Assembly: GCA_036521995.1 (NCBI GenBank)
Contig: DATDGR010000233.1
Location: forward strand, 2,342 to 66,341
Origin: Terriglobia bacterium
GTDB lineage: Bacteria > Acidobacteriota > Terriglobia > UBA7540
Direction of reading: 5' to 3'
Length of the DNA: 64,000 nt
In this document: positions 1 to 64,000 of the stretch, one piece after another
How positions within the stretch are numbered: position 1 is the first letter of the stretch
How the letters are laid out: the number at the start of each line of letters is the position of its first letter
Program-made: the position numbers and the translations under genes
Notes under the pieces: model-generated
What the model saw: only the letters and a program-made list of their open reading frames with translations
What the model was told of the DNA's origin: nothing
Databases searched by the model: none

Positions 1-3
1 CAC

Positions 4-810
4 GTGGCAGCGCCGATCCTGCGCGCCGCGCTGCGGATCACAGGCCTCTACTCGCGGGGAGTCCGGAATGCTCTCGACCCGGCGGTGCGCCACATCCGGC
101 TCGAATTTGCTGACGTCCCGGAAAGCTTCGACGGTTTCCGGGTCCTGCACCTCGCCGATCTGCATATCGACGGCATGGACGGCCTCGCCGAGATCGTCGC
201 GGAGCGCGTGGCCGGCCTTGGTGCCGACCTCTGCGTCATGACGGGTGACTACCGCTTCGCGGTGGACGGGCCCTGCGACGAAATCTACCCCCGCCTGCAG
301 ACCATTCTTTCCAGCATCGACACCCGCCACGGCGTTCTGGCCATTCTCGGCAATCACGACGCCTCCGAGATCGCCGTGGAGCTGGAGAACCTCGGGGTGC
401 GCATGCTGATCAACGAAGCCTTCGAAATCAGCCGAGGCGGCGCCAGCCTGTGGCTTCTCGGGGTGGATGACCCGCACCGTTACGGTTGCGACGAGCTGGA
501 CGCGGCTTGCGCGCCCGCGCCCGCCGGGGCCTTCAAGATTCTTCTCGCCCACTCACCGGAGATGTTCGCTCAGGCGGCCGAGGCCGGCGTTGATCTTTAC
601 CTCTGCGGACATACGCACGCCGGACAGATCCGCTTGCCCGGCATCGGAGCGCCCTTGATGAACGCCGCTTGCCCCAGAACCTACACCCACGGCCGCTGGC
701 AACATGGCGCCATGCAGGGCTACACCAGCGCCGGAGCCGGTTGTTCGCTCCTGCCGGTCCGTTACAATTGTCCTCCCGAGATCGCCTTGATCGAGATCGT
801 GAAAAGGTAA
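4..810 (+). CDS. metallophosphoesterase (calcineurin-like phosphoesterase)
   Basis: 268-aa ORF with the motif series LHLADLHID / GDY / GNHD / GHTHAGQ. The frame is open to the window edge, so the N-terminus may lie upstream. Confidence 0.8.
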   Translation: MAAPILRAALRITGLYSRGVRNALDPAVRHIRLEFADVPESFDGFRVLHLADLHIDGMDGLAEIVAERVAGLGADLCVMTGDYRFAVDGPCDEIYPRLQTILSSIDTRHGVLAILGNHDASEIAVELENLGVRMLINEAFEISRGGASLWLLGVDDPHRYGCDELDAACAPAPAGAFKILLAHSPEMFAQAAEAGVDLYLCGHTHAGQIRLPGIGAPLMNAACPRTYTHGRWQHGAMQGYTSAGAGCSLLPVRYNCPPEIALIEIVKR

Positions 811-1038
811 GTCGACCGCGGTCAAAACTGCGGCATTGTGCATTCGTCCCAAGAGCTGGTAACCCGTAGCGACGACACGGTTTGTGTGCCGTGGGCGTTT
901 CGTCCCGTGAACCAAAAGAACCACGACACTGAGAAGCGTGTCGTGGCTACCATCTCTGGTTGCGATTGAATCGGCCGCGAAGACAGGCCCAGGGCGACAA
1001 GCGCGTTCGCCGTGGCTACCACCGCCGTTGCCTACCGA

Positions 1039-2491
1039 TTATGGCCTTACCTGAAAGGGCGCGTTGCCCGACAGCGTGCCGCTGGGCGTTACTACCTGAA
1101 CCGTGCCGCTCGTGGCGCCAGCGGGTACGGTGGTCGAGATTAAGGAACTCGAAAGCACATTGAAAACTGCCGCCGTGCCGTTGAAGCTCACGCTGGTCGC
1201 GCCTGTCAGATTAGTCCCCTCAATGTTCACAACCGCTCCAACGTCGCCGGAGGTAGGCCGAGTTTCCACAAACGGGCCCAGACCCACCGACAACCTGAAG
1301 ACAATACCCCAGTTGTAGGCGCCACCCTGAAACGTTGTCCCGTATAAGGCGCCATTGGTGTCCTGGACCAGCGCCGCTTGGGGGGTGACCCCGTCCGGGC
1401 ACCCGCTTTGAGCACAAAAGCTGTGAAGTGTCGTCAGCGCGCCGCTTGCGGTGATTTTGAAGACCGTCCCACCGCTCCCACCAGTCGTTGTCCCGTAGAA
1501 GTTCCCGTCGGTGGCCTGGATCAGCGCCGCTTGCGGGTACGCACCGTCCGTGCAGCCGCTTTGCGAGCAAAAGCTGTACAGTGTGGTCAGGGCGCCACCT
1601 GAGGTGATCTTGAAGACGGTGCCAGTGCCGGTGCCGTTGGCCCCTCCCGAGAACGTTGTACCGTAGAAGTTATCGTCGGTAGCTTGCACCAACGGGGCGA
1701 AGGGGTAGGACCCGTCCGCGCAACCGCTCTGCGAGCAAAAGCTGTAAAGGGTTGTCAGCGCGCCGCTCGGCGTCATCTTGAAGATGGTCCCAGCGCTGTT
1801 GGTCCCACCCTGGTACGCCGTCCCGTAAAAGTTCCCATCGGCGGCCTGGACCAGCCCCGCGTTGGGGTATGCGCCGTCAGTACAACCACTTTGCGAACAA
1901 AAGGTGTGGAGCGTGGTCAGGATGCCGCTCGGGGTGATTTTGAAAATCGTGCCATCGCCGTTGGCGCCGCCGGCGATCGTGGTCCCATAGAGGTCCCCAT
2001 TGCTGGTCAAAACCAGCGCGGATTGGGGGCGTTCGCCGTCTGCGCAATCACTTTCGGAGCAAGAGCTATAAAGAGTCGTCAGCGTCGCCCGCGCGCCACT
2101 CAGCGTGTACGTGATCTTGAAGACCGTGCCTTCGCCGTAAGCTCCCCCCCTGAGACGTTGTCCCGTATAGGGTCCCGTCAGTGCTCTGGACTAGCCCGGC
2201 GCCGGGGTACTCGCCGTCGGTGCAGCCGCTCTTCGAGCAAAAGTTGTAAGCCGTCGTTAGCGTACCGCTCGGGGTGATTTGGAACACCGTTCCGCCCACG
2301 TGAGGCCCGCCCTCGAGAGTTGTCCCAAACAAATCCCCAGCGATGGAGCGAGGCGGAGGCGAAGCCTGGAAAAGAGCCGCGGCGGGCTCGGCACCGTCCG
2401 TGTAGTCGAAGCTGTGCAGTATAGTGAAAATCTGCGCCTGGGCCGGTACGGCGGACGCCGCCAGCATCATCAAGATCGCGAAAACCGCCAA
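1039..2491 (-). pseudogene. GloVer (Gloeo_Verruco) tandem-repeat secreted protein with C-terminal IPT/TIG domain, broken by a 1-nt frameshift (possibly a sequencing artefact)
   Basis: ORFs 2066..2491 (signal peptide MAVFAILMMLAASAVPAQA) and 1039..2010 carry the same ~50-aa repeat (LYSFCSQSGCTDGAYP.A.L.QA.DGNFYGTT..GG..G.GTVFKIT). Removing one base from the C7 run at 2144..2150 reads YGTTSQGG-AYGEGTVFKITYTLSG straight into the lower ORF. Confidence 0.75.
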
Positions 2492-2620
2492 TACCGCCCA
2501 TCCCCTATTCCTCGCCTGCTTGCCATCAAATCCCCCTTCAATTTCGTGGCGGCGATTATGGACCGGTTTGAGCCAGGAAGGTAAGTTCCATAACCTGATG
2601 ATACGGCATCAGTAAGCCGG

Positions 2621-2817
2621 CTCAGGTTCGTTTTGGGTTCGTTTCGGGTTCGTTTTTTCGGCATCCCGAGGGCCTCACTGATTCTAAATGACTTACTGCG
2701 CAGGCCATCGTCAAAGCTCGGGTTCGTTTAGGTTCGTTCTAGGTTCGTTTTTGCGCCGTTTTATTGATTCTAAACAGCTTCTCGGGTTCGTTTTTGCAAT
2801 TTTTTGACCGGGGGGGG
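2621..2817 (-). repeat. composite intergenic element, copy 1: phased GGTTCGTTT units (3+3+1), two TAGAATCA boxes, terminal CCG8 tract
   Basis: GGTTCGTTT starts at 2625, 2636, 2647, 2721, 2742 and 2785, with an 8/9 copy at 2731. GATTCTAAA lies at 2680 and 2766. The G8 run is 2810..2817. Order and spacing are collinear with the element at 53131..53437. Confidence 0.85.
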
Positions 2818-2832
2818 TCCCCTCAAGACCCC

Positions 2833-3327
2833 TTATGGGAACCTATCTGGCCCGGCTCGATCTACCGTTCCTTCAATCACCATCCGTGTGCCCTCATTGG
2901 GCTCGGGAGCCCTCAGTCCAACAATCTCGGCAATCCGGTTGTAAACCGCCAGTGCGTCCATGGGCTGGCCGGAGGCGAGCGCAGCCTGGGCGGCTTTGGT
3001 GGCCTCCGCCACCTCGCGCAGCCTCCCCTCCCGCTCCTCGAGGTCCAGGATGACGTGGCGGCTCCCGGCCTCGGCACCGACCTTCGGGTTCTGCTCGCGA
3101 ACGGATTGATAGCGCTGGCGCTCCTCGTCCAAAGTCATCTCGGCTTCCTGGTTGTGGGGCTCCGGCTGCAGGTGCGAAAGCCCGGCGAGCAGGAGGGCCT
3201 GAAGCATCTCGCCGGCTTCGGAGCCGGGGTCGTCCCGCGCGTCCCGGATCAGTTCATCCCTCTTCTGCCGCAGCGTCTTCAAAGGCTCCATGGCTTCGTC
3301 ACCCCCGTCCGGCGATGGTTCGATCAC
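2833..3327 (-). CDS. hypothetical protein (charged, probably coiled-coil)
   Basis: 164-aa ORF with third-codon positions dominated by G/C, unlike the overlapping + strand ORF 2764..3486. GTG start. No recognisable domain. Confidence 0.5.
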   Translation of the reverse strand: MIEPSPDGGDEAMEPLKTLRQKRDELIRDARDDPGSEAGEMLQALLLAGLSHLQPEPHNQEAEMTLDEERQRYQSVREQNPKVGAEAGSRHVILDLEEREGRLREVAEATKAAQAALASGQPMDALAVYNRIAEIVGLRAPEPNEGTRMVIEGTVDRAGPDRFP

Positions 3328-3414
3328 CCCGGGACGGCCAGGGAGAGCCGTCAGGCGCCGGCCTCCCGGACAGGCGGACCATCGAAGAATCGATCTAGCC
3401 GAGTTAGCATGACC

Positions 3415-3443
3415 AGCCTAGCACTGGAGCAGAGCCTAGTCAA
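3415..3443 (-). promoter_or_regulatory. candidate sigma70-type promoter (TTGACT-17-TAGGCT) upstream of hypothetical gene 2833..3327
   Basis: On the minus strand, TTGACT (3443..3438), a 17-nt spacer, then TAGGCT (3420..3415). Confidence 0.3.
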
Positions 3444-3521
3444 GCGGGATATTTTGAACGACAGGCTTGATTATACGGGAGACTAAGCTAGTTGTTGTAG
3501 CCTACACTAGAATCAATTATG

Positions 3522-3548
3522 ATCTATCACTAGCAGAATGTGATAGAT
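3522..3548. promoter_or_regulatory. perfect 9-bp inverted repeat ATCTATCAC-N9-GTGATAGAT in a divergent intergenic region
   Basis: Arms at 3522..3530 and 3540..3548. It lies immediately downstream of a TAGAATCAA box (3508..3516). Confidence 0.35.
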
Positions 3549-3700
3549 ATGACTGGTACGGGTCGCGCAAATTGACTCCTGGGAAGGGTCTGCGGTGAAA
3601 AAACTGGGTCTATCTCGCACAAACCGGGGAGGTTACGTGGCGGTGCGGGGTGGCGCGGCAGGCCGACCCAGGGCTCGCGGACCGGGCTCGCGAAGGGCGC

Positions 3701-3730
3701 TTGACACCCCCGCCAACTGTGGCCTACCAT
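3701..3730 (+). promoter_or_regulatory. candidate sigma70-type promoter TTGACA-18-TACCAT
   Basis: TTGACA at 3701..3706 and TACCAT at 3725..3730. The ATG of the downstream ORF is only 10 nt past the -10 box. Confidence 0.4.
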
Positions 3731-3740
3731 CAACGCAGAG

Positions 3741-4289
3741 ATGAACGTGGATCGCAGCCGCGACGCTCGGGGGGGCAGGCTGGACCGGCACCCCGTTGCC
3801 AGACCATTTTCCGTTGGCCTCCGTTGGAAAAGCCGTCGACCGGGTCACACGGCTTTATGGGTGTCACTCCTCGCGGGCGTCGCGTTCATGACGGCTCTCA
3901 CCTCATTTAGCGTTCGCGCCCAGCAGGATGATCACAAGCGCAAGGTCCCGGTGATCGACAAGCTCTCGTCGAACACCGATCGGGAGGCATTCAGCGGTCT
4001 AGTGCAGTCTCTAGATCTCAAGGACTCCTTGCTGGTGGTGCACAACACCCGCGACGACACCGACGAATACTTTCCCTTCAAGAAGACCGTGTCCGTGGCC
4101 ACGGCCACCGGCAAGTACCTGACGCTCGACGGCGTGAAACCGGGGCAGAGTGTGTTGGTGTATTACGATCAAAAGGGCAACAAGCGCACGGTGAAGGAGA
4201 TTGTGGTCCTCGAAAATGCCCCTCCCGCGAAGCCTGCTGCGGCCGAACCTGCTGCGCCCGACAAAGACAAGCCCCCGCCCCCATCCTAA
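3741..4289 (+). CDS. hypothetical secreted protein, paralogous in pattern to 5600..5995
   Basis: Hydrophobic signal-like segment LWVSLLAGVAFMTALTSFSVRAQ, then a beta-rich core and a Pro/Ala/Lys-rich tail. The N-terminal extension before the signal is unusually long, so the start is uncertain. Confidence 0.6.
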   Translation: MNVDRSRDARGGRLDRHPVARPFSVGLRWKSRRPGHTALWVSLLAGVAFMTALTSFSVRAQQDDHKRKVPVIDKLSSNTDREAFSGLVQSLDLKDSLLVVHNTRDDTDEYFPFKKTVSVATATGKYLTLDGVKPGQSVLVYYDQKGNKRTVKEIVVLENAPPAKPAAAEPAAPDKDKPPPPS

Positions 4290-4336
4290 GTTCATTCGAT
4301 GCCAGTCACCCATGGGCGCAGATCGGCGCGAGTCTC

Positions 4337-5485
4337 ATGAAAATCGGCATCACCTGTTATCCTACTTACGGCGGCAGCGGAGTGGTGGCAACCGAACTCG
4401 GCCTGGAGCTGGCCGCCCGCGGGCACGACGTCCACTTCATCAGCTACGCCATGCCCGTCCGCATGACGGAAGCCACGGAGCGGATTCACTTCCACGAGGT
4501 CGAGGTGGTGAATTATCCCCTGTTCGATCATCCGCCTTACACCTTGTCGCTCGCGACCAAGATGTATGAAGTGGCGGCCGGCGAAGCGCTTGATTTGCTG
4601 CACGTCCACTACGCCATTCCGCACTCGGTCAGCGCCTACCTGGCGCGCGCCATGTTTCGCCCGCGCCGGCTTCCCTTTGTGACCACCCTGCACGGCACGG
4701 ACATCACGTTGGTGGGAAGCGACCGTTCCTATTTGCCCATCACGCGATTCTCGATCGAGGAGAGCGACTCCGTCACTGCTATTTCCGACTATCTGCGCAA
4801 CGTGACCCTGCAAGAGTTCGGAATCCAGAGGCCAGTGGAGGTGATCCCCAACTTCGTCAACTGCGACGTGTTTGAGCCCGCCGGCGAATCCTGCCGGCGC
4901 AGCCAGTTCGCCCGCGACGATGAAAAGGTGCTGGTGCATCTCTCCAATTTTCGACCGGTGAAGCGGCTGCCCGACGTGGTGGAGATCTTTGACCGCGTGC
5001 GCAGCGAGATTCCCGCCAAGCTTCTCCTGATTGGCGACGGCCCCGACCGTGCGCGCGCCGAGTGGATGGTGAACGACAAAAGGTTGAAGGGTGACGTAAT
5101 CTTTCTCGGCAAGCAGAACCAAGTGCAGGACCTGCTGAACTGCGCCGACGTGATGCTGCTGCCGAGCCAGCTCGAATCCTTCGGTCTGGCGGCGCTCGAA
5201 GCTATGGCCTGCGGAGTGCCGCCGGTGGTCTCGCGCGTGGGTGGGCTGCCGGAAGTGATCCGTGACGGCGTGGAGGGCTACCTGGTGGAAGTGGGCGACG
5301 TTGATACCATGGCCGAGCGCGCCTTACGCATCCTGACCGAGCCCGGTCGCCGCGAAGAGATGGGCCGGGCGGCGCGCCGGCGCGCCAGCGACAAATTCTG
5401 CAGCACCAAGATCATTCCCCTTTACGAGGATCTCTACCGGCGAGTGCTGGAGGGCAAGCTGGTTGCCGAAGCGGCTGCGGGATAA
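4337..5485 (+). CDS. bshA: N-acetyl-alpha-D-glucosaminyl L-malate synthase (GT4 glycosyltransferase, bacillithiol pathway)
   Basis: The N-terminus MKIGITCYPTYGGSGVVATELG..RGH..HFI, then HFHEVEV..YP.F..PPY, HVHYAIPH, TTLHGTDIT and ESFG..ALEAMACG..V, match Bacillus BshA (YpjH) block for block as I recall it. Confidence 0.75.
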   Translation: MKIGITCYPTYGGSGVVATELGLELAARGHDVHFISYAMPVRMTEATERIHFHEVEVVNYPLFDHPPYTLSLATKMYEVAAGEALDLLHVHYAIPHSVSAYLARAMFRPRRLPFVTTLHGTDITLVGSDRSYLPITRFSIEESDSVTAISDYLRNVTLQEFGIQRPVEVIPNFVNCDVFEPAGESCRRSQFARDDEKVLVHLSNFRPVKRLPDVVEIFDRVRSEIPAKLLLIGDGPDRARAEWMVNDKRLKGDVIFLGKQNQVQDLLNCADVMLLPSQLESFGLAALEAMACGVPPVVSRVGGLPEVIRDGVEGYLVEVGDVDTMAERALRILTEPGRREEMGRAARRRASDKFCSTKIIPLYEDLYRRVLEGKLVAEAAAG

Positions 5486-5543
5486 CCGTGCTCTCGGTTC
5501 GCTCTCTTCGTATCGGCGCCGAGCATAGTCAGAATCGATCGGC

Positions 5544-5571
5544 TTGAAACAGCGCTGACCTCTGCTATCAT
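5544..5571 (+). promoter_or_regulatory. candidate sigma70-type promoter TTGAAA-16-TATCAT
   Basis: TTGAAA at 5544..5549 and TATCAT at 5566..5571. A Shine-Dalgarno AAGGGAGG follows, before the ATG at 5600. Confidence 0.45.
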
Positions 5572-5599
5572 AACTGCGTTTTCAAAAGGGAGGCTATCA

Positions 5600-5995
5600 A
5601 TGATCAGGAAGATCGCAAAGATGTTCTTGGCAGTTGGATTCGCTTGCTCGGTGTCGCTTTGGGTGGCTGCGGCTCAGGAAGCTCCCGCGAGCTCCGCCAC
5701 CAAAGAGACGACCCATCATCACAACTGGTTCGTGGGCACGATCGATAGCGTGGACAAGGACGCGGGGACCGTCGTGGTTAAGGCGGCCGACGGGACCAAG
5801 CATACCTTCAAGTATACGGGCGACACCAGCGTGAAGGGGATCGAGGACGCAGCCAAGGCCACCGATCTCGCCACCAAGAAAGGCACGAAGGTGGCGATCC
5901 ACTACACCGGCAAGGGTGCCGACAAGACTGCTGATTCCATCGAAGACGCCGGCAAGTATGTAGCCGGCGACGAGAAGAAACCGGCGCAGAAGTAG
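5600..5995 (+). CDS. hypothetical small secreted protein
   Basis: Signal peptide MIRKIAKMFLAVGFACSVSLWVAAAQE, a strong SD and a promoter upstream. The core pattern is shared with 3741..4289. Confidence 0.7.
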   Translation: MIRKIAKMFLAVGFACSVSLWVAAAQEAPASSATKETTHHHNWFVGTIDSVDKDAGTVVVKAADGTKHTFKYTGDTSVKGIEDAAKATDLATKKGTKVAIHYTGKGADKTADSIEDAGKYVAGDEKKPAQK

Positions 5996-6104
5996 GGTGC
6001 CGATCGGAGACGGTCGACCCCTCGATCCGGCAAGAAAAAAGCAGGTTTCTTAAACGGCCGGAGGGATCGAAGTTGGCGGCGAACGCCGAAGATGCGTCCT
6101 GCTG

Positions 6105-7058
6105 TCAGTTGACAGCCTTCAGCTTTCCCAAGAACGCTGTGACCGCCTGTTGATACTGCTCGTGCCCCGAAGTGAATCCTTCGCCGTGCCTGGCGCCGGG
6201 CACGATCAGCAGAATCTTGTCGGGGCTGGTCTCGAGGCCGTAGAGCGTCCGGGCGATCGCGGGCGGCATGCGGCGGTCCCCCTCGACGCCGATGAACAGG
6301 ATCGGCCGGGGATTGATCCGTTCCACGGCCTTTTCGAGGTCAAAGTCCGCAGGCCGGAAGTGCGCCTTCCAGGCGATCAGCGCGACGGTTTCGTTGAGCA
6401 TCGGGAAGCTGGGCCAGCTCGAAAAGAACAGCTTCCAGTGGTGGCGGGCGGTATCGTCAAACGAGAGAAAGGTGCTGTCGGAGATCACCGCCGCCACATC
6501 GGGCGTTTCGGCCGCGGCCATCAGGGATGCGGCGGCGCCCAGCGAAATGCCCCAAAGCACCACGGGCCGGGCGCCGTGCTCCCGGTCGAGGGCGTAGCGG
6601 ACCGCACCCTCCACGTCGAGCCTCTCCCAGTAGCCCACGCTCGAGAACCGTCCGCCGCTCGCTCCCTGGTGACGAAGATCGAAAGTGAGTCCGTTGTATC
6701 CCAGGCTGTGCCCGAACTGGGCCATGGGTAGCATCTCGATGCGCGTGCGGTTCTGACCATCGACGTAAACGATGGTCCCTGCCGCGCCGCCCGGAGGCTG
6801 GCCGGCGGCCGGCATCCACCACCCCTTCAGGTCAATTCCGTCGCTCGACGGGAAGTCGACAGATTGGTATGTCATCCCAAAGTCCTGGGGCGTTTTGCCA
6901 TCGTTCGGATCGGGAAAGTGGAAGCGGTTGGTGGTGGTAATGGTCGCAACCGCCCAAGGCACCACCGCCAGAAAGAACACGAGTGTCAGCGAAAGCAGAA
7001 GGATGAACACCCAGCGGATGACCTTCCAGGCTCGACGGGCTCTTGGCATTCGGTCCAC
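6105..7058 (-). CDS. alpha/beta hydrolase with N-terminal membrane anchor
   Basis: Nucleophile elbow GISLG, an N-terminal TM helix, and the typical hydrolase length and order. Confidence 0.8.
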   Translation of the reverse strand: MDRMPRARRAWKVIRWVFILLLSLTLVFFLAVVPWAVATITTTNRFHFPDPNDGKTPQDFGMTYQSVDFPSSDGIDLKGWWMPAAGQPPGGAAGTIVYVDGQNRTRIEMLPMAQFGHSLGYNGLTFDLRHQGASGGRFSSVGYWERLDVEGAVRYALDREHGARPVVLWGISLGAAASLMAAAETPDVAAVISDSTFLSFDDTARHHWKLFFSSWPSFPMLNETVALIAWKAHFRPADFDLEKAVERINPRPILFIGVEGDRRMPPAIARTLYGLETSPDKILLIVPGARHGEGFTSGHEQYQQAVTAFLGKLKAVN

Positions 7059-7188
7059 CTAAAGGAGTACGCTATCGGCGGCAGGCAGCATCCGGCGCAA
7101 CGAGAAACCACAGACCTGGGAGTTCGCGATGTGTGGTGCGCTGCCGTGCTCGAAGCGTTCAACTGTATCCGATGAGACTACCGATTGC

Positions 7189-8433
7189 CTACTGCCGGGT
7201 GCTCACTTGGTGCTCCACGGTCACAGGTTCGGTGATATGCGTGGTGAGCAGCAGGGCCACCAGGCCCGCCATCAGCGCAGAAAGCGTGGTTACGGCCGCG
7301 TAGCCGCGCCACTCATAGAGCAGACCTCCGCTGAAAACGGCGGCGCCGATGCCGAGTTGTGAGGCGATGTTCCGCAGGGCCACGAAGGATCCGCGCCGCT
7401 GCCGGGGTACCATCTCGGTCATCAGGGCGGTGATCGGTCCCTGGCGGAAGCCAATGCCCAGGCTCACACCGATAAAGACGATCAGCAGGCCCACGCCCCA
7501 ACCAAACAGAGGCAGCACGGCCATGGTCCCGCATAGCAGGATGTTGCTGGCGATCGAGACGCCGCGCTTGCCCCAACGGTCCGCGAACACTCCACCGAGC
7601 GGCGCTCCGCCCACGGCCACCAGGCCCCCGAGCATGAACACCAGGCCGATCCGTGTGGTGGACAGGCCGAAGCTCGCGTGCAGCCAGGTCCCGATGTATG
7701 TGAGGAAGCTGACCAGTCCGCCGGAGACCAGAAACGCGATCACCAGCATGGCGGCGGTATCGCGCCGGGCTAGAAAGCTCCCAAAGCTACTCAAAGCGTG
7801 GCGGAGTATGCCATCCGACGGCGGAGCGATGTCATGTTCCAAGCCTGATTCCAGGGTGGCAGCGGATCTGAAACTTCGATCCTCGAGACCCTTCTCGCGC
7901 GGGAGAGTTTGTGCCGCCAGGGCCACCACCAGCGCGAGCGCCGCAAAAGCCGTGAACACACGCTGCCAGCCATAGCGATCGGCAATCAAGCCTGCCACGG
8001 GAACGCCGAGCGGCGCCACGAAGTAAGCGGACGAGATCAGTCCCAGGGCGCGACCGCGAACCGTGTAGTCGAACCAGTCACCGGCGTAGGCGGTGGCACA
8101 GGTGGAAAGGGCGCCGGCGGCGAGGCCCGTGACGGCGCGCGCCCCAGCGAGTTCCGCAAAACGATGGCTGAACGAGGATGCCAGCGAGGCGATGAGAAAG
8201 AACCAAGCGCCGGCCAGCAGAAATCGGCGGCGCCCGTAGTGGTCGGAAAGGGATCCGGTGAGAAAAGCTGCCAGCGCCGCAGCTAGCGAATAGAAGACCA
8301 CCAGCAGTCCGGTGGTTGCGATGCCTGCGCCGAGTGAGCTGGAAAGCTCCGGCAAGAGCGCGGGGATGGTCTGATTATCTGCGAGGCCGAGAAAGAGCAG
8401 CAGGAAGAGACCAGCGATGACGCGGTAGTCCAT
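7189..8433 (-). CDS. MFS transporter
   Basis: 414 aa with about 12 hydrophobic helices and an MFS loop motif (GSLSDHYGRRR). Confidence 0.85.
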   Translation of the reverse strand: MDYRVIAGLFLLLFLGLADNQTIPALLPELSSSLGAGIATTGLLVVFYSLAAALAAFLTGSLSDHYGRRRFLLAGAWFFLIASLASSFSHRFAELAGARAVTGLAAGALSTCATAYAGDWFDYTVRGRALGLISSAYFVAPLGVPVAGLIADRYGWQRVFTAFAALALVVALAAQTLPREKGLEDRSFRSAATLESGLEHDIAPPSDGILRHALSSFGSFLARRDTAAMLVIAFLVSGGLVSFLTYIGTWLHASFGLSTTRIGLVFMLGGLVAVGGAPLGGVFADRWGKRGVSIASNILLCGTMAVLPLFGWGVGLLIVFIGVSLGIGFRQGPITALMTEMVPRQRRGSFVALRNIASQLGIGAAVFSGGLLYEWRGYAAVTTLSALMAGLVALLLTTHITEPVTVEHQVSTRQ

Positions 8434-8475
8434 GGTTGGGAACAGGTATCGCCTGGATCAGCCCCGCCAACCCGG

Positions 8476-8844
8476 CTATTCGCCGGCACTGGTTTTGACC
8501 TGTATGCCTTCAAAGTGGTGAAGGTCGAGCTTGATCGCCGCCTTGTCCGAACTGTCAAGCACGCTGGCGGCGGCAATGCCAATGGCGACCACGATCGCGT
8601 CACTGATCTCCTGCTTGGTGCAGCCGATTTCGAGCGCCTTCTTGATGTGGCCCTCGATGCAGCCCTCGCATTTTGCCACCAGGGAGCAGCCGATCGCGAT
8701 CAGTTCCTTCGTTTTCAGGTCGAGCGCGGTGGGGGTGAAGTAGCTCTCTTTGTAGAATTTCAGATAGATATCGCGAAAGCGAGGCTCGATCATGCTCATC
8801 GAGCGCGGAAGCGAATTCGATTGGTTCGTGGAGTCGTCTGCCAT
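8476..8844 (-). CDS. carboxymuconolactone decarboxylase family / AhpD-like alkylhydroperoxidase
   Basis: 122 aa with the CxxC-type motif CEGCIEGH inside the AhpD-like helix pattern. Confidence 0.8.
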   Translation of the reverse strand: MADDSTNQSNSLPRSMSMIEPRFRDIYLKFYKESYFTPTALDLKTKELIAIGCSLVAKCEGCIEGHIKKALEIGCTKQEISDAIVVAIGIAAASVLDSSDKAAIKLDLHHFEGIQVKTSAGE

Positions 8845-9024
8845 GCGCTGTCGTTAACCTCTCTGTCCCTGGTGCAGCTTGAGTTTGCTGCTCCTCTGGC
8901 GAGCTTTGAAGCCCGGTCCCGGCGCCTTCCCCGGTTAGACGCCGCCGCCCTGGCACATGTTACTCAAAACCACCCGATACCCCACTATAGCACGCGCGGC
9001 CGCCGCTAACCTGGGTTGATTCTT

Positions 9025-10398
9025 CTACCTTCCGGCGGCATCGAGCAGGGCGGGAACCGGAGTCTTCTCCGGCGTAATGAGCTCAGGCAGCTCAAAGCGG
9101 ATCGAGGTCCCCTGGCCGGGGCGGCTGTCTACCCGCAGGGAGAAGTCGTCGCCGTAAAGCACCTTCAAGCGGTCTCGCACGTTGCGGATGCCGATGCCGG
9201 ATTCGAACACCTCGCGCTGCCTCTCGGGCGAAATCCCGACGCCGTCGTCGCTCACCTCGATCACCAGGCGCCCGTCGCGGCGGCTAGTCCGCAGGGTGAT
9301 GGTGCCTCCCTCCACCTTGGGCCCGATACCGTGCCGGATCGAGTTCTCCACCATCGGTTGGAGGATCATGCTGGGGATGGTCATCTCGTAGGTGTCGGGA
9401 TCAATCTGCTTGCACACCCGCAGCTTGTCGCTGCCGAAACGCACTACCTCAATCGAGAGGTAGTCGTCGATGAACTCGAGCTCCTGTTGGAGCGGCAGGA
9501 AATGGGCCTGCGACCGCAGTCGGCGCCGCAGAATGTTGGAAAGCTTCAGCACCACGTTCCGCGCCGTGTCGGGGTCAAAGCGGATCAGCGAGGAGACCGT
9601 ATTCAGCGTGTTAAAGAGGAAATGGGGGTTGATCTGGCTGATGAGGGCGTCCACCCGCGCCTGCATCAGCAGGCGCTCCTGGTCCTCAAGCTTCCGCTCG
9701 ATGCGGGTGCTGTTCCAAATGCGCACCGGAAGCCCCACACCGATCAGCGTCGACAGTACGATCAGCACCTTGGCAAGCGCGTTGTGGGACGAATCGATGT
9801 AGAAGAGCTGGTTGGGAGCGAGGCCTCCGATCATCATACGGGTAATCTCGAGAATGATGCAGATAAGGGCAAACAGCACCTGCCAGTCGAGCGCCGGCGC
9901 CCGAAAGCGCTGCCGGATGGAACGGTAAAGGCTCAGGTCGACGAAAGGTGAAAACTTCCAGATGGCTTCCTTGTCGGGGCAGAGCCAGCGCGCCGACCCG
10001 GCCACCACGGCGTAAAGTACCGCCATCAGCGGAGCCAGGTGTTCGTGAACACGGACCAGCGTCACCGGATCCTGATGACCAAGGAGCCACGCCGGCAGGC
10101 TCACCGCCATTCCCACCACCAGGCCTACGATCGTGCCCCCGAGCAGCCCCGCCAGCACGGTCCCTTCCAGGCTGATGTCGGCGCCTTTGTAGCCGGCCAG
10201 CAACCGCGTCAGCACGGCCAGCATGAAAGGCACACCCAGAAAAGCCGCGAACAAGAGCTTCTGCCGGGGAGTGCGCTGCTCCACGAACAGCAGCCGCTTG
10301 AAGATCCCGAAGCGGGCGATAATACTGGCGAGGGACGCGATCAAGCCGAGCTTGATCAGCAGTGTGACCAGAATCGTGGCGGTGGTGGCTACTTGCAT
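9025..10398 (-). CDS. LytS/YehU-type sensor histidine kinase (5TMR-LYT + His_kinase + HATPase)
   Basis: LISQINPHFLFNTLNTVSSLI motif, a C-terminal ATPase (DDGVGI) and N-terminal TM helices. I prefer the start at MQVATT (10398) to the Arg-rich extension reaching 10521. Confidence 0.8.
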   Translation of the reverse strand: MQVATTATILVTLLIKLGLIASLASIIARFGIFKRLLFVEQRTPRQKLLFAAFLGVPFMLAVLTRLLAGYKGADISLEGTVLAGLLGGTIVGLVVGMAVSLPAWLLGHQDPVTLVRVHEHLAPLMAVLYAVVAGSARWLCPDKEAIWKFSPFVDLSLYRSIRQRFRAPALDWQVLFALICIILEITRMMIGGLAPNQLFYIDSSHNALAKVLIVLSTLIGVGLPVRIWNSTRIERKLEDQERLLMQARVDALISQINPHFLFNTLNTVSSLIRFDPDTARNVVLKLSNILRRRLRSQAHFLPLQQELEFIDDYLSIEVVRFGSDKLRVCKQIDPDTYEMTIPSMILQPMVENSIRHGIGPKVEGGTITLRTSRRDGRLVIEVSDDGVGISPERQREVFESGIGIRNVRDRLKVLYGDDFSLRVDSRPGQGTSIRFELPELITPEKTPVPALLDAAGR

Positions 10399-10542
10399 GG
10401 CTCGTCGGCGCCGACATCGAGCGGCTCCCCTTTTGAGGGGGCCCGGCGTTGCCATTCTAACCCAGCAGAACCTCCATTTCCGATTCTCCCCGGTCCTTGA
10501 GTAGGCAGACGTAGAAGTCAACAGGCAGGATCTCCTTTAGAT

Positions 10543-11889
10543 TCAGGAGGAAAGCATCTTGGAATCGGCTGGCCCCGGTAACGGGAACCTTTCGCGGACA
10601 AGCGCCAGGCCTTCTTCGCGGGTGCTAATCCGCCCTTCGAGCTGGGTATCGCGCACGGCATCCAGGATCTCCTTGAAGCGTGGCCCAGGCAGGTGACCGA
10701 GATCGATCAGGTCATCGCCGGTGACCAGAGGCTCGGGCCGGACCACCTCCGCCGGGGTGTCCAGCATCATCTGGCGGGCCGCTTCGTATACGGTGAGGTC
10801 TCCGTGGCTCGCGAGGCAATCGAGCCGGTGCAGCTCCAGGTGCTCCGGAAATCCGTCCAGGGCCAGGAACCTCAACTGAGTGGACCGGCGCATTTTTAAG
10901 AAGTCCTTGAAGCGCATGTGCTGGCTGACCAGCTCCACCACACGCTCCGTCTCGCGCGAAGAAAGTTTAAGACGCCGGCAGATCGCCTCCGCCATCTTGG
11001 ACCCAATCTCCACGTGGCCGTCGAAGCGGATGCGCTCACGAACGGTGAATGTGGCGGGCTTGCCGATATCGTGCAGCAGCGCCCCAAGGGCGAGAGTCGG
11101 TGTGGCTTCATGCAGGCCTTCGAGCATCATCAGGGTGTGCGTCCACACGTCGCCTTCGGGATGGAACTCCGGAGGCTGGGCCACCCCTTGCAACGTCTTG
11201 ATCTCAGGAAGCACCTCCTGGAGCAGTTCGGTGCGGTCCAGCAGCTCAAAGCCGTGGAGCGCCGCGCCTTCGGTAAGGATCTTCAGCACTTCGTCGCGGA
11301 TGCGCTCCGCGCTCACCTCGTGGATGGCGGGCGCCAGCTCGCGAATGGCATCGAAGGTGGCGGGATCGAGAGCGAAATCGAAGCGGGCCGCGAACCGCAC
11401 CGCCCGCAGCATCCGCAGCCGGTCTTCCGTAAAACGGGCTGAGGGCTCACCGATGGTCCGCAGACGCCGGGCCCGGATGTCGGCCTGGCCGCCCACAAAA
11501 TCGAGAACACGCTGCTCCAGCGGGTCGTACATCAGGCCGTTGATGGTGAAGTCGCGCCGGCGCACGTCCTCCTCGAGCGTGGGAGCATATCGCACCTCGG
11601 CCGGGTGGCGGCCGTCGAGGTACCGCCCATCCGACCGGAAAGTAGCGACCTCCGTGGGCCCGTTGTCGCCGCGCACCACCACCACGCCAAACTGCGCCCC
11701 CACCGTCAGGCTTCCAGGGAAGAGCTTCACCACTTCCCCCGGCGTGGCGTCAGTGGCGACGTCGTAGTCCTGGGGTTCGCGCCCCATGACGAGGTCGCGC
11801 ACGCAACCACCCACCCAGTAGGCCTTGAACCCCGCCGCCCGCAGCCGCTCGACGATGGTCCGCGCGTTCTCGTCCTTTCTCCCCATCAA
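10543..11889 (-). CDS. cca: CCA tRNA nucleotidyltransferase (class II, with HD domain)
   Basis: AYWVGGCVRDLVMGREPQDYDVATDA, RRDFTINGL, and the HD motif LLHDIGKP. Confidence 0.8.
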   Translation of the reverse strand: MMGRKDENARTIVERLRAAGFKAYWVGGCVRDLVMGREPQDYDVATDATPGEVVKLFPGSLTVGAQFGVVVVRGDNGPTEVATFRSDGRYLDGRHPAEVRYAPTLEEDVRRRDFTINGLMYDPLEQRVLDFVGGQADIRARRLRTIGEPSARFTEDRLRMLRAVRFAARFDFALDPATFDAIRELAPAIHEVSAERIRDEVLKILTEGAALHGFELLDRTELLQEVLPEIKTLQGVAQPPEFHPEGDVWTHTLMMLEGLHEATPTLALGALLHDIGKPATFTVRERIRFDGHVEIGSKMAEAICRRLKLSSRETERVVELVSQHMRFKDFLKMRRSTQLRFLALDGFPEHLELHRLDCLASHGDLTVYEAARQMMLDTPAEVVRPEPLVTGDDLIDLGHLPGPRFKEILDAVRDTQLEGRISTREEGLALVRERFPLPGPADSKMLSS

Positions 11890-12017
11890 GCCATTACATC
11901 AGGTTTTGGACGTCCGGCGCCAGGAGTCGGGACGAGGTCAATGCGGGCGCTTCTTCTGTTAGAATAGTTCTGAGCGTCGGCAGCGGTCCAAGGCGAGTGC
12001 CGGGGGCATCGTCCAGC

Positions 12018-12521
12018 ATGTCGGAGAACATGGTCGTTTATCCCGGCTCGTTCGACCCGCTCACCAACGGCCACCTTGACCTGATCGAGCGTGGCGTCCG
12101 CATGTTCGATGGTTTGGTGGTGGCGGTACTCACCAACCTCGAGAAAAAACCGTTCTTCACCGTGCACGAACGGGTGGACATGCTGCGGGAGGTGACACGG
12201 GAGATTCCGAACGTCACCGTCGACACCTTCAGCGGCCTGCTGGTGGAATACGCGAAAAGGAAGAAAGCGCGGGCGATTCTGAGGGGGATCCGAGCCTTCT
12301 CCGACTACGAATACGAGCTGCAGATGGCGTTGATGAACCGGAAACTGGAGCCCACGGTGGAGACCGTATTCCTGATGCCGGCTGAGTCTTACACCTACGT
12401 CAGCTCGCGGCTGGTGAAGGAAATCCTGGTCCACGGAGGGTCTGTCAAGAACCTGGTCCCACCGCTGATCGAGCATCGATTGAAGGAAAAACTCGCGGCG
12501 CGCCACGCCGCCCATGGGTGA
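12018..12521 (+). CDS. coaD: pantetheine-phosphate adenylyltransferase
   Basis: VYPGSFDPLTNGHLDLIERG near the N-terminus. An alternative GTG start exists at 11997. A TAGAAT box lies at 11960..11965. Confidence 0.9.
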   Translation: MSENMVVYPGSFDPLTNGHLDLIERGVRMFDGLVVAVLTNLEKKPFFTVHERVDMLREVTREIPNVTVDTFSGLLVEYAKRKKARAILRGIRAFSDYEYELQMALMNRKLEPTVETVFLMPAESYTYVSSRLVKEILVHGGSVKNLVPPLIEHRLKEKLAARHAAHG

Positions 12522-13725
12522 AATCATGCACTTTTCCGAAGGCATTTCGCGAATCAAGGTCTCGTCGACGGCCGCCGTCGTGGCCAAAGCGGATCAGCTC
12601 AAAACTTCGGGCGCAAGTCTGATTGACTTTGGTGCCGGCGAGCCCGATTTCTCCACCCCTGAGAACATCAAACGGGCAGCGGCGGTGGCGCTCGAGCAGA
12701 ACTTCACGCGTTACACGCCCACGGGCGGCATCGCGGGTCTCAGGCGGGCCATCGTGGAGCGGCACGGGCGGGACTTCGGTTCGAATTACAAGCCGGAAGA
12801 GTGTGTGGTGACCGTGGGAGGCAAGCAAGCCATCTTTGAAGCCGTGGCCGCCACGGTGAACCCGGGCGACGAAGTCATTCTGCCGGTGCCTTACTGGACC
12901 TCATTCCTCGACATCATCCGCTACTCGGACGGGCAGCCGGTTCTGCTCGAGACGCGCGAGTCCGAGGGCTTTGCCGTCCGCGCCGCCGAAGTGGAGCGGC
13001 TGATCACACCCAAAACGCGCCTGATCATCGTCAACTCGCCCAGCAATCCCACCGGCGCTGTAGTCCCGCCCGAGGAGATGCTAAAGCTGCTGGCTTTGGC
13101 CGAGCGGCGTGGCCTGTGGCTCCTCTCGGACGAATGTTACTGCCATTTTCTTTACGACGGCCAGGCGCCTTACTCGCTCGGGGCCTCGCACAACCGCGAG
13201 AACCTGATCGTGGTGGGGTCGCTGTCGAAGACCTACGCCATGACGGGCTGGCGGGTGGGATTCGCCCTGGGCGCGAAGGAACTGATCTCCAACATGGTGA
13301 AGCTGCAGAGCCACTCCACCTCCAACGTCACCTCCTTCGTGCAGCGCGGGGCTATCGAAGCGCTGATGGGCCCTCAGGATTCCGTGGAAGCGATGCGGGC
13401 CGAGTACGAGCGGCGCCGCAACCGGATTGTGGCCGGGCTGCGATCCCTGCCAGGCGTGCAGTGCGCCCTGCCCGGCGGAGCGTTCTACGTCTACCCCAAT
13501 GTGCAGGCGTATCTCGGGAGCCATCTCGACGCCAACGCGCTGGCCACCCGCCTGCTGGAGGAGGCCTTAGTGGCCGTAGTCCCCGGACCGGCCTTTGGAA
13601 CCCCAGAGCACTTGCGATTCTCTTACGCCGCCTCGCTCGAGCAGATCGAGGAGGGCCTGGCAAGATTCGGGGCTTTCCTGGCGAAGATCGGAGCCGCCTC
13701 CACTCCAGCCTATGCCAGCGCTTGA
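12514..13725 (+). CDS. pyridoxal-phosphate-dependent aminotransferase class I (aspartate aminotransferase-like)
   Basis: SLSKTYAMTGWRVGF PLP-lysine motif and NPSNPTG. The start overlaps the coaD stop by 8 nt (ATGGGTGA). Confidence 0.85.
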   Translation: MGEIMHFSEGISRIKVSSTAAVVAKADQLKTSGASLIDFGAGEPDFSTPENIKRAAAVALEQNFTRYTPTGGIAGLRRAIVERHGRDFGSNYKPEECVVTVGGKQAIFEAVAATVNPGDEVILPVPYWTSFLDIIRYSDGQPVLLETRESEGFAVRAAEVERLITPKTRLIIVNSPSNPTGAVVPPEEMLKLLALAERRGLWLLSDECYCHFLYDGQAPYSLGASHNRENLIVVGSLSKTYAMTGWRVGFALGAKELISNMVKLQSHSTSNVTSFVQRGAIEALMGPQDSVEAMRAEYERRRNRIVAGLRSLPGVQCALPGGAFYVYPNVQAYLGSHLDANALATRLLEEALVAVVPGPAFGTPEHLRFSYAASLEQIEEGLARFGAFLAKIGAASTPAYASA

Positions 13726-14824
13726 CACTCCGGCACTGCTCGCGCCCGACTTTAAGGAGAAGATCTGGGGTCGCGAAGACCTCGATCCGCTCTATCCTTC
13801 CGACGAGCTGGGCGGAAACGAAGTTCTTGTCCCAGGCGCTGCGAGCGCGGCTGGTGGCGAGCCCGAGTCGGCGATCCCGCGGGTCGGCGAGGCCTGGCTG
13901 ACGGGTGAGAACGCCACTTTCCTGAGCGGCTCGGTGGCCGGGATGACGCTCGGCGAAGTCTTCCGGCGGTGGCCAAAGGAGCTCTGCGGGCCGGACTGGA
14001 CCGGCGACCAGTTTCCCATTCTCGCCAAGTTTCTGTTCACCAGCGACTGGCTTTCCATGCAGGTTCACCCTGATGACGACTATGCCGCAGCGCATGAAAG
14101 GAGCCGCGGCAAGACCGAGGCCTGGTATATCATCGAGTGTGATCCCGATGCCGAAATTGCTCTGGCGCTTCCGCCGGGCACGACGCGGCTGGCCCTGGAG
14201 GCGGCCTGCCGTGAAGCGCGGTCGCGCGAACTGGCGAGGAGATTTGGCCCGAAACCCGAAGAGGTGGTTTTCGTGCCCTCCGGCACATTGCACGCACTCG
14301 GTCCGGGTCTGGTGTTGTTTGAAGCATCCGAGACAAGTGACGTCACCTACCGCCTTGACGACTACGCCCGCCTCGACAGCCGGGGCCATCCGCGCCCGCT
14401 CCACCTGGAGCGCGGGCTCGAGACTACGCGGCTGGAGGCGCCCGCTCTTCACGACTTGCCTGCGATCGAGTTTTCGGAGCCGTTCGGCCGGCGCCGCTGG
14501 GCGGTTGCGTGTCGTTACTTCGCGGTGGAAGAACTGCTGGTCCGCAATCCTCACAACTTCGCAGCGTCCCACGATGGCGTGGAGTGCCTGACGGTGATTG
14601 GCGGCGAAGGCCGGATGGAAATCAAGGCCGGCTGGCTGGCCTACCGCCCGGGCCAAACATGGGTGGTGCCGCCGGGCGCGTCGCCGTACCGCCTGATGCC
14701 GGAGAAGCCATCGAGCTTCATCCGCTTTTACGTGCCCGACCTTGAGCGCGACTTCCGCCAGCCCCTCGCGGAGCGCGGCGTTTCGGCGGAGATGATCAGC
14801 AAACTTGTATTCGACCCAACGTAG
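13712..14824 (+). CDS. manA: type I mannose-6-phosphate isomerase
   Basis: FPILAKFL...LSMQVHPDD.YA...GKTEAWYII and the later SGTLHALGPG. I chose the ATG at 13712 (MPALDT) rather than 13595, which overlaps the aminotransferase. Confidence 0.75.
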   Translation: MPALDTPALLAPDFKEKIWGREDLDPLYPSDELGGNEVLVPGAASAAGGEPESAIPRVGEAWLTGENATFLSGSVAGMTLGEVFRRWPKELCGPDWTGDQFPILAKFLFTSDWLSMQVHPDDDYAAAHERSRGKTEAWYIIECDPDAEIALALPPGTTRLALEAACREARSRELARRFGPKPEEVVFVPSGTLHALGPGLVLFEASETSDVTYRLDDYARLDSRGHPRPLHLERGLETTRLEAPALHDLPAIEFSEPFGRRRWAVACRYFAVEELLVRNPHNFAASHDGVECLTVIGGEGRMEIKAGWLAYRPGQTWVVPPGASPYRLMPEKPSSFIRFYVPDLERDFRQPLAERGVSAEMISKLVFDPT

Positions 14825-15033
14825 CGCGGGACCTGATCGGAGGTCCGCAGCTCTGGGCCTTCTGGGCAGGGTAAAGCGGGTAGCCATCTCGGACGTGGCG
14901 AAGCCGTGTAGAGGGCTACACCCAAAGCCAAAGTGAGGCTGGACCAAGGCGGGAATCTCCTTTAGAATCAACAATGGCTAGCTTGGCCTCGAGGCAGCAG
15001 CGGATGGAACCGAGAAGTCAATCCTGAGGGACA

Positions 15034-15966
15034 ATGGTCATGTCGAAGAATGGATCGCGCCGGGATTTTCTGAAGACCTCAATGGTTGCCGCCTGCGCGG
15101 CGGGCATCGGCGCCGGAGCGTCGGATCCCGCGGTGGCGCAGACCCCGTCCGTCTCGACGCCGGTCGGCTCTCCCCTCCACATCAAGAAGGGCGTGCTCGT
15201 CGACATGCTGCCTAAGAATCTCAGCTATGCCGACCGCTTCAAAATGGCCCTAGACGTAGGGTTCGAAGCCCTTCAGGTGAACACCACCCCTGACCCGAAG
15301 GAGTCGGAGGAGATCAAGCGGGCGGCGGATGGAGCCGGCATCCGCATCGATTCGGTGATGAACATGGACCATTGGAAATGGCCCTTGTCTTCGGCCGATC
15401 CGGCAGTGGTGGAAAAGAGTCTCGACGGAATGCGGACGTCGCTCAACAATGCCAAGCTCTGGGGGGCCGGTTACGTGCTCCTGGTGCCGGCAGTCGTGAA
15501 TGCCCAGACGAGTTATCGCGACGCCTGGAACCGCTCCCAGATCGAGATCCGAAAGCTCCTTCCTCTGGCCGAGCAGTTGCAAGTGGTGATCGCGCTGGAA
15601 GAGGTCTGGAACAAGTTTCTGCTGAGTCCCATCGAGTTTGCCATTTACCTGGACCAATTTCAGAGCCCGTGGGTGAAAGCCTGGTTCGACGTCGGCAACG
15701 TGGTTTTCTACGGCTATCCCCAGGACTGGATTCGAACGCTCGGACCGCGCATCGTCGACATGCACGTCAAGGACTTTAAGCGGCAGGACGACTGCTACCA
15801 CTGGGTGAACCTGGGCGACGGCGATGTGGACTGGGCGGAGGTTCGCAAGGCCCTGGCCGAGATTGGCTACTCGGGCACCGTCATTACCGAGCTCGAAGGC
15901 GGCGACCAAGCCTACCTGCGGGATGTAAGCCAGCGCGTCGACCGGCTGGTGCTCGGCAAAGCGTGA
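15034..15966 (+). CDS. sugar phosphate isomerase/epimerase (xylose isomerase-like TIM barrel) with Tat signal
   Basis: Twin-arginine signal SRRDFLKTSMVAACAAG. A TAGAATCAA box lies at 14963. Confidence 0.75.
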   Translation: MVMSKNGSRRDFLKTSMVAACAAGIGAGASDPAVAQTPSVSTPVGSPLHIKKGVLVDMLPKNLSYADRFKMALDVGFEALQVNTTPDPKESEEIKRAADGAGIRIDSVMNMDHWKWPLSSADPAVVEKSLDGMRTSLNNAKLWGAGYVLLVPAVVNAQTSYRDAWNRSQIEIRKLLPLAEQLQVVIALEEVWNKFLLSPIEFAIYLDQFQSPWVKAWFDVGNVVFYGYPQDWIRTLGPRIVDMHVKDFKRQDDCYHWVNLGDGDVDWAEVRKALAEIGYSGTVITELEGGDQAYLRDVSQRVDRLVLGKA

Positions 15967-15974
15967 GTTTCGGC

Positions 15975-18521
15975 CTACTTCCTCCCCAAGAGCCGGAGTT
16001 GTGCCGTCAAGACGCGTCCTTGGATTCCCCCGTAAGTGAGGAACTGCGGTGAGTCCACGTTGTTGTCCACGCTGGTGGCGTTGGGGCGGTTGGTGATGTC
16101 GTTGAAACCCGCCCGCAGCGCCCAGGAAAATTTGAAGAGGTGGAAGCGCTTCTCCAGGGCCAGGTCGAGCGAAAAATAGGCGGGGAAGTGGCCCGCGCCC
16201 GGCGGAGCTACGAGCTGCTGGTTCTGGTTCACCAGGTAGAAAGGGTAACCGCTGCGGGCGTCCACCGCGTAAGCCAGATCATAGCCTCGAACGAGGGGCA
16301 GGAAGCCCCACGTAATCAAGCGATGCGGCGAGTCCCAGGGTAGAGGTCCTGGCAGCTGCGGGCTGAAGAGCGGATTGTCGAGGCTGAAGCTGAGTACGGC
16401 ATTGGCATTGGCCTTCGACTCCGTATAGGAGGCGAACACCAGATGGTTGCCCCTGAATTGCTTGCGCACCGTGATTCGGGTGGCGTGGTAGTGGGTCTGC
16501 TGAGAGTTGCGCAGGGTGAAGGTTCCGTTCAGGCAATTGGCGATCGCGGTGCACTGGTTGTAATAGGCGAAGCCGTCGTGGCCGCTCTTTTCGAGGAACT
16601 CGAGATCGGCGTAAACAGACCCAGGCAGTTTCCGCTCGACGCCTGCGCTCCAGTTGAGAACCCGGAGCTCCTGCAACGTCCCCGGAATGTCGTGGAAGGA
16701 CGTGATCACCGGAGGACCGAGCGGCGTCTTGCCGGTGTTATCGTAGAAGACGTCGAGCCGTTCGCCAGCCAGCGGCAGGGACAACAAGTTGAGGTCGGTC
16801 GAATCGTAGTAGACCCCGATGCCGCCCACGAATCGGGTTTCACCGCCCCGATCCAGCAGGTAACTGGCGGCCATGCGAGGCGAAACCAGGACGTCCCGCA
16901 CGATTTCATCCCAGTCCAAGCGGAGCCCGGGTGTGAGGGTGAGACGGTTGGAGGGCGACCACCGGTCCTGCGCATAGGCTCCCACCGCAAAATTGTCCAG
17001 GGTGAGCGCAGAGGGTCCCGTAAAGCTCGCCTGGCGGGCGAGAGTGCCATCGGCGCGGACGATCTCGAAAGCGTTGCGGACATAAGAGGCTTCATCGGTG
17101 ATCCGGTCCAGATCGGCACCGAACTTGAATTCATGTCGCCCCGCGGCCTGGGCGGGTACTGTGAGGTTCGCGAGGCCTTCGAGGCGGCGCGAGCGCCCCA
17201 TGGCGGACTCGAAGTAGTTGCCGCTGTTAACGCTCGGGCTGATCACATAGGTCTGATTGCCAAGCGGCTCCTGGTTGGAATAAAAGTCCGTCTCCGCCAG
17301 GCCAGCCTCGAACAGCACTCCTTTGGGCAGAAAGGCCTGATCCTTCAAGGCTAGCAGATCGTTCGACTGCCGAAGATCGAGTGTGGCCGGCACCGGATTA
17401 AACTGTGACAGACCGGCGTGATTCTGGCCGAACCCGTTGATGAGGAACGTTCCGGTAACAATGTTGGTGGGCGTCAGATTCAGTTGCGCTTTGGCGAGCT
17501 GTCCGTAACGCCAGGAGGTAACCTGATCCTGGCCCGGAGGCAGTTCCCTGATGATGGTCTGGTTGTACTCTCCCTCGGGCGCGAGCAGAAACCAGGCTTT
17601 TCCCCGGTGCAGTGGGCCCGTGACCATGAATCGCGGGACCCAGCTTCCAATGTGCAAGCCCTGATTGAAGGCCACTGACGGAAGAAAGTCCGTGCCTGTG
17701 AACCGGAAGTGGTCGTCACCCATTCCGGTTGTGAGATCGAGCACGCCGCCCGTGCCGCCTCCGTACTCGGCCGGATAGCGTGAGTTCTGGAGCGTCACCG
17801 AACGCACGGCGTCGACGCTCACTCGGGTCAGGAAGTCGCGGCTCTGTGGCGCATTGAGCGTGAAGCCGTCGAGCAGGTAGATTGTCTGCGGGCTGTCGGA
17901 GCCATCCACGTGGACCTGAGCCGTAGCATCGGGCAACACGCCCGGCAGCAGCGGCAGGGCGTAGCGGATATCGCGCGGCACTCCGGAGGGCAGGTCAATG
18001 ATGTCATGGCTGGAGAGCGTGTTGCTTAAGGTGGTCTTCTCCGGGTCTATGATCGGCGGCGAGTACACCACGTTCACGTGCTCCACCAGTTCACGTTGAT
18101 GGTTGAGTGTCACCTCCACCGCCTCGGTGGTCCCGACTTCCACGTCCTTCTTGATCACGGCGAAGAAGCCTTCCTTCTCGACTCGAAGCTGGTACGGTCC
18201 CAGCTTGAGGCCGGCGATCTCACAGTGGCCCGCGTAATCGGTTTCGCACTTAGCGGCGCCACCGGACCCCAACAGCGCCGCCTGGGCAAACTGGACGGCT
18301 ACTCCGTTCTCGTCGAGCACTGTGATAGCTAGGCCGGCCTCAGGCTTCGACGCCACGGTAGATTGAGCCGATGGCGAACTGGCTGCTGACGTTGCCATGG
18401 CGACTGGCAGAAAGACCAGTAACGAGAGGACCTGGATCCGCGGGGCGCTCCGCCCGCGCCCTGCTGTTCGGTGCCGGCACCTGTCGCCACACCGGGCTTG
18501 ATTACCGGATTGGCCGCACAT
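15975..18521 (-). CDS. TonB-dependent receptor-like outer-membrane protein with carboxypeptidase-regulatory-like N-domain
   Basis: N-terminal CarboxypepD_reg pattern (ITVLDENGVAV..A...L......ETDYAGHCEIAGLKLGPYQLRVEKEGF) followed by a long beta-barrel. The start is uncertain (18521 or 18587). Confidence 0.8.
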   Translation of the reverse strand: MCGQSGNQARCGDRCRHRTAGRGRSAPRIQVLSLLVFLPVAMATSAASSPSAQSTVASKPEAGLAITVLDENGVAVQFAQAALLGSGGAAKCETDYAGHCEIAGLKLGPYQLRVEKEGFFAVIKKDVEVGTTEAVEVTLNHQRELVEHVNVVYSPPIIDPEKTTLSNTLSSHDIIDLPSGVPRDIRYALPLLPGVLPDATAQVHVDGSDSPQTIYLLDGFTLNAPQSRDFLTRVSVDAVRSVTLQNSRYPAEYGGGTGGVLDLTTGMGDDHFRFTGTDFLPSVAFNQGLHIGSWVPRFMVTGPLHRGKAWFLLAPEGEYNQTIIRELPPGQDQVTSWRYGQLAKAQLNLTPTNIVTGTFLINGFGQNHAGLSQFNPVPATLDLRQSNDLLALKDQAFLPKGVLFEAGLAETDFYSNQEPLGNQTYVISPSVNSGNYFESAMGRSRRLEGLANLTVPAQAAGRHEFKFGADLDRITDEASYVRNAFEIVRADGTLARQASFTGPSALTLDNFAVGAYAQDRWSPSNRLTLTPGLRLDWDEIVRDVLVSPRMAASYLLDRGGETRFVGGIGVYYDSTDLNLLSLPLAGERLDVFYDNTGKTPLGPPVITSFHDIPGTLQELRVLNWSAGVERKLPGSVYADLEFLEKSGHDGFAYYNQCTAIANCLNGTFTLRNSQQTHYHATRITVRKQFRGNHLVFASYTESKANANAVLSFSLDNPLFSPQLPGPLPWDSPHRLITWGFLPLVRGYDLAYAVDARSGYPFYLVNQNQQLVAPPGAGHFPAYFSLDLALEKRFHLFKFSWALRAGFNDITNRPNATSVDNNVDSPQFLTYGGIQGRVLTAQLRLLGRK

Positions 18522-18721
18522 TACCCATCCATTTTCCTCTGTTCCGCGGCTAGTGCAAGCCGTACCGCCAGACGATGCTATTTCCAAGTTCGATAACCAC
18601 CAAAATCTCTCAAAGCTCTTGGCAGGGGCGCCCTCAGTGTGGTACTCTCGAAACTCGATAAAGTCAATCAGGTTAGTTGAGGGAGCGGCGGAGGCGAGCA
18701 GCCTTCAATCGCTTGGAGTCA

Positions 18722-19492
18722 ATGGATTACCGAATCTCGCTTTTAGGCCTTTTTGTCGGATTTCTTATCGGACTCACCGGTATGGGCGGTGGCGCCTTGA
18801 TGACGCCGGCTTTGATCCTTCTTGGGTTGGCACGACCCGCCTTGGCGGTGGGAACCGATCTGGTCTGGAACGCGCTCACCAAAGGAGTGGGCTCGATCGT
18901 TCACATCCGTCAGTCGACGGTGGACAACCGGATTGTCAAACGGCTGGCTCTCGGCAGCATTCCAGGCGCACTCATCGGCATCGCTCTGCTCGCCTATCTT
19001 AGACACCGTGGCATGAAGTCTGAGGACAAGCTTGTGGTGTGGGTTCTGGGCGTGGCTTTGATCTGCGTGGCGCTGGGGCTGTTTATCCGTACGGTGTTCG
19101 GAGCCAAGCTGCCGACTCCCGGCCAGGAAGGCCTGTCTCGCGGACCCGCCTGGATCACCACTGTGGTGGGTCTGGTGGTCGGGTTTCTGGTCAGCATTAC
19201 CTCGGTAGGCAGCGGGAGCCTGATCGTTGCCAGCCTGGTTTTCATCTACCCCACTACTCCCCTCAAGCGGCTGGTGGGCTCGGATATCTTTCATGCCCTC
19301 TTCCTGGTGGGCGTGGCCGCGATAGGTCACATGGGGCTCGGCACCATCGATCTTAAGCTGCTCGGCGGACTGCTTATCGGCTCGGTCCCCGGCGTGTGGA
19401 TCGGCAGCCGCCTGAGCGCCATCTTTCCCGAGAAGGTCCTGCGTCCCGTGCTGGCCACCACTCTGCTGTATCTTGGTCTGAAACTGATTTAG
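18722..19492 (+). CDS. sulfite exporter TauE/SafE family (TSUP) membrane protein
   Basis: GFLIGLTGMGGGALMTP motif and 7-8 TM helices. I prefer the start at MDYRIS. Confidence 0.85.
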   Translation: MDYRISLLGLFVGFLIGLTGMGGGALMTPALILLGLARPALAVGTDLVWNALTKGVGSIVHIRQSTVDNRIVKRLALGSIPGALIGIALLAYLRHRGMKSEDKLVVWVLGVALICVALGLFIRTVFGAKLPTPGQEGLSRGPAWITTVVGLVVGFLVSITSVGSGSLIVASLVFIYPTTPLKRLVGSDIFHALFLVGVAAIGHMGLGTIDLKLLGGLLIGSVPGVWIGSRLSAIFPEKVLRPVLATTLLYLGLKLI

Positions 19493-19551
19493 GCGCTTGA
19501 CGGCAATTGCCCCCTTTTCGCGGGAATGGCCGCGATGGCAGCCCTTCCTTG

Positions 19552-19812
19552 TCATTTCCTGATCGGTCCAAACTCCTCGTCGGCGATCGCGGTGATTGCA
19601 GTGTAGAGCTCGCGTGCCACGTCCGTTTCGACGGGGCTGTTGAACTTTAGCCTGCGTTCGAAAGGCCGCTGGATCTCCACAATCACGTCAGCATGAGGCC
19701 GTGAGAGTCGGACCACGAACTCTTCTTGCCTAAGATCCAGGGCTTCCAGGAGAACCCTCCTCACCATTCCATCGAGCGGACTGGGAAGGAGTCCGGTGAT
19801 CTTGACTGGCAC
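19552..19812 (-). CDS. hypothetical small protein
   Basis: 86-aa ORF with a GTG start, preceded by a strong SD (GGAGGTGAAAC). No recognisable domain. Confidence 0.55.
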   Translation of the reverse strand: MPVKITGLLPSPLDGMVRRVLLEALDLRQEEFVVRLSRPHADVIVEIQRPFERRLKFNSPVETDVARELYTAITAIADEEFGPIRK

Positions 19813-20027
19813 GTTTCACCTCCGCGGCGAGGATCCTCTTCAAAACGATCATTCTATCGCCATCGCGGCACGCCCGCTTCAACAGCGGTCGGCATCAGCG
19901 AACTGCCTATGTACAGATTTTTCGTAGAACTCCTCTTAAATTTGCAGGCTCTTTTAGTCAGCCTTGACGGCACAGATGATGTTCGCCACCTCATCGGTGG
20001 CTCTTTTTCCCTCAAACGCACTCTTTC

Positions 20028-21143
20028 TCATTTGCCAGGCGGCGCGGATAAGGCAGATCGTCGTGAAAGCAGATACGCTTTGATGAACGAATCGATATCG
20101 CCGTCCAGAATGCGGTCTGTGTCGCCGATTTCGAGGCCGGTTCGCTTGTCTTTCACGAGCCGATAAGGATGTAGGACGTACGATCGGTCCCCGTTCCCGA
20201 AACTGCTGTCGGCTTTCGAGGCCTCGAGCTTCTCGGTCTCAGCGCGCTTTTTCTCAAGCTCCAACTCGTAGAGCTTCGAGCGCATCATCTTCATGGCCAT
20301 TTCGCGATTGCGGTGCTGCGAGCGCTCGTTCTGGCATTGAGCGACAGTACCGGTCGGTATGTGCGTGATGCGCACGGCGGAGTCGGTGGTGTTCACGTGC
20401 TGGCCGCCGGCGCCGGTGGAGCGGTAGGTTTCCACTTTGAGATCCTCAGGCTTCATGTCGATGGTGATGTTTTCGTCGATTTCGGGACTGACGAAGACCG
20501 ACGCGAATGAAGTGTGGCGGCGCGCCGCCGAATCGAAGGGCGAGATGCGCACCAGGCGGTGGACGCCGATCTCTGAGGTCAGCAGGCCGTAGGCGTATTC
20601 GCCCGTCACGCTAAAAGTGGCCGACTTCAAGCCAGCTTCCTCGCCGGCCAGATAGTCCATGAGCGTGAACTTGAAGCCGCGGCGCTCTGCCCAGCGCTTG
20701 TACATGCGCAGCAGCATCTCGGCCCAGTCCTGTGACTCCGTGCCACCCGCCCCGGGATGCACGGTCACGATGGCATTCAGCCGGTCATTGTCGCCGCTCA
20801 GCAGGGAACCCGTCTCGAGCCGGTCGAGATCGTCGCTGAGCTTTGTGATCTCGGCCTTCAGTTCCGGCTCAACGCTTTCGCCCTCGCGCGCCAGCTCAAA
20901 ATAAGCTTCGACATCCGACAGGCGCCGGCCCAGGAGCTCATCTTTCTCGATGGTCTCTTCCAGGCGTTTGCGCTTCGTCAGAAGCTGCTGGGCGGCTTCG
21001 GGGTTTTGCCAGAAATCGGAGCGGGCGATCTCCGGATCGCTCGCTTGGAGTTCGCGGCGGCGGGCAGGGGCGTCAAAGAAAACTCCTGAGTTCACCGGCG
21101 CGCTGCCGAAGGTCGGTATATTCCCGTTCCAGTTCTTCGATCA
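20028..21143 (-). CDS. prfB: peptide chain release factor 2, translated through a programmed +1 frameshift
   Basis: Frame 0 reads GTG(21143) IEELEREYTDLRQRAGELRSFL then TGA. The +1 frame continues DAPARRRELQ...FWQNPEAAQ into the 355-aa ORF, which contains SPF and GGQHVN. Both segments match RF2 organisation. Confidence 0.9.
21071..21086 (-). other. RF2 autoregulatory +1 frameshift site: internal SD-like AGGAG, then CTT TGA C
   Basis: The minus strand reads AGGAGTTTTCTTTGAC. CTT is 21077..21075, the in-frame TGA is 21074..21072, and C is 21071. Confidence 0.85.
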
Positions 21144-21235
21144 CAAGAGCTCTCCTTCGCACTCGCTGAACTCGCGGGTGCGGTTTTCGGCAATCAACAC
21201 TCAGCCGTCAGGAAGCGAGCGGTCGGCATAAGCAG

Positions 21236-22825
21236 TCAGCCGCGGGCACCTGCACTCACGCCGCGCCGACCGCCCATTCTCACCCGCGCGGCCACCGCCA
21301 CTCCGGCCACTGCCAAGCAGAACCCCGCAAAGACATCGCCGTGCGAGTGGTAGAACGTTTCTTGCTCTTCGTAGTCGAAGTGGCTTGCCAAAGCGATTTG
21401 CTCGTGCCTTGGTAGTGTCTCCAGCACGCGCCCATACGGGTCGATCACGCTGGTAATACCGTCATTGGTCGCCCGCAAGAGCCAGCGGTGGTTTTCGACG
21501 GCTCGCAAGCGCGACATATCCATCGTCTGATACGACGCCGAGGAATCGCCGTACCAGGCGTCGTCTGAGATGTTGACCAGCACGCTCGGGCCGCGCGGTG
21601 CAAGCCGCCGAACCAGTTGCGGAAATATCTCCTCGTAACAGATGAATACTCCCAGGGCGCCCTGGCTGCCCTGAGCGGCCGCGTAATTCGAGCCTGGCAC
21701 AAAGTTCCCGGCTTCCGAAGTGATCTTTCCCACCAGGTGGTCTAACCAGACGGGCACGTACTCGCCGAAGGGCACCAAGTGGATTTTAGCATATTGAAGT
21801 AGAACGCTTCCTGAAGGGTCGAGCACTACCGCGCTATTGAGCGGCCGTGAAGTGTCGCCGCCTTCGAAGTTCACGGACCCTACGATCAAGTTGGCCCCGG
21901 CATCGCGGGCCAGCTTCTCCATCGTGTTGCGAAATACTGGATCACGACCAAAGTAAAACGGTGCCGGATTCTCGGACCACACGATCAAAGCCGGTCCCGC
22001 TCCCGGTTGTGCTTGGCGCAGGTTATCCAGCGTGAGGCTCACCAGGTGATCGAGCGGACCAGGGTCCTTCCACGGAGCCCAGTTCTCCGCCGATTCGTTC
22101 AGAGGAATGTTCGGCTGAACCAGAATTGCCAGCTCGTTACCCAGCGGCGGCGGCGGCGGTGCGAGCAAACGGTTGCAAACGATCAGCCCTACGACCCAGA
22201 GCGCAAAAACAAGCGCGGCGCGGCGCCGCCACGTCGGCCCGGAGATCACAATAGCGGCGGCCAGCGCGGCCGTTGCCAGGGCGAGAAACGAGAGGCCGTA
22301 GACTCCTGCTATCGATGCGAGTTGTCTCAGGCCGCCCGCTGGAACGGCATAGCCCACCAGATTCCACGGAAAACCCCCGAAGTAGCCGTAGGTTTGCGCA
22401 AGATCCATCGTGACCCACAGAAAGGGGCCTACGAACAGCGCCAGCGCGCCCGATCGCCGGGCGAGCCATGCCATCAACAGTCCAAAGAAGCCCCAATAAC
22501 TCGAGTCGACGATCAGGAACAGCGCCATCACGATGAGCGCGCCCGGGGCGGAGACGTGGCCGTAATTCTCCATCACTCCAGCGAACCAGTAAACGCTGCC
22601 GGCGAGAAAGACGGCTCCGGCCAGTGCGCCGAGCAGGTAAGCGCGCTTGAGGAGCGGTTCGTGAACCAGCGCCAGCAACAATGGGAGGGGAGCCACCCAG
22701 ACGAGCCCAGGCAGATTGAAACGGGGAAAGCAAGCAGCAAGCAAGACGCCTGACAGCACACTCAACGCATAGCGCGTCGCGGCTCGCTCAAACCAGCTCT
22801 GGAAAGCGAAGGCGGGTCTTCTCAA
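21236..22825 (-). CDS. lnt: apolipoprotein N-acyltransferase
   Basis: N-terminal multi-TM region plus a C-terminal CN-hydrolase domain (VFICYEEIFP). Confidence 0.85.
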   Translation of the reverse strand: MRRPAFAFQSWFERAATRYALSVLSGVLLAACFPRFNLPGLVWVAPLPLLLALVHEPLLKRAYLLGALAGAVFLAGSVYWFAGVMENYGHVSAPGALIVMALFLIVDSSYWGFFGLLMAWLARRSGALALFVGPFLWVTMDLAQTYGYFGGFPWNLVGYAVPAGGLRQLASIAGVYGLSFLALATAALAAAIVISGPTWRRRAALVFALWVVGLIVCNRLLAPPPPPLGNELAILVQPNIPLNESAENWAPWKDPGPLDHLVSLTLDNLRQAQPGAGPALIVWSENPAPFYFGRDPVFRNTMEKLARDAGANLIVGSVNFEGGDTSRPLNSAVVLDPSGSVLLQYAKIHLVPFGEYVPVWLDHLVGKITSEAGNFVPGSNYAAAQGSQGALGVFICYEEIFPQLVRRLAPRGPSVLVNISDDAWYGDSSASYQTMDMSRLRAVENHRWLLRATNDGITSVIDPYGRVLETLPRHEQIALASHFDYEEQETFYHSHGDVFAGFCLAVAGVAVAARVRMGGRRGVSAGARG

Positions 22826-22863
22826 AGGCGGGGTTCCGGCCGGCGGCGATCCGCTGTTCTGAA

Positions 22864-23556
22864 TTATTGCCTGACGAACGGTTTGAATCCTCCCGCGGCG
22901 AGCAAGGCGCGAGCCCTGTCGGCCTCGCCCTGGGTTTTGTAGGGTCCCACAACCACCCTGAAGAAGGCGTCGTCGGCCTTCGCCTGCTGTGGCGTGAGGA
23001 TCAGCGCCGGATAGCCGCGCGACTTCAGCACGGTGGCCATGTTGACCGCGTCCTGCTGATTGCTGAGAGCCGCGACCTGCACCAGCAATCCCGACGGAAC
23101 TCGCGCTGGCACGATGGCCGCGCTCCTCTGGCTGACCGCCGTGGGCGCGGGCGGGGAACTGCGCGCGGGGGTAGAGTCGGGTGAAGCCGCCTCAGTCGAA
23201 AGTCCCCCCCCATTGGCGCCCCGCGGAGCCGAGGACGAACTGCCCGGTGACGCAGCCGGAGTGGCAGAAGTGGTCGCACCCGTGGAGCCATCCGGCGCGT
23301 TCGGATCGCTCGCCGGTTTGGTCGCAGTGGACGCCTGAGATTCGGCGGATGGCTGCGGGCTGCTGGCAGACGGGTTCACTTCCTGCGGGATGTCGGATGA
23401 CGGTTGTACCTGCTCGGTCGAAAGCGCGTTACCGGGATGCCCTTGCCGGTAGCCGAGAAAGAAGCCGAGGGAAAAAAATACGGCGCAGAGCAGCACGACC
23501 GCAAAGAAAGCTCCGAGAAGGGAACGAGTCGGTACGCCCTCGTATTCCTGGCTCAT
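22864..23556 (-). CDS. SPOR domain-containing membrane protein
   Basis: TM anchor, low-complexity Ser/Pro/Ala linker, and a C-terminal SPOR pattern (LLVQVAALSNQQDAVNMATVLKSRGYPALIL...FFRVVVGPYKTQGEADRA). Confidence 0.8.
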   Translation of the reverse strand: MSQEYEGVPTRSLLGAFFAVVLLCAVFFSLGFFLGYRQGHPGNALSTEQVQPSSDIPQEVNPSASSPQPSAESQASTATKPASDPNAPDGSTGATTSATPAASPGSSSSAPRGANGGGLSTEAASPDSTPARSSPPAPTAVSQRSAAIVPARVPSGLLVQVAALSNQQDAVNMATVLKSRGYPALILTPQQAKADDAFFRVVVGPYKTQGEADRARALLAAGGFKPFVRQ

Positions 23557-23565
23557 GGTCCTAGC

Positions 23566-24351
23566 CTAGCCGCCTGAACCCGGTGCCTTGCTGAGCGCCT
23601 TGCTGGCCAGTCCAGCCAGCAGATCAACCGGCAGAGGGAAGACGATGGTCGTGTTCTTCTCCGAGCCGATTTCCACCAGGGTCTGTAAATACCGCAGCGT
23701 GATCGTGACCGGCTCCCGGGCTATCAAGGCGGCCGCTTGCGACAGCTTTTCAGCTGCCTGGAACTCGCCGTCGGCCGCGATGATCTTGGCCCGGCGCTCG
23801 CGCTCGGCCTCGGCTTGCTTAGCGATGGACCGCTGCATGTCCTGGGGGAGGTCCACCTGCTTCACTTGCACCTGTGTCACCTTGATGCCCCAAGGCTCGG
23901 TGTGCTCGTCGAGGATGGACTGCAGCCGGGCGTTGAGCTTCTCGCGCTGCGCCAGCAGATCATCGAGTTCCACTTCACCCAGCACCGAACGGAGGCCCGT
24001 CTGCGCAGCCTGTTCCACGGCGTAGCGGTAGTTCTCGACCTCCACGATAGCCTGGGTGGCGCTCATCACGCGGAAGTAGACCACCGCACTCACCTTGAGG
24101 GAGATGTTGTCGCGCGTGATGATGTCTTGCGGCGGGATCTCCCAAGTGATGGTGCGCAGCGAGACTTTCACCATCTTATCGATTGGCCACCAAATGAAAA
24201 TTATGCCCGGGCCCTTATCGCGCGCGATCACCCGGCCCAGGCGGAACACCACCGCTCGCTCGTACTCGCGCAAGATGTTGAGGGACTTGGCAATCCAGAT
24301 GAGGAAGATGACCACCGCGATCAGCAGAAGCAGGTTCGAGTTCGAGTCCAT
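23566..24351 (-). CDS. SPFH/band-7 stomatin-like protein (slipin)
   Basis: [15 protein letters not shown]..., followed by a coiled-coil [11 protein letters not shown]. Confidence 0.9.
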
Positions 24352-24405
24352 GGCATCCCTCCGGCCCTTTGAGGGCTCATCCGTGCGGCGTCACGCCGCT
24401 GACAA

Positions 24406-25815
24406 TCATACCTCGCTCTTTGACTCTGGTTCCGGCTCAACCACGAGTTTCAAGCCCTCGACCTCGCGGACGCGGACCCTGCCGCCGATTGCCACCGGCT
24501 GCGCCGAACGGGCTTCCCAGATCTCGCCGCGGATCAGTATCTTGCCCTCGGGCGCGAGGTCCGTTCGGGCCACGCCCACCTGGTTGATCATACCTTGTTC
24601 ACCGGTAATTGTTTTGGCTCGCCGCGCGATCATCGCCAGGCGAAGCAGAATCACGCTGATCACGGCCACGGGAATGGTCACGCTCAGGGCCGTCCCCAGG
24701 CTGATGGCGGCGCCCGGCAGCGGTGACTGGACCAGGATGAGCGCCCCCACCACCATGGCGACGATGCCGCCCGCCGCCAGCACCCCGTGCGAGTTCGCCT
24801 TGACCTCCAGCCCGAACAGAACCAGCGCCAGCAGAATCAGGGCCACCCCGGTGAAGTTGATGGGTAGAAGGTGGAAGGCATACAGCGCCAGGACCATGGC
24901 CAGCGCGCCGGCTGCACCGGGCACCACCATGCCGGGATGGGTAAACTCGACGTAGAGACACAGAGCGCCGATCGCACCGAGAATAAAGGCGATGTTGGGG
25001 TCGGCAATGCGCGCCAGAAAGCGTTCGCGGGTGCTCATGCTGAAAGGTTGCAGGCTCGCACCCGCGAGATGGAGCACGGTCGAGCCGCCTTCAAAGCGAG
25101 CAATGGTGCGCCCGTCGAGCGAGTTGAGCAGATCCTGCGGCGAGTTGGCCACCAAGTCGATCAGGTGGTTGTCGAGCGCTTCCTTCTCTGTGAAGGAGCG
25201 GCTCTGCCGCACGCCCTCCTCCGCCAATTGCGCGTTGCGGCCCCGCTTGCCGGCGATGGAGCGAATGTAGGCGGCGGCGTCATTCTCGATCTTGGTCTCC
25301 ATCGTCTTGCCGATGTCGGCATTCCCCATCATCACCGGATGAGCGGCGCCGGTATTGGTTCCAGGGGCCATGGCGGCCACGTCGCCCGAGAGCAGGATAA
25401 AGAAGCCGGCGGAGGCGGCGCGGCTGCCGCTCGGGGCCACGTAGGTGATCACCGGCACGCGCGAACTGATGATGGCGCGGATGATGTCGCGCATGGAAGT
25501 GTCGAGGCCTCCGGGGGTGCTCAGTTCCAGCATGATGGCGGCGGCGCTCTGCTCATTGGCGGTGCGGATGCCATTTTCGACGTATTCGGCCGTGACAGGC
25601 TCAACGATGTCATCAAGATCGATTTCGACGATTCCGGGCGGACCCGCCGGTCGACCGGGAGCCGCCGGGGCCTTAACAGGACGCGAGGTCGAAGCCAGGA
25701 TCGCGAGACCTGTCAGCAGGGGGCCCAAGCCGATGCGCCACCCGGGCCGGCGCTGGTCCGAATGCCGATATTTCGGCAGCCATCTCGTGATCCTTCTGCT
25801 CAGCCCTCGAGACAT
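24406..25815 (-). CDS. NfeD-family membrane-bound serine protease (ClpP-class domain + TM + C-terminal OB fold)
   Basis: ClpP-like block LELSTPGGL...AASAGFFIL, four TM helices and an OB-fold tail (ILIRGEIWEARS). It forms the canonical pair with the downstream stomatin gene. I prefer the start at MSRGLS. Confidence 0.85.
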   Translation of the reverse strand: MSRGLSRRITRWLPKYRHSDQRRPGWRIGLGPLLTGLAILASTSRPVKAPAAPGRPAGPPGIVEIDLDDIVEPVTAEYVENGIRTANEQSAAAIMLELSTPGGLDTSMRDIIRAIISSRVPVITYVAPSGSRAASAGFFILLSGDVAAMAPGTNTGAAHPVMMGNADIGKTMETKIENDAAAYIRSIAGKRGRNAQLAEEGVRQSRSFTEKEALDNHLIDLVANSPQDLLNSLDGRTIARFEGGSTVLHLAGASLQPFSMSTRERFLARIADPNIAFILGAIGALCLYVEFTHPGMVVPGAAGALAMVLALYAFHLLPINFTGVALILLALVLFGLEVKANSHGVLAAGGIVAMVVGALILVQSPLPGAAISLGTALSVTIPVAVISVILLRLAMIARRAKTITGEQGMINQVGVARTDLAPEGKILIRGEIWEARSAQPVAIGGRVRVREVEGLKLVVEPEPESKSEV

Positions 25816-25859
25816 TTTTATAAGCTTAAGCCCTTCAACAACATCGTGGCTTCGTTCGT
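25808..25859 (-). repeat. 52-bp leader repeat, proximal copy (contains the nfeD ATG)
   Basis: Minus strand: ACGAACGAAGCCACGATGTTGTTGAAGGGCTTAAGCTTATAAAAATGTCTCG. Confidence 0.85.
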
Positions 25860-25962
25860 TAGAGCCGGAGCCTGGGTTCATGGACCAGGGCTGCGGAATT
25901 GGCTTCGCGGCGGTCGCGATCGGCGGCGCGCTCAGCTTGCACGCGGCACCTGCCCGAAGGTG

Positions 25963-26014
25963 CGAGACATTTTATTAACCCTCATCCCTTCAATAACATC
26001 GTGGCTTCGTTCGT
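25963..26014 (-). repeat. 52-bp leader repeat, distal copy (heads a 12-codon mini-ORF MSRTFGQVPRAS)
   Basis: Minus strand: ACGAACGAAGCCACGATGTTATTGAAGGGATGAGGGTTAATAAAATGTCTCG. It is about 85% identical to the proximal copy, 155 bp away, and lies 15 nt after the TPR gene stop. Confidence 0.85.
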
Positions 26015-26028
26015 ATTGCACACCAATC

Positions 26029-27729
26029 TCATGGGGTGCGCCTTCCGTTCCCACCGCGCTCATGGGCATTGGCGTCGTCCACCAACCGCTCGGCCTCGGC
26101 GCTCCCGGGGTCAAGGGCGAGGGCCGCGCGCCCCTGTTCGACGGCAAGCGCGGCTTGATTCATGGAAAGATACACCCGTCCAAGCCACAAGTGGGTGACG
26201 GCGTTGTTGTCGAGCTGAAGAGACGTCTTGAACTCCTCCGCGGCCTCCTGGTGCCTCCCCTCGGCCTCGTAGACCTGACCGAGGACCAGGTGCACTTCAC
26301 TGCTCTGGGGGATCAGGGTATCCGCCTCGTCGAGCGCGCGCTCGGCCTCCGCCAGGCTCCCGGCGGCCAGAAGCTTCTTGCCCTCGCTGATGTGCGCTTC
26401 CGCGTGCTGCTCCGGGCTCTCCCGGGAGAGGCGGGCCTCCTCGGTGTTGTGGAGCATCACCGCCAGCAGGCCGAACGCCTTGCCGTCATAGTGCTTCTTG
26501 ATGCGCAGCTCCGGTACGAAGTCCTGGTGGAGCTCGAGGTCCTGATGGTGCGCCAGCAACCACCGCGTCTCCCCCTGCTCACCCGTCGAGTTTTGAAGCT
26601 TCCCAAAAACCAGCGCCAGCAGTATGTGAGCTTCGGAATCGTCGTCATTCTGGCTGAGGCCGCTCTCAAGAGCTTTTGCCGCTTCCCCGTATTTCTTCAG
26701 CCGCCAGAGGGTGGCGGCCAGGTTGAAGCTGAAGTCGGGGTCAAGGGGATCGCCTTGATAGGCGCGCTCGAAACCGGCGAGCGCGTCTTGATAATCGCCG
26801 CGCCGGGCCTGGGCCACGCTCAGGTTGTTGGTTACCTCGTCGAGGGGGATCTGCTTTTCGAGCGCGGCGAACGCCTGCTCGGACTTGGTATTCTCGCCCG
26901 TAAAGTATTCATCCACACCCAAGGTAAACACCGACTGAGGGTAGTCGGGATCGGAGGGGGTTAGTTTGTGGAGCCAGGTGGCGGATTCCGCGTACTGTTT
27001 GTGATCGAAGTAGTAGAGGCCGAGCTGGAAAGCCGCGCCGTGGTCAGAAGGATCGATGCGGTCCGCTTCCCTGAAAAAGTGCACCCGCGTTTCATCGTCA
27101 GCCGCCAGCAGGCCGCGAATGTAGTTCTCAAAAGCGTCGAGGCGCAGGGCGGGAAAACGCCGGGCGAAATCGTCCTCGGCCCCGGCCGTGAAGTCGGGAT
27201 CGTGCGTGGCCAGCAGGCGCCAGGCGAGGCGGGTCTGGACGTCGAGAAGATCGGCAAGGGCGCCCGTCGCTTCCAGGCGCGGCGTCAGCTTCAGGCTGTG
27301 GACTTCGAGGAGCTGGCAGACCGCAGTTAACTGGTCGCCAGCTACGCGGAAGTTGCCGACCACAGCCCAATCTACTCCCAGCGTCTGGGCTACCTTGTAG
27401 GTGCTTGCAAGAGTTAGCGGCGTCGCAGCCGGAATGCCCAGTTGCTGGTAGGCGGCGTTGCGCTCCTCGCGATCGAGGACGTAACGGCCCGGGCCCGCCA
27501 GGCGTCTGGAGAGAACCTCGGCAAAAGCCTCCGAGATCCACCCCAGATCAGAGTTCGCGCTCTGGTTCTCGAAGGGCAGAACCAGAATGGTGCGTGTTTG
27601 AGAGGCTGAGGCCTGAGGTACCGAGGTGAGCGTCAGGATGGCCAGCAGTCCCAGAAGCTTCTTCACGGCAACATTATAACAGCAGGGCTCCGCTTCCGGG
27701 TCTTCCCCGGTGAATGCCTGGCGGGCCAA
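26029..27729 (-). CDS. tetratricopeptide-repeat protein with N-terminal TolB-N/CsgG-like domain
   Basis: Signal-like KKLLGLLAILTLTSVPQASA, ILVLPFENQS...LGWISEAF, then multiple TPR units. The exact start is uncertain. Confidence 0.75.
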   Translation of the reverse strand: MARQAFTGEDPEAEPCCYNVAVKKLLGLLAILTLTSVPQASASQTRTILVLPFENQSANSDLGWISEAFAEVLSRRLAGPGRYVLDREERNAAYQQLGIPAATPLTLASTYKVAQTLGVDWAVVGNFRVAGDQLTAVCQLLEVHSLKLTPRLEATGALADLLDVQTRLAWRLLATHDPDFTAGAEDDFARRFPALRLDAFENYIRGLLAADDETRVHFFREADRIDPSDHGAAFQLGLYYFDHKQYAESATWLHKLTPSDPDYPQSVFTLGVDEYFTGENTKSEQAFAALEKQIPLDEVTNNLSVAQARRGDYQDALAGFERAYQGDPLDPDFSFNLAATLWRLKKYGEAAKALESGLSQNDDDSEAHILLALVFGKLQNSTGEQGETRWLLAHHQDLELHQDFVPELRIKKHYDGKAFGLLAVMLHNTEEARLSRESPEQHAEAHISEGKKLLAAGSLAEAERALDEADTLIPQSSEVHLVLGQVYEAEGRHQEAAEEFKTSLQLDNNAVTHLWLGRVYLSMNQAALAVEQGRAALALDPGSAEAERLVDDANAHERGGNGRRTP

Positions 27730-27754
27730 TGAAAAAGACCGATCTGCCGGCCAG

Positions 27755-28813
27755 CTACATTTTCGCTTCGTAGACCAGATTGAAAGGGGTCTGTGCGGCG
27801 CGGCGGAAACGGCTGAAACCGGCCTTGGTGACCACCTCCCGCATTCGGGCCTCGCCCGCCTGTGCGCCTAAGGCTGCGCCGACCTCTTGAGACATCGAGG
27901 CAGGCACGCAGATCATGGTGGACGCTGAATAGAATACCCGCCCCACCGGATTCAAGTTGTCCTTGACGGTGTCGCCCGCAAAAGGTTCCACGATCATCCA
28001 GGCACCGTCCGGCGCCAGTGTCCCGCGGACATGTCGGGCTGCGCCCACCGGGTCGCCCATATCGTGCAGGCAGTCGAAGAAGGTTACCAGGTCATATCCT
28101 GTGCCGGGGTAGCTCTTGGCGCTGGCTACCTGAAAAACAGTCCGGTCGGAAACGCCCGCTTTCTCCGACCGTTGCTTCGCCTTTTCGATGGAGTACTGAT
28201 GATAGTCGAAGCCGAAGAAGCGGGCCTTGGGATAGGCCTGGGCCATCAAGATAGTCGAAGCTCCGTAGCCGCAGCCCACATCGGCAACCCGGGCCTCCCC
28301 CTGGAGTTTTTTCTCAACCCCGTCCAAGGATGGGATCCAGGAAGTTGTCAGATTGGCCGCATAATTGGGGCGGAAAAACCGCTCCGTGCCTTCGAAAAGC
28401 GACGGGTGATGTTCATGCCAGCCCACGCCGGTGCCGCTGCGGAAGGCCTCTACGATTTTGTGAGCGTCCTTGACCACCGCCGAGACGACCTGGAACGCTC
28501 CCGGAATATACGCTGGGCTGTCGTCCTGGGCCAACGCGAAAGCCTGCTCCTCGGTGAGGTAGTAGTGGTCGGAGGCCGGGTCATAGCTGACGTACCCCGA
28601 GGCGGCCTGAGCGGCCAGCCACTCCCGCACGTAGCGTTCGTGAGTGCTCGTCCTCAGGGCCAATTGGGACGGACTGATCAACCCGGCACCCGACATGGCC
28701 TTATAGAGTCCCAACTCGTCGCCGAGCAGCACCAAGGCTGCGCTCATGGCCGAGCCCAGGTCACCGACGAACTTCTGCATGAACTGATCAAGCTTTTGTG
28801 GATCAACCGCCAT
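27755..28813 (-). CDS. class I SAM-dependent methyltransferase with N-terminal winged-helix-like domain
   Basis: SAM motif I VADVGCGYGASTI, plus the post-I and motif II pattern (FDLV.FFDCLHDMGDP). Confidence 0.85.
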   Translation of the reverse strand: MAVDPQKLDQFMQKFVGDLGSAMSAALVLLGDELGLYKAMSGAGLISPSQLALRTSTHERYVREWLAAQAASGYVSYDPASDHYYLTEEQAFALAQDDSPAYIPGAFQVVSAVVKDAHKIVEAFRSGTGVGWHEHHPSLFEGTERFFRPNYAANLTTSWIPSLDGVEKKLQGEARVADVGCGYGASTILMAQAYPKARFFGFDYHQYSIEKAKQRSEKAGVSDRTVFQVASAKSYPGTGYDLVTFFDCLHDMGDPVGAARHVRGTLAPDGAWMIVEPFAGDTVKDNLNPVGRVFYSASTMICVPASMSQEVGAALGAQAGEARMREVVTKAGFSRFRRAAQTPFNLVYEAKM

Positions 28814-28894
28814 CGCTGTACCCTCCCTTCGGCGCCTGATACTATCACAGCTCTTAAATCGGCGCTTGGGTGGTCAGGCATCGTCAAGGCATCG

Positions 28895-31498
28895 CTACGA
28901 TAGGCATCGCGAGACCACCAGCGTGATGTCATCTGCCTGTTCCCGGCCGCTGAAGTGCTGAACGGTCGCGACCACCTCTTGCAAAAGGGAAGAGACCGCG
29001 CGGTGACATTGGGACGTCACCGTATCAATCAGCCGTCCTTCGCCGAATTCCTCCCCCTCGGCGTTCTCCGCCTCAGTAACGCCGTCGCTATACACAATCA
29101 GCGTGTCTCCTGGGGCGAGCTGCGTCTCCGCCACCGAGCACTCCCACTGCTCAAAGAGTCCCAGTACGGTACAGGTGGGTTCCAGACGTTCGACCGCCGG
29201 CGGCGAGCCGCCCGCTGGGCGGGAGTCCTTGCCGCGCACCAGGAGCGGCGGGAGGTGCCCGCAATTGGCGTAGCGCAGGCGCCGGGTGGAGTCTTCGTAG
29301 TCCGCAAAGAAGAGGGTGGCGTAACTGCTGTCACTGCTGTTTTCGTAGAACAATTGATTTACTGACTTGAGCAGGCGAGGCAGGTCGTCCAAGGCCACGG
29401 CGTACTGGCTGCGCAAATTGGCCTGCAGGTTGGCCATCAGCAAGGCGCCGGAGATTCCCTTTCCCGCAATGTCAGCCAGCACCAGTCCCAGGCGGCCGGG
29501 GCGGAGCTCGAGGAAGTCGTAGTAGTCTCCACCGACTTGACGAGCCTGGATGCAGCCGCCCGCGTATTGAAGAGTCCTCATCACGGGTAGCTTCTGCGGG
29601 AACAACCTGGCCTGGACTTGCTTCGCGTACTCCATTTCCTGCGCAATGCGCCGCTCAGCCTCGATTTGCTCGGCGATCTTTTCACCCAGCCGAATACTCT
29701 CGAGGGCTAGTCCTGCCTGGCTCGCCACCGAAGCCAAAAGGCGCTTGTCCTCGCGCGAGTAAGGCTCTTCCGACAGCCGGGAACCCAGTGCAATAACGCC
29801 GGTCAGGCGGCCGTCGCCCCCCAGCAGCGGGACCAGGCATTCCGGCTCGGTGGATCCGAACTCTAAAGGTTTGGAACCATCGCCGGCGGGTTGAATCTCG
29901 ATGGGCTCTCCTCGACGTCGCAACTGCTGAAGCAGGGGCGTATCAGGCGAGACCGCCGCCGGCTCAAGTGCTGCTTGCGCCGCAGTCCGCTGCAAGCGCA
30001 ACTGGCCGTCGCCTGCTTCCAGATACACGGCGATGGTGGTCGGATGGAGGGCCTGTTTGATCTCTTCCTCAAGGAGCGCAGCCAACTGCTCCCGCCGCAT
30101 AGCTTTGCGGATATTGAGGGCGAGGTTCTCCAGGATTTGGCGGGCGTCATACGCGCTTCGGAAGAAGGCGCGGTCGATCCTTTTGCTGACTCGTGAGCGG
30201 ATCTGCAAATTGACCAAGGTGGAGAGCGCACCAAAGGCGATGCCGAAGCCCAGGCTAATGGGCAGTGTGATCGGGCTACTGAGGCGCGCGAACCCGGCAA
30301 GAACGGTAATGAACAGCCAGATCGCCAGTGAGGTCACAAGGGCCGTGAGAACCAGGAATCCGCGTTGCACCAGCAGGTAGCGCGCGCTCCTCTTCAGAAG
30401 CACCGGGATTTCGAGCACGCGATGCTTGACCACGGCGTAAGCGAAGGACACAGGGAAAAGGCCTAGCAAGATGACAACGACTGCCAACAAGAAAAGGGGA
30501 ACATGAAACTTGAGAAAGTCGTTGGCCGCCAGCAAGAGCGTTCCCGGTATGACACCCCCGAGCGTTCCCCAGAGAATCACGCGAATCTTGCGCCGCGCTT
30601 CGGGGGTGCGCGTCGTGAAAGCATTTGAGGCCAGCGAAACCAGGCCCAGGATGATGAAGCCGTAGCCGTAGGACAATCGAATCAGTTCGGCGGTATTTTC
30701 CCCGGCCAGCCTGACGAGCGCGGCCGGCGCACGAGGCCCGCCGGCTGCGAGTCCTGGCAGCGCCCAGGATACGCCCAGCGCGAAGCCCAGCCACTTCAGC
30801 CACGGGGCGCGCCGGTCGAGCGGTGACCGCTCCGGAAACACGGAGAAGAAGTAGTAAAACAGCGCTCCCCCCAGACTGTCGAAGATCGCCCGGAAGGCCA
30901 GGAGGAAGGTTCGCAAAGCCGGGCCGAGATTTGCGAACGAATTGCCTGCGCCGGGAATGGCAATGAAGCCCGCGAACATGAGGGTGAGAAGCCAGACGTT
31001 CCGGTCTTCCGGGCGGAGAAACAGGATGGCGACTCCGACCACGAGGAATGGGAGCGGATACGCATTGGCGATAGCCGCGCTTACCTGCCCCGCGATGCCC
31101 CCCTCCGGCGATAGCGAGCGGCGGAGCCGGAACACGGCGTTGACCACAAACGGCGCCGCTACCCTGGGGCGCTCGACGGTCAGTTCGACCCCATCGCCGG
31201 GCCGGTGCTGCGCCCAGGCATGGCCTATGGAGTCGGAGTCTTTGATAGGCCGTCCGTTGATGGCGAGGATTTGATCTCCCGGTCTCAGGCCTGCCTTTTC
31301 AGCCGGACTGCCGGGAACAATGCTCTGAACGAGCTCTGAGTGTTCGGAGGCGAGGTAGAGGTTGGAAAAGCCCAGTTCCACCGGGACCATCTCGCGGACG
31401 GAGAACATCCAAAGGGCGCTGTACAGAATCATGGCTCCGGCAAGGAATGTCGCCAGGATTCCAAGCAGCGGTTTCGGGAGTGACAGAGACTGGACCAT
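28895..31498 (-). CDS. PDZ - multi-TM - GAF - PP2C (SpoIIE/RsbU-type) serine phosphatase
   Basis: PDZ (VQSIVPGSPAEKAGLRPGDQILAINGRPI), about 8 hydrophobic helices, a GAF-like segment, and a C-terminal SpoIIE block (GGDYYDF...LADIAGKGISGALLMANLQ...YSDGVTEA). Confidence 0.8.
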   Translation of the reverse strand: MVQSLSLPKPLLGILATFLAGAMILYSALWMFSVREMVPVELGFSNLYLASEHSELVQSIVPGSPAEKAGLRPGDQILAINGRPIKDSDSIGHAWAQHRPGDGVELTVERPRVAAPFVVNAVFRLRRSLSPEGGIAGQVSAAIANAYPLPFLVVGVAILFLRPEDRNVWLLTLMFAGFIAIPGAGNSFANLGPALRTFLLAFRAIFDSLGGALFYYFFSVFPERSPLDRRAPWLKWLGFALGVSWALPGLAAGGPRAPAALVRLAGENTAELIRLSYGYGFIILGLVSLASNAFTTRTPEARRKIRVILWGTLGGVIPGTLLLAANDFLKFHVPLFLLAVVVILLGLFPVSFAYAVVKHRVLEIPVLLKRSARYLLVQRGFLVLTALVTSLAIWLFITVLAGFARLSSPITLPISLGFGIAFGALSTLVNLQIRSRVSKRIDRAFFRSAYDARQILENLALNIRKAMRREQLAALLEEEIKQALHPTTIAVYLEAGDGQLRLQRTAAQAALEPAAVSPDTPLLQQLRRRGEPIEIQPAGDGSKPLEFGSTEPECLVPLLGGDGRLTGVIALGSRLSEEPYSREDKRLLASVASQAGLALESIRLGEKIAEQIEAERRIAQEMEYAKQVQARLFPQKLPVMRTLQYAGGCIQARQVGGDYYDFLELRPGRLGLVLADIAGKGISGALLMANLQANLRSQYAVALDDLPRLLKSVNQLFYENSSDSSYATLFFADYEDSTRRLRYANCGHLPPLLVRGKDSRPAGGSPPAVERLEPTCTVLGLFEQWECSVAETQLAPGDTLIVYSDGVTEAENAEGEEFGEGRLIDTVTSQCHRAVSSLLQEVVATVQHFSGREQADDITLVVSRCLS

Positions 31499-31527
31499 GG
31501 TCTTGAGAGGCGGTGCCGGGCCGGGCG

Positions 31528-32910
31528 TTAGTTGCGTCTGTGAATCACCATCCGGATGCCGTGTTTCGGCCTGAGGGTGACGCTCGGGAGCAATGCGATT
31601 GGGTGGCCGGGAACCAGGGTGAGGCGGAAGCCCTGAGCGATAGCGGCGAGGAGCAACGTGGATTCCATCTGTGCGAAACCGGCTCCCACGCAGACGCGAG
31701 GGCCGCCTCCGAAGGGGAAATACGCGAACCTCGGCAGCGTCCCCTGGCGAATAGAATCATTTTGCCACCGATCGGGATCGAAGCGCTCTGGATGGGGGAA
31801 AAAGCGCGGATCGCGATGCGTAACCCAAGGCGAAATGAAGACATTCGTGCCCGCTGGCAGGCGGTAGCCGCCCGCCTCGAAACCCTCCAGGGTCTCACGG
31901 CCGATGCCCCAGGCCGGCGGATAGAGCCGCAGAGACTCCTTCAGCACCCGGTCGGTGTAGCGGAGCCCAGGCAGGTCGCCGGGCGAGGGGACACGTCCGT
32001 CGAGAACCTGCTGAAGTTCGCCGGCGAGCTTTTCCTCGACCTCGGGATTCTGGCTGAGCAGGTACCACGTCCAGGAAAGGGCCAGGGCCGTGGTTTCATG
32101 CCCGGCCAGGAAGAGGGTCATGGCCTCGTCGCGAAGCTCGCGGTCATCCATCGTGCTTCCCGTTTCATCCTGCGCGCGCAAGAGCAGGCTGAGAAGGTCT
32201 TGAGATTCGCCCGAACCGTTTTGGCTACGGCGCTGGCGGATGATGGCGTAAAGAATGGCGTCGAGCTGGCGCACAGCGCGCCCCATCTTGGACACGCGGG
32301 GGATGCGGAACCACTTGGGCAGCACCATGGCCAGACGTGCATAATCGGCAAAGCGCTCCATCACCACCTGCAGCGCTTCGCCCACCTCGTGCGCTTGAGC
32401 GGACACGTCGGCGCCGAACAGGCAACGGGCCACAATCTGCAGCGTGAGCCGCATCATCTCCTGATGAACGTCGAATACTCCGCCGTCCTGCCAGGCACCG
32501 ATTGCGCGCTCCGTGCAATCGGTCATCACCTTGGCGTAGTTCAAGATGTTGTCGCGGTAGAACGCCGGCTGTACGAGCTTTCGCTGGCGGCGCCACTCCT
32601 CGCCTTCGGTGGTCAGAAGGCCGTCGCCCATGACCCCCGCCAGAGCTCGATAGTCACGCGACTTCACGAATCGCAAGGAGTTCTTGACTAAGATGGATTC
32701 AATGTCGTCCGGGTGCGCTAGCAGGCACACAGGAATATGCAGGAAGTGAAAAAGGACCACGTCGCCATACTGCCGTGCCATCCGGGTCATGAAGCCGAGC
32801 AAATCGCGCCTGAGCTCGAGCATACTTCCGATGAAAGGACGGCCCTTCGGTCCGGGCGGGAGCCCGAGAGCGCCGGCCCACTTTTGCTCTGGGGCTGCGA
32901 CGGACGTCAT
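31528..32910 (-). CDS. cytochrome P450
   Basis: Heme-binding loop FPFGGGPRVCVGAGFA, the I-helix FLAGHETTA, and ESLRLYPP (ExxR/PERF region). Confidence 0.9.
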   Translation of the reverse strand: MTSVAAPEQKWAGALGLPPGPKGRPFIGSMLELRRDLLGFMTRMARQYGDVVLFHFLHIPVCLLAHPDDIESILVKNSLRFVKSRDYRALAGVMGDGLLTTEGEEWRRQRKLVQPAFYRDNILNYAKVMTDCTERAIGAWQDGGVFDVHQEMMRLTLQIVARCLFGADVSAQAHEVGEALQVVMERFADYARLAMVLPKWFRIPRVSKMGRAVRQLDAILYAIIRQRRSQNGSGESQDLLSLLLRAQDETGSTMDDRELRDEAMTLFLAGHETTALALSWTWYLLSQNPEVEEKLAGELQQVLDGRVPSPGDLPGLRYTDRVLKESLRLYPPAWGIGRETLEGFEAGGYRLPAGTNVFISPWVTHRDPRFFPHPERFDPDRWQNDSIRQGTLPRFAYFPFGGGPRVCVGAGFAQMESTLLLAAIAQGFRLTLVPGHPIALLPSVTLRPKHGIRMVIHRRN

Positions 32911-32917
32911 TCGGATC

Positions 32918-33205
32918 CTAGGAAATACTCTCGAGGCGGTTGATCTGGTGTGCTAGATCGAAATCCTTCTGGGTGATTCCGCCGGCGCTGTGGGTGCACA
33001 GGGCCATTGTCACGCGGTTGTACTTGATGGTGATGTCAGGATGATGGTTTCCCCGCTCGGCTGCCTCGGCGACACGATTGACGAACGCCATGGCAGGCAG
33101 AAAGGATTTGAAACTGAACTGCCTCTCGATGTTGCCGCCGGCGCGCGACCACCCCGGCAGATGCTGCAGTTTCTCGCTGATCTCGGCTTCGCTTAGTGTG
33201 GCCAC
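32918..33205 (-). CDS. pterin-4-alpha-carbinolamine dehydratase (PCD/DCoH, COG2154)
   Basis: 95 aa with FVNRVAEAAERGNHHPDITIKYNRVTMALCTHSAGGIT..D. Confidence 0.85.
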   Translation of the reverse strand: MATLSEAEISEKLQHLPGWSRAGGNIERQFSFKSFLPAMAFVNRVAEAAERGNHHPDITIKYNRVTMALCTHSAGGITQKDFDLAHQINRLESIS

Positions 33206-33882
33206 GTTTGCTCCAAGGCGGAACGATGCTGGCTTAAGAACGACGGACGGTTCCGGTGGTCGGCGGCGGCCAGCTTATCTCTTACGAAATCGGCCAGCGC
33301 CGGACTCCAGAAGCCGGGCTTCGAAACGGGGAAGACAAGCTTGGCGGCCAGGGAGCCGGCATCGATGCCGGACCACCGTGAGGCGTCAGACGCAGTTTCG
33401 ATGGTTTGCCACCCGAGCGTTACCAAGGCGTCCGCTTTAGCCAAAGCGCGCGCGGCCGAGGGCTTGAAATCAGCGCGCGAGCCGTCCACGACCGCGAGGT
33501 ACAACAGCGGCTTAATGAACTCCAAGATGCTGTTGCTCTCGATCACCACCCACTCGGCTCCCTGCAGTTTTCGCCAGAGCAGCGGCAACGCGCTAGCGAG
33601 TTGCCCCTGACGTGCGCGCAGCCAGAAAGACCGTCGGGCCCCGGCTGCAAGATAGCGGCATGTGTCGCTGCGTCCTGCCGCGTCAGGTTCTTCCGTCAGT
33701 GCAAAGGGATGTTCGCTCGGGGCGCAGTCGCAGGCGCGCCCGTCGCGCGAGCAGATCCCGTGGCCGTACTGCGTGATCTTCACGGCCGTCCAGCCGAGCG
33801 GCGCAAACTCGCGGACGAGCGTCGACATCACCGAGGTCTTACCGATGTTCCGGGTGTGACCGCCGATCACGATGACTTTCAT
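33193..33882 (-). CDS. P-loop protein, MobB-like (molybdopterin-guanine dinucleotide biosynthesis adaptor-like)
   Basis: MKVIVIGGHTRNIGKTSV Walker-A-like start, then KITQYGHG and a MobB-like order. The resemblance is weak and judged by eye. The stop overlaps the PCD start by 13 nt. Confidence 0.45.
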   Translation of the reverse strand: MKVIVIGGHTRNIGKTSVMSTLVREFAPLGWTAVKITQYGHGICSRDGRACDCAPSEHPFALTEEPDAAGRSDTCRYLAAGARRSFWLRARQGQLASALPLLWRKLQGAEWVVIESNSILEFIKPLLYLAVVDGSRADFKPSAARALAKADALVTLGWQTIETASDASRWSGIDAGSLAAKLVFPVSKPGFWSPALADFVRDKLAAADHRNRPSFLSQHRSALEQTWPH

Positions 33883-33985
33883 GTGCGTTTCCGGGCGGTT
33901 CTCATTATAACGCGAGTGCAAAATACGGCAGGCCGGCAGATCGAGGTGCGGATTGTCTGGAGGACACCTGGAGTAGAATGTAGGC

Positions 33986-34624
33986 ATGATTCAGGAAGTG
34001 GTTCCCGTCGGAATGCTGCAATGCAACTGTTACATCCTCGGAGATGAGGCCACCGGTGAGGCCATGGTGATCGACCCAGGCGATGACATCGACCGCGTCC
34101 AGCAAGTGCTGGAGCGGCACCGGCTGGCTCCGAAATACATCGTCGCTACTCATGCTCACATCGATCACGTGGGTGGCATCGAGAAACTGGCGCGGGCAAC
34201 CGGCGCGGCGGTGATGATGCATCAAGAGGATCTGCCGCTCTATCAGAACCTGGCCACCCAGGCGGCCTGGCTGGGTGTCCGCTCTCCGGGCACGATCGAG
34301 GTTGATCAGTTTCTGCGGGAGGGTGATCGATTGCGATGGGGCGGGCGCTCTGTGGAGGTCCTGCATACCCCCGGACACTCACCGGGTAGTTTGTCGCTTT
34401 ATCTTCCCGGGGACGAGCAGCGGGTCTTCAGCGGTGACACGCTGTTCCAGTCCAGTATCGGCCGCACTGATCTTTGGGGTGGGTCTTACGCGGAGATTCT
34501 GAGGTCCATCGAAGGCAAACTGCTGGTGCTTCCCGATCTTATTCCGGTGTTTCCTGGACACGGCCCTTCCACGACCATCGGCGAGGAGCGCCAGTTTAAC
34601 CCATTTCTGACGGACTCCCGGTAA
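33986..34624 (+). CDS. MBL-fold metallo-hydrolase (glyoxalase II-like)
   Basis: THAHIDHVGG motif, later HTPGHSPGS and GDTLF. Confidence 0.85.
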   Translation: MIQEVVPVGMLQCNCYILGDEATGEAMVIDPGDDIDRVQQVLERHRLAPKYIVATHAHIDHVGGIEKLARATGAAVMMHQEDLPLYQNLATQAAWLGVRSPGTIEVDQFLREGDRLRWGGRSVEVLHTPGHSPGSLSLYLPGDEQRVFSGDTLFQSSIGRTDLWGGSYAEILRSIEGKLLVLPDLIPVFPGHGPSTTIGEERQFNPFLTDSR

Positions 34625-34650
34625 AGAATGCAGGGGTGGGGCTCTGAACC

Positions 34651-36291
34651 CTATTTCTGGCCCGAGCCCGCGTTCTGCTCCCGGCTGGCCACGTACTGCT
34701 TGGCGTGCGTGATCAGCGCCGCCGCCTGCGGCATCGCCTCCACGGCTTTGGCGACCAAGGGGTCATCCTCACGCTCCAGCCGCAAGGCCTCGTCCTCGCC
34801 ATAGATCATCAGGTAGAGCTGAACGCGGATGCGATGCTTCAGGAAGTCAAGGTTGTCGTTGACTTCGGCCGGCGTCACCGGGATGTGGTGGTCCGCCAGG
34901 TAGGAGTTGAATTCAGCGATCACCTCCGGCGTTACCTCGAAGTCGCGCGAGATGGTCTTGTGAAGCCCGAGGTAGCGCAGAGCGAATTCGGCAACAGCGT
35001 CGTGTTCGGCCAGCTTCTGCTCCACGTCATTCAGCTTGGTGGCTGACACTTCGATGTCCGGCGTAATTCCTCCGCCACCGTAAACCTCCCGCCCCCCGTC
35101 GGTCAGCCGCACCTGGCTCTTGGGGGTGGCTCCGTCTTCGGAGCGGTTGTAATAATCGTAGAGGGACACGTCTGAGTAGTCGCGCTGGATCAGCCGGCCG
35201 CTGGGAGTGTAGTAATGAGCCGTCGTGAGCGCCAGACCAGCGTGCTCGCTCAACGGGTAGACGGTCTGTACCAGGCCTTTTCCGAAGCTGGGCTCGCCCA
35301 TGATCAAGGCCCGGTCGTGATCCTGCAAGGCTCCGCTCACAATCTCAGCGGCGCTGGCAGTGTAGCGGTCGATCAAGATCACCATGGGATACTCGTTGCC
35401 GCTGTTGCCGCGCGTGACGTAGTAGCGCTTCTCGCGGGAGGCGCGTCCGTAGTGGTAAACAATCAGTTGATCTTTAGCCAGGAAGTGGTCGGAGACATCC
35501 ACTGCCTCCTCGAGCAGGCCGCCAGGATTGTCGCGCAGGTCGAGAACGAGCCCCTTGAAACCCTGCGCGCCGAGTTTTTTCAGCGCCTCACTCAGTTCGT
35601 CATCCGTGGTCTCATCGAACCCGTTCAGGTGGACATAGGCCACGCCGGACTTGAGCATGAAGGCGCTATCCACGGTGGGGCGCCGGATTTCGTCGCGCGT
35701 GATCGTGAACTCCACGGGCTCGTCGTAGCCTTCGCGGTGAACGCTGAGGTGAACCACCGTCCCTTTGGGACCCTTCAGCATGTCCGCCACTTGAGTCGTG
35801 GTGAGGCCTTCGGTATCCTTCCCTTCAATCTTCCAGATGGTGTCGCCCGGCCGCAGCCCGGCTCTGAAGGCCGGCGATCCCGGGATGGGCTTCTCGACGA
35901 AAGTGGTCAGCTTGCCGGCCGGGTTGAGGCGCGGACCGATCGTCATCCCCACGCCGTAGTACTTGCCCTCCTGTTCCTCGCGGATCTGAGCGAAATACTT
36001 GGGGTCAAAGAAGTTGGAGTGCGGATCGAGCGTCCGCAGCATGCCGGGAATGGCGCCCACCGGGCTATTCGGCTCCGGTCCGTAGATCGCCTTGTTCGGG
36101 TCAACGGGATCGGCGTACTCGTGCTGGATGATTTCGTAAACGTGGGTGAAATCCTTCAGTCCGGATTGCACCTCCGACTCGTCGCCGGTGGCGGCTACAG
36201 CCTGCACGCGTGGGCCGTACAGTCCACCCACCAGTGACCCCACGGCCACCGCACTAGCAACGAACCACACCAAGCGTCGAGCAGGTCTCAT
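34651..36291 (-). CDS. S41 family carboxyl-terminal processing peptidase with PDZ domain
   Basis: YYGVGM, PDZ (PGSPAFRAGLRPGDTIWKIEG), catalytic region ILIDRYTASAAEIVSGALQD and GEPSFGKGLVQ. Confidence 0.9.
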   Translation of the reverse strand: MRPARRLVWFVASAVAVGSLVGGLYGPRVQAVAATGDESEVQSGLKDFTHVYEIIQHEYADPVDPNKAIYGPEPNSPVGAIPGMLRTLDPHSNFFDPKYFAQIREEQEGKYYGVGMTIGPRLNPAGKLTTFVEKPIPGSPAFRAGLRPGDTIWKIEGKDTEGLTTTQVADMLKGPKGTVVHLSVHREGYDEPVEFTITRDEIRRPTVDSAFMLKSGVAYVHLNGFDETTDDELSEALKKLGAQGFKGLVLDLRDNPGGLLEEAVDVSDHFLAKDQLIVYHYGRASREKRYYVTRGNSGNEYPMVILIDRYTASAAEIVSGALQDHDRALIMGEPSFGKGLVQTVYPLSEHAGLALTTAHYYTPSGRLIQRDYSDVSLYDYYNRSEDGATPKSQVRLTDGGREVYGGGGITPDIEVSATKLNDVEQKLAEHDAVAEFALRYLGLHKTISRDFEVTPEVIAEFNSYLADHHIPVTPAEVNDNLDFLKHRIRVQLYLMIYGEDEALRLEREDDPLVAKAVEAMPQAAALITHAKQYVASREQNAGSGQK

Positions 36292-36510
36292 GAGACTCCT
36301 TTCCCCATGGAGCTGTTAACGAGTATAACATGTCTCCACGCCCGGAGCGCGGCCAGCGATCGGGGCATTCTGTTGGATGCGCCAGACGGTCCGGGAGAAA
36401 CGCCCGGCGGAACCGATTTTCTTCTCCTCGTCACCCGGAGCCTGCCCATTCTATTGCCGGAGTTGTCTTGGATTCCGCAGTGGTGATACACATGAGGGCG
36501 GAGGCGCAGA

Positions 36511-38238
36511 ATGAAGAGCTATCTCCCTGGAATGCCTTGGCTTATACCTTTTGTCCTGCTCATGGCTGCGATCCGGCCACCCCCACCGGCTGGGTTTGGG
36601 GCTGCGGCTCCTGAATCACAAGGATCAGAACCATGGTGGAAACATGCCGTCTTCTACGAGATCTATCCTCGCAGCTTCAAAGACACAAATGGTGACGGCC
36701 TCGGCGACCTGAATGGCATCCCTTCCAAGCTCGATTACCTGCGCGACCTGGGGGTGGACGCCCTCTGGATCACGCCCTTCTACCCCTCACCCCAGGTGGA
36801 CTTCGGCTACGACATCAGCGACTACGAAAATGTCGACCCCGCTTACGGCAACCTGGCCGATTTCGATTACTTGCTCGCCGAGGCCCATCAGCGCGGGATC
36901 AGAATTGTCCTGGACATGGTCCTGAACCACACTTCCGACCAGCACCCCTGGTTTGTGGAGTCGCGCTCCTCCCGCGACAATCCCAAGCGTGACTGGTACA
37001 TCTGGCGCGACGGCAAGAATGGAGGCCCGCCTAACAACTGGATCTCCGTCTTCGGCGGCCCCGCCTGGACGTTCGACGAAAAGACCGGTCAGTGGTACTA
37101 CCGCTACTTCTACCCGCAGCAGCCCGACTTGAACTGGCGTAACCCGGCGGTTCAAAAAGCCATGTTCGACCAGGTGCGATTCTGGCTGAAGCGCGGCGTG
37201 GACGGCTTCCGTCTCGATGCGGTCGCCAATCTTTTCGAGGATCCCAGCCTTCGTGACAATCCCCTCCTGCCGGAGCCGGTGCCCGGCTCCACCACCGAAC
37301 ACGAAGAAGACGAGGTCTACAACATGGATCTGCCGGAGGTGCACACAGCGTTGCAGAGTTTGCGCAGGGTCACCGACTCCTTTTCGGAGCGCATCCTGGT
37401 GGGCGAGACCTGGCCCAAAAACATGGCCGGTTTGCTGAAATACTACGGCCCTGAAAATAACGAGCTCCAGCTTCCCTTCAACTTTTTCTTCACCAAGGTT
37501 CCCAAGCTTGAGGCGGCGGCTTTCCGTTCCGAGGTGGAACAGACCCAGCAGGTGCTCGGGAGCCGCTGGACCACATGGGTGCTCAGCAACCACGATCTGG
37601 TCAGAGCTTACACGCGCTACGGCGATGGCCGGCATAACGACCAGATCGCCAAGATTCTCGTCACCATGCTGCTCACCCTGCGCGGCACGCCCTTCCTTTA
37701 CTACGGGGAAGAAATCGGCATGCAAAACAACGATCCCAAGACCATCGACGAGGTGCGCGACCCCGTGGGCAGGCGCAAGTGGCCCGCCGATAAAGGGCGC
37801 GACGGCGAGCGCACCCCGATGCAGTGGAATTCGAGTCCCGCCGCCGGTTTCACCACCGGCAAGCCTTGGCTGCCGATACCGGCCACGGCCGCCACCCACA
37901 ACGTGGCGAGCGAGTCCGCCGACCCGGCTTCGATTCTGAATTTCTACAAGGCCCTGCTGCGCCTTCGCCGCCAAAGTCCGGCTTTGCTGGATGGGGAATA
38001 TCAGACCCTGGGCGACGATCCTGCCGTCTTTGCCTACCTGCGCAAAACTCCGGGCGAGACGGTCGCGGTGGCGCTGAACATGTCTGCGCAGAAGCAGACG
38101 CTCGACCTCGGCAAGGCAAATCTGGGCCCGACGAGCCTCAAGGTGGTACTCAGCAGCGTGCGCTCTTCGGGCGAGCCCGTGGCCGGCAACGAACTCCGGC
38201 TTGACCCTTTCGAGGCCGTCGTGCTCAGTCGGCCTTAG
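36511..38238 (+). CDS. GH13 alpha-glucosidase / oligo-1,6-glucosidase-like enzyme with signal peptide
   Basis: WWKHAVFYEIYPRSFKDTNGDGLGDLNGI, GVDALWITPFY, IVLDMVLNHTSDQHPWF, GFRLDAV. Confidence 0.9.
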   Translation: MKSYLPGMPWLIPFVLLMAAIRPPPPAGFGAAAPESQGSEPWWKHAVFYEIYPRSFKDTNGDGLGDLNGIPSKLDYLRDLGVDALWITPFYPSPQVDFGYDISDYENVDPAYGNLADFDYLLAEAHQRGIRIVLDMVLNHTSDQHPWFVESRSSRDNPKRDWYIWRDGKNGGPPNNWISVFGGPAWTFDEKTGQWYYRYFYPQQPDLNWRNPAVQKAMFDQVRFWLKRGVDGFRLDAVANLFEDPSLRDNPLLPEPVPGSTTEHEEDEVYNMDLPEVHTALQSLRRVTDSFSERILVGETWPKNMAGLLKYYGPENNELQLPFNFFFTKVPKLEAAAFRSEVEQTQQVLGSRWTTWVLSNHDLVRAYTRYGDGRHNDQIAKILVTMLLTLRGTPFLYYGEEIGMQNNDPKTIDEVRDPVGRRKWPADKGRDGERTPMQWNSSPAAGFTTGKPWLPIPATAATHNVASESADPASILNFYKALLRLRRQSPALLDGEYQTLGDDPAVFAYLRKTPGETVAVALNMSAQKQTLDLGKANLGPTSLKVVLSSVRSSGEPVAGNELRLDPFEAVVLSRP

Positions 38239-38279
38239 CCTGCGTTGTTGATCTCGTCACTCGTCCCTGTCAGTGGCTC

Positions 38280-41135
38280 CTATTGTACGGTGAGCGTGAT
38301 GGTCGCGGACTCTGAAACCTGGCCAAAAGTCCCGGTGACTGTCACTGAGTACGTGCCCGCCGGGGTTCCGGGATTTGACGGCGGCGGAGAAGCACTCGAA
38401 CCGCCTCCCCCGCAGGCACCGTAGCCCGCTAAAGCAGCGATCACAATCAGAGCCAGAACTTGCACTGAAGTCACCCGGGATCGCCGGCCGGGCGTGAAGG
38501 CCAAAAACTCGGCTCTGGCCGGCCTTCGGTTCCGCCACCCCAAGCCCAGCAGCAACGCCGCGCCGCAAACCAGCCAGACCGCTGGCGTGAGCGGCATGCC
38601 ACGCCGGCCTGGCGGACGGAACAACGCCGAAGCCGCCGTGGTGGAGATCGTCAGCTTGGCGTTGGCCGCATTCGAGCCCGGCGTAACGCTCGCAGGCGAG
38701 AATGAGCACGTGGCCAGTGAGGGCAGAGTGGAGCCTGAGCAGGCAAGCGTCACCGCGCTCGTGAAGGCGCCGAATTTAGGACTCACCGAAATGGTGAAAC
38801 TGGCGGACTGGCCCGGGCTCACGCTAGAGCTCGACGGCGACGCGCCGATCCCGAACCCCGTGGCCGTCACCTGGATGCTCACCCGGGGCGAAAGGGTGAC
38901 GCCGTTGTTGGTCGCGCTCAGGCTGACGGTGTTCGATCCTGACGGGCAATTCGGCGACGGCGTGGGACCCGAGCCCGAACCGCAGGTGCCGGTCCAATTG
39001 TAGGTCAGCGGGCAGCCATTCGGGTCCTGGTCGGTGGCCTGCAGCGTGCCTCCGCCAGCGTTCACAGTTTGGGTGGCGGGGGCGGACAGGGTCGGAATCT
39101 CCTTCTCGGCGGCGGCGAGCGTATCCACCCGGCCCGAGCCGTAGATGTTGTTCGGGATGGGGCTCCCGATCGGATCAGCGTTGCCGAGCAGGAGGCCGTG
39201 GAGCGCCTGGCGTGCCATGGTGTCCGTCACCGCTCCGCTCGAGCTGCTGAGCAGGCACGGAGCAAGCTGAAGCAGGAGCGCGTCCGCCCCGGCGGCGTGC
39301 GGCGTTGCCGCCGAGGTCCCGAAAAACGGATTCAGAAAATCCCCGGTTCCGGTGACAGAAACGCCGTCGATGCCGGTGACGTCGGGCTTGTTGCGGCCGT
39401 CTGTCGTCGGTCCCTGGCTGCTGTAAAACTCGATCTGAGTGTGATCGGGGTCATTCGGATAGTCTGGGCACTGCGGCACCCCGGAGCAGATAGCGCCAAC
39501 CGCCACCACGCTCGCCGGAGTTCCTCCGGCGTCGGACTCGGCCGGCACGCTGCTCGACGGCGTGTTGTAGTTGTGCTCTTCGTGATTCGGAGGACTGATG
39601 GGCTTGATGGTTGCTTGCGCGCACTCCGGCGTGAACAAGAACATATTGAGATTGCGCACGGCCGCCTTGTTGCCCGCGTTTTGAATCACGATCTCGAAGG
39701 TTCCCTCGGGCGCCGACGCCGGCTGGGCGTAATCGAAGAATTCCACCGGGTCTTGCGTGCCCGTCTGCGGATTCGTGCTGCTGGCCACCACTTGGCCCGT
39801 GCTCTGCTCCACCAGGAAAAGGTCGTAATCATTGCTCGAGCTGCCGAACGGATCGTTCCAAGTGAGGACCACCTCGATCTCGCCGTTAGGAGGCAGGATC
39901 ACCCGGTCGGACGTGGTGGGCCCGAGCTTCAGAATGTCCGTGGTGGTGGAATTGCCCTGAAACAGGTGCAGGTCGCCGCCTCTGCCCAACAGGCTGGTGC
40001 CGTCGACCTTCGAGTCCGCGTATGCACCCAGATAGTGGTTGACGGCCTGATTCCCGACCGCGGTCAGCCAGGCGCGGATGGGATTGCCGGAGCCGTTGAG
40101 CTGCGCGGCGGTGTTCGCAGAGACCGGGCTCGTGCCGTCGTAGGGAAAACCGAAGAAGCCGATGTCATCGAGACCCACATCCACGTTAGAGGCGATGTAA
40201 TCGACCGCCTGCTCGAAGGCCATGCTGGTATCGAAGTTGGCGAAGTAAAGTTGGGCCCCCGGCGCGACATCGTGCAGAATCTCGAGCAGCGCCGTGCCTT
40301 CAGCGCCCGCGCCCGCAAATCCGCAGCCCGGCGGCGGCAGACCTTCGAGATCCTGATTGGCACTGAACGACCGAGCCGTGATTCCGCCGCTGGCGGAGGT
40401 CAAGGTGCCGCTGGCGTTGCGCGTGCCCATCGCCTCCGGCAGGTCGCCGGTGGAAATCGGCCCGCCCGTCACGCCGCCCACGGTGCAGCTCGCGTTCGGC
40501 GCGGGACAGGCGGCAAAGATGCCTTTCAGGCCGTCGGAAATCGCACCCACCTTCACGCCGCTGCCGTCCACGTGATAAGTGGCCCGCACGTTAGTCGCCT
40601 TGATGATGCTGTCGCCCTGGCTCTCCACCGAGCCTGTCAGCGGGAAGCCGTAATTCGGCAAGGTGACAAATCGCACCACCGGCAGCGCTCCCACCGCCTC
40701 GAGCCGCGTGACCGGCGCCCGGGCCTGCACGATGCGGTTGCGGGCGTCGACAAGCTCGATGGTGGCCCCGGCGCTCCGGAGGGAATCAAGCGCGGAGTCG
40801 AGCGCCGCTCCGCCAGCCGCCGTCACCAACACGTACACCTGCACCTCGCCGTGGGCGTCGATGCGCATCAGGCCGCTGCGCGAGGCGTCCCGCACCGCCT
40901 TCGGCATGGAAGCCATCGCGAGGCCCCGCAGCATCTCGGCGTGACGGCCGGGCAACCAGGCGCCATGCTCCTGTGGCACGGCAGCCGCCAGGCTGGCCAG
41001 AATCGTCTGAAGCTTCGGGTGCTTGTACGGCGTCCCCGAAGCCTGCTGGCCGCGAAGTTCCCGCACCTCGGGCCCAGCCGCCAGAAATAAGGCCGCGAGC
41101 AGGATGAGGGCTCGCGACACAAACCGAGTGGACAT
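38280..41135 (-). CDS. S8-family (subtilisin-like) secreted peptidase with Ig-like repeats; the C-terminal part may be a fused or read-through small lipoprotein ORF
   Basis: Signal peptide, the serine motif GTSAATPHAAG, and repeated Ig-like segments (SPGQSASFTISV..., GTYSVTVTG...). I could not place the Asp and His motifs by eye. Confidence 0.7.
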   Translation of the reverse strand: MSTRFVSRALILLAALFLAAGPEVRELRGQQASGTPYKHPKLQTILASLAAAVPQEHGAWLPGRHAEMLRGLAMASMPKAVRDASRSGLMRIDAHGEVQVYVLVTAAGGAALDSALDSLRSAGATIELVDARNRIVQARAPVTRLEAVGALPVVRFVTLPNYGFPLTGSVESQGDSIIKATNVRATYHVDGSGVKVGAISDGLKGIFAACPAPNASCTVGGVTGGPISTGDLPEAMGTRNASGTLTSASGGITARSFSANQDLEGLPPPGCGFAGAGAEGTALLEILHDVAPGAQLYFANFDTSMAFEQAVDYIASNVDVGLDDIGFFGFPYDGTSPVSANTAAQLNGSGNPIRAWLTAVGNQAVNHYLGAYADSKVDGTSLLGRGGDLHLFQGNSTTTDILKLGPTTSDRVILPPNGEIEVVLTWNDPFGSSSNDYDLFLVEQSTGQVVASSTNPQTGTQDPVEFFDYAQPASAPEGTFEIVIQNAGNKAAVRNLNMFLFTPECAQATIKPISPPNHEEHNYNTPSSSVPAESDAGGTPASVVAVGAICSGVPQCPDYPNDPDHTQIEFYSSQGPTTDGRNKPDVTGIDGVSVTGTGDFLNPFFGTSAATPHAAGADALLLQLAPCLLSSSSGAVTDTMARQALHGLLLGNADPIGSPIPNNIYGSGRVDTLAAAEKEIPTLSAPATQTVNAGGGTLQATDQDPNGCPLTYNWTGTCGSGSGPTPSPNCPSGSNTVSLSATNNGVTLSPRVSIQVTATGFGIGASPSSSSVSPGQSASFTISVSPKFGAFTSAVTLACSGSTLPSLATCSFSPASVTPGSNAANAKLTISTTAASALFRPPGRRGMPLTPAVWLVCGAALLLGLGWRNRRPARAEFLAFTPGRRSRVTSVQVLALIVIAALAGYGACGGGGSSASPPPSNPGTPAGTYSVTVTGTFGQVSESATITLTVQ

Positions 41136-41170
41136 GCAATGGCTCCTCGCCTGGCCTATTCTAGCAAAGC

Positions 41171-41246
41171 AGGAGTCAGGAGCCGGAGAGTCATAGATAA
41201 GAAGTCAGAAGCCAGAAGTCAGAAGCCAGAAGCTGGAAGCCAGAAC
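41171..41246. repeat. tandem 14-mer array (AGAAGTCAGAAGCC and variants, about 5 units)
   Basis: Identical units at 41200..41213 and 41214..41227. Variants lie at 41171, 41185 and 41228. Confidence 0.85.
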
Positions 41247-41255
41247 TAGTGTCAT

Positions 41256-41500
41256 GTCTCCGAAGTTCGTCCAAGAATTCAGCTCCGAAGGAGCGACATA
41301 ACGTAGCCCACGGCGTAAGCCGTGGGTCGGGGCACCGCGCCATCCCTCTCCCTCTCCCGCCCGCGCGGGAGAGGGATGCCGAAGGCGGGGTGAGGGCCGA
41401 TTCATCCCAGGGCTCACGCCCTGGGCTACGTCATGTCGCCCCTAACGGGGCTTGCCGGAGCTTCTCTGAGAGCCAGACTTCATCTACGAACTTCTGAGAC
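41256..41500. repeat. MITE-like / REP-like palindromic element with long imperfect terminal inverted repeats
   Basis: Termini GTCTCcGAAGTTCGT (41256..41270) and ACGAACTTCtGAGAC (41486..41500). Each arm carries GCGACATnACGTAGCCCAnGGCGTnAGCCnTGGG with an 8-bp hairpin (41307..41326 and 41406..41425). A central 11-bp perfect stem CATCCCTCTCC/GGAGAGGGATG lies at 41341..41378. Confidence 0.6.
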
Positions 41501-42164
41501 ACGACGCCAGGAATGCGGCCTGCGAGTTCGTTGAACGCCGCCATGAGGTCATTTGGATGAAAATGTCGGGGTGCATCGCGATGTGCGCTGGGCGGTTCAC
41601 GAACCGACCCCCTACCGCTGAGTGCCGACTTCTGTCTTCTCGAAGCTTGACGGCGCCCGCGGCTGAGGTTGCCGTTCAGGCTCAAGTGGTGCTCCGGGAG
41701 GGCCATAGCCCTCCTTAGCCAAGAAGTTACTCCCAACCCCCCCCACCCCTAGATGCCAAAGCTGGAATGTGTTTTAGAATCAACAACGTAATCAAGAACG
41801 AGGGGCTCCTCCAAAGCTGGAAGGGGAATCCGCGGCCAATACTAAAACAACTCCTTTTTAATCAGATGAATCCAGGGATCCTGCAGAGCCCCAGAAAACC
41901 AAAACCGGAGCCAAACGGCTCAGACGGAGCGCCAATTGAGGACACAATCCGCTTGGAATCAGTAGTCTACGGCCACTGAGGAACAAGCATCAGCGAGCGC
42001 GAACGGTTGTCAGGACGCCGTTGTCTCGGTTTCCCACCAAAGACCAGGAAGAGCCAACTATTCCTCGCCTGATGGCGAGGGATTTCCACCATCCTCGATG
42101 CGGACACTAATGATATAAGAAGGGCTGCGATTCTAAAGCATTCGTCTGGGTCGAGCAACGCAGA

Positions 42165-44258
42165 TTGATGAACCCGATTAGGAAACTCTTCTGGCTTGGC
42201 GTGGCAGCACTGGGCGCGATCGGGCTCAGCCTGATTGCCACGGCGCGCGGCGAGCCTTTGAATGCGGTCTGGCTGGTGACGGCGGCCGTCTGCATCTACG
42301 CGCTCGGCTACCGCTTTTACAGCCGCTTTGTGGCCTGCCGGGTGCTCGGTCTCGACGACGCCCGCGCCACGCCCGCCGAGCGCCTGGAAGATGGCCGCGA
42401 TTTTACTCCCACCAACAAGTGGGTGCTCTTCGGACACCACTTCGCCGCCATCGCCGGTCCGGGACCGCTGGTCGGGCCGATCCTGGCCGCTCAGTTCGGA
42501 TATCTGCCCGGCACGCTCTGGATCGTGATCGGCGGCGTGCTCGGCGGCTGCGTGCAGGACTTCGTTACGCTCTTCTTCTCGCTGCGCCGCAACGGCCGCT
42601 CGCTTGGCGAGATGGCCAAGGCCGAAGTGAGCGAGTTCGGCGGCTGGACCGCGCTCTTCGCCGTGCTGGCTATCATGGTGATCCTCATCGCCGTGGTGGC
42701 CCTCGTGGTTGTGAACGCGCTTAAGTCGAGCCCTTGGGGCGTGTTCACGATCGCCGTCATCATTCCGGTGGCCTGCCTGCTGGGGCTTTACCTGCGCTAT
42801 GTGCGGCCCGGGCGCGTGCTGGAAGCTTCCGTCCTCGGATTCCTCCTCGTGATGACCGGCGTCATCGGCGGCCGCTATGTGTCCGACTCGGCGCACTGGG
42901 CGCCCTACTTCACCTATACCGGCCTGGCGCTGGCCTGGATCATCATCATCTACGGTTTCATCTCTTCGGTGTTGCCGGCCTGGCTGCTGCTCGCCCCGCG
43001 CGACTACCTGGCCACCTTCATCAAGCTCGGCACCATTCTGGCGCTGGGCGTGGGCATCCTGCTCGCTCATCCGCCCATGCTGCTGCCCCCGCTCACCCGT
43101 TTCACCGATGGCACCGGACCCATCTTCGCCGGCAAGGTTTTCCCCTTCTGCTTCATCACCATCGCCTGCGGGGCCATCTCCGGGTTTCATTCGCTCATCG
43201 CCTCGGGCACGACTCCCAAGCTGATTACCAAAGAGAGCCACGCTCGCACGATAGGCTACGGATGTATGATGATGGAGTCCTTCGTCGGCGTTATGGCCAT
43301 GGTGGCGGCCACCGTGCTCCGGCCCGGAGTCTATTTCGCCGTCAACAGCCCGGCCGGGGCCGTCGGAGCCACGCCAGACGCGGCCGTGGCCACCATCACC
43401 GCCTGGGGCTACCCGGTGACGGCGCAGGAGATGGCCGACTTGGCCCACCGCGTGGGTGAGATCACCCTCTTCAACCGCACCGGGGGCGCGCCTTCGCTCG
43501 CCGTCGGCATGGCGCAGATCTTCTCGCACACCCTCGGCATGGGCGGCCTCGAGGCCATCTGGTATCACTTCGCCATCATGTTTGAGGCCCTTTTCATCCT
43601 CACGGTGCTGGACGCCGGCACGCGTGTGGGCCGGTTCATGCTGCAGGAGCTGGCCAGCCACCTGGTGCCGGTGTTCGGGCGCACGGGCTGGTATCCCGGT
43701 GTGGTGCTCACCAGCGCGCTGATCGTCGGGGCGTGGGGCTACTTCCTGCTGGGCGGTGTGCGCGATCCGCTGGGCGGCATCAACAGTCTGTGGCCGCTCT
43801 TCGGGATCTCGAACCAGCTTCTGGCCAGCATCGCCTTGTGCATCGCCAGTACGATCCTGATCAAGATGGGCAAGCGCCGCTACCTTGGGGTGACACTGGC
43901 GCCGCTCGTCTGGCTGGTGACGGTCACCATGACGGCCAGCTATCAAAAGGTGTGGTCGCCGAATCCGCGCCTGGGATTCCTGGCGCACGCCCGGCTGCTC
44001 TCGGACCAGCTGTCGAGCTCAACGGCAGCCGGGACCCTGCCTGCCGCCCGAGCCGCCGAGACGGCACGATTGATTTTCAACGACCGGCTCGACGCTACCG
44101 TAACCTTGATTCTGGCGGTGCTGGTGGTGCTGGTGCTTGCCGAGTCGGCGCGGCAATGGTGGCTCTATACCTTTGGCCGCAAGGAGCCCGCACTGAGCGA
44201 AGCGCCAGCACAACTTTCGAGGCTTACAGCCCAGCGGCTTCGCGGAGACGAAGGTTGA
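42165..44258 (+). CDS. cstA: carbon starvation protein A (peptide/pyruvate transporter family)
   Basis: 697 aa with the typical CstA N-terminus (GEPLNAVWLV..A.CIYALGYRFYS.F....L..DD...TPA) and about 16-18 TM helices. Confidence 0.9.
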   Translation: MMNPIRKLFWLGVAALGAIGLSLIATARGEPLNAVWLVTAAVCIYALGYRFYSRFVACRVLGLDDARATPAERLEDGRDFTPTNKWVLFGHHFAAIAGPGPLVGPILAAQFGYLPGTLWIVIGGVLGGCVQDFVTLFFSLRRNGRSLGEMAKAEVSEFGGWTALFAVLAIMVILIAVVALVVVNALKSSPWGVFTIAVIIPVACLLGLYLRYVRPGRVLEASVLGFLLVMTGVIGGRYVSDSAHWAPYFTYTGLALAWIIIIYGFISSVLPAWLLLAPRDYLATFIKLGTILALGVGILLAHPPMLLPPLTRFTDGTGPIFAGKVFPFCFITIACGAISGFHSLIASGTTPKLITKESHARTIGYGCMMMESFVGVMAMVAATVLRPGVYFAVNSPAGAVGATPDAAVATITAWGYPVTAQEMADLAHRVGEITLFNRTGGAPSLAVGMAQIFSHTLGMGGLEAIWYHFAIMFEALFILTVLDAGTRVGRFMLQELASHLVPVFGRTGWYPGVVLTSALIVGAWGYFLLGGVRDPLGGINSLWPLFGISNQLLASIALCIASTILIKMGKRRYLGVTLAPLVWLVTVTMTASYQKVWSPNPRLGFLAHARLLSDQLSSSTAAGTLPAARAAETARLIFNDRLDATVTLILAVLVVLVLAESARQWWLYTFGRKEPALSEAPAQLSRLTAQRLRGDEG

Positions 44259-44480
44259 ATGATCAACAGCCGAATGGACGCGGGACCATTTGAGATTGAT
44301 GCCATGCTCACCCAACTGCTGAAGACGCTCTGGCACTTCCTCCGCGAGGTCAGCGGAGAGAATGATTACCCTCGTTACCGGGATCGAGCCCTTGCCCGCG
44401 GCGAATCGCCGCTCTCGCCGGTTCGTTTCTACCTTTCCCGGCTGGAGCATAAATACTCGCGGCCGAATCGCTGCTGCTGA
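44259..44480 (+). CDS. YbdD/YjiX family (DUF466) CstA-associated small protein
   Basis: 73 aa. The ATG abuts the cstA TGA. Contains GENDYPRY and the C-terminal RPNRCC. Confidence 0.8.
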   Translation: MINSRMDAGPFEIDAMLTQLLKTLWHFLREVSGENDYPRYRDRALARGESPLSPVRFYLSRLEHKYSRPNRCC

Positions 44481-44508
44481 GGCGACGAAAGCGGATTCAA
44501 GAATCGAT

Positions 44509-44775
44509 TTAGCGGGGTGGTGTCGACTCGTCTCTAGCTACGGAAGCATCGGGGATAACCGAAATCCCATTAGTCAACTCCTGGCTCAATCGCACGGCGC
44601 TCGGGTGTCCGTCGATCCGGACCAGCAGCGACGCATTTCGGATTCCGGCATCAACGGTAATCGAGACGGCTGGTGTCAACCCCAGCCGTTCCATTTCGCG
44701 GAGCCTGGAGGGGTCGCGATCAGAGACACAGCTGATCACCGCTCGAGCGCCGCAAGCCCATTTCGAAAGGGGCAT
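44509..44775 (-). CDS. FeoA-domain protein (stand-alone)
   Basis: The 88 aa from MPLSKW follow the FeoA/SH3-like pattern (L......G....I..V.......RL..LGL.P...I.V.........V.IDG...A....L...I.V). No feoB gene is nearby. Confidence 0.5.
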   Translation of the reverse strand: MPLSKWACGARAVISCVSDRDPSRLREMERLGLTPAVSITVDAGIRNASLLVRIDGHPSAVRLSQELTNGISVIPDASVARDESTPPR

Positions 44776-44906
44776 TTCCTGGCGCCGGGGTACGGCTGCT
44801 CCTTTGCGGCAGAAGCTTGGGCTGAAAACGGGGACGCGGCAGCAGGTCCGGCTGGTGATAAACTGCCAGTGACGGTATTGAGATGGACGACGGGAGGAGA
44901 GCACCA

Positions 44907-45476
44907 ATGAGATCAACAGTGGCCGCCGGCCTGGCTTTCGCTGTGACCCTGCTGCCTGGAAGTGCGGCGATGGGCCAGACGCCCGAGCAGAAGAAAGACG
45001 GCGTTCGTAAGATGGCAGCGCAAACGCTGGATCACCTGTATAAGCTTCAACCGGCTTCCCGGGCGGCGATCCAGAAGTCGGCGGGATACGCCGTTTTCAA
45101 CAACACGGGCGTGCACGTCCTTCTGGTGAGCTCGGCGCGCGGCAGCGGCATGGCCGTCAACTCCGGGACCAAGCAGGAGACCTTCATGAAGATGATCTCG
45201 GCAGGCGCCGGTCTCGGGCTGGGAGTCAAGGACTACAGCGTGGTGTTTGTGTTCGAGACCCAGGATGCGCTGAATGATTTCATCAACTCCGGCTGGCAGG
45301 GCTCGGCCCAGACCGACGCGGCGGCCAAGGCAGGGAAGGACGGCGACGCTTACTCGGGTGCGGTCACGGTTAAGCCGGGGGTGTGGGTGTACCAGATCAC
45401 CAAGAACGGGCTCGCTCTGCAGGTGACCCTGCAAGGTACGAAATACTACAAAGACAGCGACCTTAACAACACGTAG
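44907..45476 (+). CDS. lipid-binding SYLF (Ysc84-like) domain protein, secreted
   Basis: Signal peptide after the SD GGGAGGAG. Contains SAGYAVFNN.G...L.S.ARGSGMAV and AGAGLGLGVKDYSVVFVFET..AL..F. Confidence 0.6.
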   Translation: MRSTVAAGLAFAVTLLPGSAAMGQTPEQKKDGVRKMAAQTLDHLYKLQPASRAAIQKSAGYAVFNNTGVHVLLVSSARGSGMAVNSGTKQETFMKMISAGAGLGLGVKDYSVVFVFETQDALNDFINSGWQGSAQTDAAAKAGKDGDAYSGAVTVKPGVWVYQITKNGLALQVTLQGTKYYKDSDLNNT

Positions 45477-45752
45477 CGCCTTTTGTCGTTGGCTGAGAGT
45501 CTGACGGCGACCCACGAAAGATCTCACCCTCCAACTGCCGGCCCTGCTGGCGCCTCAGCCCGATTTCTGGCCATGGCTTGCGCACCGCGCAAGGCAGTGC
45601 GGTTTCCCACGTGAGAGCCGCGTTGGAACCGGGCGGTCCACCAGGGGATTTCAGTATGCCTTGGGACGGCCTCGACAGCACCGGTTGCCAGATTGCTCCA
45701 CAGCGAGTGCGCCCGCCTATCTAACGAACTTTACCCGCTGCCGTATTTCCGC

Positions 45753-45780
45753 TTGACATGCTTAGGTACCATGCTATGGT
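45753..45780 (+). promoter_or_regulatory. candidate sigma70-type promoter TTGACA-16-TATGGT, homologous to the one at 53615..53642
   Basis: TTGACA at 45753..45758 and TATGGT at 45775..45780. The downstream GATG-N5-TGAGTAATC is shared with the 53.6-kb copy. Confidence 0.45.
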
Positions 45781-45789
45781 TGATGAAAT

Positions 45790-45927
45790 ATGAGTAATCA
45801 GGTCGCGCCCTCTTCGATGATGCTTCCCCTGGGCAGGGGCTTTGCTGCGGCGGGGTTTCGGGAGAGGGTCTGGCTGTCCGTCAAGCTGCCCGACGGAGGG
45901 AGCTGGGGCATTTTCGTATGTTATTGA
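45790..45927 (+). CDS. candidate 45-codon ORF (MSNQVAPSSMMLPLGRGFAAAGFRERVWLSVKLPDGGSWGIFVCY), near-leaderless
   Basis: The ATG is 10 nt after the -10 box. Third positions are G/C in 33 of 45 codons by my count. It falls below the ORF-track cut-off and shows no homology I can recognise. Confidence 0.25.
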   Translation: MSNQVAPSSMMLPLGRGFAAAGFRERVWLSVKLPDGGSWGIFVCY

Positions 45928-46045
45928 AAAAATGACATCTAGCTTTTTGGCGGGGGTTTCGCGCTGAAAAAAATCGAAAAGTATCAATCGAAGCCTAAGA
46001 CTCCTCTAGAATCAACACGAGAATCAAAACGGCTCATTCGGAACC
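45928..46045 (+). repeat. diverged relative of the GGTTCGTTT/TAGAATCA composite element
   Basis: GGCGGGGG tract, A-runs, then TAGAATCAA (46007..46015). GAATCAAAACGGCTC follows, matching GAATCAATAAAACGGCGC of copy 1 (minus strand). Confidence 0.35.
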
Positions 46046-46430
46046 CAGCAACTTGTTGATAACACTATTGTTAGACTAAAATCCCAGCATGTCGTTGAAA
46101 GCATGTAGTTTAAGTTGATCTGCGCCGCCCTTCCGGCCGTTTATCCCTGGTTTTTAGCCCCTAGAATGGCGGTCTTGGTCCTTTTTTTCGTGACTGAACG
46201 CCGTCTTGGACCTAACTAACTGACATCAATAAACTTAGACGCCTATTGGTCTGCGGTTGACAACCTGGGGGCGGGGCAGGTGTTCGGCGATGGACAACTT
46301 GTCGCACGCCGGACAACGCGAGCACGCCAGAACGGGATCAGTGTCCCGTAGGCCATTCTGTCTTAAAGCTTTACAATCACGAACCCCTTGGCCCGGCAGT
46401 TGCCTGAGATTCTTCGCTCCGCTGCGCGCT

Positions 46431-46500
46431 GCTCAGAATGACACGTCTTGTGACTTTGCTCAGAGTGACGCGTCTTGCGGCGTATGCAGACCTACGCCGC
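46431..46500 (+). repeat. two 20-bp direct repeats (GCTCAGArTGACrCGTCTTG) followed by an 8-bp-stem hairpin, 43 nt upstream of the ADOP permease start
   Basis: Repeats at 46431..46450 and 46458..46477 (18/20 identical). Hairpin GCGGCGTA (46477..46484) / TACGCCGC (46493..46500). Confidence 0.7.
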
Positions 46501-46543
46501 CGCTTCGCTGGTGGCACGATGCAGGGTACTGAATTGGTGACCG

Positions 46544-49042
46544 ATGACAACGTTACTTAGCGATCTGCGTTACGGTTTGCGAACCCTTGCCACGAATCCC
46601 GGCTTCGCGGTTGCCGCCATCCTGTCGCTCGCCTTGGGGGTCGGCGCCAACACGGCCATCTTCCAATTGCTGGATGCGGTGCGGATGCGCACACTTCCGG
46701 TGAGCCACCCTGAGCAACTGGCCGAGCTGCGCCTGACGGACACCACCTGGCTGCGGGGAAGCCAGCAAAGCTGGAACCCGATACTCACCAACCCCATCTG
46801 GGAGCGGATTCGCGATCGTCCGCCCGAGGCTTTTGCCGGCATGTTCGCCTGGGCGGAGGACGATTTCAACATCGCTCCGAGCGGCGAGGTGCGTCACGCC
46901 CAGGGTTTGTGGGTCAGCGGAGAATTCTTCCACGTGTTGGGCGTTCAGCCCCGGCTCGGCCGCCTCTTTGCGGCGGCGGATGACCACCGAGGCTGCGGGC
47001 TGCCGGGAGCGGTGGTGAGCTATGCTTTTTGGCAGCGCGAGCTCGGCGGCGACCTTGCGGCCATCGGCAGGAAGATTACCCTGGACTACCAACCCGTCGA
47101 GATCATCGGTGTCACGTCCGCCGGCTTCTCCGGCCTGGACGTCGGACAGTCGTTCGATGTGGCGCTTCCGCTCTGTTCGCAGGCGACGCTGGAGGACTAC
47201 AGTTTTCTCGACAGCGGCACGATCTGGTGGCTTTCAATCATGGGCCGCCTCAACCCAGGCTGGACTCTGGGACGAACGACCGCAGAATTGGGCTCGATGT
47301 CGCCTGGCATCTTCGAGGCGACGCTGCCGAAGGAATATCCGCGCGAGAATATCAAGGACTACCTTCGTCTCAAACTGGCGGCGTACCCTGCCGGAACAGG
47401 CATTTCCTGGTTGCGTGAGCAGTACCAGGACCCGCTTTGGCTGCTGCTCGCCACCGCCGGGCTGGTTCTCTTGATAGCCTGCGCCAACCTGGCGAACCTC
47501 ATGCTGGCGCGGGCCAGCGCGCGCGAACGTGAGATGGCCGTCCGGCTGGCTTTGGGGGCGTCGCGCGGCCGCCTGATCCGTCAATTGATGGCGGAAAGCC
47601 TGTTGCTGGCAGCCATCGGTGCGGCCCTGGGTCTCGTCCTGTCCGGGGCGTTGAGCCGGTTCATGGTAGCCTTCCTGACCACCCAAGGGACCACTTTGTC
47701 TCTGGACCTGCACCCCGATTGGCGTGTGATCGGCTTCACCGGGGGAGTTGCGATTCTGGCTTGTCTGTTGTTCGGGCTTACCCCCGCGTTGCGAGCGACC
47801 CGCATTGCTCCCGGGGCGGCCATGAAGGCCAGCGGTCGAGGAGTCACCACCACGCGCCAGCACTTCAGCCTGCGGCGGACGCTGGTGGCCACCCAGGTCG
47901 CCCTCTCGCTGGTCCTGCTGGTCGGCGCTCTGCTCTTTTCGCGCAGTCTGCACAACCTGATGACCGTGAAGACGGGCTTCCAGCAGGACGGTATATTGAT
48001 CAGCTACGCCGATATGACGCGCCTCAAGCTACCGTACGAGCGCCACGCGGCGTTCCAACAGGAATTGCTGGAACGTCTGCGCGCTATTCCTGGAGTGGAC
48101 GCGGCGGCGCAAGTGCGGTTTCTGCCGCTCGGCGGGAACGCGACCGAGAATCGGATCTGGAAAAGCGGCTCGGATCCCAGACAGAGCGTCAACGCGTATT
48201 TCAACTGGGTCAGCGACGATTATTTCAAGACGCTACAGACCCCGTTCTTGGCGGGGCGGGATTTTGATACCCGCGACACCGCGACCACTCCGCCGGTGGC
48301 GATTGTGAACCAGGCCTTCGCCCGTGCGCTGGGCTCGGGATCGAATCCGGTGGGCAGTAGGTTTCGAAGAGAGGCCACGCCTTCCGATCCTGCGGAGATG
48401 GACTTCGAGATCATCGGCCTGGTGGCGGATACGAAATACCGGAACATCCGGCAGGATTTTGTCCCTATCGCTTTCCTCTCCGCCTCCCAGGACGCGCGGT
48501 GGAATTGGAGTAACCAGATCCTTATCCGTTCGAACGTACCCATAGGGGATCTCACGTCCAGAGTCCGAGAGGCGATAGCCGGGCTCAATCCGGAAATCGG
48601 CACCGAGTTTGAAGTCTTCAAGACCACCATCCGCGACGGGCTGCTGCGGGACCGCCTGATGGCCACCGTATCCGGTTTTTTCGGTCTCCTGGCAGCGCTC
48701 CTGGCAGTGGTCGGCCTTTATGGCGTGATGTCGTACATGGTGGTACGGCGGACCAACGAGATCGGAATCCGCATGACCCTGGGGGCGGGCCGCAGCGAGA
48801 TCGTCGCCATGGTGATGCGCGAGGCCGGAGCCCTGCTCAGCGTCGGTCTCGGTGTCGGCTTGCTGCTGTCGCTGGCCGGAGCCAAGGCAGCGCGCGCCTT
48901 ACTTTTCGGTCTGCAGCCCTATGATCCGCTGACGCTCGCCTTGGCAGCGGCCTTACTGGCGGCGGTCGCCCTGGCGGCAAGCTTCCTGCCCGCCAAACGT
49001 GCGGCCAGGCTCGATCCCATGGCGGCGCTGAGGTACGAGTAG
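46544..49042 (+). CDS. ADOP-family duplicated FtsX/MacB-like ABC permease
   Basis: N-terminus [36 protein letters not shown], two FtsX modules, and the C-terminal DPMAALRYE. Confidence 0.9.
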   Translation: MTTLLSDLRYGLRTLATNPGFAVAAILSLALGVGANTAIFQLLDAVRMRTLPVSHPEQLAELRLTDTTWLRGSQQSWNPILTNPIWERIRDRPPEAFAGMFAWAEDDFNIAPSGEVRHAQGLWVSGEFFHVLGVQPRLGRLFAAADDHRGCGLPGAVVSYAFWQRELGGDLAAIGRKITLDYQPVEIIGVTSAGFSGLDVGQSFDVALPLCSQATLEDYSFLDSGTIWWLSIMGRLNPGWTLGRTTAELGSMSPGIFEATLPKEYPRENIKDYLRLKLAAYPAGTGISWLREQYQDPLWLLLATAGLVLLIACANLANLMLARASAREREMAVRLALGASRGRLIRQLMAESLLLAAIGAALGLVLSGALSRFMVAFLTTQGTTLSLDLHPDWRVIGFTGGVAILACLLFGLTPALRATRIAPGAAMKASGRGVTTTRQHFSLRRTLVATQVALSLVLLVGALLFSRSLHNLMTVKTGFQQDGILISYADMTRLKLPYERHAAFQQELLERLRAIPGVDAAAQVRFLPLGGNATENRIWKSGSDPRQSVNAYFNWVSDDYFKTLQTPFLAGRDFDTRDTATTPPVAIVNQAFARALGSGSNPVGSRFRREATPSDPAEMDFEIIGLVADTKYRNIRQDFVPIAFLSASQDARWNWSNQILIRSNVPIGDLTSRVREAIAGLNPEIGTEFEVFKTTIRDGLLRDRLMATVSGFFGLLAALLAVVGLYGVMSYMVVRRTNEIGIRMTLGAGRSEIVAMVMREAGALLSVGLGVGLLLSLAGAKAARALLFGLQPYDPLTLALAAALLAAVALAASFLPAKRAARLDPMAALRYE

Positions 49043-49104
49043 CAGGGTTTAGTGGCTAGTGGTGGTGGTTAGGGGTTAATGACCACTTCACGTGAGGTCG
49101 AGCA

Positions 49105-51602
49105 ATGAACAGGATGCTGCAGGATTTGCGCTACGGCCTTCGCACCCTCGTGAGCAATCCGGGCTTCACGGCTGTGGCCGTCCTCACGCTCGGGCTCGGC
49201 ATCGGGGCCAACACGGCTATCTTCAGCGCCGTGAATGCCGTCTTGCTGCACCCCTTGCCCTACCGGGACTCACAGCGGCTCGTCCGGGTGTGGGCCACCA
49301 ATGTGAAGAACGGGTTTGCCCACGACGTGGCCTCTTATCCCGACTTCACCGACTGGGCCGCTCAGAGCCACAACTTTCAGCAAATGGCGGCGTACTGCGG
49401 CCGCTCCTATAATCTGTCCGGTGGCGATCACCCTGAGCGGATCCGCGGTTTGCAGGCGTCCGCCGGCCTTCTGACGATGCTCGGCATCAGGCCGGCGCTG
49501 GGGCGCGACTTCTCGCCCGAGGAGCAACAACCCGGTCGAAATCATGTGGTGTTGCTCGGCGACAGCCTGTGGCGAAGCCACTTCAATGCGGACCCCAAGG
49601 TGCTGGGCGCGACCGTAAAGCTGAACCACGAAAACTACACGGTGATCGGGGTGCTGCCTCCTTATCCGGAGTTTCCGCCCGACGACGCGCGTGGGTTGGT
49701 GGTGCCCCTCGCACCCGATCCAAGCCGGGGTCACGGGTTTCTGTACGTTTTCGGCCGGCTCAAGCCCGGCGCCACTCTGGCTGAGGCCCAAGCCGAGATG
49801 AGCACCATTGCCCGCCTGCTGCAGCAGCAATATCCCAAGGAGGACCGGGAGGTGGGAATCGAGCTGCAGACCCTCCAAGCGTCCTACGTGAGTGAGTTCC
49901 GGCCCGCTCTTCTAATTCTGCTCGGCGCCGTGGGTTTCGTGCTGCTGATCGCCTGTGCCAATGTGGCGAACTTGTTTCTGGGACGAGCCGCGAGCCGGCA
50001 AAGGGAGCTTGCTATACGCGCATCGCTCGGCGCCGGCAGGCGGCGTCTGATCGGCAATTGCTGACGGAGAGCTTGCTCGTAGGTGCGATGGGGGGAACCC
50101 TAGGCTTGCTCCTGGCGGTCTGGGGCTTGGCGGGCCTGGTCGCGCTGCTTTCGCATGACTTGTCGATACCTCGCGCCGCAGACATCGGCATCGACCGCTG
50201 GATGCTCACCTTCGCTCTGGCGATTTCGCTGGTCACGGGCCTCGTCTCCGGCCTGGCGCCGGCCCTTGGTGCTTCGAAGGTGGATCTGAACGAATCGCTC
50301 AAGGAGGGCAGCCGCGGCCTGACGGGGAGTCGCGGCCATAACCGGTTCCGGAGCGCCCTGGTCGTAGTTGAGGTCGCCCTGGCGTTAGTGCTCCTCTCAG
50401 GCGCGGGTCTGATGATCAAGAGCTTCTTGCTCCTGACCCAGGTGAATTCCGGCCTGCAGCCGGAGAATGTCCTGACGGTCGACTTTTCCTTGCAGAGCTC
50501 GAGATACTCGCACACCGCCACCCGAGCCGCCTCGTTCCAACAGATCCTCCACCGCGTCCAGGAACTGCCCGGCGTCGACTCCGCGGCGGTGGTGGCTGAC
50601 ATTCCTCTCACGCATAACGAGGATGGTCTTGAATTCAGCATCGAAGGGCTTCCGGACCCGCCCAATCAAAGGCGCGAAGCCCGGTTCAACATCGCCGGCC
50701 CCAAATATTTCCGCACGTTGGGCATTCCTTTGCTGGAGGGCCGCGACTTCAGCGAGCGCGACGCCGGCGGCGCGCCCCCGGTGGTGCTCATCAATGAGGC
50801 GATGGCGCGCCGCTTCTGGCCCAACGCGAATCCAATCGGCCAGAGAATCTCAACCGATGCGCCGGCGGCGCCCGAGCCTCTCGGCGAGCACGATCACGCT
50901 CGCGGCGCTGACCAAGCGAACCAGGGGACTTGGTTTTCGGTCATCGGGATTGCAGGCGATGTCCGGCAAATGGGTCTGCGCTCGGAGACACAGCCCGAGG
51001 TCTATGTTTCCTACCTTCAGGATCCCTACCAATGGCCTTTCCTGAGCATGCTGGTGCGGACCACATCCGACCCCCTGAGGTTGTTTCCCGCGGTTGAGCA
51101 GGCGGTCTGGAGTGTGGACAAAGACCAGCCGGTTTCCAACCCGATGACCATGGATCGGATTCGGTCCGACTCGATCGCCCAGCCGCGCGTGACGGCACTG
51201 CTGCTCAGTCTGTTCGCGGCCCTGGCCCTCTTGTTGGCGTCGGTGGGACTCTATGGCGTAGTGGCCCGCTCGGTGACGGAGCGAACTCACGAGATCGGCG
51301 TGCGCGTGGCGCTCGGCGCGAGACCCCTCGAGGTGTTTCGGCAGGTGGTGGGACGCGGGATGATCCTGGCGCTCGCCGGCACGGCTATCGGTCTCGCAGG
51401 CGCTTTCGGCACCACCCGCGTGATGACCAGTCTGCTCTATGACGTTCGCCCCACGGACTGGGTCACCTTCACCGCGGTTTCGCTCCTGCTGATGGCCGTC
51501 ACGCTCCTGGCCAGCTACGTCCCGGCTCGCCACGCGACCAAGATTGATCCCATGGTCGCTCCGCTACGAATAAGACCTTTCAGCCGCCACGGCGCCAGGT
51601 GA
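49105..51602 (+). pseudogene. second ADOP-family duplicated permease with two 1-nt frame breaks (possibly assembly errors)
   Basis: ORFs 49105..50064 and 50058..51602 are collinear with the upstream paralog. LGAGRRRLI|GNC* should read [18 protein letters not shown] (one C missing near 50052/50053). The conserved terminal RYE-stop sits in another frame at 51562..51573. Confidence 0.8.
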
Positions 51603-51812
51603 TGTGCTGACGGCTAAAGGCCGATAGCTGACACCTTCTTCAGTCACGCGACCGCTTTTTCCGCGTCTAAGATGCATGCGAGCGAGGATTGCATCCGTAC
51701 GCGCCGGTTCGTCGAGCGGCACGCTTGGTGGCTCACGGCGAATTCGCGGCGCAAAAGCGGTATATTGGAGAGAGAGCAGTGCGGGCAATTTCGTTGAGTG
51801 GCAGAAGGGGAA

Positions 51813-52988
51813 ATGATGGCTACCTCCCGAAACTTGAGTCACGGAATTGAGCCGCCCCGTTGGCGCGGAGTCCTCCTTTGGACTGCCCTTGGCGGCCTGG
51901 CGTTGTCCCTGTTCGCGCTCACGAGTTGTTCGAGCGGCGGCGCGCAGGGTGATCCCGCCCAGGCGATGAAAATGATGATGATGCAGGCCGTGCCGGTGAC
52001 GCTGGCACAGGCTCGACTGAAGACGGTCCCAGTGCAGATTCAAGTGGTCGGCAACGGGGAGGCGTACAACACCGTCAACGTCAAGGCGCAAGTGGACGGC
52101 TTGCTGGAGCGAGCCTATTTTCAGCAGGGCCAGGACGTGCGCGAGGGCGATCTGCTCTTCACCATCGACGCCCGGCCGTTCCAGGCCGCCCTCGATCAGG
52201 CCGAGGCGAACCTGGCCCGCGACCAGGTCCAACTCAAGAACGCACAGGACCAGTACGAGCGCAACGCGGCTCTGTTCAAGGAAGGCATCGTGTCGAAGGA
52301 CCAATACCAGACCTTCCGCACCACGGCTGCGGCCGGTGACGCCACGGTGAAGGCCGACGAGGCGGCTATCGAGAACGCCCGGATTCAGCTTGGATACTGC
52401 ACCATCCGCTCGCCCATCAGCGGCCGCACCGGCAGCCTGCTGGTCCAGGTGGGCAACCTGGTAAAGAACAACGACGCGGCTTTGGTTACGATCAACCAGA
52501 TCACGCCCCTCTACGTCGATTTCTCCGTCCCAGAGCAGTATTTTGCCGAGATCAAGCGGCACCAGGCCGCCGGTCCGCTGAAGGTGGAAGCGATGGTGCC
52601 GCAGGATCAGAGCCACCCCGAATGGGGACAGCTTTCTTTCATCAACAACATGGTGGACACCACGACAGGCACCGTGCTGATGAAGGGCGCCTTCCCCAAT
52701 CCGGCCCGACGGCTCTGGCCCGGCCAGTTTGTCAACGTGGTTGTGACTCTCGATTCGCTGCGGGACGCCGTGGTGGTCCCTAGCCAGGCCGTTCAAACGG
52801 GGCAGCAGGGCAAGTACATCTTCGTGGTGAAAGAAGACAAATCGGTGGAGATACGCCCCGTGACGCCCGGCGTGAGCGACGGCCCTGATACGGTGATCGA
52901 GAAAGGCATCGCCGCGGGCGAGACGGTGGTAACCGACGGCCAGTTGCGGCTGTTCCCCGGAGCCCATGTAGAAGCCAAAAGCCTCTGA
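51813..52988 (+). CDS. efflux RND-type periplasmic adaptor subunit (membrane fusion protein, lipoprotein)
   Basis: Lipobox-like ALTSCSS, lipoyl/hairpin/beta-barrel order, and YCTIRSPISGRTG. It is AcrA/MexA-like. Confidence 0.85.
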   Translation: MMATSRNLSHGIEPPRWRGVLLWTALGGLALSLFALTSCSSGGAQGDPAQAMKMMMMQAVPVTLAQARLKTVPVQIQVVGNGEAYNTVNVKAQVDGLLERAYFQQGQDVREGDLLFTIDARPFQAALDQAEANLARDQVQLKNAQDQYERNAALFKEGIVSKDQYQTFRTTAAAGDATVKADEAAIENARIQLGYCTIRSPISGRTGSLLVQVGNLVKNNDAALVTINQITPLYVDFSVPEQYFAEIKRHQAAGPLKVEAMVPQDQSHPEWGQLSFINNMVDTTTGTVLMKGAFPNPARRLWPGQFVNVVVTLDSLRDAVVVPSQAVQTGQQGKYIFVVKEDKSVEIRPVTPGVSDGPDTVIEKGIAAGETVVTDGQLRLFPGAHVEAKSL

Positions 52989-53130
52989 ACTACAGTGTGA
53001 TGACAACCAGAGCGACAGTGCGCTGAGAGGTTTTCCGCAACCTCAATTACTCTGCCCACTCTGCCTTCGCTGGGATAATCATATTATTATCAATAATCTG
53101 CGCCGGTTTGGCTGACTGGCGCCTTTCTCG

Positions 53131-53437
53131 GGTTCATTTTGGGTTCGTTTCGGGTTCGTTTAGGTTCGTCCTGGTTCAAGTTCACAAGCCTCTGCTGATT
53201 CTGAAGGAGTTGCCGAATTAGACCGCATCAAATCTTAGGTTCGTTTAGGTTCGTTTTGCTTTCGTCTCTCGGGGTCGTTCTTGATCCTTAAACGTTCTGA
53301 AATCGGTCGCTTACCGGTTTGGGTTAGTTTAAAAACAATCTTGGCTGTTTTTCGCCATGTTTCCTGCTAAGCTTAATGTCTAAAAACAGTTACATGTTTG
53401 GGATCTAAAGGCATACATCATATCCCCCCGGGGGGGG
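53131..53437 (-). repeat. composite intergenic element, copy 2: phased GGTTCGTTT units, TCAGAATCA box, C6G8 tract
   Basis: Perfect GGTTCGTTT at 53142, 53153, 53238 and 53248. Near copies at 53131, 53163, 53173, 53271 and 53322. GATTCTGAA at 53197. C6G8 at 53424..53437. Confidence 0.85.
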
Positions 53438-53535
53438 CCTTGACCTTCCAGACTGGGTGTCGCCGGCGCCCCTGTTCCTGCGGGGGTGGCCACCAGCCCT
53501 TCCGGCGTGACAGCAGGACTCTTCACGAGAGACAT
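53380..53535 (-). CDS. candidate 51-codon ORF (MSLVKSPAVTPEGLVATPAGTGAPATPSLEGQGPPRGDMMYAFRSQTCNCF)
   Basis: Good SD (GGGGAGGTTGGTA-ATG) and a promoter 80 nt upstream. Third-position G/C is only moderate (29 of 51 by my count), and the C8/G6 tract lies inside it. Confidence 0.2.
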   Translation of the reverse strand: MSLVKSPAVTPEGLVATPAGTGAPATPSLEGQGPPRGDMMYAFRSQTCNCF

Positions 53536-53614
53536 TACCAACCTCCCCGGCTTCCCGGGCTCACAAGAACCCATCGCGGACCTGGCCGCGAGCGCGATTA
53601 CTCAACTCGCATCT

Positions 53615-53642
53615 GCCATATCATAATTTTTGGGCTTGTCAA
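53615..53642 (-). promoter_or_regulatory. candidate sigma70-type promoter TTGACA-16-TATGGC reading into repeat copy 2
   Basis: On the minus strand, TTGACA (53642..53637), a 16-nt spacer, then TATGGC (53620..53615), followed by aGATG-N5-TGAGTAATC as at 45781..45799. Confidence 0.45.
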
Positions 53643-53668
53643 GCTGAATGCTGGGGCCCGAATTCCGC

Positions 53669-53706
53669 AAAAAAAAGGCGGGCGCTCGCCGAAGCGAACA
53701 CCCGCC
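53669..53706 (-). terminator. intrinsic terminator of the TonB-dependent receptor gene
   Basis: Minus strand: GGCGGGTG-ttcgcttcggcgag-CGCCCGCC followed by T8 (A8 at 53669..53676 on the + strand), about 35 nt after the stop. Confidence 0.7.
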
Positions 53707-53739
53707 ACGGAGGGATTGGCTCGATGAGTGGAGCTGCTC

Positions 53740-56700
53740 CTAGAAGTAAACCTTCAGCGCAAACTGAATGATGCGCGCGCCCGTAGGGTTGAACGCGTTG
53801 GCTTGCTGCACGCTCGTGGTATCTGCGAAGGCCGCGTTATTAGCCTCGCAGCAAGTTCCATTGATACCGCCGAAGTCGTGAATATTGAAGGCGTTGAAGA
53901 ATTCCGCCCGGAACTGCACGGACCGCTTGCCTTCACTAAATGGGAAGTTCTTGAACAGGCCTAGGTCGACGTTGTTGAAGTGGGGGCCGACCTGAGCGTA
54001 GCGCCCTAAAGTTCCAAACTGATACCCGCCGGAAGGAAGGACGCAAGAGCCACCGGAGCAATTCTCCGGGAGCGAATAGGCATTAACGTTCAGGATCCGG
54101 ATGCCGTTGTTGGGGTTGGTGGGATCATTGGTGAAAGTGGACATCGTCGTAGGACCACCCACGTAGTTGGGGCGCTGGCTGTTGCCACGCTGACCCGCGT
54201 TGGCCAAGTCGCTCGGCACACCGATATTGATCGGAAATCCGCTGTTGTAATGGTAGATTCCTGTGAACTCCCAGCCGCCGAGCAAGAGGTCCTCCGCCCG
54301 GTTGAAGTTGGATCCCCAGCGGCGGCCGTGGCCGAAGGGAAGATCTTCGAGCCACTGCGCGGTGAAAATCTGGGCGTAGTTGTTGGCGCTGTTTCCGTAG
54401 TCACAGTAGCGGCACAGGTCGTTCTCCGGCGACGTACCGCCGTAGTTGTCGCCGCTGGGCGTATCGAGCAAGTGCGACCAGGTGTAGGTCACCAGGGCCT
54501 GTGTGCCGCTGGAGAATCTCTTATCCAGCTTCACCTGGAGTCCGTTGTAATTTGATACCGCGTTGTTGGCGTTCTCGCTCAACGAAGTAAGGGTGGGGGC
54601 ATAGGGAAACGACGGCCGCGTCTTCACCGTTCCTGCGGCTATGGCTTGCGTGGTGCAGACCGTCGGGCCCGCGTCGGGGCAAATTTGGAGCGGACCCGGC
54701 GGGGGGTCATTCGCGTTAAAGAACCCGCCGAGATTCTTGGCGTTGTTACCCACGTAGTTGACTTCGAGCATGAGGTTGCGGGCCAGCTGTTGTTGAATAC
54801 CCAGATTCCACTGTCGTGTATAGGGAGTCCGGTTGTTGAGAGCTTGGACGTGCTCCTCACTGGGCGGCGTGCCCGGCTGCGGGAAGTCATAAGGGGGGAA
54901 GAACGTAGCCAGCGGCAGGGTGGGTTGCAGCGTGTTCACGCTGTTGATGCTCTGCGAGATGGCGTAGGGCCATTGGCCTCGGGCTCCTTGCCCCGCCCAG
55001 GCGTAGTCGCCGTTGTAAAAGTACCCGAAGCCCCCCCGGAGCACCGTGTTGGGGCGCAACTGATAGGCAAATCCGACACGCGGAGCCCAGTTCCGGTAGT
55101 CCGGATTCATGAGCGAGCGCGGGGCATTGGCCGGCTGGCCGGTGACAGGGTTCGGCCCGGCCCATGCCAACATATGCTGATCAACATAATAGTTGCCCAG
55201 GTGATTGTACTTATCGAAGGGCCACTGGTTGTATTCCCAACGCAGGCCCATATTCACGGTTAACTTGGTGGTGGGCTTGTAGTTATCCTGAATGTAGAGG
55301 CCTGGCGTGTTCTGGTGGAAGTAGGCCGCGGTATCGCCAACGTTGCGGAGTCCGCTGCTCGGCAGGCCCAGCAGGTAGGAAGCAACTTCATTGATGTTGC
55401 TGCCCGTCGAGGTCAGAGGATCCTGGGTGGGAACCTGATCGAAATTGAACTGCGAGGTGAACGTGCCGTCGTAATAGGCGTTGTAGTGCTCGTACTCGGC
55501 GCCCGTCTTGATCTCGTGCTTGCCCCGCTCCATGGTTATGTTCAGCAGCTCTTGCCATACATTGGTGATAAATGGGTTGCCGCTGGTGCTCGGGTTGGTG
55601 TAATAGGAGCCAAAGTTGAACGCCGGAAACAGCGGAGTGGTCGTGCTCTTGATAGGCGTTCCCTGAATGGGATAGGTCGAAAGAAACGACGCCACGCCAG
55701 GCGCGGGATCGTTGGAGAAGTTGGTGAGGTTGGCGCGATTGTAACCCGACTTGAAGTCTATAATCGTGGTAGGGCTCTTGACCCAGGTGGCGCTGGCGAC
55801 CGCGTTCACGAACTGATTGTACAGGTAATAGTAATTCACCGGCAGACCCTGGGGGCTCGGGTTTACGGCGTGCTGGTCACTCACACGAAAGTAGGAATTG
55901 ACCTTGCTGCCGAAGGAGTGATCGATGCGCCCGCTCAACTGGTACTGGTTGATCGTATTCGGATTGGAGTTGAAAGAGTTGGGCGAGCTGAGGCCGCTGG
56001 TCGAGGGGTACCAAATTCCAGCATAGGCCGCCGTGATGGGACTGACCATGCCTGAGGGAATCGTGTTTCCCGGGAACGGATCTCGCACGTTTCCTGTGGT
56101 CTGCGCCACCAAACCGGTGGTTGGATCCACCTGGCCGGCCGTCACCGAGCGAGTGGTGTAGGGATTGTAGACTTCATTCGCATCGACCGGGCGGCCGAGG
56201 GCGTCAACACACGCCGAATTCTTGTTGACGCCGCACGTCATCAACTGAGAACCCAGGTTACTCGCGAAGTTTCCGCTCAACTCCGTTGCAGTTGGGGCAG
56301 TGGCGGTATTCAGACTGTTCGAGGCGAATCTGAGGCCTTCATAGCTGAAGAACCAGAAGGTCTTGTCCTTCCCATTGTAAAGGTGTGGGAAGTAAACGGG
56401 ACCTCCCGCCACAACGCCAAATTGATTCTGCCGGTAAGCTCCCAGCGGCGCGTTGAAGAAGTTGTTGAACCACGCATTCGCGTCCAGGTCGTTGTTGCGC
56501 AAAAACTCCCAGGCAGCGCCATGAAATTGGTTCGTGCCGGACTTGGTGGCCACGGCGATGGCGGCTCCCGCCGCCCGCCCATACTCGGCCGAGGTGATGT
56601 TGGTTTCGACCTTGAACTCCTGGATGGAGTCGATGGGGGGCTGCATGGCGTACTGCCCGAAGAACTCTTCATTGTTGTAAATTCCGTCCAACTGGAACAT

Positions 56701-57294
56701 GTTGGAGCCGGAGCGGTTGCCGCTGATCTGGTAATTGGACCCGCTGATCTGGAAACTGTTGCCAGTGGATACGCTGCCGGGGACCAACTCGAGCAATTGA
56801 GTGAAGCTCCTGCCGTTCAGCGGCATTTCCGTGACCGTCTGGTTGCCGATCTGGGTTCCCACGGTGGCGTTCGTGGTCTGAAGCACGGGGGCCTTGGCCT
56901 CAACCGTAACCTGTTGCGTCACTTGGCCGACCTGCAGCGCCACGTTGACGGTGGTGTCGGTGCCGATGTCGACCTTGACGTTGTCGACCACCGAGGTCTG
57001 AAAGCCGGAAATCTCCGTCTTCACGCTGTAGATACCCGGGACGAGGTTCCCGACGTGGTAGGCACCGATCTCGTTAGCGATGGCCGTAAGAGCGGTCGTC
57101 GTGCCGGTATTGGTTACCGTTACCTGAGCCTTCGGGATGCTGGCTCCAGACACATCAGTAACCGTTCCGGCGATCCCGCCATAGTAGACTTGTGCTAGGC
57201 CCACCGTTGACGCGGCCAGCAGCAAGGCTACTGCCATCAGGGCACCAAGGCCCAGCCGGCGGCTATTTACCTTATTGCCTTCAGTCTTTTGCAT
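53740..57294 (-). CDS. TonB-dependent receptor-like outer-membrane protein with carboxypeptidase-regulatory-like N-domain
   Basis: Signal peptide, IAGTVTDVSGASIPKAQVTVTN..T......ANEIGAYHVGNLVPGIYSVKTEISGF, a long barrel, and the terminal ...FALKVYF. The start at MQKTEG has the SD GGGGAG. Confidence 0.85.
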   Translation of the reverse strand: MQKTEGNKVNSRRLGLGALMAVALLLAASTVGLAQVYYGGIAGTVTDVSGASIPKAQVTVTNTGTTTALTAIANEIGAYHVGNLVPGIYSVKTEISGFQTSVVDNVKVDIGTDTTVNVALQVGQVTQQVTVEAKAPVLQTTNATVGTQIGNQTVTEMPLNGRSFTQLLELVPGSVSTGNSFQISGSNYQISGNRSGSNMFQLDGIYNNEEFFGQYAMQPPIDSIQEFKVETNITSAEYGRAAGAAIAVATKSGTNQFHGAAWEFLRNNDLDANAWFNNFFNAPLGAYRQNQFGVVAGGPVYFPHLYNGKDKTFWFFSYEGLRFASNSLNTATAPTATELSGNFASNLGSQLMTCGVNKNSACVDALGRPVDANEVYNPYTTRSVTAGQVDPTTGLVAQTTGNVRDPFPGNTIPSGMVSPITAAYAGIWYPSTSGLSSPNSFNSNPNTINQYQLSGRIDHSFGSKVNSYFRVSDQHAVNPSPQGLPVNYYYLYNQFVNAVASATWVKSPTTIIDFKSGYNRANLTNFSNDPAPGVASFLSTYPIQGTPIKSTTTPLFPAFNFGSYYTNPSTSGNPFITNVWQELLNITMERGKHEIKTGAEYEHYNAYYDGTFTSQFNFDQVPTQDPLTSTGSNINEVASYLLGLPSSGLRNVGDTAAYFHQNTPGLYIQDNYKPTTKLTVNMGLRWEYNQWPFDKYNHLGNYYVDQHMLAWAGPNPVTGQPANAPRSLMNPDYRNWAPRVGFAYQLRPNTVLRGGFGYFYNGDYAWAGQGARGQWPYAISQSINSVNTLQPTLPLATFFPPYDFPQPGTPPSEEHVQALNNRTPYTRQWNLGIQQQLARNLMLEVNYVGNNAKNLGGFFNANDPPPGPLQICPDAGPTVCTTQAIAAGTVKTRPSFPYAPTLTSLSENANNAVSNYNGLQVKLDKRFSSGTQALVTYTWSHLLDTPSGDNYGGTSPENDLCRYCDYGNSANNYAQIFTAQWLEDLPFGHGRRWGSNFNRAEDLLLGGWEFTGIYHYNSGFPINIGVPSDLANAGQRGNSQRPNYVGGPTTMSTFTNDPTNPNNGIRILNVNAYSLPENCSGGSCVLPSGGYQFGTLGRYAQVGPHFNNVDLGLFKNFPFSEGKRSVQFRAEFFNAFNIHDFGGINGTCCEANNAAFADTTSVQQANAFNPTGARIIQFALKVYF

Positions 57295-57538
57295 TTGGAA
57301 ACTCCCCTGGGCGATTTGAAGATCTCCGACACCCGTTTCCTGCGGACGCAAATTGAGAGGCCAGTAGTCAGAACACACTAGAACGACAACTATTACCTAT
57401 GAGCCCCAATTGAAAAAAGCGTAAGTGACATGGAGTAACTTGCGGTTAAATCGAGGGCCCAACGGCGTCAATTCCACGTACACGCCTCGGCTCATTGAAC
57501 TTAGCACGGACAATGTCTTGGCCAAGAGTGGTCGATTG

Positions 57539-57557
57539 TTACGTAACTTTACGTAAC
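57539..57557. promoter_or_regulatory. tandem TTACGTAAC-T-TTACGTAAC (palindromic core TTACGTAA, 10-bp period), candidate operator
   Basis: Copies at 57539..57547 and 57549..57557, in the divergent region between the receptor gene (start 57294) and the regulator-like gene (start 57627). Confidence 0.35.
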
Positions 57558-57626
57558 ATCGCCGGTATTGCCGCCCCAGTTGCAATTGCGGCGCCCCGCG
57601 ATCATAATCGCAGGGGAAGGAGATGC

Positions 57627-59057
57627 ATGAGCTTGGCTGGCGTCCGCCCCGCAAGGGAATCCGAGGATCCCACCGGTCAAACCAGTGGGCCAGCTGTGCC
57701 GCCCGAGGACAAACTCGCAGCCCTGGAACGTATCCTCCGGAGCAAGGCGTTCTCGAACGCTGAAGCGATCCGGCACCTCCTGAAATTCATTGCCGACCAG
57801 TCAGTTAGCGACTCTGACGAAGAAATCAAGGAATATACGATCGCCGTTGAAGCGCTGGGGCGTCCCCAGGATTTCGATCCCAAAGTTGACAACATCGTTC
57901 GAGTCCAGATGCGCCGGGTGCGCCAGAAGCTGGACGAGTACTACCGCCTGGAAGGCGCCGGCGATCCGGTCCGGGTCTCCATTCCCCGGGGGCACTACCA
58001 TGTCGAGTGGAGCTTGCGATCCGCAAAGCCAACCCATGGCAGCCCGAAAGCAGGATCCAACGAAGATGAGGGCGCCCTAGCCCGCTGGCGGTTCCGGTCA
58101 CCGCTCGCCTGGAAAATCCTTGCGATCGCGCTGTTGCTCTTCAATCTTGCCCTGGGTGTAAGTTCTCTCCTCCGGCGCGAGGCATCCGGGGTGCCTCGAA
58201 ATCGAGAGAAGGATCCGATAAGTCCAGCCCTGGCCTCGGTTTGGCAGCCGTTTATCGATTCAAGACAACAGCCTTTGGTGATCTACAGCAACGCCCTGTT
58301 TTTGATGAGCCAGGAGGGTGACCTCTACCGCTACTCCCTCGACGGCGCCCATTTCCTGCCTTTCGGGGCACGCGTCCAAAGCTTCGCGGGCCTCGAACGG
58401 CGTGGGCCGGCGCCGCCGGTCAAGGGTCCCATGTCATACTCTGACGCTTACACGGGGACCGGCGAAGTGGTGGCGGCGGCCCGAATCGCTGAACTGTTCT
58501 CGCGGGCCGGCCGGGATTTTGCCGTCAAGCGCGACGGCGTGGTCTCCTTTGAAGACATTCGCAACAACAATGTGGTCTTTCTCGGCGCCAGCCTGGAAGA
58601 CACGGTCCTGGCTCAGCTTCCGTTGCAGAGCGACCTCGGCTTTGAGCAGACCAGTCAGCCGGCATTTTCCGGAAGTCAAGTGATTCGTGACCGTCACCCG
58701 GCACCCGGACATCCCTCGCTTTACGCCCTCGGGCGCGAGCCCAAGACGCAGGCTATTGCGGTCGACTATGCTTTGATCAGCCTGCTGCCGGGAGTGACGC
58801 CGAACCACTTCATCCTGGTGTTGGGCGGCCTTTCGACCATCGGCACCCAGGCGGCGGCCGAGTTTGCAACTTCGGAAGAGAGCCTGCAGCCGGTAGCCCG
58901 GATGCGCGCGGAGGCCGCGGGCAGCAGACCCCTCTCACCGTATTTCCAAGCTCTGCTGGCAGTCCAGATTCGTGACGGTGTAGCCGCGAAGACCGACTGC
59001 CTGCTGACCCGCGAGGTTCGCCACAACGGACCAGGCGCGCTCGCCTCTTCACCGTGA
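57627..59057 (+). CDS. membrane protein with N-terminal winged-helix-like regulatory domain and large extracytoplasmic C-domain
   Basis: FSNAEAIRHLLKFIADQS....EIKEYTIAVEALGRPQDFDPKVDNIVRVQMRRVRQKLDEYY...G..DPVRVSIPRGHYHVEW, then one TM helix. The SD GGGGAAGGAG precedes the ATG at 57627. Confidence 0.6.
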   Translation: MSLAGVRPARESEDPTGQTSGPAVPPEDKLAALERILRSKAFSNAEAIRHLLKFIADQSVSDSDEEIKEYTIAVEALGRPQDFDPKVDNIVRVQMRRVRQKLDEYYRLEGAGDPVRVSIPRGHYHVEWSLRSAKPTHGSPKAGSNEDEGALARWRFRSPLAWKILAIALLLFNLALGVSSLLRREASGVPRNREKDPISPALASVWQPFIDSRQQPLVIYSNALFLMSQEGDLYRYSLDGAHFLPFGARVQSFAGLERRGPAPPVKGPMSYSDAYTGTGEVVAAARIAELFSRAGRDFAVKRDGVVSFEDIRNNNVVFLGASLEDTVLAQLPLQSDLGFEQTSQPAFSGSQVIRDRHPAPGHPSLYALGREPKTQAIAVDYALISLLPGVTPNHFILVLGGLSTIGTQAAAEFATSEESLQPVARMRAEAAGSRPLSPYFQALLAVQIRDGVAAKTDCLLTREVRHNGPGALASSP

Positions 59058-59093
59058 CGATGAGCGTCTGGCCGCGGGCGGCGACGACGCTCG

Positions 59094-59122
59094 TTGACTG
59101 GCTAACCTCTAAACCCTAGAAT
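59094..59122 (+). promoter_or_regulatory. candidate sigma70-type promoter TTGACT-17-TAGAAT (the -10 box is part of a TAGAATCAA box)
   Basis: TTGACT at 59094..59099 and TAGAAT at 59117..59122. The PBP1A start codons lie 15-21 nt downstream. Confidence 0.5.
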
Positions 59123-59136
59123 CAACCTGGGGCGAA

Positions 59137-61566
59137 TTGCGCATGGGAACGGCTAAATCGCATTCGGAAAGTGCAGCGAAGCCGCTTCCCGCTTGGGCGC
59201 GCAGCCGGCGAGTCTTCGGCCAATTCGTCTTCGGCGTCCTGGTGCTGTTGGCTGCGGCCACTGGAGTGCTCGCGGGGCTGATCTTCGTCTACTCCACTAA
59301 CCTTCCCAAAGTGGCGGAGCTCGAGACCTACCGGCCCGACGTGATGACCGAGCTGTATGCCACGGACGGCACGCCCATCGCCAGCTTCGCCCTCGAACAT
59401 CGCGTGATCGTCACCTATGACCAGATTCCTCCTGTCATGCGGGACGCCGTCCTCTCCATCGAGGATCGTCACTTCGAGAGCCACGTGGGCGTGGACGTGA
59501 TTCGTATCGTACGGGCCGCCATCATCGACTTGATGGAATGGCGCGCCGCGCAAGGCGCGAGTACCCTCACGCAGCAGCTCAGCCGCCGCCTCTTCCTGAG
59601 TCCGGAGAAGAACTGGAAGCGCAAAGTCGACGAAGCGCTGCTGGCCATCCAGATCGAGCGGCACTTCACCAAAGCGCAGATCTTCCAGATGTACGCCAAC
59701 CAGATGGAACTGGGATACGGCAACTTCGGTTTCGAGGCCGCCTCCGAGTTCTTCTTCGGCAAGCACTTGAAAGATCTCACCCTGCCCGAAGCGGCCCTGC
59801 TGGCTGGGCTGCCGCAGAATCCGAACATTTACTCGCCCATCCGTCACCCGGAGCGCTGTCTAGAGCGTCGCAACCGTGTGCTGGAGGCCATGCTCGACAA
59901 CGGTAAGATCACGCGCGCCCAGTATCTGCAAGCTCGCCAGGCGCCGCTCGGCTTGAACATCCAGCATTGGAATAACAACGTGGCGCCCTACTTTGTGGAA
60001 GACGTGCGCGAGTTTCTGGAGAAGAAATACGGCGCCGAGACGGTTGAGCAAAAAGGCCTGAAGGTCTACACCACCGTGGATCTGAAGATGCAGCGTCTGG
60101 CCGAAGAGTCTCTGCGGCAGGGGCTGCGCAACGACGACCGGCACCGCGGCTGGCGCGGGCCGGAGAAGAACATCCTGAAAAACCTGGCCACGGCGCCGGA
60201 TGGACGGCCGGTCACGCTCGAAACCTACGTGGACGATGACTGGCGCAGTCCGCCGGAGCCCGGGCGCTTCGAGCACGGCCTGGTGATGTCGGTGGCTTCA
60301 GAGTCAGCCCTGGTCCGTTTCGGCGACCTCACGGCCCGCCTCACACCGGCAGACTTCACTTGGACCAAGCAGGTGGATCCGCGCCAAGTCTTTCTCCCCG
60401 GCGACGTCGATCTCTTTCTGACCAAGGCCGTGAAAGGTCACAGCGTTCAGGCTACGCTCGATCAATACCCCGGCGTTCAGGGCGCCATGGTGGTGCTCGA
60501 CAATCAGACAGGTGCTGTGCGGGCCATGGTTGGCGGGTACGATTTCGACACCAGCAAGTTCAACCGGGCCGTTCAGGCTGAGCGCCAGGTGGGCTCGTCA
60601 TTCAAGGTCTATGTTTACACGCAGGCGTTTCTCGAGGGCATCAGGCCGTTCGATACGATCGTGGACAGCCCGATCAGCTTTCCTTCTGCGTCGGGCGTCT
60701 GGGCGCCCCATAATTACGATAACAGGTATGAGGGGACCATTGATCTGATTCGGGCCCTGGCCGAATCCCGCAACGTCCCGGCCGTGCGGCTGCTGGCCCG
60801 GGTGGGCGTGGACCAGGTGATCAAGCTGTGCCGCCGCTTCGGCATCACTTCGCGGCTGACGCCGAACCTGCCGCTCGCGCTGGGCGCATCGGATCTTACG
60901 CTGATCGAGCACACTTCGGGCTTCACCACTTTCCCTGACGACGGGCTGCATATCGCACCGCGCACGATCGACCGCGTGACCGACTACGACGGCCGCGTGA
61001 TCGACGAGTTTCGGCCCGAGGTGGCGGACGCGATCCCCGCGCCGATCGCCCGCCTGATGGTCTCGATGCTGCGCGAGGACATCGAATACCCGACCGGGAC
61101 CGCTGTGCGGGCTAGGTCGCTGGCTGCGAAATATGACCTGGCCGGCAAGACCGGAACAACGAACGACTTCACGGACGCCTGGTTTATCGGCTTCTCGCCC
61201 GGGATCACCTGCGGCGTGTGGGTAGGTTTTGACGATCACCGTACCCTGGGGGATAAGGAGGAAGGTTCGCACGTCGCGCTGCCCATCTGGATGCAGTTCA
61301 TCGGCGAAGTGTTGAAGGACCGGCCGGTGGAGCGCTTCCCCGATTCCCCGCTCCTCACCAGTCCGGAGGTGGTGAACCAGATCCTAGCCAGTAACGGAAC
61401 CGCGCCCCTGCCCGCCGAGCATGGGACCGCACAGGGAGATACGACCAAGGTTGCCTCGACTTCGACCCTTGCAGCTCCGGCGTCGTCGGAGCCTGCCAAC
61501 CCCGCAGGAACGAGCGGTGCCACACCCAAGCCCGTGCCTGCCGCCCACGATCCGCTGCAACCTTAG
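59137..61566 (+). CDS. mrcA: class A penicillin-binding protein 1A (glycosyltransferase + transpeptidase)
   Basis: GT51 motifs SIEDRHFESHVGVD and RKV.EA......E; transpeptidase motifs GSSFK, SRN and KTGTTND. An alternative ATG lies at 59143. Confidence 0.9.
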   Translation: MRMGTAKSHSESAAKPLPAWARSRRVFGQFVFGVLVLLAAATGVLAGLIFVYSTNLPKVAELETYRPDVMTELYATDGTPIASFALEHRVIVTYDQIPPVMRDAVLSIEDRHFESHVGVDVIRIVRAAIIDLMEWRAAQGASTLTQQLSRRLFLSPEKNWKRKVDEALLAIQIERHFTKAQIFQMYANQMELGYGNFGFEAASEFFFGKHLKDLTLPEAALLAGLPQNPNIYSPIRHPERCLERRNRVLEAMLDNGKITRAQYLQARQAPLGLNIQHWNNNVAPYFVEDVREFLEKKYGAETVEQKGLKVYTTVDLKMQRLAEESLRQGLRNDDRHRGWRGPEKNILKNLATAPDGRPVTLETYVDDDWRSPPEPGRFEHGLVMSVASESALVRFGDLTARLTPADFTWTKQVDPRQVFLPGDVDLFLTKAVKGHSVQATLDQYPGVQGAMVVLDNQTGAVRAMVGGYDFDTSKFNRAVQAERQVGSSFKVYVYTQAFLEGIRPFDTIVDSPISFPSASGVWAPHNYDNRYEGTIDLIRALAESRNVPAVRLLARVGVDQVIKLCRRFGITSRLTPNLPLALGASDLTLIEHTSGFTTFPDDGLHIAPRTIDRVTDYDGRVIDEFRPEVADAIPAPIARLMVSMLREDIEYPTGTAVRARSLAAKYDLAGKTGTTNDFTDAWFIGFSPGITCGVWVGFDDHRTLGDKEEGSHVALPIWMQFIGEVLKDRPVERFPDSPLLTSPEVVNQILASNGTAPLPAEHGTAQGDTTKVASTSTLAAPASSEPANPAGTSGATPKPVPAAHDPLQP

Positions 61567-61641
61567 TGTCGGAACCTCCACGAAGCAGTCGGTTCTTGAG
61601 GGGAAGAAGGCTGTCGTGGGAACTCGTCCTCGATTCGAAGT

Positions 61642-62691
61642 TTACTTCACGCTACGGAAGTGGTCGTAACCCAGCGCCGCCAATTTGACCTCAGTGCCGT
61701 CCCGGAGGACGAGACGCAGCTCGCGGCTCGGGAGAATTTCGCCCACATCGTGCAAGGTGACACCAGCCAGGGCGCGCGGAACTCGCGATGCTTGGTTTCG
61801 GGCCACGGTGAAGATGAGCTCGTAATCTTCGCCGCCATGCAACGCAAGCTCGACGGGGTTCAGGCTTGACTCGCGGTTTGATTCAGAGCTTGAGTTGCGG
61901 CGTGTATGGAGTTGAGGCAAGGGCAATCTGCTTTCCCAGATTCGTGCTCCACAGCCGCTTGAATCACAGAGGCGTCTCAAATCGCGCCCGAAACCGTCAC
62001 TCACGTCAATGGCAGCCGAGGCCAGGCAGTGTCTGGCAAGGTAGATGCCAGTCCGGCAACGAGGCTCAGGGTAGAGGTGCGCTGCGAGCGCCGCCCGCGC
62101 GGTGGCTCCCGTTCTCCGACCTGCCGCTGAGGGCGAGGTGATCGGCCGCGCCCCAGACTTGAGCAGAGCAAGTCCGAGCGCCGAGAGTCCCAGGCAGCCG
62201 GTGACGTAGATGCGGTCGCCCGGCCGGGCGCCGGAGCGGTGGTGTGCCTGTCGGCGCCTGACTTCGCCGGCGGCGATGATATCGACCAGAACCGGGCCGC
62301 CCTGGGTGACGGCAGTATCGCCGCCGATCAACGTGACGCCCAAGCGGTGCGCCAGGGCGCCGATACCGTGGTAGAAGGCGGCGATCCATCGGCGGCGAGT
62401 CTGTCGTGTGATGGCAAGCGAAAGCAGTGCGAATCGCGGCCGTGCGCCCATCGCGGCCAGATCACTCAGCGCCCGAGCGAGAGCGCGGTGACCGATGGAA
62501 GCGGGTGGATGGAGGCCGACCTGAAAGTGGACGCCTTCGAGCGAGAGATCGGTGGTGAGAACCAGGTCGAGCCCTGGCCTGGTGCGGACAATGGCCGCGT
62601 CATCGCCGATGCCAAGCTCGAGACCCGGAGCCCGCTCCGGCCACCGGCGGCGCAGCCAGCGGACGAATTGGGTTTCGTTACGGAAGGGCAC
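61642..62691 (-). CDS. thiL: thiamine-monophosphate kinase
   Basis: GIGDDAAIV, the ATP-binding region GVTLIGGDT, and DVSDG. I prefer the GTG start at 62691, because the ATG at 62826 would overlap sdhB by 73 nt. Confidence 0.8.
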   Translation of the reverse strand: MPFRNETQFVRWLRRRWPERAPGLELGIGDDAAIVRTRPGLDLVLTTDLSLEGVHFQVGLHPPASIGHRALARALSDLAAMGARPRFALLSLAITRQTRRRWIAAFYHGIGALAHRLGVTLIGGDTAVTQGGPVLVDIIAAGEVRRRQAHHRSGARPGDRIYVTGCLGLSALGLALLKSGARPITSPSAAGRRTGATARAALAAHLYPEPRCRTGIYLARHCLASAAIDVSDGFGRDLRRLCDSSGCGARIWESRLPLPQLHTRRNSSSESNRESSLNPVELALHGGEDYELIFTVARNQASRVPRALAGVTLHDVGEILPSRELRLVLRDGTEVKLAALGYDHFRSVK

Positions 62692-62753
62692 ACCAGCTCC
62701 TCGGGCTCGGACTCCTGACCTTCTCCGACGGTCTTCCAAGACCGCCGCAAACC

Positions 62754-63464
62754 CTACACCTTGCGGAACAACAGGGCCTTTTTCACCTCGCCGATCGCCT
62801 TGGTCACGTTGATCCCCCGCGGACACGCCTCCACACAGTTAAAGATCGTGCGGCAGCGCCAGACGCCATCGACGGAGTTGAGCACTTCCAGCCGCTCTTC
62901 GCGGCCTTCATCGCGGCTGTCGAAGATGAAACGGGCCGCGTTGACGATCGCCGCCGGCCCTACGTAGTCCTGGTTCGCCCAGAAAGACGGGCAAGAGGTG
63001 GTGCAGGCCGCGCACAGGATGCACTTGGTGGTGTCGTCGAATCGCTCCCGATCTTCGGGCGTCTGAAGGCGCTCCTTGTGAGGCGTAGGCGAGTGCGTGA
63101 TCAGGTACGGCTTTGCTTGGCGGTACTTCTCAAAGAATCCTTCGAGATCTACCAGCAGGTCTTTGACCACCGGCAGCCCCCGCAAGGGCTCGACCGTGAC
63201 GGCCTTGCCAAGATTCTTCAGCAGAACCTTGCAGGCGAGCGCGTTGGCGCCGTTCACCACCATGGCGTCGGAGCCGCAGACCCCGTGTGCGCAGGAGCGC
63301 CGGTAGGTGAGCGTGCCATCCTGGTACCACTTGACGTGGTTGAGCGCGTCCAGCAAACGGTCTGTAGGCTCGCCCTCAACCGTGTACTCGCCCCACCAAG
63401 GTTGACGATCCTTTTCGGGATTATAGCGCCGGATTCTCAGATGGACCTGCATGGCTTCGAACAT
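62754..63464 (-). CDS. sdhB: succinate dehydrogenase / fumarate reductase iron-sulfur subunit
   Basis: Cys clusters CAHGVCGSDA, CILCAACTTSCP and CRTIFNCVEACP. Confidence 0.9.
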   Translation of the reverse strand: MFEAMQVHLRIRRYNPEKDRQPWWGEYTVEGEPTDRLLDALNHVKWYQDGTLTYRRSCAHGVCGSDAMVVNGANALACKVLLKNLGKAVTVEPLRGLPVVKDLLVDLEGFFEKYRQAKPYLITHSPTPHKERLQTPEDRERFDDTTKCILCAACTTSCPSFWANQDYVGPAAIVNAARFIFDSRDEGREERLEVLNSVDGVWRCRTIFNCVEACPRGINVTKAIGEVKKALLFRKV

Positions 63465-63492
63465 TGAGTCATTGATTTATGGGGTCAATGAA

Positions 63493-64000
63493 TCAATACT
63501 TTCTCTCCATCGGTTGAAACTTCGTAATGGTCACCGGCTTGTACCCCAGCTCGATTCCATTGGCCGTCTGATAGGCCAGCGTGTGCTTCAGCCACTTGGC
63601 ATCATCACGCTTTGGGAAGTCTTCCCGAGCGTGGCCGCCTCGGCTCTCCTGCCGCGCCAGAGCTCCTTCCACCAGGGTCTCAGCCAGCTCGATCAATCCG
63701 CCGAGCTCGATCACTTCGAGCAATTCGGTATTGTATTGGTGGCCCCGATCATCGATCCGCACGCTGGCATAACGCTGGCGCAACTCGCGAAGCTTCTCGC
63801 GGGCGGCCGCTAACCCCGGAGCCTCGCGAAAGACGCCGGCCTTTTCCATCATTTCATCCTGCAGCTCGTCGCGGATCTTGGCCGCACGCTCCCGCCCGCC
63901 GGAGCTGATCAGCCCGGCCACAAGCGCCCGAGCGCGTTCCTGAGGATTGGGCGGCAGAGGCGCCCAGTCATTCTCGCCCATGAATTGGGCCGCATGACGC
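63493..64000 (-). CDS. sdhA: succinate dehydrogenase / fumarate reductase flavoprotein subunit, C-terminal part (runs off the window)
   Basis: ESRGGHAREDFPKRDD.KWLKHTL... C-terminal domain. The frame stays open to position 64000. Confidence 0.85.
   Translation of the reverse strand, partial: RHAAQFMGENDWAPLPPNPQERARALVAGLISSGGRERAAKIRDELQDEMMEKAGVFREAPGLAAAREKLRELRQRYASVRIDDRGHQYNTELLEVIELGGLIELAETLVEGALARQESRGGHAREDFPKRDDAKWLKHTLAYQTANGIELGYKPVTITKFQPMERKY

Follow-up and report, generated by a model that had tools for sequence, protein, structure and literature searches.

What kind of element is the block of short direct repeats at positions 2621-2817 of a 64,000-nt stretch of a Terriglobia MAG (the window), and on what does it act? 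The initial annotation had described seven copies of GGTTCGTTT, phased by the helical turn around promoter-like hexamers, and had compared them with iterons, partition centromeres and response-regulator arrays. All coordinates were checked directly on the sequence. The block is a single member of a large and apparently undescribed family: conserved non-coding cassettes that precede unrelated housekeeping genes in soil Acidobacteria.

Anatomy of the block and of related loci in the window

The six exact copies of GGTTCGTTT, the 8/9 unit, the helical-turn spacing and the CCG8 end were all recovered as described (Table 1). The boxes, with GATTCTAAA at 2680 and 2766, read TTTAGAATCA on the minus strand, and their promoter-like appearance amid phase-locked direct repeats was confirmed. 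On that strand the units of array 1 read AAACGAACC, and 12 nt separate the final unit from the box B hexamer downstream of it. The element end is 16 nt past the stop of the upstream minus-strand ORF. An upstream array of three units, as in array 1, is also present in the subtype-I copies L128, L129, L131 and L158. The block is a composite of direct repeats and boxes and, as already stated in the annotation, not a CRISPR array. The gene downstream of copy 1 on the minus strand (left side) starts at 2491 and codes for a secreted GloVer-repeat protein; the other genes around the copy code for a 164-aa protein without family match, an efflux adaptor and a TonB-type outer-membrane protein. Inspection of these genes agreed with the absence of an adjacent DNA-binding partner gene.

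Exact GGTTCGTTT occurs 11 times in the window, with 0.31 expected (none of 100 shuffles reached 11), and all but one of the occurrences are within two blocks, 2621-2817 and 53131-53437. The single occurrence outside both arrays had been noticed before, but its position is 44420 and not 44418. TAGAATCA was counted eight times, with 0.57 expected.

Table 1. Positions of the repeat units, boxes and ends of the two copies and of a third related locus in the window.
Feature	Positions	Strand	Sequence and remarks
Copy 1, array 1	2625..2660	-	three GGTTCGTTT units (2625, 2636, 2647; spacing 11, 11), T-run at end
Copy 1, box A	2678..2696	-	GTAAGTCATTTAGAATCAG; -10-like hexamer TAGAAT is the complement of 2681-2686
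Copy 1, array 2	2721..2752	-	units 2721, 2731 (GGTTCGTTC, 8/9), 2742; spacing 10, 11; then T-run
Copy 1, box B	2764..2784	-	plus TTGATTCTAAACAGCTTCTCG, minus CGAGAAGCTGTTTAGAATCAA; TAGAAT is the complement of 2767-2772
Copy 1, final single unit	2785..2799	-	GGTTCGTTTTT (exact GGTTCGTTT at 2785), then GCAA; 43 bp past last array unit
Copy 1, element end	2808..2822		CC-G8-TCCCC (CC 2808-2809, G8 2810-2817), G-run / C-G palindrome
Copy 2, whole	53131-53437	-	units 53131 (8/9), 53142, 53153, 53163 (7/9), 53238, 53248
Copy 2, first array	53131..53181	-	GGTTCATTT, GGTTCGTTT x2, GGTTCGTCC, GGTTCAAGT; spacing 11, 11, 10, 10
Copy 2, box A-like	53195..53214	-	CTGATTCTGAAGGAGTTGCC (minus strand ..TTCAGAATCAG)
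Copy 2, second array	53238..53330	-	units 53238, 53248; degenerate units 53273, 53322
Copy 2, decayed box B	53281-53299	-	TTGATCCTTAAACGTTCTG
Copy 2, palindrome	53424..53437		C6G8 after GGCATAC
Third related locus, degenerate	25808..26014	-	two 52-nt modules: 25808-25859, 25963-26014

Copy 2 aligns with copy 1 across arrays and boxes and is the more decayed of the two. Its GGCATAC and palindrome are as in subtype II, but about 95 nt farther from the last unit. Because it lies between convergent genes, it has no downstream minus-strand gene; that the decayed copy is the one without a minus-strand target gene was counted in favour of the cassette reading developed below. The third locus sits between two minus-strand genes and resembles a second acidobacterial subtype (L009, L079). 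Each of its modules has a box (minus strand GATGTTGTTGAAGG and GATGTTATTGAAGG, respectively) adjoining one GCTTCGTTCGT unit.

Distribution and conservation of the family

In pattern scans, the same composite element was found at many non-orthologous intergenic sites of Terriglobia, with nine copies in the single MAG DATJYK01. A pattern of three GGTTCGT units matched at least 115 loci, and a box-plus-unit pattern matched 46 further stretches in soil metagenomes, three of them on one 372-kb contig. The search for further copies that the annotation had proposed thus gave intergenic copies with the phasing of 10-11 bp kept. Related arrays are also present in other Acidobacteriota, in Planctomycetota and in Verrucomicrobiota, and the motif 'unit + TTTTGCA' is common to the Terriglobia element and the planctomycete and verrucomicrobial arrays. 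Subtype I ends with a G-run and subtype II with GGCATACCCCCCGGGGGGGTGCC. Genome-scan matches in Ferrovibrio, Streptomyces, Segatella, cyanobacteria and others were discarded as unrelated tandem repeats merely containing GGTTCGT.

The element had not been recognised as a described one, and the searches gave the same answer. Rfam 15 returned nothing at gathering threshold for both window copies (best E-values 2-10 at a permissive threshold) and nothing for 15 related loci; Acido-Lenti-1 and a tRNA were the only matches, both away from the element. A tRNA/tmRNA scan gave no match. Full-text literature searches for the 8- and 9-mers, alone or with taxon names, yielded primer sequences only, and nothing relevant came up when repeats or promoter motifs of these phyla were searched for by keyword.

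Over 16 four-unit copies, the units have a pairwise identity of 0.99, box B 0.90 and box A 0.72. The most variable spacer, from box A to the array, has 0.49, and the flanks have 0.30, equal to background. The array pattern 10-11 or 11-10-11 is found in about 28 of 29 aligned copies (exceptions are 10-10 and 11-10-12). The final unit follows the last array unit by 43 bp in all 29, and box B is 24 nt from the last array unit in all 29 as well, a distance not fixed by the search anchor. The distance between box A and the start unit of array 2 is always 41 nt. The box B hexamer TAGAAT and its 12-nt distance to the final unit were identical in 43 of 43 copies; this count is not independent, as most of the stretch is fixed by the search anchor. 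The long distances recurring across the 29 copies are 43 and, in the subtype of the window, 74/75. Conservation of units and spacing beside flanks at background identity indicates selection and not a recent repeat burst. The family would be a clean case of non-coding repeats that selection on motif and spacing, and not recent mobility, has preserved.

A selfish or neutral dispersed repeat (a MITE-, REP- or BOX-like mosaic) without function, whose boxes and orientation would be by-products of tolerated insertion sites, is unlikely. The many copies at non-orthologous sites and the modular build, with unit and module numbers varying between copies, are what it would predict, and the array is the target of a mobile intron, as REP elements are of insertion sequences. 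L025, from another genome, resembles copy 1 more closely (82.7% over 202 nt) than copy 2 of the same genome does, and both window copies are in regions unlike those of close relatives, the closest relatives of both flanking regions being rearranged. On the other side, no terminal inverted repeats were seen, the two ends of the element (box A side and palindrome) differ in the alignments, none of the genes within 3.5 kb of 75 loci is a recurring transposase, no copies were found on plasmids or phages, and the orientation toward the downstream gene is strongly biased. Within-genome copies have 99% identical units and exact spacer lengths, yet a 49% identical spacer and flanks only about 30% identical, which speaks for purifying selection and not for recent transposition.

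With E. coli BIME/REP, pneumococcal BOX and Neisseria Correia elements, the family shares multiple intergenic copies and a modular build with variable module numbers; some of those elements carry promoters or terminators and serve other mobile elements as insertion targets. REP units are palindromic, and Correia elements have terminal inverted repeats and target duplications, whereas the units of this family are directly repeated along a helical lattice, its copies are old, with divergence outside the motifs, and its related forms are found in several phyla. REP/BIME was rejected as identity, since the unit GGTTCGTTT is non-palindromic and occurs as direct repeats.

Strand of action and promoter-like boxes

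In 28 of 35 copies (p = 5e-4) the left-hand gene is on the minus strand and so points away from the element, and the right-hand gene of the same set has no strand bias. Gene orientation, the TAGAAT/TATAAT boxes, upstream promoters in related subtypes and the orientation of an intron are evidence that points to the minus strand as the functional strand. Genes downstream of the copies include ackA, scpA, folP, mnmG, dnaJ, zwf, xseA, rnpA and glnA; as they are unrelated, the cassette is general-purpose and not bound to one operon.

The minus-strand frequency matrix of the box A hexamer from 41 copies is T36 A34 G30 A40 A39 T38. Position 3 is the most variable, as in sigma-70 -10 elements, and the A at position 2 and the T at position 6 are those of such an element. 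Beyond the hexamer, AAG at -20 to -18 and CAG at -6 to -4 are conserved; this exceeds the need of a plain -10 element and counts against a simple promoter reading. Neither box has a -35 hexamer at a distance of 16-18 bp, a search for two-hexamer promoters gave no match in 2300-3000 and none in 52900-53800, and the frequency matrix has no conserved TTG at -35. A sigma-54 promoter at the last unit was rejected, as its GG-to-GC spacing is 1-2 bp short by manual count, and so was an IHF site in the box, which on inspection lacks the TTR part of the consensus. Of the other TAGAATCA sites in the window, six in number, five are upstream of plus-strand genes, and the site at 59117 carries TTGACT-17-TAGAAT.

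Related subtypes have their promoters elsewhere. In the second acidobacterial subtype, TTGACA-N17-TGnTAGTCT is upstream of the arrays in nine of nine copies, the arrays follow this canonical promoter by 60-260 nt, and the homologous box AAGTTGTTGAAAACA is not -10-like. This layout of box, promoter and arrays fits a transcribed-leader role better than an operator role. Subtype I has TTGACA-17-TATACT-like promoters upstream in six of seven copies, and subtype II has -10-like boxes inside the element.

An RNA-level element is the main alternative to the cassette reading developed below, and a possibility of some weight: the cassette would be a minus-strand 5' leader (a small RNA in Planctomycetota) and its unstructured A/C-rich repeats would act in the transcript. 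They could offer an RNA-binding protein a platform of many sites, or form an idealised Rho-loading (rut) site in which CC dimers recur every 10-11 nt. All acidobacterial subtypes have the means for minus-strand transcription across the arrays, and the orientation toward the downstream gene (28 of 35) also agrees. At least seven copies carry a group II intron within the array, inserted in minus-strand sense. In Pirellulales, three units are followed by inverted units, which fold to a hairpin with a U-run on the minus-strand RNA, and five of eight inverted units have a T variant that gives G-U pairs there, although the plus strand of these loci folds no worse than the minus strand. No conserved RNA fold was found with RNAalifold in 29 copies (-3.5 kcal/mol on the plus strand, 0.0 on the minus strand, covariance term about 0); a minus-strand consensus without predicted secondary structure is as expected of a single-stranded platform. 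The minus-strand transcript would also resemble rut sites in being C-rich, G-poor and unstructured, but Rho loading needs neither a conserved, strict 9-mer nor spacer lengths on a 10.6-nt lattice. Furthermore, one unit is always upstream of box B, hence outside a transcript begun at box B, and the unit fits no known RNA-binding protein motif (GGA, ARN, CA-motif).

The box matches the gamma-proteobacterial boxA consensus GYTCTTTAANA (PMC5725501) at nine of 11 positions. Position 4 of this consensus is C, and a C4T/T6C double mutation at E. coli suhB boxA abolished Nus-factor recruitment. An rrn-type boxA (NusB/NusE site) was rejected: box B is GTTnTTTAGAA, with C at position 4 in only four of 43 copies and G at position 9.

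Likeness to known systems and proposed mode of action

With direct repeats of about 11 bp clustered to either side of promoter-like boxes, the block recalls plasmid R1 parC. There, contiguous repeats of this kind flank a promoter core and are bound cooperatively by a small repressor, with one dimer on each helical turn. The block of the window has 3 + 3 + 1 units and two -10-like boxes, parC 5+5 units. The likeness is of anatomy only, and the suggested iteron array or parC-type partition centromere was rejected as next to impossible because copy number and context contradict it. parC is a single plasmid site beside its own parMR genes, whereas the present element is chromosomal, lies near housekeeping and mutually unrelated genes, and reaches nine copies in one MAG. 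Beside copy 1, parR/parM or equivalents are absent, no neighbour family recurs within 3.5 kb of 75 loci, and no rep gene was found nearby. BLASTN gave no match among 72,556 plasmids and none with phages, and a pattern scan of viral contigs gave unrelated tandem repeats only. A transposon end or an operator of one conserved gene was also rejected, as the only neighbour clusters at the 75 loci are spurious ORFs running through the repeat.

A response-regulator-type binding array would fit the anatomy. Operators of OmpR/PhoB type (pho boxes, ompF/ompC F and C sites) have head-to-tail repeats with a period of 10-11 bp, each unit with about 6-7 specific bases and about four A/T, and three to six units are upstream of, or overlap, a promoter without a -35 element. 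The present units are GGTTCG followed by TTT(T)N, repeated head to tail every 10 or 11 bp. The difference is that OmpR/PhoB operators belong to coherent regulons and their flanks evolve per promoter, whereas here the whole 170-200-bp cassette, spacers included, is conserved at unrelated genes. The functional diversity of the downstream genes argues against a narrow regulon.

The reading preferred here, tentatively, is a portable promoter/leader cassette whose phased repeats would dock a putative DNA-binding protein. The element, which is conserved, dispersed and non-coding in Terriglobia, would act in cis on the left-hand gene and be read on the minus strand. Along that strand come a palindrome rich in C/G or a C-run, a single unit, a box of -10 type (TAGAAT), an array of three or four units at 10-11 bp and a second box; the subtype of the window has three more units before the gene. 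The boxes, together with the canonical upstream promoter in related subtypes, would start or carry transcription toward the left-hand gene; the conservation profile of the boxes is -10-like. Units on both sides of the boxes would share one 10.6-bp lattice and presumably dock a sequence-specific protein binding head-to-tail on successive helical turns, more probably on DNA than on the transcript, and the docked protein would set promoter output. Candidate types are winged-helix OmpR/PhoB-like, ribbon-helix-helix ParR-like and LytTR-like proteins; no binding protein for the units was identified.

A lattice of 10.62 bp accommodates all seven units of copy 1 (R = 0.98), but long-range phasing within the copy is only marginal, because 5.4% of trials that randomise only the two long gaps do equally well. 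The relatives in planctomycetes and Verrucomicrobiota have long spacers of 90 and 100 bp that break the phase, which is against the docking reading. The same periodicity could bend the DNA without a dedicated protein: phased T/A-tracts would stimulate the box promoters through the alpha subunits of RNA polymerase, in the manner of a curved UP element. T3-T6 tracts recur every 10-11 bp, both copies are in the top 1% of the window for curvature predicted from wedge parameters, and the minus-strand arrays are at about -47 to -87 from box A, which has no -35 element. This explanation is nevertheless very unlikely, as the GGTTCG part, needless for bending alone, is conserved as strictly as the T-tract (99% identity), arrays are downstream of box B too, and the curvature is not the maximum of the window, about a dozen sites being higher.

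A broader reading, speculative and rather doubtful, is that GGTTCGTTT lattices mark a so far unrecognised global cis-regulatory system of Acidobacteriota, Planctomycetota and Verrucomicrobiota, in which one putative conserved factor would read the tandem 10-11-nt units, in DNA or nascent RNA, before many housekeeping genes, with a group II intron lineage specialised in homing there. Acidobacteria and the PVC phyla are dominant in many soils and waters and hard to grow, and to our knowledge almost nothing is known of their promoters, leaders and global regulators. A cassette present many times per genome in rigid geometry, before genes such as dnaJ, rnpA, glnA, zwf and folP and with relatives in three phyla, offers a defined bait for finding the factor that reads the units and, for genetic tools in these bacteria, an expression module that is portable and ready for use. 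The arrays would also be an example of a group II intron using a non-coding repeat as homing site.

LexA and MraZ, to which there is some resemblance, fit neither copy number nor motif. The resemblance to AlgR/LytTR was retained as a possible lead: every second unit follows at 21 bp, and copy L046 is upstream of a LytTR regulator gene, possibly by chance.

Repeat blocks in the window and their neighbourhood

The 9-mer repeat unit GGTTCGTTT is present in 11 exact copies in the window against 0.31 expected, a number reached by no shuffle, and TAGAATCA in eight against 0.57 expected. Ten of the 11 exact 9-mers are confined to two blocks, copy 1 (2621-2817) and copy 2 (53131-53437). The remaining one is at 44420; the initial annotation noticed it correctly, but placed it at 44418. 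Seven units, two GATTCTAAA boxes and the CC-G8 of copy 1 were found in sequence 2200-3300 where they had been annotated (Table). Copy 2 can be aligned with copy 1 across both arrays and both boxes; more of its units have mismatches, its second box has decayed, and about 95 nt of additional sequence precede its C6G8 palindrome.

A lattice of 10.62 bp fits all seven units of copy 1 (R = 0.98), and the fit was equalled in 5.4% of trials when just its two long gaps were randomised, so long-range phasing of copy 1 by itself is marginal. Curvature predicted for copy 1 from wedge parameters ranks among the highest 1% in the window, yet below its maximum. Curvature alone as the role of the block would leave the conserved GGTTCG core unexplained, and is quite improbable.

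Table. Coordinates of features in the window and of the intron-end sequence in related contigs
Feature	Position	Strand	Remark
Exact GGTTCGTTT units, copy 1	2625, 2636, 2647, 2721, 2742, 2785		read from sequence 2200-3300
Variant unit GGTTCGTTC, copy 1	2731
Box sequence GATTCTAAA, copy 1	2680, 2766
CC-G8, copy 1 end	2808-2817
Secreted GloVer-repeat protein, left of copy 1	start 2491	-	TIGR03803, E = 8e-22 and 1e-83, two ORFs
164-aa ORF, right of copy 1	2833-3327	-	no family match; stop 16 nt from G-run
Efflux adaptor, beside copy 2	51798-52988	+
TonB-type outer-membrane protein, beside copy 2	53740-57378	-
TAGAATCA(A) sites upstream of plus-strand genes	3508, 14963, 41775, 46007, 59117	+
Sixth TAGAATCA site	31752		inside P450 gene
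Intron-end sequence	L141:1-105; contig ends of L127, L135, L136, L142, L147, L149, L161

Copy 1 is flanked on both sides by minus-strand genes. The GloVer-repeat gene (1039-2491, minus strand) has internal DNA repeats of 153-168 nt and is split into ORFs 2066-2491 and 1039-2010, which may be due to a frameshift or assembly error, or may reflect two genes. A 2.9-kb segment (811-3740) with the GloVer genes, copy 1 and the 164-aa ORF is missing from the related stretch L179 (BshA 91% identical), where a phosphoesterase gene is followed directly by a 182-aa gene and bshA. Copy 2 is located between convergent genes; of the two copies in the window, it is the one that lacks a downstream minus-strand gene and the one that has decayed. 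Relatives have an RND pump gene after the efflux adaptor gene (intact in L117, fragments in L116). The pump gene is missing in the window, where decayed copy 2 and some 300 nt of GC-rich sequence occupy the interval (52988-53740) up to the convergent outer-membrane protein gene. The genes adjoining either copy include no DNA-binding gene, as initially annotated for copy 1, and no replication or partition gene.

A family of elements with conserved geometry

The block is a member of a large family of elements. When one genome per species was scanned for three GGTTCGT units spaced 10-11 bp apart, at least 115 stretches were recognized. Many of them, from Ferrovibrio, Streptomyces, Segatella, cyanobacteria and others, are unrelated tandem repeats merely containing the heptamer. 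About half of the matches listed have features in common beyond the search pattern: T-rich GGTTCGTTT units, a T-run at the array end, a conserved box, one more unit that stands at a fixed distance and precedes TTTTGCA or a similar sequence, and a homopolymer palindrome or hairpin as the last part. Among the matches listed, such elements are carried by Terriglobia and other Acidobacteriota (eight loci with nine copies in MAG DATJYK01 alone), by Planctomycetota (Pirellulales, Sedimentisphaerales and Phycisphaerae, two MAGs having five loci each) and by Verrucomicrobiia (one MAG with three loci). A second scan, with box B and the final unit in soil metagenomes, gave 46 stretches; a 372-kb contig and a 164-kb contig have three each. 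Every related sequence comes from a contig of a MAG or metagenome. Over 202 nt, copy 1 has 82.7% identity with L025, a locus with unrelated flanks in another genome; with copy 2, from the genome of the window, it has only about 70%. From the common architecture, we infer that the acidobacterial and PVC arrays are homologous.

Terriglobia copies form two clear subtypes, II being commoner than I. In subtype II, box A is followed by 41 nt, an array of 3-4 units (spaced 10-11 or 11-10-11), 24 nt, box B, 19 nt, the final unit, about 12 nt and GGCATACCCCCCGGGGGGGTGCC. Subtype I (copy 1, L025, L128, L129, L131, L146, L158 and L162) has an additional three-unit array 74-75 bp upstream of the main array and G-runs at the element end; the 74/75-bp gap is kept in every full subtype-I copy except one. 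The last array unit is 43 bp from the final unit in all 29 aligned copies. The 10-11 bp phasing, which the initial annotation proposed to look for in related copies, is kept in other copies. Across acidobacterial copies, long gaps of 41-44 and 74/75 bp hold all units in helical register.

Among 16 four-unit copies, pairwise identity is 0.99 in the units, 0.90 in box B, 0.82 in the spacer between array and box B, 0.72 in box A, 0.49 in the spacer between box A and array, and 0.30 in the flanks. Copies on the same contig have spacers divergent throughout and spacer lengths identical to the base. Motifs and spacer lengths are thus kept while spacer sequence diverges, the pattern of purifying selection on motifs and geometry and not one that a mobile element spreading in a recent burst would leave.

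To the right of the final unit, planctomycete copies (L005, L008, L011, L047, L050, L092 and others) have a small hairpin, TGTAGAG..CTCTACA, the paired arms of which are both changed in L047 (TGTAAAG..CTTTACA). Beyond it are long low-complexity repeats common to the loci in shuffled order. Upstream in locus L041 are G-runs longer than 20 nt.

Sense strand and promoter-like boxes

Genes in the loci were called by ORF and GC3 heuristics, which are weaker at low-GC planctomycete loci. The left-hand gene is on the minus strand in 28 of 35 Terriglobia copies (p = 5e-4), while the right-hand gene has no strand bias (20 vs 16), which places the element upstream of a leftward gene with minus as the sense strand. 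At planctomycete loci, unlike in Terriglobia, the left-hand gene is mostly on the plus strand according to these weaker calls. A purely selfish repeat is at odds with both this orientation bias and the conservation pattern, and is improbable. The downstream genes are unrelated (ackA, scpA, folP, mnmG, dnaJ, zwf, xseA, rnpA, glnA, permeases, secreted proteins).

Boxes A and B both read YAAGTCnTTTAGAATCAG on the minus strand. The box A hexamer has counts T36 A34 G30 A40 A39 T38 in 41 copies, with position 3 the most variable and with variants TATAAT, CAGAAT, TAAAAT, TGAAAT, TGGAAT and TAGGAT. By this profile the boxes look like sigma-70 -10 elements, in keeping with the promoter-like hexamers first proposed on the minus strand. 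The window has six other TAGAATCA sites; five are intergenic and precede plus-strand genes, that at 59117 having the form TTGACT-17-TAGAAT. Three of these five are within a common 31-nt block, CCAARGCnGGAATnTnnTTTAGAATCAACAA (14944, 41756 and 45988), which may be a promoter or leader motif that has been propagated.

In a second acidobacterial subtype (L009, L023, L036, L060, L061, L075, L087, L099, L112), the homologous box is AAGTTGTTGAAAACA and is not -10-like. On the minus strand, TTGACA-N17-TGnTAGTCT precedes the element by 60-260 nt in all nine copies, and six of the seven other subtype-I copies have TTGACA-17-TATACT-like promoters in the equivalent place. Canonical minus-strand promoters are located 130-260 nt right of the element in L128, L146, L158, L162 and L025, followed by a conserved initial transcribed stretch, GTAGGTTACTAAnnGTATGGTTcAATcG, absent from the window.

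Two 52-nt repeats, 87% identical (25808-25859 and 25963-26014), lie between two minus-strand genes, each with a box, GATGTTGTTGAAGG on the minus strand, adjoining a single GCTTCGTTCGT unit. They seem to form a third, degenerate locus related to the element and similar to the second acidobacterial subtype. In L117 (6230-6380), three tandem boxes of the same family, CCGGAATGTTGTTGATAAT, CCGGAATGTTGATGAAAAC and CTGGAATGTTCTAGAAAAG, about 45 nt apart and without GGTTCGTTT units, are situated within the operon in the gap between adaptor and pump genes, an odd position for three promoters. Acido-Lenti-1 RNA motifs were recognized in opposite orientation at 41281-41326 (minus, 60.1 bits) and 41406-41452 (plus, 51.3 bits), with an inverted repeat of 28-nt arms between them (41333-41392) and a TAGAATCAAC box about 300 nt further; L112 has another copy about 2 kb from its element.

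Possible mode of action and likeness to known systems

Sequence comparison supports the block as a conserved cis-acting cassette that lies ahead of a gene, is read on the minus strand, and carries -10-type boxes and sequence-specific sites with number and spacing under selection. On that strand, one unit is at about -33 to -25 and 3-4 units at about +10 to +50 relative to box B; the same array units are at about -47 to -87 relative to box A. Each unit consists of a specific core of 6-7 bp and about 4 bp of A/T spacer, and units succeed each other head to tail with a period of 10-11 bp. Such a pattern is used by proteins binding successive helical turns, as OmpR/PhoB-type winged-helix, ParR-type ribbon-helix-helix and LytTR regulators, the last pairing sites 21 bp apart. 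By analogy, the units may act at DNA level, as predicted sites for such a protein; this tentative reading is favoured because units lie on both sides of the boxes, run head to tail at 10-11 bp and keep helical register across long gaps.

In the main rival reading, the repeats would work at transcript level and offer an RNA-binding protein or Rho an unstructured A/C-rich platform; it is somewhat less likely than action at DNA level. In its favour, transcription across the arrays would be ensured in every subtype, the second-subtype box is not a promoter, and Pirellulales arrays end in a hairpin and U-run on the minus strand; against it, one unit is always upstream of the box, and Rho loading needs no conserved 9-mer. 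The RNA-structure alternative named in the initial annotation found no backing, as RNAalifold of 29 copies showed neither covariation nor a conserved fold for the two strands (-3.5 and 0.0 kcal/mol).

An iteron or centromere, the initial proposal, is contradicted by copy number and context and is extremely unlikely. A search of 72,556 plasmids and 50,697 phage records gave no match, and viral contigs had only unrelated repeats. Clustering of all ORFs within 3.5 kb of 75 loci revealed no recurrent neighbour gene, which excludes both the end of a transposon that brings its transposase along and an operator specific to a single gene family. The element had no match in Rfam at gathering or permissive thresholds, and full-text literature searches returned the motif in primers only.

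In anatomy, the element is comparable to a phased operator array of parC or OmpR/PhoB type around a promoter, and in distribution to the dispersed mosaic repeats BIME, BOX and Correia, including service as a target for another mobile element. It does not belong to any of these groups; the defining features looked for (partner genes, plasmid location, palindromic units, an Rfam model) were not found, and TIRs and target duplications were judged by inspection only. The element box is identical in 9 of 11 positions to the gamma-proteobacterial boxA consensus GYTCTTTAANA (PMC5725501), but the C at position 4 is present in just 4 of 43 element copies.

At least seven soil-metagenome contigs break within one 100%-identical 105-nt sequence, which directly adjoins unit 2 of a truncated array. 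On the minus strand, this sequence is similar to the 5' part of a group II intron (Rfam group-II-D1D4-6, E = 1.4e-9), with 37.9 bits against a gathering score of 49 in a match interrupted by the contig end. A group II intron appears to home specifically into these arrays, in many copies and in sense orientation. Together with the -10-like boxes and the upstream promoters of related subtypes, this agrees with the minus-strand assignment.

Follow-up and report, generated by a model that had tools for sequence, protein, structure and literature searches.

In the 64,000-nt stretch of Terriglobia DNA analysed here (the window; contig DATDGR010000233.1), the interval between an RND-type periplasmic adaptor gene and a TonB-dependent receptor-like gene is occupied by a modular repeat, copy 2 (53075-53642). 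Its sense strand is the minus strand of the window, as is that of a shorter element, copy 1, at 2621-2818. All features that the preliminary description had placed in copy 2 are present in the sequence within ±1 nt, and the AT-rich palindrome ATAATcatATTAT lies at 53075-53087, one base off the position first given. The coordinates are collected in Table 1.

Table 1. Copy 2, its neighbours and its relatives in the window
Feature	Position	Strand	Remarks
RND-type periplasmic adaptor (MFP)	51813..52988	+	RND-type MFP domains by Pfam; no permease gene after it
Far border of copy 2	53075..53122		AT-rich box ATAATCATATTATTATCAATAAT, variant of the family's TTATTGATAAT box; hairpin GCGCCGGTTTGGCTGACTGGCGC (53100-53122)
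Five-unit cluster	53131..53182	-	spacings 11, 11, 11, 10; TRF period 11/21
Individual units of the cluster	53131, 53142, 53153, 53164, 53174		GGTTCATTT (53131); 53142 and 53153 perfect; GGTTCGTCC (53164); GGTTCAAGT (53174)
Spacer	53183..53237	-	box GATTCTGAA (53197-53205; sense TTCAGAATC) and CATCAAAT
Two perfect units	53238..53256	-	starts 53238, 53248; 10-bp spacing
Degenerate modules	53258..53330	-	units GGTTAGTTT (53322), GGGTCGTTC (53271), GCTTTCGTC (53258)
Box-like motifs within the degenerate modules	53294, 53283		GTTCTGAAA (53294), GATCCTTAA (53283)
A5..T5 inverted repeat	53331..53352		AAAAACAATCTTGGCTGTTTTT; adjoins the first (degenerate) unit
C6G8 palindrome	53424..53437		hairpin module; borders the repeat part on its upstream (sense) side
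Variable G+C-rich segment	53438..53608	-	67% GC; between promoter and hairpin; 64-aa ORF inside
Promoter-like site	53615..53642	-	-35 TTGACA 53642-53637; 16-nt spacer; -10 TATGGC 53620-53615
Intrinsic terminator of the receptor gene	53667-53706	-	stem 53706-53677, then T-run
TonB-dependent receptor-like gene	53740..57378	-	co-directional with copy 2, which lies downstream of it (sense strand)
Copy 1, canonical type-1 element	2621..2818	-	hairpin 2803-2818, unit 2785, box 2766-2774, units 2721-2750, box 2680-2688, units 2625-2655
Degenerate third relative	45752..46090	+	opposite orientation; paralogous promoter, G+C-rich stretch, weak units; boxes GTTATTGAAAAAA, TCTAGAATCAACA, CTTGTTGATAACA; upstream of a MacB-like operon

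The 9-mer GGTTCGTTT has 11 exact matches in the window, all on the plus strand, and 10 of them fall at 2625-2793 and 53142-53256, i.e. in the two copies; since about 0.5 occurrences of a 9-mer are expected in 2 x 64 kb, this cannot be attributed to chance. Copy 1 displays the order hairpin, unit, box, unit cluster, box, unit cluster exactly and on one strand, and agrees module by module with loci L117, L119 and L110 of other genomes, while copy 2 retains this order and has extra degenerate modules. When the copies were aligned (MAFFT) they were 70% identical over 385 columns, the motifs GATTCTRAA and CATCRTCAAA included. With the units masked, both spacer 1 (score 21 vs 12 +/- 2 for shuffled sequence) and the G/C-tract tail (20 vs 11.9) still scored above the shuffles (1/1000 each), showing that the similarity exceeds the 9-mers alone. 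The likeness of masked spacer 2 was not significant against shuffles. Profiles made solely from the elements of other genomes (nhmmer) matched both copies, the type-1 profile with E 9e-29 in copy 1 and, in copy 2, with E 2e-11 at 53292-53195 and E 1e-9 at 53208-53131, the five-unit cluster; a type-2 profile likewise matched both. The view of 53131-53642 as a second, longer copy with the same orientation and module order is thus borne out by the alignment, the masked shuffles and the independent profiles, with the addition that copy 2 is also the more degenerate of the two. The third relative gave weak profile matches only (E 0.12-0.46). Taken together, these comparisons show 53075-53642 to be a genuine, if somewhat degenerate, representative of a large family of modular repeats that are intergenic and non-coding.

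Several modules of copy 2 have counterparts elsewhere. The box in its spacer is TTTAGAATC, common to all type-1 elements, and the A5..T5 inverted repeat corresponds to the A7..T7 palindrome found before the first unit in type-2 elements of Acidobacteria. G/C palindromes equivalent to C6G8 occur in copy 1, at 14 loci of MAG DATJYK and in L117 and L119; the order of G-run and C-run differs among copies, as expected of a hairpin. At the far border, variants of the AT-rich box (GTTATTGATAATAAA) are shared with L052, L093 and L112, and the hairpin at 53100-53122, which in prediction folds better on the plus strand, may be the terminator of the adaptor operon. The segment 53438..53608 had no similarity to any of the loci compared and its 64-aa ORF matched no Pfam family; other members of the family have a non-conserved segment of ~26-200 nt in the same place, between promoter and hairpin.

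The promoter-like site of copy 2 matches the -35 consensus at 6/6 positions, and a TG at 53623-53622 gives an extended -10 (TTGACA-16-TGaTATGGC). A paralogue at 45752(+), ~70% identical, reads TTGACA-N16-TGcTATGGT and carries GAGTAATC, and family members in other genomes have near-consensus promoters in the corresponding place, with a positional enrichment 200-500 nt ahead of the arrays. A strict sigma-70 scan (-35 TTGACA, spacer 16-18 bp, -10 TAnnnT) reported no promoter at 53642-53615 because the -10 hexamer TATGGC ends in C and not in T. The wording "clean promoter" in the preliminary description is for this reason overstated, although the perfect -35, the extended -10, the paralogue and the family make a sigma-70-type promoter at this site plausible.

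Scanning for the three-unit motif identified at least 108 loci, and among the matches listed nearly all belonged to MAGs of Terriglobia/Acidobacteriota and Planctomycetota. Several MAGs of Terriglobia and of Planctomycetota carry at least 12-14 copies each. The core repeat is 160-240 nt long. Read along the sense strand, an element begins with a sigma-70-type promoter and a variable stretch, or just with the 3' end of the upstream gene, and continues with a G/C (or A/T) hairpin and the first AAACGAACC unit, after which conserved boxes (of the TTTAGAATC, TTGTTGAAAAC or TTATTGATAAC type) alternate with clusters of 2-5 units. The promoter is an optional module, and type-1 copies are without it. 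Units are spaced by 10 bp in 142 cases and by 11 bp in 182, with alternating 10/11 pairs (106) exceeding same-spacing pairs (59); together with secondary peaks at 21 and 32 bp this gives a period of ~10.5 bp, a phasing signal that is inflated by the search pattern, which permitted spacings of 10 or 11 bp only. Inverted units were found in Pirellulales copies. A search of the literature for the 9-mer and for repeats of Acidobacteria and Planctomycetes returned no description of the family, which apparently is an undescribed one in soil members of these groups, and a scan of a viral collection found 6 tandem arrays, unrelated and lacking the other modules.

Elements are more alike within a genome (84% identity) than between genomes (72%). 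Two elements upstream of folP in different MAGs (L052 and L107) are 78% alike, and L107 is 81-87% alike to its own paralogues; moreover, the units of one element change together, from AACGAACC to AACAAACC (L119, L110). By these comparisons the family evolves in concert within genomes. Its placement is polar. The gene on the array side is directed away from the element in 70 cases against 28, flanking genes are co-directional with the sense strand in 25 against 8, and each of the five isolated modules found in the window lies upstream of a gene in sense orientation. The downstream genes, as read from their N-terminal sequences, are varied and include housekeeping genes, a diversity that argues against a regulon. 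Near orthologues of the 152-aa gene beside copy 1 (62-64% identity) there is a type-1 element with identical module order; to judge from gene order, diverged relatives have kept the element in the equivalent neighbourhood. Copy 1 lies 15 nt past this 152-aa ORF, which we considered as cargo of the element and rejected, because the orthologues have a promoter of their own and no array directly downstream; in L117 and L119 the element is located one gene beyond the orthologue. From this arrangement the ORF is an ordinary neighbour gene.

We tentatively favour, with somewhat less than even confidence, a repeat that is maintained by the host in the manner of REP/BIME or BOX elements and whose phased units bind a putative oligomerising protein at gene boundaries. 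The units would act as DNA, offering sites on a single face of the helix to a sequence-specific, oligomerising DNA-binding protein; our best guess for such a protein is a winged-helix OmpR/PhoB-like factor that recognises direct repeats of GTTC(A/G). Units, hairpin and boxes could then form a polar nucleoprotein module that modulates or insulates transcription of the neighbouring genes, and the repeat would have been spread and homogenised as REP/BIME or BOX elements are. Copy 2 would serve as a resident boundary element downstream of the receptor gene, with transcription passing through it from its own promoter of weak to moderate strength. Action at the DNA level is suggested by the ~10.5-bp period, by the inverted units of Pirellulales, by the 0 consensus pairs that RNAalifold returned for 10 sense sequences, by the putative sense RNA of copy 2, with no predicted excess of structure over shuffled sequence (z = +0.23), and by Rfam, where neither the gathering threshold nor E<=10 gave a match; a trans-acting factor or homogenisation is suggested by the joint switch of units and the higher identity within genomes. 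Against this mechanism, the orientation bias and the place behind promoters and stop codons suit a role of the RNA equally well, the sense-strand arrays are A/C-rich and G-poor and thus rut-like, gene conversion can yield concerted unit change without any factor, and the -10 hexamer of copy 2 is without the conserved final T.

A role at the RNA level, which we consider unlikely, would make the A/C-rich, unstructured repeats of the nascent sense transcript a Rho-loading (rut) site or a multivalent platform to which an RNA-binding protein binds, so that the element marks a transcription-unit boundary or a leader attenuator and the hairpin marks or stabilises the upstream 3' end. Co-directional genes, arrays directly behind stop codons (as in copy 1) or strong promoters, the absent secondary structure and the single G per 9-11 nt of the units are in line with this; yet the whole element has 20-22% G and 25% C and is not markedly richer in C than in G, Rho has no need of a conserved 9-mer, the sequence after the hairpin is A-rich rather than U-rich, and neither the 10/11 alternation nor the inverted units have a rationale in RNA. 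A selfish, non-autonomous mobile element of the MITE or REPIN kind is rather doubtful in our view. Here a trans-acting recombinase, of the HUH type or another, would recognise the hairpin with its adjacent short direct repeats, comparable to rolling-circle origins and REP/RAYT systems, and strand-specific insertion would account for the orientation bias. The many copies at unrelated loci, alike without shared flanks and more similar within than between genomes, the layout of hairpin plus iterons and the breaking of assemblies at the element all fit, as does the occurrence of class-3 HuH-Y1 genes with high-copy REP-like repeats mainly in the same phyla, Planctomycetes and Acidobacteria (PMC6006769). 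However, the consensus of these class-3 repeats (CnGAGCCGCGACCGTnAGGGAGCG; PMC6006769 Table S1) is unrelated in sequence and absent from the window, and we rejected that identification. Furthermore, no transposase or other conserved protein was found within 3 kb of 112 copies (ORFs clustered all-against-all only where they span the repeat itself), no HuH-like protein cluster appeared among neighbours in the 64-kb window and the 8-kb loci, no inverted arms flank either window copy, the borders of 26 copies show no target duplication (module repeats there are direct, not inverted), and the intact module order is kept at an equivalent neighbourhood in diverged relatives. It is conceivable, though again rather unlikely, that the repeat serves as cis-site for a trans-acting system, so far undescribed and common to Acidobacteriota and Planctomycetota, probably through horizontal transfer, in which a candidate oligomerising protein or HUH-type enzyme recognises the hairpin and the phased GGTTCGTTT units and builds polar complexes at dozens of gene boundaries. 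If true, the repeat would represent a novel type of transcription-boundary or insulator element of the chromosome, or one that is ori-like and mobilisable, and the genome-wide unit switch would represent co-evolution with the protein.

Operator arrays of one regulon, of LexA or of a Pho-type response regulator, are very unlikely. Two units 11 bp apart read GTTC-N7-GTTC, reportedly also the LexA box of Acidobacterium capsulatum. The same sequence is documented as the LexA box of Alphaproteobacteria (PMC3091678), and a 2006 paper by Mazon, cited in PMC3789691, announces the A. capsulatum LexA box in its title. Nevertheless, the downstream genes are mutually unrelated, some are housekeeping genes and none was recognised as SOS or Pho, and on account of these unsuitable neighbours we rejected the regulon; in addition, 10 bp accounts for half of the spacings, a regulator would be titrated by dozens of multi-site arrays in each genome, and the AAACGAACC unit is also present in Planctomycetota. 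Least probable, to the point of being largely refuted, is the earlier reading of copy 2 as an insertion or deletion scar in place of an acrB-like gene. The adaptor is RND-type and an ACR_tran gene follows it directly in L114 (59% identity) and L113 (78%), so that the expectation of a pump has some basis, and in L112 (77%) a C6..G7 palindrome and a box-like motif come after the adaptor, a weak nhmmer match (E 0.1). In the window, however, Pfam gave no permease gene between 52988 and 53740 that would complete an RND tripartite operon, the interval 52989-53740 has no pump-derived sequence and no similarity to the post-adaptor sequence of any relative, and in the closest relatives, L110 and L111 (85-86%), both pump and element are absent at the same spot. 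A pump pseudogene was rejected as well, the ORFs in 53380-53727 having no Pfam match and no likeness to relatives' loci. The sense strand of copy 2 is that of the receptor gene, and its position behind a co-directional gene is typical of the family and not of the adaptor operon; the family moreover occupies many loci unrelated to efflux genes. On this synteny copy 2 is not the remains of a missing efflux pump gene.

The favoured model of a host-maintained repeat at gene boundaries can be compared with several known systems. The BOX elements of Streptococcus pneumoniae are modular (A-B-C) intergenic repeats with a variable number of tandem sub-units and can affect the expression of adjacent genes. 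Both they and the present family are modular, with variable tandem sub-units, and are dispersed intergenically, but BOX sub-units are 45-59 nt long and form RNA/DNA stem-loops, whereas the units here are 9 nt, helically phased and unstructured. Phased arrays of short direct repeats for oligomerising proteins are known from parC of plasmid R1, with ten 11-bp iterons around a promoter, from the dso of pMV158, with a hairpin and three 11-bp iterons, from oriC, with low-affinity DnaA 9-mers 2 bp apart, and from the OmpR, PhoB and TorR boxes. They share with our family direct repeats of 9-11 bp at intervals of one helical turn, clusters split by a site-bearing spacer and a hairpin beside iterons, and the GTTC(A/G) core of the units is similar both to the tor box (CTGTTCATAT) and to the PHO box of actinobacteria (GTTCACC). 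All these are, however, functional sites in single copy and next to the cognate gene, while the family is spread over the chromosome in dozens of copies and has no cognate gene beside it. Enterobacterial REP/BIME elements and REPINs (PMC3733652, PMC8049555, PMC6006769) are likewise short non-coding repeats between genes, present in high copy number and provided with a hairpin module; they too are modular and aware of gene orientation, persist for long and evolve in concert, and some BIMEs bind host proteins such as IHF or gyrase. Unlike them, the family consists mostly of tandem 9-mers at 10/11 bp, has no pairs of palindromes with GTAG/CGTC feet, bears promoters in some subtypes and showed no link to a RAYT. 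Neither a REP foot (GTAG/CGTC) nor a class-3 CnGA-GCCGCGACCGT was found on a 20-40-nt palindrome; the hairpin is a bare G/C run. Putative mobile promoters (PMC3575422) are likewise near-identical promoter-bearing segments before unrelated genes, within and between genomes, but the promoter of our family is one optional module and is aimed into a long array, not straight at a gene.

Soils and sediments harbour abundant Terriglobia and Planctomycetota, whose gene-regulatory signals have hardly been studied. The family has dozens of copies per genome, one 9-mer kept across two phyla and, in some subtypes, near-consensus promoters, and from this distribution it is likely that the repeat shapes transcription-unit boundaries in these bacteria. 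Should a cognate binding protein exist, the family is a ready-made set of sites for finding it. The repeat also disturbs sequence data. Both window copies interrupt the short-read assembly of the source sample, Logan contig L115 breaking off within copy 1 and L001 ending in the five-unit cluster of copy 2, and spurious long ORFs arise in the repeat because the sense strand is poor in T. In the Planctomycete copies this gives long open frames with, by eye, a repeated peptide; a protein-coding repeat was rejected, as the number of units and the 10/11-nt spacing vary among copies and a reading frame could not be maintained. A structured sRNA was also rejected (no Rfam match, 0 consensus pairs, no energy excess on the sense strand). 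We lean against the TAGAAT/TATAAT boxes being -10 hexamers of outward promoters, since no subtype inspected has a conserved -35 at 16-18 bp from them, and by eye the boxes match a sigma-54 promoter, the IHF consensus or a DnaA box at best partially. No integrase that would go with the arm of a phage or ICE attachment site lies near either window copy; in a single outlier, from Flavobacterium (L018), the array is found, by eye, beside the end of an apparent integrase gene.

Direct reading of copy 2 (53075-53642, minus strand) recovered every feature that the preliminary description had listed there, to within one base, and confirmed it as a second, longer version of the composite element at about 2621-2818 (minus strand, copy 1). 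The 9-base unit GGTTCGTTT has 11 exact matches in the window, all on the plus strand, against a chance expectation of about 0.5, and 10 of them fall in 2625-2793 or 53142-53256; Tandem Repeats Finder assigned each copy periods of 10, 11 and 21. Alignment of copy 1 (2560-2840) with copy 2 (53090-53450) showed 70% identity, including the boxes (conserved motifs between the unit clusters). When the 9-mers were masked, the first spacer scored 21 versus 12 ± 2 for shuffled sequences and the tail with the G/C tract 20 versus 11.9 (1/1000 each), and similarity of the second spacer was not significant against shuffles. The likeness of spacer and tail therefore extends beyond the 9-mers. Copy 2 keeps the module order of copy 1 but is longer, with both a C/G palindrome and an A5..T5 inverted repeat, additional degenerate units and boxes, and five units in the last cluster. 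The AT-rich palindrome described at the far border is present, but it is a variant of the family's TTATTGATAAT box.

Features of copy 2 and its border, in window coordinates
Feature	Position	Detail	Basis
Five-unit cluster	53131-53182	perfect GGTTCGTTT at 53142 and 53153	direct sequence reading
GATTCTGAA	53197		direct sequence reading
Two perfect units	53238, 53248		direct sequence reading
Degenerate units	53271, 53322		direct sequence reading
C6G8	53424-53437		direct sequence reading
TTGACA, 16 nt, TATGGC	53642-53637, 53620-53615	minus strand	direct sequence reading
Intrinsic terminator of receptor gene	53706-53667		
ATAATcatATTAT	53075-53087		direct sequence reading

The two copies are members of a family, more than a pair. 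Profile HMMs built from other genomes' copies only, with the window sequences excluded, matched copy 1 at E 9e-29 and copy 2 at E 2e-11 and 1e-9, and short-read contigs of the source sample end inside both copies (~53168 and ~2787), as expected of a repeat present many times in a genome. One genome per species was scanned for three consecutive units, and at least 108 loci matched. The matches listed come nearly all from MAGs of Terriglobia/Acidobacteriota and Planctomycetota (among them Sedimentisphaerales, other Phycisphaerae, Pirellulales and Tepidisphaeraceae), with at least 14 loci in one Terriglobia, 13 or more in a Sedimentisphaerales and at least 12 in another Planctomycetota MAG. Copies in the same genome have a common core of 160-240 nt and unrelated flanks. 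A few outliers among the matches listed (Flavobacterium, Chitinophaga, Actinomycetota) and six viral contigs carry the bare tandem array only and look unrelated to the family. The array of the Flavobacterium MAG (L018), three bare GGTTCGTTT units ~100-400 nt from what was taken by eye for the 3' end of a tyrosine-integrase gene, is reminiscent of integrase arm-type sites and probably represents a separate use of a similar repeat. Literature searches on the 9-mer and on Acidobacteria/Planctomycetes repeats found no description of the family, which is apparently undescribed so far.

With all copies oriented alike and the A/C-rich strand taken as sense (the window's minus strand), the module order is fixed: in type 1 a G/C hairpin, in type 2 an A7..T7 palindrome and in Planctomycetes TGTAGAG/CTCTACA palindromes; an A-rich stretch, often ATGCAAAA; a first AAACGAACC unit; a conserved box, CGAGAAGnnnTTTAGAATCAACAAAAC, GAGAAGTTGTTGAAAAC or TTATTGATAAC; three or four clustered units; a second box; and the last unit cluster. 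Copy 1 exemplifies type 1, each module matching the loci L117, L119 and L110 from other genomes. In L117 a called gene (3715-4830) extends through the hairpin and first units to a TAG within the array, the repeat apparently providing its C-terminal codons and stop. The window has a third, strongly degenerate relative at 45752-46090 (+) ahead of a MacB-like operon, whose ~500-nt non-coding leader (45752-46250, +) contains a paralogue of the copy 2 promoter and the family boxes GTTATTGAAAAAA, TCTAGAATCAACA and CTTGTTGATAACA. Five genes of the window have isolated unit-plus-box modules upstream, each in the sense orientation. One such module (sense ACGAACGAAGCCACGATGTTRTTGAAGGG) is contained in a 52-nt segment present at 25808-25859 and 25963-26014 (155 nt apart, 87% identical), which also includes the start codon region ATGTCTCG of an NfeD-like gene and is a tandem duplication of that gene's 5' region.

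A promoter is part of the layout in some subtypes. In type-2 Acidobacteria elements gcTTGAC(A/T)-N17-(TGn)TAGTCT precedes the arrays by 200-330 nt, and in Planctomycete elements TTGACT-N17-TGnTAAAAT or TATAAT does so by 300-500 nt; sites of this kind are strongly over-represented there, with essentially none elsewhere within 1.5 kb, and the segment from promoter to hairpin is non-conserved (~26-200 nt). Copy 2 matches this layout, with TG at -15/-14 in the 16-nt spacer and 170 nt of G+C-rich unique sequence before the palindrome, and over its first 85 nt it shares ~70% identity with the 45752 promoter, TTGACA-N16-TGcTATGGT...GAGTAATC. The promoter, previously called clean, is plausible but not clean: its -10 ends in C, which is why a strict promoter scan made no call there. 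Type-1 copies, copy 1 included, have no promoter of their own and are placed after the stop codon of the upstream gene. Copy 1 lies between two minus-strand genes, 15 nt past the stop of a 152-aa ORF (3291-2833), and the promoter before this ORF is its own, conserved in its orthologues.

The window consists of ordinary chromosomal DNA from a Terriglobia MAG (62% G+C). On the plus strand upstream of copy 2 are three MacB/FtsX-type permease ORFs and an adaptor gene (51813-52988), and on the other side a minus-strand gene for a 1212-aa TonB-dependent-receptor-like protein ends at 53740, so copy 2 sits between convergent genes. The adaptor has RND-type MFP domains, and the RND pump expected after it does follow in two metagenomic relatives: an ACR_tran permease comes directly after the adaptor in L114 (59% identity) and after a 580-nt spacer in L113 (78%). 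This spacer (7135-7718) has short repeats of its own, the inverted pair ACAAAGCC/GGCTTTGT and the motif TGATGCGGAAGG, which occurs twice, and had no significant match to the family profiles. As in the window, no permease follows in the two closest relatives, L110 and L111 (85-86%), whose sequence at this place is unrelated (in L110 a Trans_reg_C/PD40 gene), and a family profile search found no element at that spot in either; L110 has a type-1 element 5 kb away. The segment 52989-53740 resembles no relative's post-adaptor DNA. The permease is lost from the window's lineage. Copy 2 is not the insertion or deletion scar that had been considered: it shares its sense strand with the TonB-receptor gene and, as is usual for the family, lies behind a co-directional gene.

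The element is polar, as the array-side gene points away from it (70:28) and co-directional flanks match the sense strand (25:8). Copies are 84% identical within a genome versus 72% between genomes; L052 and L107, from different MAGs and both upstream of folP, share 78% identity, less than the 81-87% between L107 and its own paralogues, a case of concerted evolution. All units of one element can change together, since L119 and L110 have AACAAACC throughout and the window and L117 AACGAACC. The all-AACAAACC elements (L119 4537-4748, L110 12362-12554) come from the same metagenome as L117, and their unit appears to be a variant specific to certain genomes. Orthologues of the 152-aa gene (only 62-64% identical) likewise have a type-1 element of unchanged module order nearby, one gene further downstream than in the window, which indicates long-term persistence in this neighbourhood.

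Units are spaced by 10 bp in 142 cases and by 11 bp in 182, a primary peak biased by a search pattern that accepted these two values only; the alternation of 10 and 11 (106 pairs versus 59 with the same spacing) and the secondary peaks at 21 and 32 bp are unbiased, giving a period of ~10.5 bp, one helical turn. In Pirellulales, inverted-orientation units flank the arrays. No Rfam matches were found and a consensus fold of ten sense sequences had zero pairs, so a known or structured RNA was rejected. The sense RNA of copy 2 is as stable as shuffles (z = +0.23), and the z = -1.98 of its antisense strand is attributed to G-U pairing among the G/U-rich units. Taken together, helical phasing, inverted units and the lack of RNA structure point to an element that would act as DNA. 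The units may form a row of sites on one helix face for a putative protein that binds cooperatively and with sequence specificity, and the hairpin and boxes may provide additional sites. Tentatively, and at somewhat less than even chance, we favor a host-maintained repeat of the REP/BIME or BOX kind, forming a polar nucleoprotein module at gene boundaries; these repeats are nearest in kind to the family, although its build is different. The main rival readings, each less likely, are a trans-mobilised selfish element, with hairpin and iterons in the manner of rolling-circle origins, and, slightly less likely still, an RNA-level Rho-loading or protein-sponge tract.

The GTTC(A/G) core with a 10-11-bp direct repeat is characteristic of winged-helix OmpR/PhoB-type binding; the tor box is CTGTTCATAT and the actinobacterial PHO box GTTCACC. 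Two units at 11-bp spacing read GTTC-N7-GTTC, which is the alphaproteobacterial LexA box (PMC3091678), and a paper cited in PMC3789691 announces in its title an Acidobacterium capsulatum LexA box. Both resemblances may serve as leads, but the neighbouring genes speak against an SOS or Pho regulon. As read from N-terminal sequences, the downstream genes are mutually unrelated and include housekeeping ilvC, leuC, guaB, folP, zwf and mnmG, and a regulon operator was rejected. So was a coding repeat, since with variable unit number and 10/11-nt spacing between copies a reading frame cannot persist; the long ORFs across the element are an effect of T-poor sequence. A conventional transposon or MITE was dismissed for want of inverted termini and target duplications; up to 3 kb from 112 copies, moreover, the sole ORF cluster shared widely was that of ORFs spanning the repeat itself. 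REP-like repeats of class-3 HuH-Y1 genes occur mainly in Planctomycetes and Acidobacteria (PMC6006769), and their sequences (CnGAGCCGCGACCGTnAGGGAGCG) are unrelated to the element and absent from the window.

Some further observations were made in the window. A LytS-type histidine kinase (9025-10521, minus strand; His_kinase PF06580 and HATPase_c) lacks an adjacent LytTR response regulator gene; the AlgR (LytTR) site CCGTTCGTC has its GTTCGT core in common with the repeat unit, a lead only. The repeat-rich secreted-protein gene downstream of copy 1 (1039-2491, minus strand; 153-180-nt coding repeats, IPT/TIG domain) shows several stop codons or frame changes in one-frame translation and may be a pseudogene or repeat misassembly. 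The overlapping plus-strand ORFs 49105-50064 (319 aa) and 50058-51602 (514 aa) jointly match the 832-aa permease next to them (46544-49042) in its MacB_PCD-FtsX-MacB_PCD-FtsX layout and look like a single gene split by a frameshift; the split recurs in an independent Logan assembly of the same sample. Finally, two Acido-Lenti-1 RNA matches on opposite strands, 41281-41326 (-) and 41406-41452 (+) (60 and 51 bits against a gathering score of 37), lie on either side of a 28-nt inverted repeat (41333-41392) and are adjoined by a 7-nt tandem repeat, AGAAGCC x 6.6, at 41200-41245.
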